The position numbers were made by a program, and so were the translations under genes. 64,000 nt of DNA from Malacoraja senta (taxonomy: Eukaryota). Location: NCBI GenBank assembly GCA_038087875.1, contig CM075996.1:3350001-3414000 (forward strand), read 5' to 3'. The notes beneath the pieces were generated by a model. The model did no database searches. It saw only the letters and a program-made list of their open reading frames with translations, and had not been told where the DNA came from. Below are positions 1 to 64,000 of this stretch, piece by piece. Numbering within the stretch: the stretch's first letter is position 1; each line of letters begins with the position of its first letter.

Positions 1-1328
1 GGGTCACCAATGAGGTAGATAGTAGTTCAGCACTGCTCTCTAGTTGTGGTAGGACGATTCAGTTGCCTGATAACAGCTGGGAAGAAACTGTCCCCGAATC
101 TGGAGGTGTGTGTGTTTCATACTTGTATACCTTTTGCCTGATGGGAGAGGAGGGATGGGTCAGGCAGCATCTCTGGAGAAAACGGACAGGTGATGTTTCG
201 GTTCTGGACCTTTTTTCAGACTGACTATTCTATTGGTCTCTACAACAGATGTTTTTATAACCAAACTCATGAGTAATTTCCTGTTTTTTAAAGTAGATGG
301 TTAGATATGGCCTGGTTTTTATAACAATTTTGCAGCAGAGAAATTGTAATTAACCTATTGATCTAATAAATGGATCTATTTTATTTGGTTTAACTACACC
401 TCATTGCAGTATTTTCCACAATCTCATTGCTATTTGAAAGAAGTTGCTCTAACTCCCAATTTGATTTAATATTGATTATCTAGTTTTTAACAACCTCTTA
501 ATTTAGGACTTCATACTAACTTTAAAAAATTAAAATTAGCTTTATATCTATTAACATTTCTGTAGTTTTCTTGCAACAGTTGTTAACCTGGCAGGGATGG
601 TTCTTGCTCTTTGAACATTTTTCAATTCAATCTACAAAATCTGGAGTTATTGGGAAAAACCTGACCAATTCATCTGTTACTACTCCATTCGCTCTCTATT
701 CAGGCTGGTAACTATTGGACCCTGAAAATGTGGATACTTAATTTATCCGTGGACTTCATTCGATTTTCCCCCCCGATTAAATTTTTTTTTTTTAAGTATC
801 TTCCGTATTGTTTCTCTGGTTCTCACATATCAATGGTATTCTCTATTCCCGCCTATAAAAAGTACATATTTAACATATCTATATCCTGTTTATTCAGCAT
901 ATTTTCTCTTTGGCTTGAGGTTCAGTGATCAAAAATTGTAAGCAACTAGTTTTTGAGTCACAACTGCCTAATTCAGCCACCCATAGCATACATTTAGTTT
1001 TTTCTTCCCAGAAACTAACTCATCTGGTGAGTATTTCCAGCATCTCTGACTTCAGATTGCCAGAACTCCTGTGAACTACATCTTTGTTTCAGCATGTATT
1101 TCTCGTTTCTATTGCTCTCATTTATATCTTACTCCTCCAGATATATCAGGTGTGATTAACAAAAATGTGTTTTCCTCTGTTACACTGCACAAAAGCAAAA
1201 TAATATTAAATGAACTCCGCATATCACAGGTATTCTCTTTGTCCCCTCTCTTCCTTCTCTGCAACTTAAAATGGGCATGGTTTCTCATTCTTGCGGTTTT
1301 ATAGCTACTGAGGCTGCCATGGAACGAA

Positions 1329-1420
1329 GTCTGAAGAAGGGCCTCGACCCAAAACGTCACCCATTCCTTCTTTCCAGAGATGCTGCCTGTCCCGCTGAGT
1401 CACTCCAGCATTTTGCTTCT
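1329..1420 (+). repeat. Solo Penelope pseudo-LTR fragment
   Basis: gtctgaagaagggcctcgacccaaaacgtcacc...gatgctgcctgtcccgctgagtcactccagca; same family as 9799-9890. Confidence 0.7.
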
Positions 1421-1833
1421 AACTTCACTATTAGCAATTAGTCAGATTGTTCCATAACAGTCTTCAGGGAACTAGATCATAGCAGCAAGTACCAAGACTC
1501 CGAACTTTGGCAGTCATTCAAATCTAAAGAAGTGCAGCATATGGGAATCAATATGGGCAAGTCCTAGTGAAGACCCACTTTTGGGTCCATTTCCTCATTG
1601 TTTAACTGTGAATTAACCATGATGGTTATACAAACCAGTAATCCAATTTCCGACATTAAGTCAGAAGTAGAACAATGCACTTTGAAGATGTTGTCACATT
1701 TGTGAAATAGAACAGGGAAATGTTCTAACAACCACGCTTGGTTCTTTCATAACCTGAAGAGCTTAGTCCAATTACCCAATGGGCAGAACTTCCAAAAAAT
1801 AGGCTATCATACTTTTGAAATGCAAAATAGTAA

Positions 1834-2039
1834 CAGTGCCCTCCATAATGTTTGCGACAAAGACCCATCATTTATTTATTTTCCTCTGTACTCCACAATT
1901 TGAGATTTGTAATAGAAAAAAATCACATGTGGTTAAAGTGCACAGTCAGATTTTATTAAAGGGTATTTTTACACATTTTAGTTTCACCACGTCGAAATTA
2001 CAGCTGTGCTTATACATCGTCCCCCCCTTTTCAGGGCAC
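1834..2039 (+). mobile_element. Tc1/mariner terminal fragment
   Basis: cagtgccctccataatgtttg terminus; the reverse-complement terminus followed by TA occurs at 28946-28986. Confidence 0.6.
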
Positions 2040-4094
2040 TTCAACAATTCTCATCCTTGTTTTTTCCCAGCTCTTCATAATCCCAACTGCTCTCTTGGCT
2101 ACAATCTCACTCAATGCTCAAACCTCTGATATATTTCTCTTTCAGTTGCAGACTGTCGATCCTTTCCTCAATCACCCACGCACCACACTATTGGTTATGT
2201 AGCTAAAGACCCTTGCTAGGAATTTCCTCTTGAAACTTGTTTCACTCCTTCATCCAAGTTAACACTTTAAAGTTATGTCCAAACTGCTAATAATCTGCCC
2301 TCATAACTTAACGTGGCCCAAACTCATATTTATAATACTTTGAAACATTTTGCTACATTAATGCTCCATATAAACACAGCTGCGGGTATTATTTGGCAAT
2401 AAAGCACATCTGAATATCAATCGACATAGAGCATAGAACATCTACCATCTCTTAAAATAAGTAGTTTAAAATCCACAAAGGGTTGTAACTTCATTTATTT
2501 AGGAGATGCTGCGAACAGAGAGATATTCTGTAATTCCATCATTGTTGCAAAGAGGCTACAGTGACTGACTGGATTTATAATGGAATGGGGATTACTGAAG
2601 AGACAACAGCTGAGCATTGCAGTACATTGTTTAGAGATATACTAGCATTGTGGTTATGTTACTAGACTAACATTGACCCCTGGACAAATACTCCAGAGAC
2701 AAGTTCAATCCCTACTGTGGCAACGTATACTTAATTTTTTTTCGAGAAAAAGAAAGCAATTGGATTGTTGTTAAAAACCCGCCTGGTTCCCAATGTCCTG
2801 TTGGGAAGTGTCCTTAGTATGTTCTACATGGATTCAAAACCCACAGTAATGTGGCTAACTCTTAATTAAGCTCTGAAAAGTCCTGTAACTCACTTGGCTG
2901 TATCATTGCCATTCACTATGGGAACAGTGCACATGAAAGACAGCTCAATAAAAAGCCTCAACAGTCTGGGTCTACGTAGTGGACAGGAAAATACAATTAA
3001 TAGCGAGGGGTTAGAATGCATTGTAGCATGACAGTGTAAAGTAATACATTGCACATCACATTCAGAAATCATCATAGATATAAACAGCTTACGGTAAAAA
3101 AGGGGACAGTGACACAGACTTGTGGAAAAAAGACATGAGAGATTGTTCGACAGAGAAGATCAAAGTAGAAACAACGACCACCAGTAATTCAGCTAGCTGG
3201 GGATTGGAGGATTGAGAAGGAACTGCAGCGTCTGACTGGGTCAGATTAAACTGCAAGTAATAAGCCAAAATAGTCAACAAGATCATATAGTGCAAGTGTA
3301 AAGTCTACACCATAAAAGACAAAAGCTAGTCAAAGCATGAGGGAAGAATTAGACAACAATGCAGCCTTTTCACTGGGACAATAAAAAATATCAAAATTAT
3401 TCAATTATATTGATCTATCAGTATAATGTAACATTCGAGTCTGGTAACTGCAAAACATCCTTATGTTAAATTTAATATTTAGAATATACATGTTACCAAA
3501 GATTAAGTCGTCTAGTATCTTGCTTGAAAGCTGGGTAGTGCAGAGATAGAAATGTTATGGGACCATCTTATTCGGAATCATTTCATATTTTCAACTTAAT
3601 ATTATTGTCCCAATGTTCTATCTTTTGTATCATGCCAGTAAATATCTCATCAATGATTTAAACAAATTAACTCTACTAATAGGTGGAAAAATAGAACCAG
3701 AATTTGGGATTCTCTAATGACTTGTGGTAATGACCTCGCAGAAGCAATTTTATCATCTGGAATGGAAGACAAAACAGCTGACAGAGGCACAAAGTGGCAT
3801 CCAATATACAGCATTCACATTAAAGCTGTAGTGTGCAATTACATCTACAGACTAGAGGAACAATACTGATGAAAACTGAGCTGGCAACCAACTTGGTCCC
3901 AAGTCTATATTATAGAGTTACTCAACCATTTGCTGTTGGCTATTTAGATTTAAAAGGCATTTAAGATTAATTCCAGCTGAAATGTCATTGATTTTTTTTA
4001 GGACAAAATGTCAGTGCCCAAGAGGAATTAAACTCAGGTCAGCCAACTGAAAGTCTTGCATTCTAATCCGTCAATTGATTTTGCCCGTCCGTAA

Positions 4095-4650
4095 TTAATT
4101 TGGAATATTGTGAGCAATTTTGGGCACCATATCTGATGAAGGATATGCTGGCTCTGGAGAGGGTCCAGAGCAGGTTTACTAAAATGATCCCAGGAATGAG
4201 TGGATTAATATATGATGAGCGTTTGACGGCACTGGGACTCTAGACGCTGGAGTTTAGAAGGATGAGGGGGGGGTCCTCATTGAAACTTACCGAATAGTGA
4301 AAGGCTTGGATAGAGTGCTTGTGGAGAGGATGTTTCCACTCGTGGGAGAGTCAAGGACCAGAGATCATAGCCTCAGAATTAAAGGACGTTCCTTTAAGAA
4401 GGAGATGAGGAGGAATTTCTGTAGTGGGAGGGTGGTGAATCTGTGGAATTATTTGCCACAGAAGGCTGTGGAGGCCAAGTCAATCAATATTTTTAAGGCA
4501 GAGATAGATATTCTTGATTAGTACGGGTGTCAAGGGTTATGGGGAGAAGGCAGATGAATGGGGTTAGGAGGGAGTGATAGATCAGCCATGGTTGAATGGC
4601 GGAGTAGACTTGATGGGCCGAATGGTCTAATTCTGCTCCTATCACATGAC
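4095..4650 (+). mobile_element. CR1-clade LINE 3' fragment
   Basis: LERVQ...KGLDRV...MFPLVGESRTRDHSL...RVVNLWNYLPQKAVEA C-terminus plus 3' UTR gggccgaatggtc. Confidence 0.88.
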
Positions 4651-7634
4651 CTTATAACCTTAATGTTACCAAGCAGATTGTATGTTACTGACTGGCGATG
4701 AGTTTTCTTCCAATCCAAAAGGGAGAGTTAAAGCCTTCTAGATATATTGATGAGGCTCACTCTTCGTAAACCACAATTGGTTTGATAGGCCAGGTTTCAC
4801 TGTAAATAATGGAATTATATTGCAACTCCTATTCCACTATGAAACATTTGCATTGCCAATTTCTTTTTGTTTTTCATACATAATGAACCCATCACTTCTC
4901 AAAACGTTATGATCGTGTTTATAAAGAGCATAGAATTGACAACAAAATAAAATCACCATTTTTATTATATAACGCCATGGTCATAAGTGCAAAATATGAA
5001 TGGTTAGAACTCGTGCATTATTCATGACAATGCACTGTTCTCCTTAAGTTTAAAAATGAGCGCCACCTGCTGAGTTCAGTTGACAATGTACCAAAAGATA
5101 GAAAAAGAAGAGTTTACAATAAAGCCACACTGGTTCTCAACTGGCGCTGCCAGTATTCTAGGTCCACAACATTGAGTTATCCACCGATAACCCCAAAACA
5201 ATAAGTTAATCACTCTGATGATATAATTCAAACTTACAAATATGTTTTTAAAATACATGAAACTGTGGTAAATTAGCATTAACAAGACATTACAAAATGA
5301 TTATTAGCAGTCTCTACCTAGTTCATTGCCACATCACCACAGAGTGAATGAAAATTCTCATGTAAAGTGTACGGATAACGAGAACAAAACTACAACAGAT
5401 GCTCCTAGGCGTTATATAATAGCAATAATGAACTGGAAGGTGTATATTATTGTATACACTTTGGGTATACATTCTTTGCATCCTTTCCGCTAGGGATTCC
5501 AATATATATATAAAACCAAAATTGTCACCATCACTCAGATATCAATGTTGTAGTATTTTATCCTCTTGGGCATGGAAGACAGTAGAACCCCAGTAGTTTA
5601 GACACCATTATGACTCCCTAATCAGTATAATCGATAACACCCCCCCCCCCATCAATTCTAAGTTAATATTTTTGGATAAAGGCGGATCTAGGATTACAAC
5701 CTCTCCTGTAGTAAAAGTCACTTTATTCATAAAAACACGTCAAATTGTCATGTTCGCTGAAAGTGCGGAATTGTTTTGCCTCAAACATGAAGCCTGCTCC
5801 AAAGCAGAGGTTGGACTCTAAATCTAGTGCTAAATCCAGTTACAGAAGAACCATAATTAGGAAATAGAAGCCAATCACAATCGTCAAATCATAACATTTT
5901 ATACAATATCTTGACGCATGACTAATAGAAAACCTCCTCTGAAAGGAACAGCCTTGTTTATAACACTATATAAGGTGCCATGCATAATAGAACAAACCAA
6001 TATGGTTTTATTGTCTTGTGCAAAATAGTATAAGCATATTGGAAACAGATTATTTAGTATATTCAAATTGTTGATTAGTTTTTACTTAACTTTTTAAAAC
6101 TTTACTGCTACTTGCACGGAAGGGAAATTGTTCCAATTGCTTGAGAATTTAATGAATGATCGTGCCCTCCGATATGGGTATTCGCCCAGCCATGTGTCTC
6201 AACAGATTTACTTCTGACAATCTTAGCTCAATCTATTATTTAAAAAATATTCAACTTTAGGCTAAAATACAAGTAATATTTACAAATTTCCTTTTGGAAA
6301 ATTTGTACAGCATTGCATTGGGTTTCGTGAAATTGGTCTAGTAACATGCAGATGTTTGCCACTATGATTATTTCTAAAACATAGAAACACACATTTTAAA
6401 AGGCTGCTTTACTCTTCTAGAGTTCCTACACTAATATGTACAAATTTCTGTTTGAGTATCAATTTTTGTTTTGGATAAGACAATATTGAAAAATAATTTC
6501 CTTCCACCCAAACAATTTTAAGGCACAGCTGTTTTGTTCACATCATTAACCTTCCTCTTGCCCAAGATTAAACCACAAATGACCCTGTATGGGAGACAGG
6601 GAATTAACCGATAAGATTTGGTGGGCCAGTGCATTATTTACTAATATACACCTTCTTACTCATTATTATTTCGAATGAAAAATATCATATCACATATTTT
6701 TGGATTGCATTTTTAAAAATGGCAGCAAGTAATTAAAGCACTTCAGAATTAAAAAATAATGCAAAGGCCTTTTACAATGTTAACTCCAAAATGTTACTTA
6801 TTTTGAGCTTTTGATGACTGAGGTAGCTTTACCCAGGACTAATAAAATTCATTTTTTTTAAACCTGCATTTGGGCGTGGAGGCAAGTATCAGTAGAAATG
6901 AATCTATATAGCCAACTGAACTAGTTCAACTAGCCACCACCACCTCAGTAATGGTCAGGAAAACAATATTCATATTGCACAATTCCTTTATTTATAATGA
7001 CGCAATATAAGACGCCCAGATTTCTTAAACTTTGTCACAAAATACAGTAATATTGCACTGCAACGTCAACATATCTGCTCTCTTCACAGATGCGTTCCAA
7101 TCTGCTGAACGCATCCAAAATGTTTTGATTAATGCTCGATCTTAATACTTGAAAACAAAACGGCTCCAACTTTTTAAGTAATTGGGGAATGGAACAACAA
7201 CCCTGGATCAAAAGTGCAATGTAAACAAATGGCTGAGTATGTTTTGGCTCACAGAAACACAACTTGCATATTCAAATCCTATTATAGCAAACTGAATATT
7301 GTGGGTTAATTTTTGTCTTCATTACTCGATACAGTAATTAATTCTATCACTACTTCTACACAGATAACTTTGCAATAGCTTCTCTAAAACCCTTTTACCA
7401 GAATCTCCTTTTTAAAATTCTTACGTATTTTAATTTGCACAGATTTCTAAATTTACATTTTATATAATTATGGCTATCGATTTAGAAGAGCTAAAACATG
7501 TTTCTAAAAGCCAATTTCTTCCTATATTTTCTTTCATTATACTGACAAATAAATATCAATCATACTCTTTACTGAAGCAGCAACATGTTAAATTTGGGGT
7601 AATGCAACTGGAAGCCTGACATGAAGGATTTAGT

Positions 7635-8070
7635 CACAGACTTATACAGCATGGAAACAGGCCTTTTGGCCCAAGTCATCCATGACGATCAAGCTGCCCA
7701 TCTACACTAATCCCATCAGCCTGTATTTAGCCTATCCCTCCAAGCCTTTCCTAGCCATGAACCTGTCCAAAAATCATTGTAGCATCATCATTGCACTTGC
7801 GTCTACTTCCTCCTCTGGCAGCCCATTCCCTACATCTACCATCTGTGTGAAAAATAAGTCCCTCAGATTTCCTTTGAATATTTGTCCTCTAGCTATTAGC
7901 CCATGCTGCTCTGGGAAATAGAATGTGACTTTCTACCTAATCTATGCCCCTCATAATTTTAACCTCAGCCTCCTTCTCTCAGGAAAAATTTCCCAGTCTA
8001 TCCAACTCCCCTTATAACTAAAGACCTCCAGTTCAGGTAATATTCATGTGAATCTTTTACACCTTTTCTG
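7635..8070 (-). mobile_element. Degraded CR1 LINE 3' fragment
   Basis: Reverse complement of the same CR1 tail (atacagcatggaaacaggcc...). Confidence 0.6.
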
Positions 8071-8454
8071 GCTTAATTACATACTTCAATTTACCTTTAT
8101 AAATACAAAAAGGCCTCGTCCGTGGAAACAATAATTTCATCAGATATAGGAGCAGAATTAAGCCATTTGGCCCATCAAGTCTACTCCGCCATCCAATGTA
8201 ATGGCAAAGTTACAAAAAAACAGAAGATCCCAGCACAAAATTGGCTGAACATAAGACGCCCATTAGATTAGGCTGAACATAAGATGCCCATTAGATGGGC
8301 TGCATTGGTACCCTTTTCTCTGTGTTGTAATTTGATCTCAGCTAAAATTGCAAGTGTGTCGTTTAGTCAAATCTCATGAATTCAATGGTAAGTCACTAAC
8401 AGAAGGAACAACTTCCACTATGTAACCTGAGCACTAAGTATTCCTTAAAGTCTT

Positions 8455-9890
8455 AAAGCCCTCCGTTTCTTCCTCAACCGCAGAACCAACCAATCCCCAT
8501 CTACTGATACTCTCCTCCGCCTAGCGGAGCTGGTCCTCACCCTTAACAACATTTTGTTTGACTCCTCCCATTTCCTCCAAATACAAGGCGTAGCTATGGG
8601 CAAGCGCATGGGCCCAAGCTATGCCTGCCTCTTTGTAGGGTACGTCGAACAATCTTTGTTCGAGGAGTACCATGGCCCTATCCCCGAACTCTACCTCTGC
8701 TACATCGACGACTGCATTGGTGCTACCTCCTGCACCCATACACAACTCACTGACTTCATCCATTTCACCACTAACTTCCATCCGGCACTCAAATACACCT
8801 GGACCATTTCCAACATTTCCCTACCATTTCTAGACCTCACTATCTCCATCGCATGTGATTTCGACTACAGACCGACATCTACTATAAACCCACTGACTCC
8901 CATGGCTATCTGGACTACACTTCTTCCCACCCTGCTTCCTGTAAGGACTCCATCCCCTACTCCCAATTCCTCCGTCTACGCCGCATCTGCACCCAGGATG
9001 AGGCGTTCCAAACCAGGTCATCGGAGATGTCCTCATTCTTCAGGAAACGGGGGTTCCCCTCTGCTTCTATAGATGAGGCTCTCACCAGGGTCTCTTCTAT
9101 ACCCCGTAACTCTGCTCTCACTCCCCATCCCCCCCACTCGTAACAAGGGCAGAGTCCCCCTTGTCCTCACCTTCCACCCTACCAGCCGTCACATACAACA
9201 AATATGCCTCCGACATTTTTGCCACCTCCAACGGGATCCCACCACTGGCCAAATCTTCCCATCTCCTCCCCTGTCTGCTTTCCGCAGAGACCGCTCCCTC
9301 CGTAACTCCCTGGTCAGTTCGTCCCTTCCCACTCAAACCACCCCTTGACTGCATTCAAAGACCCAAGCAGTCTTTCCAGATGCGGCAGAGGTTCACCTGC
9401 ACCTCCTCCAACTTCATATATTGCATCCGCTGCTCTAGGTGTCACCTGCTCTACATCGGTGAGACCAAGCGTAGGCTTGGCGATCGCTTCGCCCAACACC
9501 TCCGCTCGATTCGCAATAACCAACCTGATCTCCCGGTGGCTCAGTACTTCAACTACCCCTCCCATTCCGAATCCGACCTTTCTGTCCTGGGCCTCCTCCA
9601 TGGCCAGAGTGAGGCCCACCGTAAATTGGAGGAGCAGCACCTCATATTTCGCTTGGGCAGTTTACACCCCAGCGGTATGAACATTGACTTCTCCAATTTC
9701 AGGTTGTTTCTGCTTTCTCCTCTCCTTCTCAGCTCTCCCTCAGCCCACTGTCTCCGCCTCTTCCTTTCTTCTTCCCACCCACCGCCACCCTCACAATAGT
9801 CTGAAGAAGGGTCTCGAACCGAAACATTGCCTATTTCCTTTGCTCCATAGATGCTGCCACACCCGTTGAGTTTCTCCAGCATTTTTGTCT
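8455..9890 (+). mobile_element. 5'-truncated Penelope-like retroelement (RT, GIY-YIG endonuclease, pseudo-LTR)
   Basis: QIQGVAMGKRMGPSYACLF and YIDD RT motifs; IYCIRCSRCHLLYIGETKRRLGDRFAQH GIY-YIG motif; frameshifted; ends in ctgaagaagggtctcg...gagtttctccagca. Confidence 0.9.
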
Positions 9891-12800
9891 GCTAAGTATT
9901 CCAAAGTATTTAATGACAAGGAAATCAAAAATACACAAAGAAGGAACTACAAAATTTACGGTGGTCACCATATGTGTGGATGGAGAAATGTAGGGATTTT
10001 AAAAAGCAACTTCTAGAATTTGGCTGCACTGAAAAAAAAATTAAATCACTAATTGAATAATGGAGGTGATTTTTTTTGTGAAAGGTAGAACAAAAAGGAT
10101 CAATAAGGCTGTAAGGTAAACCAGAGAAACCAGCATGGCACAAGGCAACTGGGAGAGTGATTGCAAATGACATAAGTGATACGAAAAGATCTTTGAATGA
10201 AATAAGGATAATACTTATTTTGGAATTTTTGTAATCTTTTAATAATGTTCATTGCAGGACTAACTTAGAAACTGAGTTTAAAGTAATAATAAGCTTGAAT
10301 AAGACATTTGGTGTAGGCAAAAGAATGGGCAGATATTGATGGAAATTAAAGTCTCACATCATTAAATACCAAAGCTAACATTTGGTGGAGAAGGATGCCC
10401 AAAATAGGATTTTACAGCGAGGGGCTCAAGACGAGTTAAGATACTGAATAGGAGTGTAATTCTTTTGGTGATGATGTTTAACTGTGGATAGGTTTCCTAC
10501 TACTATATAATGAAAGATAAGGGTGAAAAGATAAAGCTGGGTTGCATTACAAACAAAGCAAACCCAAAGGTTAAAACTTCAAAGAGGCAGCACTGCAGAA
10601 CAGAAGAATGGCATGTTTGGAATCGTGATGCAAATAGCAGAGCAGAAACGAATGCTGGAAATACATAACCACTTTGCAACTTGGATAAGTGCAGATGTGA
10701 AAACAAGTCCTCAACATCTCACAATGATAGTATACAAGTTACTCCAGCATTTTGCATCTATCTTTGGTTTAAACCAGCATTTACAGCTTCTTCCTACAAC
10801 ACTACAGATAGAATGACTGGTGTACTATAGCCATTTAAGCTAGGATAAGTCTAGGCTTGGCTCTATAGTATTCTACAAATATAGGTATTACAAGGTTTAG
10901 GAAGGCAAGGAGGAGCTTCCTATCCAAATACAGTTGTAAAGACCATGTTAAAAAAAAATACAGAAGAAATTTTATCCTATGAATAATGGCTATGGTACTT
11001 TGATTGACATAATTTACAGCACTTTTGCACCATGGCCAAAATGTCAATACAGTTGACATTATATTATTAAATTATAACGAACTTAATTCTACATATCTAT
11101 TCTGCTCAAATGGATTAGTCCATAATTTCCCATACTCTAAGCGATCAAATACATTAAATCGAAACCTAAAGAGTAATCCTAACTATATTTAAAGATGCCA
11201 GCCAATAACAATGTTCCATACAACAGAGCAAAACTAAATATTTTAGTTTTGACAACGTAATGCTGCACTGATAATTATTTTGTAATGGTAACAAAATAAT
11301 TACAGTAAAAAAAACTGGGAAAATAGTTCAAATAGTCAAAGTAAAATCCCACTAGATTAAAAATGGAGCATGCATTAAAAGGGAAAGTCCACCAATCTTC
11401 AAAATTGCTCGCCACCAGTTTCTCAAATAAAATACAGGGTTGTAATTAATTCTAGTTCTAAAAAAGGAATACACATCTGGGAAGGAATTGAAGCACATCA
11501 TTGGTGGTGTACAATGAAGACTGCTGGTGGTTAATCAGAATTATTCATGTTACAACTTCCACCTTGTAGACAAACCATAATAACTTGCTGCATAAGAAGA
11601 AATCATCTCTGACTCATTTACCCATTAAGTTAAATTGATGCCTTCTCATTATTGCTCCTTCTGTCAGTGAAAATAGTTTTGTTTACTCTACCAAAGCTCC
11701 CCTTGACTATGAGCACAAATATTATTTTAACTATTTCTGCTCTAACAAGAATAATCCCAATTTCTTCAATCTTTTATCCTTGGTAAAATTCTAGTCAGTT
11801 GCTACGCCACTACATAATTTCTTATACGCCACTGATTTTGTCCCTAAAATCAGATGCCACATAAACTGGATACAATTCTTCAGCCGTGGCCTAACCAGTA
11901 ATTTGCAAAACCGTTTGCATATTTTGTGCTTTTATACTCTACACCTCAATGTAAAAAGCTGAGTATCCAACCTGCTTTTGCATCCCAACCCACTCCTATG
12001 TGAACTCATACCTCTTTAAAAGTGTATTATTTAGTTTGTTTCAGTTTTATATAAATTTATAGATAAAATTATATGGATTTATTTAATGAAAAAAGGGAAA
12101 TTATTTTTTCAATAACATTTCCATCTTGCTTGTTCAACTGAGAACATATCTATTTCAGCAACATTCATAGCGGTTAAAGGAAAAAATATACTACATAAAT
12201 ATTTTATACGTTCAATGTCCACTGATTGAAAGGGATTCTCTCTCAAAACCATTAGTAAAAACTCCTCAATCTGCCATAGAGACATGCTATTCTACGGCTA
12301 CAATAAAATTCCAGAAATGTCTCCAACATAGACCCATAGGAGGTTAAGTGTCTAATATCCAACAAGGATAATAGTTTAACTCCAGATCCTGGATAATGTG
12401 ATTAAAGGTTGTGTTGGAAATCCATATGTAGTATGGACATTTGTAACTATTACTGGACACTTAGCACTACAAAGGAACCAGTTTTTGATGTCAGATTTCA
12501 TCTAATACAAATTGGAGCTGTATTTTGTACATTTTATTGGCATAAGATTGATTTCTGATTTAGCGTTTCTTGAGTTTTATAATCAAAGTACCATTCTGAA
12601 TTGGTATCCTCAGACTTCCTGCATTGTAATCAGTGCTATAACAAAGGCCCAGCATTTCAGACCCTCTGGTGAAGCAGCTAAGTCTTGGTGCAGCTTTGCC
12701 AGATATCTACATCAAGCCTGTGGTCTCCTCATTGTATACCTTTGGACCCACAGTACACCCAATTTTAACGCCTGTGCAGATTCCCAGGTTCAACATTTTT

Positions 12801-13130
12801 GCTGTCCCTTTATAATCAGAGATGTAATAACAGATAAAATATACTTTAGGAGTAATGCCAACTGAGTAGGGAATCATTGCGGCAGCTTACAATTATATTT
12901 TATAAAATAGCCAACCTCTATTGATCAAAAGCTCAATTTAAAGAACTAGTAGTTTCACTGACTCAGTCAGAGTCATGTTAAATACAACACTGAAATTTCA
13001 AACTGTTATACTTTTACGGCTGTTTATTTCAGAACTATACTATATATATTCATTCTTTTAAAACAGTACATTGCTAATTTAAAGTATTTTTCTGTGCAGT
13101 TATTGAATTTCATTCACTGTACCACACAGT

Positions 13131-14384
13131 TCATGTGAGCGGTTCCTGCTTTATGACACAGTTCTGCAAGACGATCCGACTAGTTTTCCCAGAAATAACG
13201 TTGGGATTCAAAGTCACTATGTTCTCTGTGGAAGCTGAAGTTCCTGGTTGTGGTTCATGTACTGCAGAACTTGGAGCTGTGTAAATGTAGTTGAATCCCA
13301 CATTGTCTAACATGTCGGACCAGGCCCGGTACTGAAATTCAGCAGCTCCCCAGTAGTTTCTAATGCTGGATTCTGAACGGTGTCCTGTAAGTGCCATGAT
13401 CTCTCTTGCTCCGAGGCCTGCATCGCACAGGAGACGGACTGTCGTAGTTCTGAGTGAATGGTTGGTGTACCTCTGGGACAGTCTGGCAGCAATACTGATT
13501 CTAGGCATCATGCTTCCCAGATAATTAACCCCCATCGGCTCTCGCTTATACCAGACAGGTTGTTCACGTAACTGTTCTGGTGTTAATTTTAGAGGATGAA
13601 GGTAAAAGGCAGGAGGTTCAGGTGGCAGCTTAGATATATAAAGCTCAAGTGAGATGACTGGACAGTTTGCATCTCCTGGCATATCGTACATCCGCCCCAG
13701 TTTCAACGGGTCCTCGAGGTTCCTACGTTTTCCAGTGTACTTCAGCACTGCATAGCGTCGTCCATTGGGATCTCGTTTAATAACAAAAGCGTCCGGAGGG
13801 AGGTCCCGAAGGATTTCCCGTCCATGCTTGGCAAAGTGCAACTGCAGGTCAAACCAGACTTTATTCACGAGTGCAAGGGGTGTATGAAGTCCCAGAATCC
13901 CAGATGTTCTGATCTTTCGAAGGTCGTCTGCATTGATTGGGGGGTGATGATTTGTCTCATCCTTCCCTTGGTTTCTTAGTATTTTAAGCACTCCCAGAAA
14001 CACATTATTGGCACTGCTGAATTCCTTATCCTGCATCAGGCAGATCTGCTGGCTATGAGGAGGCATCTTAAGGTGCCTGTTTAAACCAGCTCGGATCGAT
14101 TTATAACTGGAAATACTATAAGTGTTACCATCATGATTCCTCACAGTGCCGTAAAACTCTCTCAAAATACCATTAAGTTCTTCAACTGATATGCTTTCAA
14201 ATTTATCATCTTTGCCCTTTTCAATAAGCCACTGTTTTAGGATATTCACTGCCCAATCTGTCTGCTTGCGTGTGTTCTTCTCGTTGCGTTCCTCCTCGAG
14301 CCCAATAAGATCCTCTTCTGTCACACTAACATGCCGTCTAGCGCCGTCTAAAAGCTCGTCACTGGCAACGTGTTCATCTGTCAT
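13131..14384 (-). CDS. Intact Crypton-derived tyrosine recombinase-like / DUF3504 ORF (417 aa), candidate domesticated alternative terminal exon of ATF7IP
   Basis: Crypton/KCTD1/KIAA1958-type motifs: NTRKQTDWAVNILKQW, LREFYGTVRNHDGNTYS...IRAGLNRHL, LVNKVWFDLQLHFAKHGRE, CPV...LYISKLP, WYKREPMGVNYL, YTNHSLRTT, TGHRSESSIRNY. No stops; frame stays open 41 codons upstream of the ATG; AATAAA at 13023-13028. Confidence 0.9.
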   Translation of the reverse strand: MTDEHVASDELLDGARRHVSVTEEDLIGLEEERNEKNTRKQTDWAVNILKQWLIEKGKDDKFESISVEELNGILREFYGTVRNHDGNTYSISSYKSIRAGLNRHLKMPPHSQQICLMQDKEFSSANNVFLGVLKILRNQGKDETNHHPPINADDLRKIRTSGILGLHTPLALVNKVWFDLQLHFAKHGREILRDLPPDAFVIKRDPNGRRYAVLKYTGKRRNLEDPLKLGRMYDMPGDANCPVISLELYISKLPPEPPAFYLHPLKLTPEQLREQPVWYKREPMGVNYLGSMMPRISIAARLSQRYTNHSLRTTTVRLLCDAGLGAREIMALTGHRSESSIRNYWGAAEFQYRAWSDMLDNVGFNYIYTAPSSAVHEPQPGTSASTENIVTLNPNVISGKTSRIVLQNCVIKQEPLT

Positions 14385-15720
14385 TTGGTCCTCAAAACTG
14401 AGCAGAGTGTTGCCGTCGAAAATGCCAAAGGTGTAGAGTGGGGAGTGAGACGCTGTTTTGTCGGACAGCTGTGAATTGCGGAGTAATACGTAATTTTTTG
14501 ATACAATGCTTTAAAAAAAATTATTAAATTAAAAACAAAGAAAAATTATCCAGCAGGTGACGTTCATTAGGCAAAAGTATTTCAATACTCAACAGCGCAC
14601 ACCCTATTAACCACTCACTTTCACACATTGCAAACCATGGCATTACATGTTGTCACAGAAATAGTAGAAAGACAAATTGCGGTTGAGTTTGAAAAAAACC
14701 CAAAAGAATGCTAAATCTCTTGCATAGCTAGATGATCTTTCAACTACTGAGAAACTATGAATCCAAATGGAGAATAATACATCCTATTCATGCATGTATT
14801 CTCTAGAAGAACTGGAAAAACGTTATTGTTGCACTGAAGATAATCTGTAATACAAATGGGAAAAGGCTTACAATTTCTGACAAACCTTGGCTGACTGAAC
14901 CTCTGTGCCAGCGCTCTGATCGGCTTCAGCGGCGAGTTACCCAGATGCAGAACAAGGTTTTCGTAAGAGGCAGAGCAGCAATGAGAATCACACCAGGATA
15001 CTCCACCACACTGAAGCATTCGGAAAGCTTTGAACAGCCAACTTTTTGAAGAATGAATGAGGAATGCAGTCATATTCTGCTAATAGGCTCTGGTTTCATT
15101 TAGATAATCTTTCCAGTTTATTTAGAGAATGCACAAGACTTCCCCTCTCACTCTTTCTGTGTTATTTTTCAACCAAATGGTTTGCAGATCTGTCTTCTTT
15201 CTGACACAGGAAAGTTATAAATGTATAACATAATGTAGATGATAAGCCATCTGCCCTCCCCACAGTTTATTCTCTTTGGGTGCTCGTGGAAGTCTTCCAC
15301 CATCTACCATCGTAAATCTTTATACTGAATGATCCATAATTTTAACATCCATAATACTAATGAACAAAAGTGGCATCTCTTTCTGATTAGATCCCCTGTG
15401 GATTTAGCAAAAATGGAAATTTATCAAAGAAAGGCTATATTATAATCCACTGTCAGTGGAGAGGCTATCATGAAGAGCATGTCACTCCTTAAAGCTCTAG
15501 TGGCCCAGCATTGCAAGCAGATGCATGTCCAACTAACCTGAGAATGGAATGATATGACGATTCTGCTTGATCATATTCCTTTACAAACAACAACCAAATT
15601 CAACCCAAAAGGTATAATTCTACTATCTTTCTAGCTACATCTTTCTAGCTGGTCGGCAGTTGCACTTCAGTGGGCTATAATTCATGTTATCAAGTGCCAT
15701 GATAAATGTGCTGTACCCAC

Positions 15721-15812
15721 CTGGCTGCCACTAGGAGAAGTTTTCTTAATGGCTGGCGATTCTCCAGGAACTGCTGTAGAAAGTTTCTGGGTGCCCTGAC
15801 TGAGGCTACTTT
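15721..15812 (-). CDS. ATF7IP: ATF7IP coding exon (ESSLSQGTQKLSTAVPGESPAIKKTSPSGSQ), last canonical exon found in the window
   Basis: ccctattaacag| and CAG|gtgggt; 92 nt, phase 1 to 0; positionally equivalent to the human segment ending KKAADSTSQ. Confidence 0.8.
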
Positions 15813-16684
15813 CTGTTAATAGGGTAAAAGCAATTCATTAATGTTTCAGCTTAACACAAGAATGTCAAGAGACAAGTTTTTTAAAACGTTTCCTTTCAAA
15901 GGTTCTTTGTTCCAACTACTGCTGCAATATTAATCTTTTCGCTTAGCACAAAAGCAATTCTAGTTTTAAAATGAGCTCCAACAACTTGAATAAATGTTTT
16001 TCTTACAGCTCTCATGAAAACACAACCAAACGGGTGCATTAGAAGACAATTACATATTATTGTTATATATCTTCTGCATCCTTCTAAGCATACCTAAGTT
16101 ATATACTTATATATATATATATATGCAGTTTCTAATTTGATCTACATCTGGACGCAGAAGGTATATAACTGGTACATCATGAAATCATTGTTTCCTTTCT
16201 GATTTCCTGGCAATTAGCAGTAATTTTTTAGCATTTTCTATTTTATTGTTTAATTTCAAAGATCTCATGTACATTGTAACCCACTTTACTGACATTCTAA
16301 TAATAGGCCGTTATACAGCCAAAACTAGTGCACCTTGATTGAAAGGTTCACATAAGCAAAGTTAAGTGTTAGCTATAATTGCCGTGTCTTCATCCTTTCA
16401 TTCCCAAACTGTCAATTTTAAACGGCTAATGAGTTTCAAAACCAGTTCAGGTCATCAGTTTTGAATAAACCAGAATTCAACCCACTCAGTGGGAGTAGGA
16501 GGCAGAGGTGGGTGCACGGAATCCATTTCATAAAAATAAAGGCAACAAATTTAGACCGCATACAATTGTAACATCACTCAAACTTCTACAAGTTTCTGAT
16601 AATTTATGCATCCAAGAATCATAAAGCTCATGAGGTTGGCAATTGTTTTTATGCCAGTTCCTTGAAACAACTAGTTAATAGAAC

Positions 16685-17020
16685 CATAGAGCTACAAGGA
16701 ATGCTGAACGGAGACAGGCCCTTCAGTCCACTGAGTCGATGCTGGCCATCAAACACCTAATGACACTAATCCTATCTTCAAACATTTTATTCTCTCTACA
16801 TTCCCATTAGCTTCCTCCAGATTCTATCACTAATCTACACACACCAGACAAGTTAGAGTGACCAATTAACCTACCAACCTGCACACTATTTTGTGATGTG
16901 GGAAAAACCATTGCAACCAGAGGAAACACACACAATCACAGGGAGAATGTGCAAACAGCATACAGATGGCGCTAGACGTCAGAATTGAACCTTGGTTGCT
17001 GGAACTGTGAGGCAGCAACT
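16685..17020 (-). mobile_element. Older copy of the same tRNA SINE family
   Basis: ccaattaacctaccaacctgcac...gggagaatgtgcaaac...agaattgaacc parallels 21192-21472. Confidence 0.6.
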
Positions 17021-18697
17021 CAATTAGCTGACTACTCTCACTTTCTAACTATTTCATGTAGCTCTGCAAATTTCTCCTTTTCATGTATACTACGTTTTAA
17101 AGTTGCTTCGATAATTATCTTCCACTCTCCTTTCAGGCCACGCTTGCTGGTACATATTTTTCCTAATTTCCCCTCTTGCCATTCTCAATTAGAACTCCAA
17201 TTAACTTAAACTTGCGATCTCTAGTGACTATGACTTTGAACACCTGTGTAAGTCTCCCTTTAACTTTCCTTGCTGTAAGGAGTACAACCCTTAGTAATCA
17301 AGACTTCACACCACCAAAGTTCTTCATTCCTAATAACACTCTTAGTCACAGTCATACAGCATGGAAACAGGCCCATCGGCCCAACTTGCACACCAACCAA
17401 TATGTCCCATCTACATTAGTCCCAGTTGCCTGCATTTGGCACATATGCCTCTAAACCTATCCTACAAGTGTTGACATTTCTGCTAAGATGCTATTTCGGG
17501 AATTGGACACAATGCTCCAGCTGAGGTCTAACCTGTGATTTACAAGGTTTCGAGTAGCTCCCTTGCTTCTGTATTCTGCTTTCGTACACCCAATATTTGT
17601 TCATTTCATCAATCTGTCAGTCTTCCCAAAGTAATTTTCTATCCTCCTCACTGAGCTTATCACCGAATCAGCAATTAAATTAGACAGAGGCCATAAATAT
17701 ATTAGGAGCGGAAAATCTGGTGTACCATGGTATATTGTCCAACTACTCTATCAAAACCTCTTATGTGTTCAAGTAAGTAACTTTTAACTCACTCTGCTCA
17801 AGGATTAAATCTCAACCTCCACATCAGCACGATCATTAATTTCAAAGGGAAATAACAATTCTGATAAGAATGGCAATTTTATGTAAGTAAAATTATTTAA
17901 TTATATTTATGTTTAAATAGGTTTTAATTAGCAAGTTAAAATGTATAATAGTGTTTTATTTTTAATAGTATCTGAATATTAGAATTTGTAAAACCAAAGT
18001 TATTCACCAATATCAATTTCAGCTTCAGGTTTATTAGTTGATGAAGAAGTTGGTGGAGGAAAGAACAAGTCAGTTGCTGTCAATAAGGCATGATTTTGTT
18101 ATGCTGGACTTCTTTATTCTGGGTGGGATCTGTTTCCCAGAGGAAGACTGTCCCTGAGGGCCTGTTGCAACTAAAATGAAATGAGCTCCGTGGGCAAGCA
18201 ACTATAGATCATCCTTTTAAACCTATGTAAGAATTTCCGATATGTTGAATCTTTTTATCTTTTAAGGCAAAGTTATCCTTTTGTCTCAGATTAAATAATG
18301 CATCTCCTATTCCAAGCAATGCAATGCACTACCAATGTTCTAAAATGAACACAAATAAATATCATTCCACTGCTAAAACCAAATTTAATTTTCTCATTTT
18401 TGTTTCTTGTAACTATTCTATAAACTGGTATTTAGACTTATTGTGGCCCTGTTAATGTCCTTAATTGGGACACAATTGTACATTAGCAATGACAGCATTA
18501 TCATTTTTGAAATGAGACAGTGGCCTTCAATAATTTAATTATGGATCAAATGGCTTTTCATGAATTAAAAACATATATAAATGTAATGACAGTGAAAGGC
18601 AGCTCAATAAAACACAGTAAATATGTTACTTAAATATATATACAAAACACATAGACGAACTAACAATATTTTGATCTTAACATGTGATTTGTTTTAC

Positions 18698-19384
18698 CTG
18701 TTCTGGACGGTCCTATATTGGTGGCATCTGAGCTGGATGGTAATGGTTGACCTGATGACACAGAAACTAGCCCTTGGCCGTAAGTCTGTGATGGCCTTGG
18801 TGGTAATCCAGGCCTAGTAGTATTTGAAGGGCTAAAATGAGCTGGGGAATTCAAAGATTGCTGTGACGTCCGGGAAATCTGTGAAACCGGTGAAAGAACA
18901 GTCTGGGAACTAATCGCAGAAGCAGTCTGATTGGAAATAGCATTACTTATCTGCATTGATCCCATAGTTGCAGGAGACTTCCTCTGCACTCCTGGGCTTG
19001 GCAAAGAAGTACTAGCACCATTTGCTTTTGTTACATTCGGCATTTGTGGTGCAAGTGGTTTCGGGAGGATGTTAAGCGTAGGTTGGGATTGAACAGGTAG
19101 AAACTCAAGTCCAGGTTGCTGGTTGGTCATCAAGGTGTTTGCTGAGGCCTGCAGAAGCTGAGGTTGGGAAGACATTGCCACCGGAACCGTAAGTAATACT
19201 GGCACTGACTGTAGAGATACTGGAATAGGCTGGTTACTGCCAGAGGCTGGCAGCGACTGATTGGTTCCTACCACCGCTGCAGTTGCTGGGAGCACAGGAG
19301 TAACCACAGCACCAGATGACCCTGTATTCTGAGGTTTAGTTTGTCCACCAACTACCTGAGGTGGTGTGAGGTTTGTGACAATAC
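18698..19384 (-). CDS. ATF7IP: ATF7IP large Ser/Thr/Pro-rich coding exon
   Basis: VPVAMSSQPQLLQ, LEFLPVQS and PSPGVQR match human VPVAVSSQPQLLQ, VEFISVQS and PSPSIQR; attgttacag| and ACAG|gtaaaa; 687 nt, phase 1 to 1. Confidence 0.93.
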
Positions 19385-19477
19385 CTGTAACAATAGAACA
19401 GCCTTCAATTAGAATCTATAAATATAGGTATGCTTCCCAGTGCAATTTCTTCCGAAGGTTCTATTCATGCACCCTAA

Positions 19478-19794
19478 AGGGCCTGTCCCACGGGCATGCG
19501 ACTCCATGCGGCAAGCGCGACCTAACCGCAAGCGGGGGCCGGTCCCACTTCGATCGCCGGAGCCGTATGGAGTTGTGCGGAGCTGGTCCCGACATCGCGC
19601 GTGGCTCCGAAAAACTGACATTGTTCAAAAATTCCGTGCAGCAACGGCCTGCCGCCCCGCACCCGCCTCGAGGCCGTGCGCACCGCCTCAACGGCCGTAC
19701 GCACCGTCTTGACGTCACTCGACCTCCGCGCGGCCCCCGCTTGCGGTTAGGTCGCGCTTGCCACATGGAGTCGCATGCCCGTGGGACAGGCCCT
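19478..19794. mobile_element. PIF/Harbinger-type MITE
   Basis: About 60-bp TIRs beginning AGGGCCTGTCCCACGGGCATGCGACTCC; TAA TSD on both sides. Confidence 0.88.
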
Positions 19795-20718
19795 TAATGG
19801 CCTCCGCCCATGAGACTGGTGTGCAGGCAACAAGAATCAAGTGTTTTATTGTCATATATCCCAGATAGAACAATGAAATTCTTACTTGAAGCAGCACAAC
19901 AGAATATGTAAACATAGTACTCCGCAAACAGTATAGTAAACGAGAAAAAAGTGATGGCCTTCAGTATGACTGATCCTACAGAATGCAAAACATCAGGGCC
20001 AATTCAGATCTATTATACAACCCTTTGGATCCCCATTGCACAGCACAATGGGGCAGATTTAATGACATGGCAACACACCAAGACCCAACTCACGCTGGTG
20101 CTTTCACAGTAGACATTAAAGCAGGTCATTATTCTGTGTCTTTAGAGCCAAAAACACAACAATAGCGGCACATAACTGGAATACAGTTAACAAGATGCCA
20201 TTTTAAAAGTCATTTCTGACAGACATCTATAAAGTTCCCACAAATTAAGCTCTTACAGGTTTGCAAAATCTTATTCTCTTATTTGGATGGCAAAATATAA
20301 CTCAAATGTGTTAGTTGGAATAGAAAATAATATAAATTACGAAACTTGCAATTATATCCCCAAATTAAGCATTAAGAAAATTTGCAATTTAAGGACTTAA
20401 AATAATATTCTTCTGATTCACGAGACTGCAGTGAGTGGGCCCCTGTATGCTTCAGGTGGGGTGGGCCTTTGTGTGCTTCCGGAGGGAGCACGATAAACTG
20501 GGCCTCTGAGAGGTAGTTACTCAACCACTGGGATTTCCAAATCATTAGAAAATAATGAGACTATTAAGAGTTTTACTGTAACTAACATACTTGGCAAGCA
20601 TGGTAGGTCTTGTTGGGGGTTAGATGAAAGGGGGAATAGAGTAAATTATGTGCTCTTAGTACAGTCACAAGATACCACGGAACAGCACTGAACGTTGCAA
20701 TAAATAGTTTACAAGTAC

Positions 20719-20807
20719 CTGTATTATTTGTGTTTGCAGACGGCTGGCCTGATACCGTGCTATCAGCCATATTTCTTCTTATATCCAACATCTGCCTTAC
20801 TGTTCCA
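20719..20807 (-). CDS. ATF7IP: ATF7IP coding exon (GTVRQMLDIRRNMADSTVSGQPSANTNNT)
   Basis: Matches human AGTVRQMLESKRN; ctattttcag| and ACAG|gtactt; 89 nt, phase 2 to 1. Confidence 0.92.
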
Positions 20808-21191
20808 CTGAAAATAGAAAATGGAAACTGAAATTGTATACTAGAACCAATAGTAAGAAATAACATTTCCTAAAATTGTTATCATTCTTGCTACTTAACT
20901 TGTTGATTTTTTTTACGTGAAGTTTATGACACAAAGAAGCATGACTTCAGCTGAATGCAGAATAAAACAATGGACCTGGAAATACCCCTGAAATTGAAAC
21001 CGAAATCATTATAGATAAGGCGTAGGGAAGATTAGTTTGGGGGTGCGGATCAGAAGTTAAAACATATAATGATTCAAAATTAACAAGAGAATTGCAATTT
21101 GAATTGAAATAATCTTAATGACAATTAGATATAGACTAAAAAAACAGAGAAGGGACATTTGATGCTCACTGAAGCTTGAATGGATCATTAT

Positions 21192-21472
21192 TAGTTTAGT
21201 TTAGAGATACAGCGCGGAAACAGGCCCTTCGAATCCGCACCGACCAGCGATCACCGCACATTAATACTATCCTCCACACACTAGGGATATTTTTTAACAT
21301 TTATACCAAGCCAATTAACCTGCAAACCTGTATGTCTTTGGAGTGTGGGAGGAAACCGAAGATCTCGGAGAACACCCATGCACGTTACGGGGAGAACGTA
21401 GAGACTCTGTACAGAAAGCACCCGTAGTCAGGATCGAACCCGGGTCTCTGGCGCAGCTCTTTCGCTACACCG
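21192..21472 (-). mobile_element. tRNA-derived SINE (HE1/V-SINE-like) with a CR1-type tail
   Basis: Minus-strand B box GGTTCGATCC; V-domain-like gggtgttctccgag...cggtttcctcccacactccaaagac; tail (CTAAA)n. Confidence 0.8.
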
Positions 21473-22329
21473 CGGGTTGGTAAATTATACATATAGAATG
21501 CAAAATTATGAATCGCAAAGAGTTGAAAATAGTGAAGCCAGGATCACTGGATGGCTAGATCTCCTACAATAATCTATCATCTACAGACAGCTAAAATATA
21601 TTGAGGAATTGAACAAAAAAATGAATATTTTGTATATATATTATTATATATAAATAAAACAAAATATTCCAGTATTTTTTTGTTCATTTCCTATATATAT
21701 TATATAGTTTAATGATATATAAGTTTATTTTCTTTCTGAAAATCAGCACTGAAAGATAAATTTAAATGTCATTAAAAAATGTTGCAATTTAACTTAGGTT
21801 ATAATAAAGCGTCCTTGAAAAGGTGAATTTAATGCTTACTGCCAGTTTCCTTGCCCTTTCTCAACAGTTGAAAGCTGCTTCGCCTATTCATATTACAGCT
21901 GCCAATATATTAGCCATTCAATCTCTGCCCTATGAATTTTTGTCTCAGACTGATTAGAATTTATATTTCAATACTTTCTACCTCTGACAAGATCATTGAT
22001 GCATCTTTACTAAAACTTTCTCAAAACTCATCCTCTCAAGTCTTGCAAAAAAAGTCTACAAGTGGTAGGATGTGGAATGCACTGCATGTATGGTTGCTTA
22101 GCTCATGTGGGACAATTTATATTACAGAGACACATGACAATAGGAGACAGGAACATTCTGGCTCCACCTGTATGAATGATCTTTCATTAAAAGCCACTTT
22201 GTCATCAGCAGTGTTTACCAGTGGTTGTCTCACTTTGTCAGAATTTATTTTTCCTCCCTTTGTATATTGCACACTTTACATAACTTTAAACAAAGTGACA
22301 GGCTGAATCAAATGAAAAAGGCGACTTAC

Positions 22330-22445
22330 CTACGACACTGCACGGTGCTAGAAACACTAACAGGGGGGTTGCAGGATTTGCTGGGAGAATTGGGTTGCGT
22401 AGTCTGGGCTCCAGATGATTGTTGAGGTATGGAGACGGAAATATT
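22330..22445 (-). CDS. ATF7IP: ATF7IP coding exon (NISVSIPQQSSGAQTTQPNSPSKSCNPPVSVSSTVQCR)
   Basis: ttctgttctttcag| and AG|gtaagt; 116 nt, phase 0 to 2, joins the next exon in frame. Confidence 0.82.
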
Positions 22446-25400
22446 CTGAAAGAACAGAAATTAATAATAATGCAATTGCTATCATTATTATTTCATTTGC
22501 TCAAGACAAGAATATATCACAGTAGCTTATGGGACATCAAAAGACTCAATTAAAGAAAATGTACTCTATTGGTCCTGAAACAGACTCTACCAACAGATGC
22601 CTTTAAAGAAAAGCAATTTTAGTACGTCGATCTTCAATAATCTGCCCTTTTCCGCGTCTGCTGTTCTGATCTTTAATAAACATAATAGAAACATCAATTC
22701 AGTACAGAGCAGGAGGCATCCATTCAAATTAAATCCACGTTGGCACATTGTGGTACCATTTACTTAGTCATTCTTTTGTCATAACCAAGTTATTTTCTCT
22801 CTGATTTCAATTTAAGTTTCCTTAGAATGACTTGATCGTCTGAGCTTTGACTGCATTTATTGACGGAGATTCTGATCATAAGCACCCTGCATAAATACCG
22901 AATCTTCTGCTCTTGGAATTTGTTCTCCTTGTTGTCATCTTACACTGATGGGTACAGCTTCTATTTACTTAATCTAAATCTGTTACGTTTTTGAAACTTC
23001 CATTATTTTATTATTCCCCCAATCATCAACAGCTGGTGGTGATTTTGTGCATCTTTTATCTATCAGCTTTATTTTAAATAATGTTCAAGGTTCAAGGTCA
23101 GTTTATTGTCACATGTACCAATTAAGGTACAGTGAAATTTGAGTTACCATACAACCATACTAAGTGAAAAGCAACAAGACACACAACCACACAAAAATTA
23201 ACATAAACACCCATCAGGCTAAAGTGAGGAAAAAAAACACTTTTTATAAGGATACAAATGCCAGTGACAAACTGCAATGAAAGCAAGGGCAAGTGTATCA
23301 ATTCCATGTCTAATGTTTTATTCTGCAGAATGTGATCTGATAGTACAGAGGGGAAGAAACTTTTATTGGTCTCGATGTCTGGGCTTTCAAGGTACTGCAT
23401 CTTCTTCCAAAAAATAGGTAGAAAAGGGAATGGCCAGGGTGCAGACACCTGTTAGTATATTCTAACTCTTAATTCTACTGTTAATGCAATTTGCAGTTTG
23501 GCATAGCTTTGCACTGTTTCAGATTGCACTACTATCTTTGCATCAGTCTTTTGGTTTTCACTTGCAGTATTTATTATTGTATTCTTGTCGTATTGTTTAC
23601 AGCGATGTGCCAATTTTGTTCCCAGAGTCCAAGTCAACACAAACTAACCTTAACTGCAATTATGGATCACTCACAAATATACTTTCTTATAATTAACATA
23701 ATCTATGTGCTCAACAAGATTCAAGCAGGAATCACTTGGAGAACTAAAATTTTTCACCCCCCCCCCCCCAAGTGATATTTTTTTCAGTATTTGGACAAGT
23801 TCAGTTGAGGATGTTGAATCAATCAACTTTACCCAGATTGTCTGAAGATGGAGAGGTTGGCCAATCAATATTCTTTTTGCAGACTTTAATCAATAGAAAG
23901 TTACATCTTTACAAAACGGCAAATTCAATATGAAAATCTGAACGAAAGGCTCAATTAATTCAAGAAACACAGCATACTAAAGTAGAAAACAACGTAATTT
24001 TGAGATTGGGAAAAATAATGACACCAAATAATGGCAGAGAAACTCATTTCTAAGTCTGGTTAAAAGGGATACATCTCCACTACTATGCTACATTAGTATT
24101 TCAACTGCACCCTTTGATATAGAGGATAGCAAATGATTCTTGTATTCCACTCCACTTTAATGGCCTCAACAGCAAAGTTAAAAGTTTAGTATTGTATCTC
24201 ACCTCCACTTCAACTGCAAATGTCAACAATAAATTTAACAAAAAATGCTCAAAATGGTGTGATCACAGAGATGGAAGTAATATGAACAAGGGCATGATTT
24301 TTCAAGTTCCACTACCTATGTTGCTCCTTAGGATTTTAAGCTGGTTCCTGTCTATGCATAAAAACATGTACCGACACAAGAGCTGGAACAGCTAAATGAA
24401 GATAACTGATCAACAAGCATTGCCAACTGGAGGCAAACACTTCTTACGATTAGAACGTGCCTTTCATGGCAAGTAATGGATGCCCGTTAAGTATCAGACA
24501 AATTTCTTCGCAACTATTTTAGAAAGATAATGCAAGTCTTAAAAGACATTCATTTTCTCACCCAAAATGGAATGAAATCCAATAAATGGATAGTTTCAAT
24601 GATTCACAATTAGACTGGAGTTAATAATATTATTTATTGGATGTGAAATCTTCAAATCCATACAAGGACAAATATACTTAGCACTGCTGACAGTCAACAC
24701 TAGAAAGCAATTTACAGCATAACATGGAATAAAGTGCTTGAATCACTTTGTAAACTTATTAAAATACCTCACATTGAAGCAAAGTGCAATACCATTTTAA
24801 AATGTTTGCATGATCCCCAAGCTTCCCCATCCACCCTCAGTTCTTGTCTCAATGCAGTCTTTTCCAGGTGGAAGGTTAATTAAGAAGTTTCAGCACAAGC
24901 ACTATCACATGCTGGGAAATCACAAGGTGACCAGTTAGCCTCCCCATCAGTTGATTGTCTTATATTGTACAATCTAACAATTTTTAATTGCACTATTATC
25001 AGATTTTTTGCAGCACAGTAGTTTTATATACTATGACTTTGACAGAAGAAATTGGTAACATTGAAGCTGTACCACAAGGCAGTTCAATCTTCACCAATCC
25101 CTCCTTCGTGGCCTCTTGTGCACAATTTGCAGTCTTAAAGAGGAGGACTGTGAACAAGCCGAGGTCTTCTTCAAATGATTTGGAGGCTGCAAACAGTCAG
25201 ACACTACTTTTATTTGAGCCTTTTTATAGGTCATCATTGCATTTCTGCCATTTCCCATTTGTTCCTTAATTAGTTCTTCATCGAAGCCACGACTGTGAAG
25301 GGCAGCTACACAGCTGATCTACAATAAAATGAATACACACAAAAAGAAAAATAAGCCTGCATGGATAAGTCCTTGTCGTTGTACAGACAACTGAATGACT

Positions 25401-27399
25401 GTGTTATGGTCCTGAAGCAGTCTTCATTCCAGCACCATCCTAAAGGGCAAAAAGCACTTCCCAGGAATAGTTTTGCCTTACTCAGATCTTCCCAAGTTCG
25501 TGGGTCTTATCCAGTATGAGTATACAGTTACGAGCAGGCAAACAGGATTGGAAAACTTTAAGTTATTTCAGTGAACCTTTTTTTTAATAACTTTATTCAA
25601 CTTCTGTCTGATTTTCAGTTTTGCTGGTTACCACTTCTGCCTTTGGATAATGTTATATCTTCTGATAATAGCAGCGTAGCAAATTGCTCATGTTTCTTAT
25701 TCATCTAAATTGGTTGCAATGTTAGCAAATTTTAGTAAACTTTTGGGCTACTTGGAATTTTGGGATATAAAGATTTCTGGTGAGAAAACTTGATAATTTG
25801 AGCAAATATTATCAAAGCTAATTTCTGTATTTTAACGTTTCACTTTTGACATGACTACATGAATGCTTTTAAATTCATCAAATTGTGTGGGGGAAATGCC
25901 ATAATATTGATCTCAAGATTCCACTATATTATCAATCAATATTAAATACTCGCAAAAGATAATTTTGAAGGTCAAATTACAAAGTGTTGCGCAATTATTG
26001 ATTAGTTACTGTAGACAAAATTACATCTTCACAAATTAGCTTTTTAAAAATGTAACCAAAATAATGTTTTAAAATATGATTCTATATTGATAATATGATT
26101 CTATATTGATATACTGGTCCATGAAAATCATGCTAGAATTTTAAAATCCAAGAGCATGCAAACTTGTCAAATGCGATTCTGTTGCTTTAATTTTTTTATT
26201 TGCTTCAATTGTTTTAATCTCCATTCTTACTGTCTTCAGGCATTCAATGTTGTTTGAGATGCAACACAGCTGAAGCAATTAGGTTCCCAAGCCATTCATA
26301 AACCACCTGCTACAGCACTTGGCCTTCCTTACTAGAGCCCCTCTGTGAGCTATGGTAACTATTAAGGGATCTATTATCTTCTGGAGCTATTAAGAACTGC
26401 TGTAGTGACAGACGGAATTGAGGATGGATCTAATGAATTAGCGTATCTCACTGCCTAGTCAATACTGAACATACAGAGACTGAACTGGATCAGATTTTTA
26501 AACCAGCTGTTGACAATAAATCTGAGTTGACAACATTAAAGTTCTGAATACTGGCCGCTTCCCATCCCAGCTGAATCTCCACAAAAAATTCATATCTCAG
26601 TTTATAAAATAATTCATACAGATATGTCCCTTCACAGTCTCTTTCCTTCTACAACTAACATCACCTCAGCGTGGAACCGAGTAACAATCACACAAACATA
26701 TCACCATTCTTCTATCTACCTCATTGGTGACCCTCTGACGATCTTTGATCGGACTTTACTGGCTTTATCTTGCACTAAACATTATCTCCATGTCATGTAG
26801 CTGTACACTGTGAATGGCACAACTGTAATCATGTATTGTCTGTCTGCTGACTGGTTAGCACCCAAGAAAAGCTTTCCACTGTACAATAAACTAAGCTAAA
26901 CTGATTAATAGACCAAGTCAGTTTGTGAGCAAATGATTCCTATTGAGGATAAATTTTGCCATCTACACCAAAATAATCTAACATCAATGCTTGAAAGTGC
27001 CACAACCCACTGTAATACTACGTTCTTCACAGGATTAAAACCAAGAATTTTGTGAGCTTAATGAATTTGGTCTCGCAGGCATCAAGTAGGAACCGAAAGA
27101 ACAGATGACATAACAGAATGCCTGTCATTAACTACATTATTTGAGGGCTAAATTCCTGAACTATTGTAGGTAGTAAGATGCATAAATTCCTATTGGATAG
27201 GAATGAGAAGAGTAGATGAATAATATCATGCGATAGTCTAAAGGAATCCCTTCCCCATGGTTAAGTAAAGTAGTCAAATTGGAAGCAGCAGGACTAATGA
27301 CGGGTTAAAATGGGAAAAGTGCAAAAGGGATAGAGATAATAAAGCTAAATAGAAAGTAGTAATGAGGTAAATGTATTTTAGTCTCACAATTTACAACTG

Positions 27400-28420
27400 C
27401 TTAAAAACAGGCTTTGTCACTTGACCTTTAAAATCAATGAGAATAAATGGAACGAGAAATTTGGCAACTGGAAACAAATACCTGATATTGCCTGCTAGAT
27501 ACATTAAGGAAAATGTCTTTATTTTTTGCAACATTAATAAGAAAACAGGCTTTATACTTACCCTTCCAGACAGCCCAGTGTGGTGTCCTGAAATATCACC
27601 CTCATCACAGATTTCTTTGGAATATCGCTCCAAGGTGTGAACTCCTATAGCTCGCCGGCAGAACTCCAGCCGACCAGCAAATCGGACCACTATTGGGAAC
27701 CATGCTGAGGTAGCGACGGAAGAGAGAAACAATACATCTTGGGTTGGTCGAGTCTGCATACTGCCGAATGTGTGCTTTTGTCCAAGTTACATCTCTGTAA
27801 GGTTTTGCCACAAATGCTAGATATGCTCCAATTTCATCTGTTCCAAAGATAAACTGATCAATTACTAATCTATTGTGTTCGGTCGCTGCGTGGACACCAA
27901 AATCTTTCCAGAGATAGAAATAGACAGCGTAACTGTAGCTTTTTGCATCTTGAAGTTGAAAGACTATTTGCCAAAGCATTTCTTCTTCTTCTGTATATGG
28001 TTGTGCTTGTTTCCTTAAAGTACTTTGTTGTTTAAGGAATTTTATTTGCCCGTCAAGGACAGTCTGAAACTCAGAAAACTCTCCGTTACAATTGTTGAAG
28101 AAGTCAATGTCCAGTCACTTGCAGATTTCACACAAGTATCGCAAGATTGAACAACAGAGCAGACGGTGGGAATTACGTGAATAAAATTATCCAACTTGCT
28201 GACGCACTTCCTTCACAAACTGACACAACCAGAAATTCAATTCATCACGCGTAATTTCATGAGACAATAATGGCACATTAAGGAACAACTTTTCACATTT
28301 CATACTATTTTCCATTAGATAGTTATTTCGATTTTTAGCCCATTTATCCCGAGTTCGAACTCCCCAGGCTGTGGCTCTCTTTGTACTGTAGGGAATGTTA
28401 GCTTATATCATTAACCGTCT
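27400..28420 (-). pseudogene. Degraded Crypton transposon tyrosine recombinase
   Basis: Hand translation: NIPYSTKRATAWGVRTRDKWAKNRN, ELNFWLCQFVKEVR, KQAQPYTEEEEMLW, YADSTNPRCIVSLFRRYL, AIGVHTL...GISGHHTG-like segment ending LSGR; several stops and a frameshift. Confidence 0.8.
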
Positions 28421-29871
28421 TATGTAATCTGGAATAGTTTTTTTGGGAGCCTTATTTGATAATGGATCCAGCTGTCCCAATGCAAGTTGATCAATTGAAT
28501 GATAAGTTTTAATATTTTTTGACGCATGTGCAGATAACGGGGTGGTAGAATCATTTTGCTGTCCAGCAGTCTTTCCCCCACCACCACCCCCCAAGTGTTT
28601 CCTATTTTATTTACCCTCAAGCCAATTGCCCTAAATAGTGTCAGCGAATTACAACCTAAACAACTAAAGCTAAACTACTGTTATTTATCGCACATCGTTT
28701 CTTTAATCTATCTTAGCCATATTTGTTGCACATTTACGAGTGTATATTTTCATTCAAAGTGAAGACTGGTAGGTGATGCCCAGCTGCAGTTGTTCGTGTC
28801 TCCAAATGTAGCTGCTAGCCACTTAGATTTGCTTTGGAAACTGTCAAGACAATCCCTTAAGTGTCTCCCTGCTGCTGCACTCATCATTACTGTTGTGAAA
28901 AACATCCCATAGGAACAATTTTCCATTTATAATGTGGGATAACTAAATGATGGGTCTTTGTCCCAAACATTATGGAGGGCACTGTATCTGGACTAACCAT
29001 TTCGTACTCTGCTTGAACCCCATCTTATAAATAGATAAAGATGAGGATACTCTTCATTAAGTAATATTTCAAACATTCCATCTATTTTAACATCTGTACA
29101 TAAATCTAACTGGAGCACGAGTCAGCAAAACTAATTCTCAGCCAAACAATAACTCCTAGAATGTGATAAGCTTCAATGTGTTACTGAGGACTGGAGGGGT
29201 CTACTTGCTGTGACAATTGGACAGTGGTAGTCTAATTCAAAAACAGAATAATTAGTGGAAAATGCAGCTTCTAATCAACAATTTACTCTCTTCAATAGCC
29301 TTGTAAAGGGTTAGGGTTTTTTAAAAGAAAAAATCCACATCCCCAATTGCGTTTCTCCACGGCAGGCTGGCTGAACACATTCCAATAAATATTATTATTA
29401 TGCAGTAGGGCCTGTTCCATTTCCACACACCGATGTTCTTAATTTCTCTTTGTCAACCTGATTTCCAATCTCACTAATGCAGTTAAACCTAATCACATTA
29501 CAATCTGTTCTTTTCCACTCCCATCACCAAAACTAGTCAGACACCTAGCTTTAGCTGGAAAATTGAGTGTAATTGGTCTTTGATGTTCAGCAGCATCATA
29601 CACCTATTTTCATGTATTCTACTCTACCAGTTGTGCCACACCCACTGTATTTGTGTTAATGCCAGAATGTTCTACAAATAGAAAAATGTTCCCACACACT
29701 ATCTACTCAATGGAAATAAATTGTAGTGCAATACTCAATAGAAATACTTCCTCTACTAATACTGATATATAAAGGTGAGAAAACGTTGAAATTCCCCAGC
29801 CAATACAGATATATAATAGGCAATCCCCCGACTTTAAAGAGACTTATTTCACAAACATCCACTTCTGATCA

Positions 29872-30523
29872 GTGGGAGCCGCCATCTTGGAGGAACGGCT
29901 GCTAAACAGCAGCCGTCCGTCAAATTCACCTTTTCTTTAGTTTTAGTGTTTTTTATTTCTCTGTTTGTTTGGGGAATTTTGACTTTTAATGTGGGGGGGG
30001 TAAGGGGGAAACTATTCCTAGGTCCCTACCTGGTCGGTGAGGCAGCTTTTTCTCCAGGCTGCCTCGTCGACCCGTCCTTGTGGCCTACCAGCGGGCATGG
30101 AGCGCCGTTTCCTGGCGGGTTCGGTGGCGGCACAGCGCTGGAGCGCTATCAGGGAGCGTAGCGGGCGATGCCTTGCCTGGGTCGCCGCGCTGGAGCTCCG
30201 GTGAGCTGGACCGCCGACACCAACACCTCCGGGCTGCGGGACTGCGGGGCGACCAGCTGCGGGCGGCGGCGCCGACTCCAACATCGGGAGCCTCGTGGCT
30301 CCAAATCGGCGCGGCCCTGTCGGCTTCAGGTGCCATCGACTCCGTCGGGAAACCGGCCGTTCCAGCCGCTCCGAGGACTCTCCCGACGGCCAGGAACATC
30401 GGGCCTCCGTAGAGGCAACTGTGGTGGCCTCGATGGGCCTGACTCTGGGGAGAACTGGGTTGGGGACTGGACATTGTGCCTTCCCCCACAGTGGTGGTCA
30501 TTGTGGGGGGATGATTTTGTGTG

Positions 30524-30557
<34 letters not shown>

Positions 30558-30825
30558 CAGTCCGTGTACAAGATGGCGGTCGGAGGGGAGAGTGGACGCT
30601 GGCGCGAAATGGTCGCCGCTGCTCTCTCCTCAAATTGTGTTTCTTATTTTCTTTTGGTGCTTTTGAAATTGAATTCTGTCCTTGATTTGTGTATTGTGGT
30701 GTTTTCTTATTTAATTTATTCCGATTATGTGTTTTCTGTTTTGTTGTGATTCTATGCATTGTAAGGTGTCCTTGGGTTTTAGAAAGGCGCCAGTAAATAA
30801 AATGATTATTATTATTATTATTATC
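29872..30825 (+). mobile_element. GC-rich non-autonomous retroposon with an L2-like 3' tail
   Basis: CpG-rich body; ends tgtaaggtgtccttgggttttagaaaggcgcc...aataaa then (TTA)n. Confidence 0.65.
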
Positions 30826-32554
30826 AAATGAAATGTACAGGATTGCCGAGTGGAACTCTCATAGCTTAGCTGGCCAGAACTACAGACATAATACTTGTAA
30901 ACGAGATCCCATTCTGGATACCAAGGTGGTATAAAAAGCCTCTTTACATAAAATAAATGATGGCCACAGAAGAGGAGAATAATGAAGTGTGCACTTCTCT
31001 TCGGTCTCCGCAATTATTTACATTTCATCCATTAAAAAATTGCAGAGCTTGAAATTAATGGACTGTAAAATAACAAGAAACCCATATTCATGTACACCGC
31101 AGTAATAACTCACAGGTGCCTGAAGATGGCACCAACAAGAGTAATGCCTCCAAAATCAACAGCACCACCTTGCGGAATTCAATATGACTACAGATGAGAA
31201 GTTCTGTCCAGTCAGGCACTGATTGTTACAATTCCATGAAAGAGTAAAGATCTCAACTGCTGTTCATGGAAGGATTGCAGCAGGGAAGTTTTTAGATCCA
31301 CATGGATAGGACAGGTTTGGAAGGATATGGACCAAACGCAGGCAGGTGCGACTGGTGTAGCTGGGACATGTTGGATGATGTGGACAAATTGGGCCGAAGG
31401 GCCTGTTTCCACACTGTATCACTATGACATAGTCTCTGGTGGCTTTGTAGAACCTGGACATTCTCATTCCTGTCCCTCCCCCAAATTCTCACTCCATAGT
31501 CCTGAAAGAATTGTTTAGCTTTAAATATTTAATCAATTTCTTGATAAGTCAGAGTATTTTTTTAAGAATGTAAATTACATGGTAGACTCTGCAGTAACAC
31601 AAAACATTTCTATATTTCAACTTCCTTTCCCTGTAATTCCTTTCCAAAACTGTAATGTCTACAAAATTAGTAAGTCATACATTTTCAAAACATTAAAAGT
31701 TCCAAAACAAAATCCTCTCATCATATAATTTTGTAACCTAGATGGTTTTGTAACCTATCATGGCAACCTAAATTTCATACTTTGATGGCAGCTTACTGGT
31801 GAAGTTTCAGAACCACATCCATTCAGTATGTCTTGTGTAAGAACAATTCACTCATATCTTTTACCATGTTGCAGCAATGACCAAATCTACTAAAAATTGA
31901 ACATTAGAAGAAACAGACTCTGACATTCAACCAGTATAATGCATGCTCCATACAATCCTCTTATTTACTTCACCTCTCATCAATATATCCTCCTCCTTCC
32001 TCCCTCATATGGTAACCAGCTTCCCCTTACGTGCACCCTTGTAGGCTCCAAATAAAACGTTGTTTGGATGCCTTAGCAAAGCCCATCACAATGTTCGGAT
32101 GATCATGGTAGTGATAAAAGTATTGTTATGAATTCTCTGGCAAATCAGATACAGCTTTTTTGTACATTTCCACAGCTTTTTAACCACTATAGTACAAAAA
32201 TAACTAGCCATAAAATCTAATTCCATCTCATGTTCTAATGGTCTTATGGTCTAATGTTCCTTTTTAACAATCTGTATAATTCAGTATCATCTATATTAAA
32301 ATGAGAGAATGTGTGTGAGCCTTAACATTTCTCTATTTCCTTATGATGAAGGAACTCTGCTGAATCCATGCTGGCTCAGAGGGCAATCCCATTTTCCACT
32401 AGTTTGTCCTATATGCTTCACATTTCCATCAACTACTCCAGATCCTGCAATTTACCCCATACGCGACAATTTCCACATTTTTGGTAGGCGAGACGAAACC
32501 AAGAACCTTGGTGAAACTCACCAGGTTATATGCAAAATATAACTCTCCTTCATG

Positions 32555-32962
32555 CTCAAGAGTAGTCCCCGCGTACTCGAGGCCTCAGCTAGGTCGTGCG
32601 TATTTTTCAACATGCTGAAAAATGCCCGCGAATAAAAAAAGCTCGCCAAGGAAAAAAATCAATATTTTTTTTACCCGTAGGTCGTCATGTTATTCGTAGG
32701 TAATCGAGGGTAGTCAAAGGTAATCAAAGGTAGTCGAAGGTAGTCATAGTCTTCAACATAGTCGAAGGGAGGTCGAAGGAGATCGAAGGAGGTCGTCTTC
32801 ACTCACCACTCTTCGGTGTCCAATTTTCCCGAAGCTAGTCGAAGCTAGTCTTCAACGTAGTCGAAGGAGGCGTTCCACATAGTCGAAGGAGGTCTTCAAC
32901 ATGACACTTTTTCAAACTCTCCTAAACTCGCCAATTAGGTCGCTGCAGTGGGACAGCCCCTT
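32555..32962. mobile_element. Truncated Harbinger-type MITE with internal GTAGTCGAAG-like repeats
   Basis: Right end agtgggacagcccct|taa; CpG-rich interior; left TIR not found. Confidence 0.6.
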
Positions 32963-33058
32963 AACTGGTTACTCCTTTCTAAAAGCCTAAGTGGCCAGGT
33001 GGAGGCATTGCTCCATGTGCATGTCTTAATCATCCACAAGGGATGCACAAAATATTTG

Positions 33059-33293
33059 GTTGTTTTTGCAGCTGGTAAAGTGTTTGAAGGTAGACAGAAA
33101 TGCTGGAGAAACTCAGCGGGTGAGGCAGCATCTATGGAGCGAAGAAAATAGGCAACTTTTCGGGTCAAAACCTGAAGAAGGGTCTCGACCCAAAACCTTG
33201 CCTATTTCCTTCGCTCCATAGATGCTACCTCACCCGCTGAGTTTCTCCAGCATTTTTGTCTACCTTCAAACATTTTACCAGCTGCAAAACAAC
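33059..33293. repeat. Inverted pair of Penelope pseudo-LTR fragments forming a ~235-bp fold-back
   Basis: 33059-33167 is approximately the reverse complement of 33185-33293. Confidence 0.85.
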
Positions 33294-35086
33294 TGCAAAG
33301 TCCTGGTAGACTTTTAAATTGCCTTCAGAATCTCTCAAAGCATTAACTTCATGAGTAACATAATTAAGTCGAGAGAGATTTTAGTGAATGATAAAGACAC
33401 GCTTCTATCTTAGCACTGAAGTGTTAATATGCAACTAGATCAACAATTAAAATTGTCAGATTTCACAGCAGCAATTATAAATAATCTTTTTCACAATCTC
33501 GAATATGTAACTATAACTGTCAGATCCCACAAAGCTGCAATTAGATATTAACTTCTTCACCATCTCCAATGAAAATTATCCACAAAATATTCTTTTATTG
33601 AGTCATTTTGCTCACTCGTAGGTTTCATATGCATCGGTAGTGAATGGCAAAAACTCTGTGTGGAAGTGCACATTTTCATGAAGTTTGAAAAGAGGAGCAG
33701 AGGTAGAAAGATACATTATTAACAAAAATGCGTCACAAAAGAATTATTCTGATACCCAACTTCAATCAAATGTTATCTCTTTGTGGTCCTGGATAGAGCC
33801 AGTTTAAACTTCACAACTTCCAACCGTCCCCCCTTCCAAAAAATTAATCCTTGTCCTGCCAAAGGAATGTCAGTAGATTCTTTTATTGGGACAATCACCA
33901 TTATTAGTAACATTGTTTTTTATTTTAACCATATATTGTTTTATTCGTGTGGTCAAACAGTCATTTACTGTTACTGTTTTATTTGTGATACCCTTTATAT
34001 GTATACGATAATGGCGAACAATCCCCAAACCCAATTTAAACAAGCAATTTGCTAAAATAACCCTTATTAATTTCCCTTACATGACACTTGTTAAAATAAC
34101 ACATTTTGAAATTCATTAACTCCCATAAGATTATTGTTCAAAAATCCTCTACTGAGGAGAGTGAACAAATTCAAATTGTCTTGCCATCTGTGGTGCTTGC
34201 TCAGCCATTATAAATAGGGCAGGATGTGCAACAAATAGCCATAAATTGATAACAAGGAGTGTGCCACTCTGTAGCTGTGTTGCAGTTAATGACAGTGTGT
34301 TTCTCCTGAATGCCTGCTCCTTCATGTGCAAACTTTACTTTTAATTCCAAGACTATTAATGGCAACTTAGACCTCTGACATTTTTGAAGAAGTTTATCTC
34401 TCTATGCGTTTTATGACGACATCTTTATTATTCAAATTTAATTTGCCACTTGGACATTGATAAATGAATAGAACTTCCACAATACTGGAATTAGCAAGGA
34501 ACTACTGAACTTGGTTGTTAAAATGGTTAATAATGCATCTCAAGTAATTTATAGGTTACATTCCGTACTGGAACTACCAGCTTCAGCCTACTGTTTTTTT
34601 TTTAACCCCATATGTTATTTCCAAGCCATGTTTATAACATGGTAGAACATAGAAGTTTGTCATGTGGCCCTTCATGCTTGATCCAACATTCAATATCATA
34701 GCAGATCACTTAGTTCAATACCCTGTCCCACTTTCTTCCCATCTCATATTCACAGCACCCAAGCTTTATATCACCCACAAACTTGAAAATATTGAATCTA
34801 ACTTATTTTCTCATGTACTATAACCTGGAATACCTTGACTTATTTAACATTCCTTGGCAGACATGCGCAGCAAGTGAAGGCACAAAGTTAAGGGAAACGT
34901 TCTTCTCATTGGAAGTGTTTTAATGTCAACTGTTAAAATAATAAGGTAGATCCTATCTCTGTAATTAGGAAACTTGATTTGTTTGTATATATCAGATATT
35001 TAAAGTTCAGTTGATAACCATGTGCGCATGCAAATATGGATGTTTCAAGCAATAATTGTATTATATGGTACTGTTCGTCAGAGTTA

Positions 35087-35444
35087 AGGGCCTGTCCCAC
35101 GGGCTGTGCGACTCCATGCGGCAAGCGCAACCTAACCGGAAGCGGGGGCCGTGCGGAGGTCGCGGGGCAGGTCCCACTTCGATCGCCGGAGCCGTATGGA
35201 GCTGGTCCCGACATCGCGCAGGGCTCCGAAAAACTGACACTGTTCAAAAATTCCGCGCGGCAACGGCCTGCCACCCCGCAGACGCATCGTCGGCCGTACG
35301 CAGCCGCATTGGTAGCGCTTGCCGCATGCAGCCGCATGCTGGTGGGACCGGCCCTGTACGGGGATCACTCGACGTCCGCGCGGCCCCCGCTTCTGGTTAG
35401 ATCGCGCTTGCCGCATGGAGTCGCATGCCCGTGGGACAGGCCCT
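35087..35444. mobile_element. PIF/Harbinger-type MITE, same family as 19478-19794
   Basis: Same TIRs and shared interior; TTA TSD on both sides. Confidence 0.88.
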
Positions 35445-35640
35445 TTAATATTACAATATTTTGTAAGAAATGGGAAAAGAGATATGGTACAAAAGACAGA
35501 TGGTCTAAAGATGACTACAATTTACTCTTCACCGTGTGCAAAAGTGTACTCTCAATTGTATATTATTTCTTATCTTAATGATCCAAGCAACTTATCTCCC
35601 TCTCCCCAATGTTACTAACGTAGACATATTTGGTACTTAC

Positions 35641-35721
35641 CTCTTGTGCCTTTTTCAGGATGGAATCATTTCGAGCTTGATTTGCTGACCCCAGTCTTTT
35701 CTCTATCTGCATTAGCTTTGC
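35641..35721 (-). CDS. ATF7IP: ATF7IP coding exon (AKLMQIEKRLGSANQARNDSILKKAQE)
   Basis: Similar to human AKIARLTKRFEAAKEDLKKRHE; ttgctgcag| and GAG|gtaagt; 81 nt, phase 0 to 0. Confidence 0.9.
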
Positions 35722-36314
35722 CTGCAGCAAATACAAGAGCACAATTATTTAAAAGAATAAATCCCAAAATTTAGTCCAGATGCATATCCACCCAGTTCTG
35801 CTCTTCATACACAATTCTTGGCTGACTGAACATTAAAGTTACAAAACTGTAAACATTTGCTCTTTAAAACCAAACAGAGAAAACTGAAAAAGGAGAAGAT
35901 AGTTGGCGTCAGAAATAGAGGCAAGGGTTTGTCCAAACAGATTACTTGTTCATTTATTTCACAGCTGTCGGTGGTATGTGCAAATGAAATACTGGAGAAA
36001 AACCCCAGAAAAAGATGCATATTTATAACCCCTCAAAAATAACAACGCGAGAAGCTTCTGTTACGTTTTAATTCAGGACTCAAATCAGCCAATTAGGATG
36101 ATGCCGGGCTTCATCCAGTTAATTTACTTAATTAAAAGACGCTCATATCACAGCAAACGAAGGGAAACCAACATCAGAATTTTTATGTGGATATTTTTAG
36201 ACATACTTATTATCTTGGTTTTCAAGATATTAATAAAAAGATTCTATTGGCAGGCTCTGAGGCAAGTTCTGTGCAACAGCTTCAAAGGAGGTCAGCACAC
36301 TCAAAGCACAAAGC

Positions 36315-37070
36315 ACGGAAGTGGCGGCTGCCTGGCAGCTGCGGCTCGCCTGCAGTCCGTCTGTTTTTTCTTTTTTGTTGTTGTTTTCTTTTGTCTGTTT
36401 TAGTTTAGTTTATTAGGTTCTGTAAGTGTGGGGGGGGGGGGGGGTGGGAGAAACATGGTTTTGGTCTCTTCCTTCGGGCGTATGCGACTTTTTCTTGTCG
36501 TGTCCCCAGTCTCCATCTGCGCTGAGGCCTAATGGCGGAGCTGGCGGCCCGACTTGGAGCTGTGGTGGCGTTCCGGCGGCGGCCTGGCTTCGGGGCTGTG
36601 GCGGTGGCCTGACTTCGGAGGCCCGGCCGCGGGCCCAGTGGACATCGTCGGGAGCTCGCATGGTCACAGGTTGGTGACCTGTTTTTACGGAGCTCACACA
36701 ACAACAGCTTCGTCCGCTGGACTGGAGGGCGGCAGCTTCGACCACCCCGGGCCGCGGAGTTTGAATCGGCCCGTTCGCGGAGCTGGATTCAGCTGCGGGA
36801 ATGACTTGCTTACCATCACCCGGCGGGGTCACAACATCGGAGGCCTGGATCGCCTCAGCGCAGAGGGAGAACAAGGAGGGAAGAGACAAAGACTTTTGCC
36901 TTCCATCACAGTGAGGAGGTGCTTGGTGAACTCACTGTGGTGGATGTTAAATTTGTGTTTATTGTGTGTTTTGGTTATTTTTATTATATGTATGACTGCA
37001 GGCACGAAATTTCGTTCAGACCGAAAGGTCTGAATGACAATAAAGGATACTTTGACTACTTTGACTTGAC
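36315..37070 (+). mobile_element. GC-rich non-autonomous retroposon with a hairpin and (TTGAC)n tail
   Basis: Head cggaagtggcggc...gcagtccgtctg, T tract, G run; 3' ttcagaccgaaaggtctgaa hairpin, aataaa, ttgac repeats. Confidence 0.65.
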
Positions 37071-37105
37071 AAAGATGAAATCTATGAACAAATGAATGAA
37101 GACAG

Positions 37106-39418
37106 TGTAGCGGCACCAAACGTGGTGAATAAAGGTGAGACGTCAGGCCGGTTCAAAGAGTCGTTTATTCAGTGCTGACACGTTAGGTTGGTGCCGACTA
37201 TCATAACAGTGTTGCTGTAGCTGAGCGAGGTTGTTCCCTCGGGCTCAGCTACGGGTTGAACTCCTCAAGGTCTCAAGGTGAGATGACCTTAAGTACCAGG
37301 ACACTCCCTCTAGCCCATGACGTCACATGCCCGCCCTCGTACTTCCTGACGAGGGTTCGAGCATAAGTGGCCCGTGTATAGGTTACCGCCACAGGACCCC
37401 CCCCAGAACCGGAGGAAGGAATAGCATGGTCGAGGGCGGCTACTGCATGTGGGGGACACCCCTGGCGTGGGTCGGGATGGAGGGTTCCACGGGCGTGCGA
37501 CGCTCTGCGTGGGCTCCCGAGGTACCCAGGGATGCGAGGGGACCGATGCAGAAACCGCCGGACGGAAGGAGCATCGTCGAGGGAGGCTACTGCATGTGGG
37601 GTCGGCGAAAAAAATCGAGGGCGGCTTCTGCATGTCTGGGACACCCCTGGCGTGGGTCGGGATGGAGGACTCCACGGGCGTGTGACGCTCTGCGTGGGCT
37701 CCACGGGCGTGTGACGCTCTGCGTGGGCTCCACGGGCGCAGTGACGTTCTGCGTGGGCAATCCCGAGGTACCGAGGGGTGCGAGGGGACCGATGCAGAAA
37801 CCGCCAGACAGAAGAGACACAGTCGCATCTCCTCGACCAGCTAAGGGAGAGTGTCCTGTGAAATACGGCCCCCAGCAATGACTGGGAGACGTCGGCATCA
37901 ATGAGGGGAAAAAAACAAAATAAAATAAACAAACCAATTTCTGAACCGGGCGTGGAGATGCAGTGAACACAAAAGGAACAGTAACAACACAAATTACAGT
38001 GCAATCAGTGTCCAAAGTTCAAATTGTCCAGTGTTCATACTGCAGGATAGGAAAGCTGTGCAGCGTTGCAGTGACAGCCTCCGACCTGACGGTGGCGCCG
38101 TTGCCGGTGGTCAGGCTGCAGGGACTACATCCGGCTGGAAGATGGCGCTGTGGACGGCGGTGAGGCTGCAGTGACGACATCCAGCTGGAAGGTGGCGCTG
38201 TGGACGGCGGTGAGGCTGCAGTGACGGCATCCGGCCGGAAGGTGGCGCTGTAGATGGCGGTCAGGTGAGTTCGATTTTCTCAGCGGCCATTTTAGTTGTA
38301 GTTTGTGTGACCTCTTGTTCAGGAGGCCGCGGCGGCCATTTTGCCGGCCGGCTGAGGCGGCCTTCATGAGCAATTGAATCCCTGGGCCGGACAGGCAGCC
38401 AGCCAGCACCCAGGGATCTTCGGAGTCCACGCCGGTGAGGAGAAGGGCGTCTTCGGCAGGCGCCCCAGGTAAGCCCGCCCTATCGGGTGGCCAGGTCCTC
38501 GGCAGCGGCCGGCAGGGCCAGGTGCGGTGCAGAGCGTGGAGCCGTGGTGAGGCCAGGTGCGGTGCTGGGCGTGGGGCCGCGGCGAGCCTGTTGCAGTGCC
38601 GGGTCCGTGGTGAGGTGAGGCCAAGGCAGGGCCTGAAGCGGAGGTCCGGTGCAGTGCAGGGCATGGAGCCGTGTTCGCGGTGCGAGGCCGGGGCTAGGTC
38701 CGTTGTCGGGAGCGGGAGAACGGCAGGTACTCTCTCTCTCTGCTCCCGGAACCGTCGGGCGTGTGTAGGCGTTGCTGTGGGCAGTAGGCTGCTACGCTCG
38801 CAGCTCCTGCAGCAGCTGGTGGGGCAGCGGCGGCTGGTAAAACCTCTCCGCTCCGGTAGTCGGCCCCGGGCAGGTCATGCGGGGGAGCTCAGCGGCCGTC
38901 ACACAAGGCGGCCTGCCCCGTTGCCGGGAGCGGGAGAGCGGCGGCAGCAGCAGCAACAGCTGGTGGGGAAGAGGCGGCATCCCAGATGTAGCGGCATACC
39001 TCACTGCAGGGCCGGGTTGGCGGCAGCGTAGTTCTGCAGGGCTGGGCAGCCGGCTGTAGACATCAGGTCTCCCTCCCGAGGCTGCGTGCGTAAAATCCAA
39101 ATTTCAATTTGGACAGTCGGGGGTCACCAGTGTAGCGGCACCAAATGTGGTGAATAAAGGTGAGACGTCAGGCCGGTTCAAAGAGTCGTTTATTCAGTGC
39201 TGACACGTTAGGTTGGTGCCGACTATCATAACAGTGTTGCTGTAGCTGAGCGAGGTTGTTCCCTTGGGCTCAGCTACGGGTTGAACTCCTCAAGGTCTCA
39301 AGGTGAGATGACCTTAAGTACCAGGATACTCCCTCTAGCCCATGACGTCACGTGCCTGACCTCGTACTTCCTGACGAGGGTTCGAGCATAAGTGGCCCAT
39401 GTATAGGCTACCGCCACA
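37106..39418 (-). mobile_element. Non-autonomous LTR retroelement (Gypsy-like), tRNA-Trp primed
   Basis: 288-bp TG...CA direct repeats at 37106-37393 and 39131-39418; 4-bp TSD acag at 37102-37105 and 39419-39422; minus-strand PBS TGGTGACCCCCGAC; G-run PPT before the 3' LTR; no RT or integrase recognised. Confidence 0.92.
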
Positions 39419-40149
39419 ACAGGGAAATGCAGCAAAAGGTTAAATTGCTCTTGCATCCTCTTGGTAGCCATACATATTTGCAACACATCCCCCCAATTGC
39501 GATGTGAGCTGTAAATCTTTTGCATCTGTCTACTGTGATGAATATTTATAACTAGGGGACTGAGCTATATTGGATGTCAGTTTATTATTGTCATGTGTAC
39601 CATGATATAGTGAAAAACGGTATGCTATCTGGTCAAATCATACTATACATGAGTAAAATCAAGCAATATACAAGTCCATACGATAGTGCAAAGATAAAAA
39701 TACCAGAATGCAAATTAAAGTGGTACAGCATTACTGCCGTAGAGAAAGTGCAGAGAGAAGAGACGCAATGAGGTAGGTTGGAAAATTGGGACTTTAACCT
39801 AGCTTATGAGAGGATTATTCAGTAGTCTGAGTACCGTGCGAAAGAGATGTTATCAGATTCTGATGTTAAGTGCTTTCAAACTTTTGTGCCTTCCACCTCA
39901 CAGGGGAGGGGACATGGAGGAATAACTGGGATGTAAATGGTCCTTGGCTACTTTCTGATAACATGGAAGGAAAGCTTGTTGCCTTAACCTTGACATCAGT
40001 GATCTCCCCCCTATTACAATCAGACTGAAGAAGAATTCCATTCCCAAAATGTCATATATCCTCCACAGATGTTGATGACCCTCTGAGCAACTCCAGCACT
40101 TTGTGGTCCATACAAGATTCCAGCATCTGTAGTTCTCCATTACTTCACA

Positions 40150-41990
40150 AAGGACATATATTGTCACATACATCAATTGGTGCAGTGAAATTTGAGTTAC
40201 CATGCAGTAGGTATGTTACAATACTTACCTTCAGCGGCGCTGCAATTCTGCCACTGGCCGTGTGCGCGAGTTTGGCGCCTTTGAGGGGGGGGGGGGGGGT
40301 TAAAACGCGGGTTTCTCCTACCTTGTCCTGGATTATATTTCGTTGGAGTGCAACCTTTTGCTGAAGAATCGTTCCGACGGGCGTTCTGTGTATTTTGTTT
40401 TAAAAATCCCCCGACAATTTCACCGCTGGAGTTATTTTAAAACAGCTTCTAAAGCCGTCAACGCCGACAACGGGGACGGATTTCACGCACGGGACAGGTA
40501 AACGAAAGCCGTTTATTTTATGTATAAAAGTGCTCCTTAAGATGCCTTTAATTCACATTTTAAGTTGCGAAACGGTGATTTTTCCCCCCCGAACGAACCG
40601 GCAGTATTTTTCATGCCGATACGGGTTTAAATTCACCGCAAATGCAACGTTCCAATCGATCGCGTTCCAGAAAAACCCACTCGCAACATGATTTAAATGG
40701 CCATTATTAAACATTAAATTCCTTCCATTTGGCCTATAAATCCATGAGATTTAAAAATTATGTTATATTGTGAATTCTTGTGTGAATGTTATTTGGACAC
40801 TTAGGCTTTTTAAAAATGTTAATCTATTCTTAAGAAATTGATAGATGTTTAGATCTAGTAATTGAATTTTGTAATTAGCTACAATTAGGTAACTAACTAA
40901 TTATATGCTTTAATTTCATGTCGTCTAAGTAAGATTGTTTCATATTTGTTTCAGAATGCTTCAATCTATAATAACTGAAAATTTCTTTCAGTTCTCTTAA
41001 TTTTTAAGAAAGTTATGGGATTTTGGCTGTCCTCGATCACAGCACCACAGTCGATGAAAAAGCAATAGGGAACAAGATGCTAATTTCCGAGTATGAAAAT
41101 GGCCATAACTTTTTTAATACTGAAGATATGAAAGTGAATTAGGTGTCAAATTAAACTTCTTTTTATGCTTTATCTGATGGGATAAATTAGACTTGATTTT
41201 TAAAATCTCAAAATTTTGTAACATTGCTACATGCAGCACACAAATAAGATAAGCACAACACTATAGAATTTAACAGAAAACAGAAAAATATCCCCCCTCA
41301 GCGGAATCAACGTTTCCCACTGTGAGGGAAGGCAACAAAGTTCAGTCCTCTTCCTCTTGTTCACCCGTGGTCGGGGCCTTTAAGGCCTCCGCATTTGCTG
41401 CAGCGGCGGCCCGATGTTTCAGGCCCTATTTCCGGGATGATGAAACTACGACGTCGGAACGGAAAACACGCTCAGCGGCTTGGAGTTTCCGAACGGCCAC
41501 TTCCTACCCGAGACCGCGGATTCCGAAGTCAACAGGCCGAGCTGGGCGGAGCTCCAACACTGGGGATCCTCAGCTAAAGATCCCAGGCCGCCGCGATGTT
41601 AAAGTCAGCGCCACAAACCACAGCTCCACGATATTCAAGTCGGCAGTCCCAACACTCCGGAGCTCCAACAAGGCGATCCTGGTAAGGCAACGCCCGCTCC
41701 GCGATGGCACTTCAGTGCTGCGTTGCTGCTGAAGCTCTGGCTCCGGCAGGAAAGGCCGCGCCAATCGTTGGTAGGCCGCGAGGAGGGGGCAGAGATGCGA
41801 CTCGGAGAAAAGACGCATCATCGACCAAGTAGTGACTGAGAAAAAAATGGTTTCCACCTCCCCCCACATAAAAAAGACTAAAAGACCTCCAAACCAAAAC
41901 TTTTAGACAAACTAAAAATAGCAAAAAGGATGAAAGGACAGACAGCAGCTGGCGAGGCTGCCACACTCGATGGCGCCACCACTCGACATC
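40150..41990 (-). mobile_element. GC-rich non-autonomous retroposon interrupted by the 40207-41230 transposon
   Basis: Same head, T tract and G run architecture on the minus strand; tail aaatttcactgcaccaattg...tgtgacaat resembles the tail at 23085-23220. Confidence 0.6.
40207..41230. mobile_element. Non-autonomous TIR DNA transposon, superfamily undetermined, nested in a retroposon tail
   Basis: Imperfect TIR gtaggtatgttacaa / ttgtaacattgctac; ATGCA duplicated at 40202-40206 and 41231-41235. Confidence 0.7.
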
Positions 41991-42540
41991 ATAGAGTTGA
42001 AAATATATCGGTGATCCTTCATCAAGTCCTGGAATTTCCTATCCAAAGGCACTGTGGGAGTATCTTCACCTGAAGTATTGCTGCGGTTCAAGGCAGTGGC
42101 TCATCAACTCCTCAAGGTCAATAAATGGTCTTGCCAGTGATGCCCAGATTTGAAAAAATGAATTTAAAAATTGCTCTTTCAAAAAGTTAATGGACATACA
42201 GCCATAAAATCAATAATTAGATTTCTAAGTAATAGGACAAAGGTACACCATTTAATTTTCACTTGAACATTTGTGTTTTCAACTATTTATACTGCAAGTG
42301 AACCTGTTTTTATGTGGAACCCAGAACCCAATTCCCTAACGTTGCTCCTTACAGCTAATATGAGATAGTGCTGTCTTTGAGGGAGTTCATAAATACTGGG
42401 GTATCCACAGCAACCATTTCAAAAGATTACCATGCCGAGAAACAAGGCATTAAGGAATAGTGCCTCTAGTCATCTTTACTTGATTTTCCAAATTACTTCC
42501 ACATTTTATGCTGGAAGTGGCCATAGCTGCTCGTACTTAC

Positions 42541-42678
42541 CTGTAAGCCACTGATTAAAGATTCATGCCTTGTGTTGCATTCTATCTTTTCTACTCTGTT
42601 TTTCAGCTCCGCCAGTTTCTTGTCGAAAACACCACTTTGTATGGAGCTTATCCGCTCTTCAATAATTTGCTGAACGAT
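42541..42678 (-). CDS. ATF7IP: ATF7IP coding exon, coiled-coil SETDB1-binding domain (IVQQIIEERISSIQSGVFDKKLAELKNRVEKIECNTRHESLISGLQ)
   Basis: Hand translation matches human VFDKTLAELKTRVEKIECNKRH; ttttgcacag| and CAG|gtaagt; 138 nt, phase 0 to 0. Confidence 0.95.
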
Positions 42679-42887
42679 CTGTGCAAAAATAAGAAAAAAA
42701 AGATTTGCTTACCATTAATAAAAATAATGCTCCCATTCCCATTAATCAGCTTCAACTGGAAAATTTAGGTCAGTGTTTAGTTGTAATTCACCATTGTGAT
42801 TTCTGAAAAAGAGCACAAATGGTGTCATGCTACATGTAGCATACTTTCTGATGTAGATTTTTGGATGGTTAATAACACAGAATTGAG

Positions 42888-42908
42888 GTGTGTGTGTGTG
42901 TGTGTGTA

Positions 42909-42961
<53 letters not shown>
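42888..42961. repeat. (TG)n microsatellite
   Basis: Visible imperfect TG run. Confidence 0.95.
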
Positions 42962-43289
42962 AGTAGTGGGGGTGCATGGACAAAGTGCAAATACAGTCTC
43001 AACACTGAATGGCTGAGCACCTTAAAAGGGTCACCTTCGCCTAGTTGATAAGAATGTGCATTTATTTTCCAGACCTGGTTCAGGAAATAACTGAATCCCT
43101 GGAATTGCGGATATCTAATATTAGAGATCTGCCAACCATGAATCTAAGTAGCAATATCAGATTGGAAAGGTCAAAAAAAGACCTGTAGAGAAAATGAGAT
43201 TCTAAGAAAATGAAAAGAAATGCACCCAGGAAGGCCGAGATGGAGTCTGTCCATTTTATTCCAATAATTAAAACGTGAAACTGCTATCA

Positions 43290-43770
43290 ATTGCCATTAA
43301 GCTGGAAAGAGTGCAGAGAAGATTTACAAGGATGTTACTAGAGAGGCTGACCTGTAGGGAGAGGTTAGGCAGACTAAGACTATATTCCTTGGAGTGCAGA
43401 ATGCTGAGGGATGTTGTTGTAGAGATGTATAAAATCATAAGGGGAATAGATACGGTGAATGCACAGCCTTTTACCCAGGGCAGAGAAATCAAAAACTAGA
43501 GGGTATAGATTTAAGGTGAGTGGGGCAAGATTTAATAAGAACCTGAGAGGCAATTTTATCACTCAGAAGGTGATATGGAATGAACTGTCAGAGGAGGTAG
43601 TTGTGATAAGTACTGTGACATCATTTAAAAGACACTAGGACAGGTACATGGGTTGGAAAGGTTTAGAAGTAGAAGGGCCAAACACAAGCAAATAGGACTA
43701 GCTTAAATGGGGCACCTTGTTTGACATGAATGAGTTAGAACAAAAGGCCTGTTTCCATGCTGTATGACTT
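43290..43770 (+). mobile_element. CR1-clade LINE 3' fragment
   Basis: KLERVQRRFTRML...LGRLRLYSLE...MYKIIRGID; 3' end ggcctgtttccatgctgtatgact. Confidence 0.85.
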
Positions 43771-43929
43771 AACTATTCTAAATCATAACAGGAAAGACTT
43801 TCATCTGTGCAAAAACAAAAATGGCAAATGCAGCAGAGGAAGTAGTGCAGACCAGACTATTACAGAAATTGGAGGTGACAACATTGGCTTCTGCATGAGA
43901 TCAAGCTGTTGAAGGAAGAACACGTCACT

Positions 43930-44510
43930 GAACACTTGCACGCTGTCCATCAATACCTGTAGTAAGGCTACATAGAAACTGGAGGAACAGGGCCTCATAT
44001 TCCACTCAGATAGTTTACAACCTAACAGTATGAATAGTGAATTCTCCAACTTCAAGTAATACCCCCCGCCTCGTTTCTTTCCTGTGTCATTGATCGCCAC
44101 CTCGGTGTGTGCCCATTCTTTTCCCACCATCTCCCACCCACTCTCGAGTTACTCTGCTTCTTCCCCTCCATCCTATACACTTCATCTATCTCCAAGTCCA
44201 CCACTTCCCTTTTTCTATCGCTCCCACCCTCGTCATTCCCATCCCACATCCCTCCCTCCGACTTTAAATTTTACTCCTCCTCCTGTCCTCGTCTTACCCA
44301 GCATCTTTTCTCTCCTTTTGACCACTGTCACTTATTCCAGCCATCTGCCAATCAAACTCCCCTCACCTATATGCACTGAGCACTTGACAGGCTTTGTCCT
44401 GCCCTCACCTCTTTTCCACCTTTTATCCCCATTCCAATTAGTCTAAAAGGTCCAGAAGAGTCTTTTCCCTCCCCAAATGCTGCCTGACTTACTGAGTTCC
44501 TCCAGCACTT
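43930..44510 (+). mobile_element. Old Penelope-like 3' fragment
   Basis: KLEEQGLIF...MNSEFSNFK resembles the C-terminus of the 9.2-9.7 kb element; followed by a pyrimidine-rich tract and a pLTR-like end. Confidence 0.65.
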
Positions 44511-44607
44511 CCTCCAAAGCAGTTCGTATTGAACAAAGACATGGTGTGAAGAATGAGCCATTGTTTGCCAATGGTGTGGTACAGATACAATAGTATTGGT
44601 CATATAC

Positions 44608-44753
44608 CTTCTCCAGTGTCTCGCGAATCTCGCCTCGAGCAGTGATCTTCACTTTTAAGGCTGCTTCATATTCATCTCCAGAATATCGACACCGCTTCGA
44701 TATACTACTGTCCATGTCTTCAGACTTGGACCTTTTTCGTGGCACTACTTCAT
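44608..44753 (-). CDS. ATF7IP: ATF7IP coding exon (RKRSKSEDMD...KVKITARGEIRETLEK), start of SETDB1-binding region
   Basis: Matches human RKRSKSEDMDNVQSKRRRY...KITAKGDINQKLQK; cattgcag| acceptor, AAG|gtatat donor; 146 nt, phase 1 to 0. Confidence 0.93.
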
Positions 44754-46075
44754 CTGCAATGACGGACAAGGAGTTTTCTATTTTAAATAACACCATTCAG
44801 TCTATCAAAATTAAATTTTATTTGTAAGCCATAAACAACACGTGGGCATTTTTCACAATCAGTGATCAGATAGTTATGGTCAATACGGTGAAGAATAAAA
44901 GGAGTATCACTCACAATATTACTCTTTTCCAGATCTGCGATTATGGTAAAATTGGTAGGAAAGGCTGGCAAGTCACACGACCAATCTGCAGAACTGTACA
45001 CTGCAAATATTGTCACTGTTCTACTTTTCTCTTCTGATTCTGCAACCAACTAATTTATTTTCTAATGTAAAAACCCACTTAATTTGCAGCTGTAACAACC
45101 CTCTAAGAATTCAGTGCAGCACTTTTTGGAAACAAATTCAGTTTACTCACTTCGTGATATTTTCTAATCATTGCCTCTTATCTCAGCACACATCCCTTCC
45201 ATTTCATGCGAGAGATCATTAATAGAAAACTTGTATTTCATGCAAGTACTTTCAGAAGTACGAGAACTTAAGCTCAAATCATTAGCAAGCTGATAGAGGG
45301 AAAATGATAGCTTCCCGAAAAGTTTATGTTAAGGAAGTCACAGATAAAAGCCATAGACGGGTGACACAAGATGCACTTGTGCTTCATCACTTAAGCAGCT
45401 TTTGCTTATGGTAATCATTAAATAAAGAGAACAGCAAATGGAAGTTTTGACCTTGTATGGCGAGGGATACTATGCAGAAACTAATTATGGCAGAAGGTAT
45501 TTATGGACAGGGTATCACTAAATATACGCCGGTTGCTAAGAGTTGTTCCATACAACAATACTGTCATGTCACACCCTAATGAGCACCAAAAAGAAAAAAA
45601 TAGTAATGTCCACCGTTTCACCACCATCCTGTCCCCATAGTTCCTACAGAAACATGGTGCTTTTAACAGAAAGCATTGACCAACTTTTGTTTTCTATTTG
45701 ACTATTCAGCACAAGCTCTGAAAAAAAATTGTCCACACAATATGAAGAGTCCACAATTGCCTAATACTGCCTAAAATCGCTGCAACTTTAATTTTAGCAA
45801 AAGGCAGATGTGGAGGAGTAGAATTAGTGCTACTGACTACAGCAACAATACTTATGACCAAATGGGAACTTTAATGAAAAGATTGTTTTGTACATGCTTC
45901 AAATGGGCTACAGTTACAGAGCACAGCAGCTGGACTATTGGCCAATGCACCACCTTACGTTATGATTAGGGATACTTTAATGAGGGAAAAATCTGGAAAA
46001 TGCAATATAATTGTAAAACCAAAGATATGATGTTATCTTCAATAATCAAATTCATTGAATTTAAAAAGCACTTAC

Positions 46076-46129
46076 TTGGTTCTTGCTGCTTTTGTCTCGT
46101 GTCAACTGCTTGCTCTTTGTGGACTATAT
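46076..46129 (-). CDS. ATF7IP: ATF7IP small coding exon (54 nt, DIVHKEQAVDTRQKQQEP)
   Basis: ttttgcttcgtag| acceptor, |gtaagt donor, phase 1 to 1, open frame; lies between flanking exons. Weak protein homology. Confidence 0.7.
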
Positions 46130-46601
46130 CTACGAAGCAAAATGTCAAAGCACCAAATGAGCCAGGGATTAATTATGTGCCACCAGCATTTAATTGAAAT
46201 ATTGCTGTTTTCACCCTCATGGTTCAAATTAGCCATTACTGGGAGTTTGGACGTTCTCCCTATAAACTGCGTGGGTTTTCTCCAGATGCACCCACATTCC
46301 AATAACAAACTCAAATGGTCTGAAACTCACTTTGTTGGCCCATATACCATCAATTAATATCAGAACAAAATAGCCTTCAACTTTAATTTTACTTCGGAGT
46401 CACGTGAGTGACTACGTGAAGAACCCGTCCAGACCATACACGCGTCATATCGTCAGACGCATAGCGTTGCGACCGTGTGTGGAGGAGCAAAGCTCCTCCA
46501 AGCGGTGAGTAAAGTAAAAGTCGGAAGGTAAGTGCTTTCACTTTCGCTTCCAGGTTCGCCTTTCTCGTCAGACTTGTTGGTGGAGCTCCACGCAAGTTAT
46601 T

Positions 46602-48000
46602 ATGGAGAGAGGGCGTAGAGGAAGAAGACGTACCGCAGGTAAACCCCAAGTATCTGAGGGTAGCGGGCGTCAGTTAGAGGAGTCAGTGGCAGCGAGGCCA
46701 TCAACTCCTGTTGCGGTCGAAAGTGCCGTTGTAACGCCGGTGGGGCGCAAGGCCGGGCAAAAGTCCGTACGACCAGCAGACTCCGATGAGTCAGACCCGG
46801 AGATAAACCCTCCTCAGTCAGAGGTTATGGCTGCTAGGGTCGCTAGTTTAGAGTTCCTTATGGGGAAGATGATCTATCAAGAACCCCCTCAGGAGGAATT
46901 TAGTCCGCGTTGGCCTATGAGAGAGACAGCGCAGGGAGTGCCTTGGATGGGACAGGCACAGCGTTGGCCTACAGGAGAGCTATCAGAAATGTCTGCGCAA
47001 AGACAGTATATGTGTTGGCCTACAGGAGAGCCAGTGCCAGAAATGCCTGAACAAAGGCAGTATAAGCTTTGGTCTAGAGAAGTGCCAGCGCCAACAATGT
47101 CAGAAGAAAGACAGTTTAGGCGTTGGCCTAGAGGTGAGCCAGCGCCAGCAGCACCTGAAATAGGGCTGCCTATCCATGAGCCCGCGCAGGGGGAATCTGG
47201 TAAAGAATTTACTATGCGAAGGCCTATGGAAGAGCCAGTGCTAGACTTACCTGAAACAGGGATGCCAGAAATTTCCCATCAGGAGGAGGAACATCAAGAT
47301 TCAGATGATGAATCATATGAGGACCAGAGCCCGATAACAGAGATTAAAATACCAGGGCTGGCACAAAAGTTTGCTGTTCCCAGATTAACAGGGGAACCTT
47401 TGGGAGATGAAATAGCAATGACTATAAATTACCTGCTCTCCCATCAGCTCCAGGAATTAACTATGGATGAGACTGTTAAAAAGTATGAAACCCCGGAGAA
47501 TTGTGCACTGTTAGCAGTCCCAGCGGTGAATAACGTAATATGGGCATTTTATTACGCTCACAAGAATTAAAATTACGAGTGTTGAGATTGCTGGGGTCAG
47601 GCATTACGGCGTTTGCCAGAGGGTTGGATGAAGAGCATGTATCTGCTTCACAACAAGATGCCTTAGCACTTATGTGTAGTGCGCACTTTGAAATAAACTG
47701 TATTCGTAAGAATGCAATAAGACCTAATATTCATCCTAAGTTTGCAGGGCTCCGTAAACCATCCAATATACAACTGCCTAATCTGCTTTTTGGAGAGAAT
47801 CTAGCAAAAAGGATAAAAGACCTGAATGAAGAGGCAAAAACCGTGGGAATGATAAAACCACCGATGCTGAGCAGATCAATTCGAAGGCAGTATCCCTACA
47901 GACGGATGTCTGGTGCTGGAGAAGGAACAAGTCGATCGTTCCCATATACGCGTTGGCGTACTGCACCTGGGATGCGTGGGGGTTACAATGTGCCTACTAA
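46602..48000 (+). pseudogene. DIRS ORF1 (gag-like), frameshifted near 47550
   Basis: KYETPENCALLAVPAVNNVIW, DALALM...EINCIRKNAIRP and LLFGENL are typical of DIRS ORF1; tandem RWP-x-GEP repeats. Confidence 0.8.
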
Positions 48001-48074
48001 GAGGGGTCAACATTTGCCGGCGGCAAACCCCGAGGTAGGTGGGTCTGGTCTGGTAAGAAACAGCAAATGTTTTA

Positions 48075-49965
48075 CACTCACAAGTGGGAGGAAGATTACA
48101 ATTCTTCCTAAAAGAATGGCAACTAATAACAAATGATTTGTTTATACTGTGCAGCATTGTGGGATTTAGAATTAAGTTCTATCCACATTTGGATCCTCCT
48201 ACTCAGCATATTTCAAGCCGGTCACGTATTTTCTCAAAAGAAGAGAATACGCAGATCCAGGCATAATCGAAAATATTGTGCAAAAAAGGTGTAATAGAAA
48301 AGTCAGTAGAACAACACCATCAGGTTGTGTCAAGTATTTTTCCTAGAACAAAAAAGGATGGTGGATGGTGGATGTAGAATTATTCTGGATCTGACAAGTC
48401 TTAACCCGTACAGTATAAACATTTAAAAATGGAAACATTTACAAACGCCATTCAGCTTGTCACAAGAAACTGCTATATGGCAAGTATAGATCTGCAAGAT
48501 GCATATTATTCTGTGGCAGTGCATGGTTATGATCAGAGATATCTAAAATTTAGATGGATGAGTCAGTTATGGCAGTTTAAAGCATTGCCTAATGGTCTGA
48601 CTTCAGCTCCAAGGTTATTTACAAAATTACTCAAACCAATTTTAGCTCTGTTAAGAGCTGAAGCCATGTATTAATGGCTTATTTGGATGATATTTTGATT
48701 GTGGGGGACACTTTGGTTACATCAAAGGCGTCAGTGTCAAAAGTCAAGTACATTTTCGAGAAAATGGGATTCATTATTCACCCACAAAAATCGAAACTAT
48801 TACCAAGCACAAAAATTGATTACCTGGGGTTTACAATTAACTCAGAACACATGGTAATCACTTTGCCAAAAGATAAAAGGCTGCAGTTAATTGAGGGTTG
48901 TATTAAGCTTGTTAAAGAGTACCAGCCCTCAACTAGACAAGTGGCAAGCTTGCTGGGCAAATTAATTGCTGCTTTTCCAGCTGTAAAATTTGGACCATTG
49001 CATTATCAGCATTTGCAGAGAGCTAAGGTAAACAAGCATTAAGGATTAATGCATGGCATTTTGATAGGCCCATGCAATTGACAATTGAGCCTATTATGGA
49101 ATTTAAATGGTGGATTAACAATGTCTCTAATACTTCCAGACAAATTCTGGTAGAAACACCTTCCGTTATTCTACAGACTGATGCAAGTGCTCTAGGATGG
49201 GGCGCAACTAATACTGTTTCCAGCTGTGGAGGTAGATGGAATGTGGAGGAAGTACCTTTGCTTGAAAATCAAGGTATAAATTACCTAGAGCTATTAGGAA
49301 CATTTTATGGGCTTAAAGCTTATTGTTCTAATATGGAAAAATTGCATGTTCAGGTATAGATTGACAATACTACAGCTGTAGCATATGTAAATCATATGGG
49401 TGGTATCAAGTCAGAATCTTGTGATAGATTGGCAAATATAATCTGGACCTGGTGTATTACCAGAAAGATTTGGCTGTCAGCAATCTACCTACCAGGTAGA
49501 TTCAACATAGTTGCAGACACAAGGTCACGTAAATTCGATGATAATACAGAATGGATGTTGCATCATGAAATATTTAATAAAATCGTGGCACAATTTGGAA
49601 TGCCAGAGATTGACTTGTTTGCATCAAGACTCAACCACCAATTGCCTAAGTATGTGTCATGGGAACCTGATTCTGGTGCAGTAGAGGTGGATGCTTTCTC
49701 GCTACATTGGGGTGGTATGTTTCTGTATGCATTTCCTCCGTTTTGTCTAGTTAATCGGTGTATACAGAAAATTAAACAGGACTCGGCCTCAGGGGTTTTG
49801 GTGGTGCCAGATTGGCCTACACAGCCATGGTACCCGCTGGTGTTAAAAATGATCAAAAAAAACCTTATGGTTATTCCAAAGCAGGTAAAACTGCTTGTAC
49901 ACCCTGTAACTGATGAACCACATCCTTTACATGATCGTATTGGTTTGTTGATTTGCAGATTCTAA
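48075..49965 (+). pseudogene. DIRS pol: reverse transcriptase, RNase H and DAM-methyltransferase-like domain (disrupted)
   Basis: GGRLQFFLKEW; IDLQDAYY; LPNGLTSAPRLFTK; AYLDD; TDASALGWGA...INYLEL; IDLFASRLN...YAFPPF; split over several ORFs by stops and frameshifts. Confidence 0.92.
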
Positions 49966-50949
49966 GAAGGCCATATCTTGAAAGAGGATTATCAGAGCGT
50001 ACGGTGGATGTTATGGCAGCAGCCTGGAGGAATAGTACCCAGAAGCAGTACATTTCTTATATAAGGAAATGGGAGGTGTTTTGTTCACAAAAGAATATTG
50101 CATATCACACTGCAGACATTTCAGATATGTTAGAGTTTCTTTCAACTCTTTATTTTGAATTAAATTTAAGCTATAGTGCAATCAATACTGCACGGAGTGC
50201 TCTCTCTCTGCATATTTATGCAGGTAATCAGAGCAAAATCCAATAGGATCACATCCTTGGGTCTGTAGGTTTATGAAGGGAATTTTCAACTCCAATCCTC
50301 CTAGACCCAGGTATACAGAAATCTGGAATGTAAAAGATGTACTGATGCTGCTGCGTCAATGGACGCCTATTGAAGCTCTGTCATTGGCCAAAATTACCAT
50401 GAAGTTAGTTATGCTCATGGCATTAGTTTCAGCACAGAGAGTGCAAACATTACAGAAGTTAAGAATAGACAGGATGAAAGTAGGGGCAGATGCCATTACA
50501 TTCGATGTCTATGATTTGCTTAAACAGAGTAGACCTGGGTTCACAGGATGTAAGTTGGTATTTTCAGCATATCCTACGGATCCACGTCTATGTGTAGTAG
50601 CATATTTAAGATGTTACATTGAAGCAACCAGAACCTTAAGAGGTGCAGAATCAGCATTTTTTATCAGCTATAAAAAAACTCATAAGAAGGTGCGACACAG
50701 ACTATTTCAAGATGGCTGAAACAGGTGTTGATTTATGCAGGTATTGATACTGATAAATTTAAATCTCATTCCACCAGGGCGGCAGCAACATCGGCGGCCA
50801 GGGATTCGGACGTTCCAATAGACCTTATCCTCGCGGCCGCAGGATGGGCAAGTGAACAGATGTTTCACAAATATTACCATAAGGAGATTAAAGATCCCGG
50901 GTTGTTTGGCGGTGCCGTGCTGGATTCAGTATTAAATCCCCCATTATGA
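49953..50949 (+). pseudogene. DIRS tyrosine recombinase (disrupted)
   Basis: YSAINTARSAL; LVSAQRVQTL (Arg); HSTRAAATS (H-x-x-R); AAGWASEQMFHKYY (Trp, Tyr); split over three ORFs. Confidence 0.9.
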
Positions 50950-52542
50950 TAAAGGGGGTTACTATTGTTGTAATAAATAAAACCATTAACTGATTACATT
51001 AATGTTGTGGTTATGCATTGTTGATTGCTTTTACTCATTTAGAGTCAATCAATGCAGTGAGCGCCTGGATTTGAATCTACGGCGTGAAATCACAGAGCTT
51101 TGAAATCTTCACGTAGTCACTCACGTGACTCCGAAGTTAAATAGTAAGATTAAACGAGAACTTACCAGTTTGAAGTTTGATCATTATTTTATGAGGAGTT
51201 GCGTTGAGGGACTACGTGCCCTCCGCTCCCACCCTTATAAAGATCAAGCTGGTAGTTCTAGTCTTTACGTATCTTACTATCATACTTCAGTAATTGTTGT
51301 CTGTGATTTCATTCCGCTGCTTTGAAGATTGACGCGTGTGTGGTCTGGACGGGTTCTTCACGTAGTCCCTCAACGTAACTCCTCATAAAATAAAGATCAA
51401 ACTTCAAACTGGTAAGTTCTCGTTTAATCTTACTATTAACCTGTAACTTATTTTCCATTGCCTATCCCAGCTACACAGAAGAATTGAAGGTCTGTCTTAT
51501 GCTATCTGGGTTACACTCTCGGGGGCCAAAAGAACCTCATTGCCTAAACCCTCCCTAAATAACAGCTCTCTGGCCAGGTTTTTGACCTACACCAAATCCT
51601 CTGGTTAAAATCCATTTTTTCAAAATCTGATTACATTCTTTTGAAGCACCTTAAGATTTCCTTACAATATTTAAAGGGTTTATACAAATGCTTTCACAAC
51701 ACCTTCACAATTATTTCATTTTTCACACTATTTTTTAAATCCTCATTTATGCTACAGGGTTTTTTTCATGTCCATGTCCATTATCAATACAGTCATAATT
51801 TGGTATTACATGTAAATGTTTTGAACCCTTCAAAAGGAAGACTCTACATATTATACACACATTTTTACACATTGGGCAAGTAGCAAGTTCTTTTTGTTGA
51901 ACTTCAGCAACAAGCTTGAAGGCAAGAGTTTATAACAATCTCTGTCCTAACAATCTATACCATCACGACACAAAACCATGAATTTCCCACGTTTATACCG
52001 TTACAGACAAATTATGATGAGTCACACCCATTAGGAGAAAGAACAAAAATCATACTTTAAAAAAATATACAGGTCAATCACTGATTTTCTGGAAACTGGT
52101 GGTCCACCCCAGAAGTAGTCCCGGAAATGTGGCCCCTAAGCCGGGTGAGCAGATCGATCTCTACCTCATCGGGACTGCCACATCGTTCAGTGGGTCAAAT
52201 TTGCCCCCTGCTGCCAGTATTCTGGAACTCCAGCCTGGTTAGAGCAGGCAGATCCACCCCCATAGCCGACTTCCACAGCTGATCAGCTGGTTGTATTTAT
52301 CCCCTGCAGCTCTGGAACTGCAGCCTGGTCGGAGCCGGAAAATCCATTCCCATAAGTGACGCTGCAGGCCGATATCTGCACCCCTTCGCAGCCTAGACGG
52401 ACCATTCTGGTTCTGTTGGACTCCTTTCAGGGGACCTCTTTTGGTTCAGCAAAACAGATAATCCAGAAAGGCTCTGGAACCAAGGGTGCCGGAAAAATCA
52501 GTGGTCGACCTGTATACACATTGAGCAAGTGGTAAGTAGTAA

Positions 52543-52777
52543 AAGTGTCCAACTTGGCAATTTTTTTGTCGACTGCCGGCATCATTGACTGGCATATCAG
52601 GTCACCGAAAAATTTGCGGCGTGATGCGGCCGTGACGACGTATGACGCGCAGTGTTTATTTAAGTGTCGCAACATTTTTTTTGGTGCCGCTGGATTTTGA
52701 AATGTTCAAAATCTTTTGACGACATTGATATGACACCGGCAGTCGCCGAAAAAAAATCGGCAAGTGGGACAGGCTCT
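52543..52777. mobile_element. Degenerate Harbinger-type MITE
   Basis: gtgtccaacttggcaatttttttgtcgactgccggc ... gccggcagtcgccgaaaaaaaatcggcaagtgggacaggc inverted ends. Confidence 0.6.
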
Positions 52778-52873
52778 AGATGAAAGTGTAACTAGCCTCT
52801 TAAAACTTCAAACTGCACCCAAAATTTATTGAGCAAGACGGCACAAGATAATAATGACAATAATAGGTCATAC

Positions 52874-53975
52874 CTGGAGTATCATTTTTTGGTACCAGCT
52901 CTTCACTTTCTCTTTGCACCTCAATTACTGGCTCATCCTCATCTGATAAGACAAGAAATGCCTCTTCCGGCAAGCTGCCATTACATTCCTCTTTTGTTGG
53001 AGAACTATTGAGAAAAGTGTCCATTTGTTCTTCTTGCAGTGAAATGTCCTTTGGTGTTGGGGATTCCACTTCAGGAACAACTTCTTGCTTGTTGGATAAT
53101 TCTCTGTCCTTCTCTGGGGCCAATTTCTCTAAAATAGGAATTATTTCTTCGATTTCCAGTATGCAATTCCCAAATGATCTGCACTCACCTGTTGTGTCTT
53201 TTGCTGCATTTTCATTCTCGGTCTCTGCACACTCCATCTTAGAGCTTTCACAATCATTTTTCTCCTGTACAGATTCTATGCTACTTGATATTGCCTCTTC
53301 ACTGATATCCATTGAACTTTCATGGTCTTCCTTTTCTCTCACAGAGGAAGAAGGAGACTTTAACTTAAGGCTATTTTCATCTGGTACATCATCGTGATCC
53401 CTGTTTTCGTCCATAGAAGGTGGTTTCCCTTCTTCTAAAAGGCTCTGGGGTTCAGTACATGATTTAACTGCAATTAGAGAATCCTCCTTCAACACAACAA
53501 TCTCTGAATTCACTGCAACATCTCCTGTGCCCTCATTATCCATCAAATCTTGGTTTTCTGCATTCTCAGTAGACGTTTGTTCAACTTCAGCAGCCGGGGG
53601 GGTTGAGTCATTTTTTTCATCTTGGGGTCTCAAATCCTTATCATCATTTGGACATTTTTCAGCAGGACTCAGTTCAGGTGTTTGTGCAACACCAAGTTCA
53701 TCAATGGAGTTGCCCTGTAGTTCTTCTGGACCCAGCCTCACATCATTAATGTTATCAATGTCTGTATCATCCATACAGTTGGTATTTAGAGATATTTTGC
53801 TGTCAGAATCTCCATTTTCATGTCTACCATTACACAATTTCGTTTTGTTTTCGTCATTTGATTTTAAAAGCTCCTCTTTGCTTTTATAGACGACTTCTAA
53901 CTGCTGACGGTCACTTGTCCGCATGGTTTTTCTGGCCTTGAAAACTTTTCTTGGAAGCTCTTCACTGGTATCCAT
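52874..53975 (-). CDS. ATF7IP: ATF7IP (MCAF1) first coding exon, acidic N-terminal region
   Basis: MDTSEELPRKVFKARKTMRTSDRQQLEVVYK matches the vertebrate ATF7IP N-terminus; EEAFLVLSDEDE motif; acceptor ttccttctcag| before 53985, ATG at 53975, donor CCAG|gtatga (phase 1). Confidence 0.95.
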
Positions 53976-56900
53976 CTCAGAATGCCTGAGAAGGAAAGAA
54001 GAAACTGTCAGCTGTGACATGTTGACTCAACCAGCCAGACTATAAAGTCAGTGACTGCTGAGTATTTGGTAACTTTTGGGTATAAGGAAATATTTCCAGG
54101 TGATTTATACTTATAATAACTTTCCCATGCAATTTTTTAAATATATGCAATAAATTTAGTTGAGCTACTTTTGAATATATTAAACATTTGCCTAATTAAC
54201 TACAGTAAAATGAATAAATTATAATATACCAATTCAGAGCCTATTATGTACAATGTTAATCTAAAAGCTATAGACCATTGTCATGAAATATTGTTTTCTT
54301 TCCACTATGCTACTCAACATTGAACATTTCTAGCATTTTCTTTATTTACGTTAAAAAATTGACAAACGTTGACCAAAATTATGCCGTCAATCATAATAAT
54401 ACTTTATTAGCCAAGTATGTTTTGCAACATATGAGGAATTTCATTTGCCATACAGTTATACTAATAAAAAACAGAACGCACAAAATACATTTTAATATAA
54501 ACATCCACCAGTGACTCCTCCACATGGGATGGAAGGCCAAAATAAGTTAAATCTCTTCCCTTCTTTGTTGGGGGGCCTCGAGCCTTCCGTTGACAGGACG
54601 ATCTTGGCTCCATAGCTGATCAACCCTGTGGCACACCACTAGTCACAGGCCTCCATTCTGAGAAGCAACCTTCCATCATCAACCTCTGCTACCTTCCATG
54701 GAGCCAATTTGCTATCCATTTAGCTATCTCTCCTTGGATCCCAGGATTCTAACCTTCCAGAGCAGCCTGCCACATGGCATCTTGTCGAACGCCTTACTAA
54801 AGTCCATGTACACAATATCTACAGCTCTGCCTTCATCAACCTTTTTGCTCACATCTTCAAAAACTATTTCACTTGGTCATTTATGAAATCAGAAACAGCA
54901 ATGGTCCCAAAAGCCAGTTGTGAAGTTTTTATTTTCAGTTTCTTGTAGACACAAGGGGTTTACCTGGAGTTAGTAACATTTCATGCAGAACTTCATTAGA
55001 CCCCTTTTGATAGTCTAGGCACAATGTCACAGGATTTCCCATAAACCACTGTAGGTATCAGCTTCTCAGACACTGAGAAGAGGATTACCTTCTTTGAAAT
55101 TTATGCTGCTGCTGTGTACAATAATTGGTTATTTCTCTCAGGAAGGTTTACCCAAACTAGATCAAAAATCTAGGAAGCAAAATTAGCCGATTAAATCACT
55201 GTACACCAACAGGGAGCAGCAACAAGATATTAAAATTGTAGATAATTAGTATGCCAAGTTTTGCTTCTCTAATTTTTGGACAAAAAGGCAACACCACTCC
55301 AGATGTTTAATACAACAGCTACAAAGAGACTCAAGCTGCGTTCTTTTTTTTGACAATCCCAAATTTGTCAGTCTATTTACCAAACCTATTCTATTCCGAT
55401 AACACGGATTATCTGATAAATCAACAAAGAATCTCTTTCACGATCTACTAAGCATTTTAATGGATTTTTAAAACTCCTATAACCCAGATGAGAGAATGCT
55501 GGCTATCACAAAGAGATGACATGTATAATCAAAAGTGTATTTAAGTTTTACCAAAGTTCAATTGTCTTTTCAAAAAGTTCACTTGGGCAACGGTTCCTGT
55601 TTCACAAATCACCAGACGTATAATCCAAACTGAAAGCCTTGAGAGCTTTTTAATTTGCTGTTAATTAAACAGACACTAAAAACATACATTTTTAATCTAG
55701 ACTGAGATATTGACCCCTAAAATTATATTTTCTCTCAATCAGAAAAGTTTAGAATGTATTAATGGGAAGTGGTATATCCTAATTATACATTTTAAATGTG
55801 GACCAAGGAGATGGGAAATAATGTTATGAAAGAAGGTAGAACACAGAGGCTCCTCGTGTGCCAATCTCGTGATCCATGGCTCTCCTTTCTCATGCTATAA
55901 TGGCAGAAATCATAGTGAATCTGGTAAATTTATTTTGTCGTGGTCACCAGTTGTGCGAGATCTGGACATCAGAAAAAAATGCTGCAAAATGGCAGTTCAT
56001 CCCAATGTAAAAAGTAAAAATAGCCAATGATGTTGCTACAGATTTTAAATGGATTTTTAAAACAATGTTTGCAGTCTCTTTGTATGCTGGACAAATTTTA
56101 AATAAAATCACTGATCAATTTCACCATTTTGCAACAAGCAAAATTCAAAAAGGGGTTTTAATTTGAATGATTTCTCAAAGAGGTGTATTTCCATTAGGAA
56201 AATACCGACTCCTCAGTTTAAATGCCATGATTTAGGATCAAATAATTAGTTGTATCAAATAAATGTCTAGATTTCTTCCCTTAATCCCCACAACTCACTT
56301 AACAATTTCAGACTGATAAATTCACAAATTGCTCAACATTGAATTTGATGGCTGGTCACTCCAAGACCTCATTAGTCACTTAATTCATGCCTGAACTGCC
56401 CTGGATTAAATTTTTCTTCTATTCCTACAATAAACTTTGTACACTTGAACTGCTCAACATCCTACAAACAACTTAATCCCTCCTCTAGTCTCTCATGAGA
56501 AAAAAGATGGATGGAATTCCATCCACTTTATTTCTCACGGGCACAATGCATTCAGTGTTCAGTTTTGGATCAATTTTTTCCCCCAACAGCTGAAACAGTC
56601 AAATAAATTGCTAATAAACTTTTAAAATAAAATAATTTTGAATAACTGAGCAAAATAATGTACAACGTATGGAGCTGCTTTAGAGTTCAGCAGAGGCCTT
56701 TCTTGACTGAAATCCCATTTAACACATGGAACCTCACTTATGTTATACTAAAATTGTTGCTTTCTGGGTATATTATTATCTTGCTGAGAGAGCGTAGATA
56801 AGGGATTGTGGTAGGAGAGTGAATATTTGATTTCAACATTAAAGTGATCCCAAAATTCAGCGGAGCCACATAAGCTGCAATTCGGGGATGAAAAGAAAAT

Positions 56901-58857
56901 TCACAATAGGGCTTAGCTATTAAAAGGAAACTAGAATATATGCTGTGAAAACTACAACCAAATTCTATTTTGAAAATCAGGTCATTTCCCTTTAAAAGTG
57001 TGCACAAACCCTGTAGTCATTACATTCTTTTAAGATCCACCCCTCATTATGACAGCAGAGGGCACTCTTGCTCACCCTTTAATAAACAGTTATTTAGCAA
57101 AGAGAATGCAAGCAAGAGTGTGGAGCCAATTTCATTTTTCAAAATAGCTGGGAACATTTTAGGTAGGCAATAATCATGTTTCAATGCATATTTGGCTTGT
57201 TGAATTCAATAAACAAATCACCTCCTTGCAACAACACATACTTTTAAAATGTAACAGAACTGCTTATTTCAAATAAACATCCCTACACTTGTTTTACGCT
57301 GTCAATTCTACTAAGATAACTCATCCAATCAGCATGTTAAAACCTTTTAAAAAGTACATTTTCATCCATTGAAAGCCATATTATAAAATGTGCTTGTCTA
57401 TTCTATTTGGTAGACTACAATCTCAAATCTTTTTTGGTAATGAGTGGTGCAACAATGCAGGACTTGCAACAGCTCTTTCAAGATGAGTGCCATAGCATTA
57501 GTGACTGCCACCTTTTTGAAACCTTAAATATTGAACTAATGCTGTATCAATAGAAGTATTGTCTTGTTAAGTAGATAATATGGACACTCATTTGCATTTG
57601 CTTGGTACTTGAGCAAACAGAATTCAAACTCCATTTTGTCCTTGCAGAGATCCAATGACATCCTCCATCAGTCATTTCCATAACATTAACATTCCTTTCA
57701 TGCAGGTCTTGTTGCACTGAAAACAAATATTACCTTAGCTTTGAACTAGTTGCCACATGTATTCTGTCATCCTGACCTTGTGATTAGGAGAGGGAATGGA
57801 AACATTTAGCAGTGATCGTCCAATTTCCCATAAGCACAGGTGTGGCCTTTCCACGGTAGACAAGATCTATCGTCTGGCCTGTTTACAGTAATAATGCAGC
57901 AATCAACAGCAATACATGCAATTTACCTTGTCGCCCAACAGCAAAATATCAGGGGTTTTGGAAATTTAATCTGTGTTTTCATGTAAATTCACTGTAGAGA
58001 ATTTTAATGGACGGAGATGCGTGGAAGAATTTCCACTTGGCTTGGATTGAAATCTATGTTGTTAGATCAAATTTACATACCATTTTATTTTTTCGGTTTT
58101 AGATTACAAAATTCAGACAAAATAAGATTCTTCATTCACTGGTTACTGATCAAATGCTCAAAGTATAAAGTTAATGCAACGCATTTGAATCAGTTCTTTT
58201 TTAAAACCTGCGTCACTCAGTAAATAACGAATCAGGAAGCCTAATTAAAGTGGAACAATAGTTTTGAAAATCCCCCCACCTGTTTGCAGAAGAGGGATAA
58301 CTCCAGGGACATTGGCTGCATGTAATCATGCTGCTAATCTCCCACGAGATTTATCAAATGATCACATTGTTTTCGCAGTTTGCAACATTGTTCCGCCTAT
58401 TCAATATTAATGAAAAATGCAACCAACATTTGATTCCAATCCAATCTGATTTGCCCATCCCATAAAGCACCATGAGTGCTCCACTTTCAGAGCTGCAGCT
58501 GCACTGAAACATGGTTCAATGGATAAACAATTGCTGTCCCAATCCTTTGTTGCACTTGATAATTAACTGTTAATTATTCAAAAGAGACACAAAAAGCTGG
58601 AGTAACTCAGCGTCTTTGGAGAAAAGGAATAGGTGACGTTTCGGGTCGAGACTTCTTCAGACAACTTGTCCAATGTAACCAAACACGGCTTTATTTTTAA
58701 GCTTGGAAAATTATGGTATGTCAAGAATTCCTGATTGTGTAAATAATCTTTCAAATAAACCTGCAAAAAAAAATTGTCATTAATTATTTTTTTTTAATTT
58801 CTGCAATACAGAAAACAAGTGTAAAAATATACTGGACATACCCATGAGGCAGCCCTT

Positions 58858-59110
58858 GCAGCCATTTTGTAACCCAGTCTCAGCAACGGCAGAAAAAAGA
58901 CCTCACCTTCCTTGAAGTCAGAGCACTGGGAGGGGAGTGGGGGATGGGCGATGGGGGGGAGGGTGAAATAGCTTCAGCCCGATAGGCCTGTATAATCAGA
59001 TCCAGAACTACCAATAAAGAGCTGCTCAGAGCAGCTGAGCAATCGGCAGCCAGCACTGTAAATTCCGCCCGGCAACAGATGGGGGGAGGGGGGGCAAGGG
59101 AGGTGATTGT
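58858..59110 (-). promoter_or_regulatory. Candidate ATF7IP promoter: GC box, CCAAT, G/C tracts, YY1-like site
   Basis: GGGCGG on the minus strand near 59066-59071; CCAAT near 59011-59015; CAAAATGGCTGC (YY1-like) on the minus strand at 58858-58869, just inside the putative first intron. Confidence 0.45.
58907..59010 (-). other. ATF7IP: Probable non-coding first exon of ATF7IP (5' boundary uncertain)
   Basis: Strong donor GAAG|gtgagg at 58907/58906 in a locally GC-rich, non-repeat patch upstream of the first coding exon. Confidence 0.45.
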
Positions 59111-59891
59111 ATGGCAATAATTGAAAGGAGTGGGGAAAAGCAGATAGCTGAAAAGTAAAGGCAATTATCAGAAGACAATGGGCTTCTGTAAATTATGTAA
59201 ATTGACTCCTTTAAATATACACAAATGAGGATGATAAAAAAAAACACCTTCCTGTCCTCTTAAAAGGTTTACATGAATGCGCTTTTGTCCACTGCAGTAG
59301 AAAATGCTTCATTAATCAATTATCTTTATGCGGGGAAGAACTGCATGTCTATGCATGGGTACTCTTACTGTATGCGACAACTCTCTTAAAATCTGCCCAC
59401 AAGTAACAGCTTTAGGGTCTTTAAACATGACACAAGGCAGACCGTATTTGCAGAGGCTGCAGCTGATATCGCATCAGGGTTACACAGTATCATCGTGATT
59501 ATACAGCTGAATGAATGCAGGATGCAATTCAAAACACATCTGCCTCAAATACACAGCCTCTTCTCATTGCCACCCACAAATACATTAAAGATTATATTCT
59601 ATATTCGTGCATGGGGCTGGAAAGAGAAAAAGAGGGTAGCATCATGGTTATGGAATGTTTAACAAATTAATTTATGATAATATAACAACCACCCGTCACC
59701 CTCCTTCAAAATAAAAGAGAGTCAAAATCAGAACAATTTTTAAAAGGCATTCACTCTTTATATGGGTGCTTCAAGTCACTCAATATGCAGCTATCAAAAG
59801 GTGATAAGCATTCTTCTGCACATAAAGACAAAGTTAATGAATTGGTCATTCCCGACATTAAAAATTCCTGAAAAAATGGTTACTAAATTAA

Positions 59892-60186
59892 AGGGCCTAT
59901 CCCACTAAACGAGTTTACCCAGAGCTCTCCCGAGTTAAAAAAAAAAATCAAACTCGTGGTAAGTACGTAGAATGTACGTAGCAGGTATGTCGGAGCTCGG
60001 GACGTCTCTTAGCGGCTCGAAACGCTAACGGCAGGTACTCGGGAAACGCGGTAAGCTCGTGAATTTTTTTCAACATGTTGAAAAATGTCCACGAGAACCG
60101 CGAGTACCTACGAGCGGCTATTACCGTAATTCTCAGAGGAAACTTGGGAGAACTCTTGAATTACTTCGTACAGTGGGACAGGCCCT
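59892..60186. mobile_element. PIF/Harbinger-type MITE with a different interior
   Basis: AGGGCCTATCCCACT...AGTGGGACAGGCCCT termini; TAA TSD. Confidence 0.82.
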
Positions 60187-60539
60187 TAAGTGAGTGTGCT
60201 TGTTATAAATCTCGTGGCATTTGTTTGTTTTTTTGCAGTATCAAGGAAAGGCAGGCTGTTCTGAAAACATTAGCCAATATTTATGGAAACTATCTAATTA
60301 ACTAGTAACCACAAGATGCTGAAATAGCGTGATAGACAACATCCCTGGAGAAAAGGAACAGGTAGCGTTTTGGGTCAAGACCCTTCTTCAGACTATCTTA
60401 GGTGTAAACTAGCATCTGCAGTTCCTTCTTACTAATTAACTAGATACGCAAAAGTATTAAAATATCAGGCAGCCAAAAAACAAAATCAAATAGCGCACTC
60501 TGATTTTTAAAAATAATTTCTGGACAAAGTGCACTGAAA

Positions 60540-62290
60540 TTCAGATTGAAATTAGTTTGTCATACATATCAAGGTGCAATTAAATTGCTTGTTCACACTA
60601 AGCTCACAGAGTAAACAGTAAATGTATTGTTGATACATACAACAAATACAATGACGAATGCAAAAGGGCAGAAGGGTGCAAATGCTGTAATGCAAATTCA
60701 AGATTAATGTCCAGTAACAAATGAGATAGTTAGGAAAAAGAGGACATGGCAGCACCTCTGGAAAAGGGGTGTGAAAGGTGATTGGTTCACAAGTCTGAGC
60801 GCAGTGGGGAATAACCAATTTTTAAGACTGGACCTCCAAATATTCAATGTCCCGTATCTTCTCCTGGAGGTAGAAAAGAAAATGGAATGGCCAAGTGGCC
60901 AACACATTTGTCGATGCTTCCAGCCTTCCTGATGCAGTGCACCCTGAAGATGGATTAGGTAGAAGGGAGTGACGAGCCTGTGATGGCCTGGGCTGTGTTC
61001 ACCACTCACTTCAGGTTCAGGTGGTCAAGAGCAGAGCAGTTGCCATACCAGGCTGCGATGTATCCTGTCTGAATACTAATCCTCACAGACGTGCTGAATC
61101 GTCTCAGACGCCCAAGAAAGTAAATATGCTGAGGCACTTTTTAGATCTAGAAACTTCCAAGTTCCTATGCATCCAAGTAACTTTGCCCCTTAACACCATG
61201 CAATGATCTAGAAAATTGCCCAACTCTATAGCAGCTTTGTTGATGAGGACACGGTTGAGGACAAGGCAGGAACGGGATACTGACTGGGGATGATCAGCCA
61301 TGATCACATTGAATGGCAGTGCTGGTTCAAAGGGCCGAATGGCCTACTCCTGCACCTATTGTCTATTGTCATCCGCTTCCTTAGGTCAGCACCCAATTCT
61401 TTTGTCTTGCTGATGTTATTAAGGGCTAGGTCGTTGTCCTGACATCATTCTGCACGCATCCATGCTACCATGATACAAGGCTACCGATTAATCCAGCTGA
61501 CAACAGCGGCATCATCAGCAAACTTAAAAATCAAGTTGGCTTTATACTTGGCCACACAGTCATGGATGTCGAAGGGAGTAGAGTCAGGGGCCAAGCACAT
61601 TCTTGAGGGGGACCAGTGTTGAGGGTTAGGATGGAGGAAATGTTATGGCTAGTTCTAATCAACAGAGGTCCGCTGGTCAGAAAAACCAAAAATCAATTGC
61701 TGATCGTGGCTACAAGGCATTGGTCCAGAAGTTTAAGGAGGATGTTATTCCGTGTTGTGGTGTTGAAGTCCAAGCTGTATTCAATGAATAGCATCCTGAC
61801 ATGGTGTTTGTATTGTCCAGGTGATCCAGGGCTGAATGTAGAGCAAGAGAGATGACTGGCTCAGAAGTAGGCTATTACAATTCATTCAAAGCAATTACAT
61901 GTTGATGCTAAAAGTACTGAGTAGTAATTATTGAGAGTTTGTGAACTTGGAATATTGGAGTTTCCTTGAAGCAGATGGGGTCAGCAGACAGTTTAAAAGC
62001 AAAGTTGAAGATATTGACTAAGACTGTGGCCAGTTGATCGGCACACAATTTCAGAAATGTCCAGTTACTCCATCCAGGCCAGCCTCCTTCCAAGAGTTTA
62101 CCCTCACGAAAGCAGATATGCCACCAAGATATATGGGACTGAGCCAGCAGATGACGAGGGTACACGTTTAAATGGAGCTTTGATTGCCTGCTCAAAGTCA
62201 GACATATAAGCTCTTCGAGTAGAGATGCATCTTTGTCAAACTGACTCGACTTTGGCTTGTAGCACATGATAGTGTTCAGTCCCAGTCAGA
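60540..62290 (-). mobile_element. Degraded Rex1/Babar-like LINE fragments
   Basis: LKLCADQLATVLVNIFN...PICFKETPI; a KFADD-type RT motif near 61510-61525; many stops. Confidence 0.6.
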
Positions 62291-62949
62291 ATCACTTGGC
62301 ATCCACTAGATTAAGTAGAGCTTCTAGCTTATTTTGGAAGTCTCTCTTGGCACCCTGACAGCCTTGTGCATCTATTCTCAAATTGATGATAAATAACTAC
62401 TTATGTACCTATTTAGGTTAATATCCAGTTATCAAGGCCTCACTATTCTCGACCTGGCTCCATTAATTCTTTATAATCCTCTTTCATAACCATTCAGGTA
62501 GTGACATCAAACATAAGATTAATCAATCTAAATGTGAACCCATTCATAGGTACACTGAGAGAAGCTGCAGAATGTATTCAGCAGTTGAGATTTAAGGTTG
62601 GTGGGTCCTCAAATGCAGACTACGTTTCAATACAGCTAACCTGTTTCAGTGCACAAACAGGCAAGTCATAAAGGCATAGAAAATGATTTGTTTACCGCAA
62701 ATTAGGAAGCTTCAACCCGACACCAGCTAGCGATACAAAATCAGTAACTGAAATCTGTTGAGAATGAATTTCTTAATCAAGTAATGAGATGTTCAAGTAA
62801 ATGTTCAAGATGGCTAATGCAGTTTTAAGCCATCTAACTGCATTAGTGATCTTAAGATCACCTGATGGGCCCAACCGACTCAGCAAGTGGAGGCACGGGA
62901 TAGACTTCCTTTGAGCAAGAAAACTTGGATACTGGGAAAGACTTCAGGT

Positions 62950-64000
62950 AAGACTGAAGTGTCAGGGTATGCAATGTCCTTCTCCCTAGCATCCTTCTGG
63001 TCAATGTTCAGTCACTGGAGAAAACAAGGTAGAAGACCTGAGAGCAAGATTGCTGTATTGGAGTCATACGAGGGACTGCTGTGTACTCCGTTTCGCAGAG
63101 AAATAGCTCACCCCCAACTCTACAGACACTCCGGATTTTCTTATCCACCACATGGGCTGGATGATGGCACCTTTTAAAGGAAGAGGCGGTGGCGTCTGCT
63201 TCATAATAAATCCGTCACTATGTTCGGAAATGGCAGTCATAACACATTCCTGTTCCCTTGCCCTGGAACAACTGATTGTAACGACTAATCTACCTACCAA
63301 GTTCTCATCTGTCATACCAACTGACAGTTTACATCCCGTCTCATCAGACATCACGCCAGCACTTGAGGAATTGAGTGCCATGATCAACAAGCATTAAATG
63401 GTGTATCCAGGTGCCTTTCAAGCCATTGCTGGGAGACGACAACCAGGCTACCTGCCAAACCAACAACACCAGCAGACCCAACACACGACACACTGCCACA
63501 CCACCATTAGAAACGTCTTTCGCTCCATTCATTGCCTTCACTGAGGAAAATCTCAGACCTGTTCATGCTTCTTCCTGCCTCGACAGAGATTGAAGAGCGT
63601 GGCATGGGGCTAAGAGGACGAAGTGCTTGTCAGGGGAGACAGAGAAGTAGCTGGGGACTGCTTTGAGTCTGTAGATTGGGCCACATTCAAGGATTCATCA
63701 ACGGACCTGAATGAATATGTCACAATTGTCACCCAACATCATAAAGAAATTTTTAGACAAAAATATTCCCAGTCATCCCCAACCAGAAGCCAATCAAGAA
63801 ACTCAATCTGCTGAGGGCTAGACTTGTGGCATTTAAGGCTGGTGATCCATTTTTAGGCAAGTCCAGGTATGACTTCCTGAAAGCAACCAAGGGACTATTT
63901 CATGCTAAGCTGGAGACACAGACGCACGCTGGCAGCAGTGACAGGGATTTTATGCCATTGCCTCATACAAGGCAAAACCACACTGCAGAAGTGACAGTGA
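62950..64000 (+). mobile_element. Degraded Rex1/Babar-like LINE endonuclease region
   Basis: RGGGVCFIIN, ALEELSAMINKH and DCFESVDWATFKDS motifs; disrupted. Confidence 0.6.

Follow-up and report, generated by a model that had tools for sequence, protein, structure and literature searches.

The window, a stretch of 64,000 nucleotides of Malacoraja senta DNA (contig CM075996.1, positions 3,350,001 to 3,414,000), carries a Crypton-derived tyrosine recombinase (YR) reading frame that would serve as an alternative last coding exon of ATF7IP, the constitutive cofactor of SETDB1. Judging from its conservation, a protein that fuses the two very probably exists and is maintained by selection. The insertion, its locus and the idea of a fusion are already known. 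The accessible text of Kojima & Jurka 2011 (PMC3212892) and Frith 2022 (PMC9004415) describes the same locus, an intact ORF and a predicted fusion, dates the insertion to gnathostomes, and records the ORF as intact in zebra finch, chimaera and alligator, frameshifted in chicken and turkey, and fossil in mammals; the fusion idea (Kojima & Jurka 2011, PMC3212892) and catalytic activity have thus been suggested in print. The accessible parts of these reports give no transcript evidence and no analysis of the junction. The initial annotation had cited a report from frog and chimaera; it correctly took the insertion for an old finding and was right about chimaera, while the published reports concern zebra finch, chicken, chimaera, alligator and mammals and do not specifically name frog. 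Its open question, the fusion isoform, had already been raised in print, and the isoform is present in RefSeq/Ensembl-type models. A literature search for functional work on the fusion, with most subscription journals outside its range, returned only the 2011 and 2022 reports, and PMC12062965 gave 0 mentions. Added here are the conservation of junction and acceptor from sharks to birds and frog, the codon pattern of the leader, a census of catalytic residues, the SUMO-consensus end, relaxed selection in damaged bird copies, and R187H in this genome. Absent from mouse and human and truncated in chicken, the exon is readily overlooked.

The host exons, splice sites and insertion are arranged as follows.

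52875..53987, minus strand: large N-terminal coding exon of ATF7IP (boundaries approximate)
35632..44796, minus strand: ATF7IP exons for the SETDB1-binding coiled coil (PF16788), kept in the predicted fusion (boundaries approximate)
22445-22330, 20807-20719 and 19384-18698, minus strand: ATF7IP exons, low-complexity linker
15721..15812, minus strand: final ATF7IP exon common to both isoforms, phase-0 donor
14509..14525, minus strand: T-rich AG, exon start 14508, in frame with the phase-2 donor 22330
14469..14500, minus strand: candidate 3' splice site with weak pyrimidine tract, phase-0 acceptor at 14468
13131..14468, minus strand: candidate Crypton-derived alternative last coding exon of ATF7IP, 445 aa plus stop
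14385..14468, minus strand: 28-codon leader 5' of the first ATG (LSDK...YTFGIFDG), translatable via splicing only
13023..13028, minus strand: proximal AATAAA, 103 nt past the ORF stop
12538 (AATAAA) and 12087 (ATTAAA), minus strand: further poly(A) signals

The exon 15812-15721 ends in phase 0 (CAG|gtgggt), and the acceptor attcacag|CTG at 14468 joins this donor in frame. When exons 22445-22330, 20807-20719, 19384-18698, 15812-15721 and 14468-13131 are joined, they give 773 codons with a single stop. The SIM exon (start G000:C20:3348419) and the FN3 exon (C20:3342226-3342624) lie just beyond window position 1, and the Crypton exon is located 5' of both, in the intron directly before them. The coiled-coil exons, earlier placed at 35.6-44.7 kb, span approximately 35.6-44.8 kb.

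The predicted junction is shared across jawed vertebrates. At the position of 15721->14468, the shark, ray and chimaera models shown read ...Q|LSEK (QPSEK in Narcine), and turtle, bird and frog models read Q|LSEQK; a NAGNAG pair lying about 60 nt beyond serves as an additional acceptor in bird models and part of the turtle models, with the patterns Q|QLKQEE in 39 and Q|LKQEE in 46 of 112 records. The last 32 intron bases before 14468 agree with those of the bird locus L011 at 29 positions. Within the leader, 12 of the first 24 codons keep their residue relative to L011, 9 of them through synonymous change, a pattern suggesting that the leader upstream of the ATG at 14384 is probably translated through splicing. 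PF16788 and PF12012 occur together in 106 of 111 long database matches, these fusion records being computed gene models, and FN3 is also present in only 1 of those 106. The shared junction, conserved acceptor, translated-looking leader, purifying selection, single copy and position 5' of SIM and FN3 make the sequence-based reading as an alternative last exon, spliced through the phase-0 acceptor at 14468 as the initial annotation had proposed, well supported. For the second acceptor put forward there, at 14508, the frame arithmetic with the 22330 donor is correct; as a functional site it was rejected, since the extension is carried by 0 of 112 records. An AG also stands at this -40 offset in the bird locus L011, but the bird products P0116 and P0120 read the -40 AG stretch in other frames.

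The Crypton frame is open from stop to stop over 459 codons (14510-13131, minus strand), counts 417 aa when read from its ATG (14384), and continues above that ATG for 42 codons without a Met, bearing out the stop-free frame, the open upstream region and the nearby AATAAA noted earlier; some RNA contigs extend beyond this signal, to about 11118. It matches DUF3504 (PF12012) with an E-value of 2e-12 and 47.9 bits, above the gathering cut-off of 29.7, and Phage_integrase with 3e-05, under the gathering cut-off. With 40-47% identity to fish CryptonA-type proteins and a concordant placement in the tree, the ORF is assigned by sequence to the CryptonA/DUF3504 tyrosine recombinases. Its layout comprises the leader, Cre-like core-binding and catalytic domains, and a disordered tail. 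An AF2 model of the YR (mean pLDDT 76.6, mostly >80 across residues 21-330) resembles Cre in Foldseek (E 6e-08, TM by target up to 0.71) and in VIA (Z 19.7, rmsd 3.6, 297 aligned, both DNA-clamp domains covered), pointing to a Cre-type fold with core-binding and catalytic domains and including its C-terminal helix.

A DNA search of the genome with the Crypton ORF returned 1 match, itself, and 4 other protein matches, 25-43% identical, resemble KCTD1 and KIAA1958/QRICH1-type genes, both counts being lower bounds. An active Crypton transposon with multiple similar copies is not observed, and a young transposon was rejected on the single copy, which answers the copy-number check proposed with the annotation. 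The orthologues form one clade with support 100/100, in a tree of 39 chosen rows from 190 aligned whose long-branch joins outside this clade are not relied on. Records with the full R-H-R-H-Y set span sharks, coelacanth, frog, turtles and birds, and orthologue records thus come from each of the chondrichthyan, coelacanth and amphibian groups suggested for comparison. Crocodilian, squamate, lungfish and teleost orthologues are absent among the database matches listed (alligator is intact per Frith 2022), and mammals and several bird lineages have lost the exon or carry it broken.

Against bird L011, the YR shows a dN of 0.17 and a pS of 0.82, with synonymous sites saturated, and third positions hold 172 of 267 base differences. 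The proposed dN/dS check thus yields a purifying codon pattern and no ratio, because dS is saturated. From shark to bird, the YR core is 77% identical, compared with 41-50% for the coiled coil, and 207 of 325 core columns are invariant in a 16-record panel.

A close parallel is CSB-PGBD3, in which, according to the accessible text of PMC2268245 and PMC3459987, a piggyBac transposase ORF in ERCC6 intron 5 supplies a chromatin regulator with an alternative 3' terminal exon, is co-expressed with the full-length protein, and is under selection. On sequence, the ATF7IP exon follows the same plan: it lies in sense within an intron, with an in-frame acceptor, its own stop and a poly(A) signal, and both junction and ORF appear conserved under purifying selection. 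It differs in that a tyrosine recombinase replaces the DDE transposase, in that the host half is a SETDB1 adaptor, in being about ten times older, and in being known from gene models. The age of the ATF7IP-Crypton fusion is presumably roughly 450 million years. SETMAR and KRAB-transposase fusions likewise link a transposon DNA-binding module to histone methylation or silencing machinery; unlike these, the ATF7IP form would bind the methyltransferase in trans via its coiled coil, is an alternative isoform, and keeps the whole catalytic domain. CryptonA-derived YR domains also occur in the transcriptional regulators KCTD1b, KIAA1958, ZMYM2/3/4, QRICH1 (Zincore, PDB 9HJT) and WOC, and the KCTD1b isoform is also made by one Crypton exon; in ATF7IP, unlike these genes, the YR takes the place of FN3 at the C-terminus, and mammals have lost it. 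Cre and active fish CryptonA recombinases share the two-domain clamp fold, whereas the ATF7IP YR is single copy, fixed in position and predicted to be host-spliced, and in this genome has lost its first Arg.

The following sequence of events is proposed. A CryptonA element inserted into the ATF7IP intron before jawed vertebrates split, as already published, and would then have been captured as an alternative last exon. In a first, strongly supported step, a minority of transcripts would splice 15721->14468 and end within the intron. The resulting protein would keep the N-terminus and the SETDB1-binding coiled coil, with SIM and FN3 replaced by the Cre-like YR and a SUMO-consensus tail. The accessible text of PMC7706265 reports that ATF7IP lacking FN3 still binds SETDB1; in published work SETDB1 also stays nuclear with this form while ZMYM2, MGA and MBD1 are lost, and the accessible text of PMC12167477 describes SETDB1 binding two ATF7IP copies in a 1:2 heterotrimer. 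The YR may then clamp DNA through its Arg/His phosphate pocket, probably at Crypton-derived end sequences or related sites, so that a built-in DNA-binding module, instead of FN3 partners, would aim SETDB1 and H3K9me3. Strand exchange is probably not what selection maintains. Given a selected fusion, the modelled clamp mechanism is mildly favoured; the explanation as a whole, a CSB-PGBD3-like fusion in which a DNA clamp for SETDB1 would replace FN3, is a tentative one, with a chance just short of even. Among the observations that sit less easily with it, 136 of the 140 records reaching the Tyr nucleophile keep this residue, which is not obviously needed for pure binding, and the exon's loss or breakage in mammals and several bird lineages counts against a clamp. 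The locus offers a direct test of both SETDB1 aiming outside KRAB zinc fingers and FN3 partners and of DUF3504 function, with natural controls in lineages where the exon is intact (duck, turtle, sharks), truncated (chicken), altered from Arg to His (this genome) or fossil (mammals).

The catalytic residues bear directly on whether the domain could still act as an enzyme.

13824..13826, minus strand: first catalytic Arg position, CAT = His (R187H), the window alone among records
13722..13730, minus strand: beta2-beta3 loop K219-R220-R221, candidate general-acid Lys, register uncertain
13449..13460, minus strand: H309-x-x-R312 catalytic motif, intact
13353..13382, minus strand: H335 and Tyr344 nucleophile (TGHRSESSIRNY), intact
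13143..13154, minus strand: C-terminal IKQE, psi-K-x-E consensus, end of the divergent tail

Of 151 orthologue records from sharks to birds, which are not independent species, 135 retain all of R-H-R-H-Y, so the family as a whole appears to carry every residue of the R-H-x-x-R-H/W-Y set. The copy in this genome departs from it by sequence at the first Arg: the earlier description as intact holds for the frame and fails for the active site. Codon 187 is Arg in 148 of the 151 records (2 lack coverage and the window is the only His) and in 39 of 39 other Crypton-type matches, and R187H is the only change of the window copy at the 207 otherwise invariant columns. A contig of the DNA run X5, which may be the source sample, shows 0 differing letters over 10751-16882. 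The substitution most likely makes this copy catalytically dead.

The fusion might instead be enzymatically active, as a tyrosine recombinase or a type-IB-like nickase held at SETDB1, cutting through a 3'-phosphotyrosine so that Crypton-like ends are recombined, relaxed or trapped, with lineages that lack a catalytic residue, including this genome, having lost or losing the function. Kojima & Jurka raised the possibility for birds in the accessible text (PMC3212892), and other domesticated DUF3504 proteins have lost R-H-R-H-Y residues according to the accessible parts of PMC3212892 and PMC13465315. Domesticated DUF3504 genes lack most of R-H-R-Y, whereas the ATF7IP YR keeps it in most lineages and is the one domesticated Crypton domain seen here with a full catalytic set, within a predicted complete Cre fold. 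Bird copies with a damaged C-terminal His/Tyr region (7 sequences against 39 others) show 13.0 versus 2.6 changes per 289 residues elsewhere in the domain, about 5-fold, as opposed to 6.3 versus 4.9 in the coiled-coil control, suggesting either that the C-terminal catalytic region is important or that it disappears along with function. Several findings weigh against an enzyme: with 64% of core columns invariant, chance alone would leave a given set of five all invariant with a probability of about 0.11; the Lys conserved in transposons at position 221 (29 of 39 other Crypton-type matches) is K in 104, R in 40 and P in 4 orthologue records, where K219, present in 148 of 151, may replace it; R187H has arisen here without extra drift (branch length 0.011 versus 0.022 in the sister); and the genome DNA search found no near-identical element or target repeat. 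An enzymatic fusion is accordingly considered unlikely, and it is equally unlikely that an ATF7IP isoform with a still-active Cre-like recombinase or nickase coupled to SETDB1 is produced in most jawed vertebrates other than mammals. Were it so, DNA cutting or trapping and H3K9me3 deposition would coincide at the same sites, and the Arg-to-His allele of this genome, galliform birds and mammals would be natural knock-outs.

A slightly less probable reading takes the YR as mainly a protein-interaction module, like the DUF3504 domain of QRICH1 in Zincore, which would grip DNA-bound zinc-finger or other factors, or SUMO-dependent partners via the tail, and bring SETDB1 without a sequence choice of its own. 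QRICH1 is the closest PDB sequence match (9HJT, E 4.9e-08), and in the accessible description of that solved complex it is bound to a zinc-finger protein on DNA, making protein binding a live alternative. CSB-PGBD3, too, acts largely through tethering to AP-1 in the accessible text of PMC3459987. Surface conservation is very high, and a terminal psi-K-x-E is found in 133 of the 140 records reaching the Tyr, in a tail only 32% identical from shark to bird. This motif is taken here to be the SUMO-acceptor consensus. The fold match to 9HJT reaches Z 13.9 but with an rmsd of 17.7, so that the model fits DNA-clamped Cre far better, and the Arg/His pocket for phosphate binding is kept here but not in QRICH1; both weigh against the interaction module.

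Transcript data raise an improbable third alternative, that the YR is mainly a stand-alone protein from the ATG at 14384, made from an intronic promoter or intron-retained RNA, with the fusion models as minor forms or annotation carry-over. Four of 10 sequencing runs were compared at the locus (X1 and X3, labelled 'RNA? (probably DNA)'; X7, labelled '?'; and X5, DNA), their contigs coming from other organisms except possibly X5; X1, X3 and X7 were treated as RNA by inference, as ATF7IP exons are joined across introns in them, including the joint 15812-18698 in all three. In these RNA-like runs, from related organisms, unspliced contigs cross the 14468 acceptor (X3 13826-14920, X7 12950-14664), and a further intronic X3 contig (14913-15632) leads on toward the ORF, indicating that intron-retained or stand-alone RNA exists; a 417-472 aa product is annotated in some databases (P0171, P0191). 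The joints 15721-14468 and 22330-14508 do not appear among the 15 of 1388 joints listed, from contigs that drop rare forms. X1 has no coverage across most of the ORF, X7 covers it at intron depth, and contig depth in X3 is about 10 on the Crypton region and 150 on the ATF7IP exon contig, values unusable for ranking expression. In X1 and X3, 27 unplaced letters past the donor are compatible with a merge at either acceptor. Excess depth at 14340-14773 was rejected as a junction signal because the DNA run X5 shows the same. Against a stand-alone protein stand the leader, conserved as protein with synonymous changes, the conserved 14468 acceptor with three acceptor variants in bird models, and the ATG at 14384, which birds do not share.

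A DNA- or RNA-level role (an enhancer, or a poison exon tuning full-length ATF7IP) could draw on the ORF-less fossil persisting at the orthologous place in mammals, and is largely refuted by amino acid conservation over saturated synonymous sites with changes concentrated at third positions; together with a young transposon copy, itself opposed by the single copy and the orthologous clade across jawed vertebrates, it is very improbable.

Other transposon ORFs examined in the window are in pieces, as had been noted: a Penelope-like ORF at 8.4-9.8 kb, a DUF3504 relic at 27.6-28.4 kb and DIRS-like ORFs at 46.5-50.7 kb. In salamanders, a Crypton lineage has separately been fused to KRAB, another silencing module.

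The Crypton ORF occupies a minus-strand frame that stays open for 459 codons (14510-13131), with 417 aa counted from the ATG at 14384; in a profile search it gave a DUF3504 match above the cut-off and a weak Phage_integrase match. Shark ATF7IP proteins align exon by exon from window position 54 kb to 15721 and then run onto this ORF, which therefore lies sense to ATF7IP, in agreement with the stop-free YR/DUF3504 ORF described in the initial annotation. The same alignment identifies the host as a cartilaginous fish. The phase-0 join proposed there at 14468 is in frame, as the four preceding ATF7IP exons plus the exon from 14468 form 773 codons with one stop and GT-AG ends, and the signal reported after the ORF stop is present:

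13028-13023, minus strand, AATAAA, sequence signal 3' of the Crypton ORF

The canonical next ATF7IP exon begins about 1.6 kb past window position 1 and carries VIDLT, which we take to be a SIM-like motif; the FN3 exon follows beyond it. A transcript that takes the Crypton exon therefore lacks both.

The main interpretation, that the Crypton ORF serves as an alternative terminal exon of ATF7IP, is supported. The SETDB1-binding family of ATF7IP (PF16788) and PF12012 occur together in 106 of 111 long database matches, which are computed models, and FN3 is also present in one of the 106. The predicted 15721→14468 join, from the donor of the last shared ATF7IP exon, has its equivalent in computed models of sharks, ray, chimaera, turtle, bird and frog: Q is followed by (L/P)SEK in Heterodontus, Chiloscyllium, Heptranchias, Narcine and Callorhinchus, and by LSEQK, at the equivalent place, in turtles, birds and Ascaphus. 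A pattern count over 112 records, three of them unrelated, placed the 14468-type acceptor in 24 (P0058 and P0059 likewise) and, some 60 nt further 3', a tandem AG pair in 39 and 46. Tandem-acceptor variants in gene models usually stem from RNA alignments. The second suggested acceptor, at 14508, found no support, its extension occurring in none of the 112 records.

Four sequencing runs were aligned to window 10000-23000, and ATF7IP exons were spliced together in three of them, X1, X3 and X7, from related organisms. Contigs of X3 (11118-13017, 13114-13818, 13826-14920, 14913-15632) and X7 (12950-14664, 14725-15750) cover the region; there is therefore RNA over the Crypton ORF, some unspliced at the acceptor and some extending past the proximal AATAAA. 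The 15721→14468 joint was absent among the 15 of 1388 joints listed, from contigs of related organisms. Compared with the window, the X7 contig spanning the ORF shows 38 differences in 1720 bases, and four contigs of intron or downstream sequence show 126 in 2895 (Fisher p 1e-4). RNA-like contigs of X1 and X3, from one study, both reach ~11118 on the minus strand (within 11118-13017). These ends suggest a 3' UTR extending about 2 kb beyond what the proximal AATAAA would give; near ~11118 no canonical poly(A) signal was found.

In the fusion isoform the coiled coil would stay, and a Cre-like clamp ending in a SUMO consensus would take the place of SIM and FN3. According to PMC7706265, binding of the ATF7IP FN3 domain to ZMYM2, MGA, MBD1 and other partners goes through a short motif, and ATF7IP lacking FN3 can still bind SETDB1 and hold it in the nucleus; PMC12167477 describes two ATF7IP chains bound per SETDB1 through coiled coils. 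The YR would plausibly aim SETDB1 at DNA directly. Possible targets would be ancient repeats of Crypton origin, for example Eulor5/6 (PMC5753468), and two isoform copies in one SETDB1 complex could bring two YRs together at a site of two-fold symmetry. The closest worked-out system is CSB-PGBD3 (PMC2268245, PMC3459987).

The catalytic residues R187, H309, R312, H335 and Y344 (numbered from the ATG) occur together in 135 of 151 orthologue records, whereas other domesticated DUF3504 domains lack this set according to PMC3212892 and PMC13465315; the former considers the YR possibly still catalytic in some birds. Position 187 in the window is His, the sole His among the 151 records, and R187H is the one point at which the window departs from the 207 columns that do not vary across a 16-record panel; DNA run X5 is identical at codon 187, this run being possibly the source sample, with heterozygosity hidden in contigs. 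As a rival to the DNA-aiming reading, an active recombinase or nickase appears doubtful. The tail is disordered and divergent, yet a psi-K-x-E end is found in 133 of 140 records reaching the Tyr; the loop lysine assignment is ambiguous. An AlphaFold2 model from a 49-sequence alignment is confident over most of residues 21-350 and matches both domains of Cre (Z 19.7, rmsd 3.6, 297 aligned); QRICH1 in the Zincore-ZFP91-DNA structure is less close (Z 13.9, rmsd 17.7). QRICH1 is also the best PDB sequence match, and, with the structural fit to it the poorer one, a Zincore-like protein tether is unlikely.

The C-terminal His/Tyr region is damaged in 7 of 46 distinct bird YR sequences; these seven cover about five lineages and include three that are galliform. 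Over 289 upstream positions they average 13.0 differences from consensus versus 2.6 in the 39 intact sequences, and the coiled-coil control gives 6.3 versus 4.9; the 46 sequences are not independent of one another. The YR thus seems either to be held intact by strong constraint or to decay in its entirety. Independent C-terminal catalytic-region damage (frameshift, small deletion or Tyr change) is seen in bird records P0101-P0107, P0098, P0099 and P0093 and in the bird-type DNA locus L011. Sturgeon P0190 has Tyr→Leu and has lost the SUMO-consensus end.

L011, the single orthologous DNA locus recovered (one of 39 candidate stretches), repeats the window's layout of upstream exon, 1.36-kb intron and acceptor, with 29 of 32 terminal intron bases identical. 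Ahead of the first ATG, the leader keeps its residue at 12 of 24 codons, 9 by way of synonymous substitutions, with the five codons of G-I-F-D-G all included; because it has no in-frame upstream Met, it is most simply translated via splicing. Given this leader, a YR made mainly as a stand-alone protein is improbable. Comparison of the core with L011 gives a dN of 0.17 and a saturated pS of 0.82, and third positions carry 172 of 267 base differences; amino acids are conserved, and a non-coding role for the Crypton sequence is very improbable. Between shark and bird, the YR core is 77% identical, the coiled coil 41-50% and the tail 32%. Some 150-170 nt 5' of the acceptor, the window and L011 share a run of 15 identical bases (window ~14630-14644, minus strand; L011:2725-2739), which may be a splicing element or what is left of the Crypton 5' end.

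When the genome was searched at DNA level with the Crypton ORF, the one match listed was the ORF itself, with no near-identical copies, and a protein search gave at least four others at 25-43% identity that resemble host genes of KCTD1 and KIAA1958/QRICH1 type. The 19 orthologue rows of a 39-row tree (sharks, ray, chimaera, sturgeon, coelacanth, frog, turtles, birds) form one clade with support 100/100, separate from fish CryptonA proteins. A young transposon is rejected on the lack of a second DNA match in that search and on this single clade across jawed vertebrates. Three other DUF3504 host genes of the genome (L007, L008, L009), labelled by similarity, comprise a KCTD1-like one on the unplaced contig C5199 and a pair of exons of KIAA1958/QRICH1 type.

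The insertion is not new, as had been expected. Kojima & Jurka 2011 (PMC3212892) describes this Crypton in the ATF7IP intron: zebra finch and chimaera have it intact, chicken and turkey with a frameshift, and mammals as a fossil; a fusion is noted there as predicted, without mRNA or EST support. Frith 2022 (PMC9004415) places the insertion in the gnathostome ancestor and proposes that it was exapted as coding sequence and lost in mammals. Both the locus and the fusion idea are on record, and automated annotation already includes the isoform. No functional follow-up on the fusion was found within the literature searched.

In salamander records P0123 and P0125, a distinct CryptonA lineage is joined to a KRAB box at the N-terminus (E ~1e-10 to 1e-11), and R-H-R-H-Y is intact in P0123 and P0124. 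The arrangement suggests that a Crypton YR was captured independently by a silencing module; a literature search judged by titles found no published description. Narcine ATF7IP isoform X8 (P0168) ends in CENP-B_N plus HTH_Tnp_Tc5, and Catharus isoform X3 (P0024) has a Brinker/Tc5 extension at its N-terminus. These pogo/Tigger-type DNA-binding domains may reflect repeated transposase-exon trapping by ATF7IP, or annotation by-products. Other transposon-derived parts of the window include:

8449-9799, plus strand, Penelope-like retroelement remnant (GIY-YIG match E 1e-04; RT-like text by eye)
27605-28440, minus strand (sense to ATF7IP), broken DUF3504/Crypton-like relic in another ATF7IP intron (PF12012 E 1.4e-05)
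46518-50719, plus strand (antisense to ATF7IP), DIRS-like retroelement in pieces, including the next three
48662-49042, plus strand, DIRS-like RT fragment
49360-49965, plus strand, DAM-methylase-like ORF
50228-50719, plus strand, YR-like fragment, by eye, without a Pfam match

The Crypton-like relic has several stops, ~25% identity to Crypton-type proteins and one DNA match in the genome. The Penelope-like remnant, in separate frames, lies downstream of the Crypton exon in the same intron.
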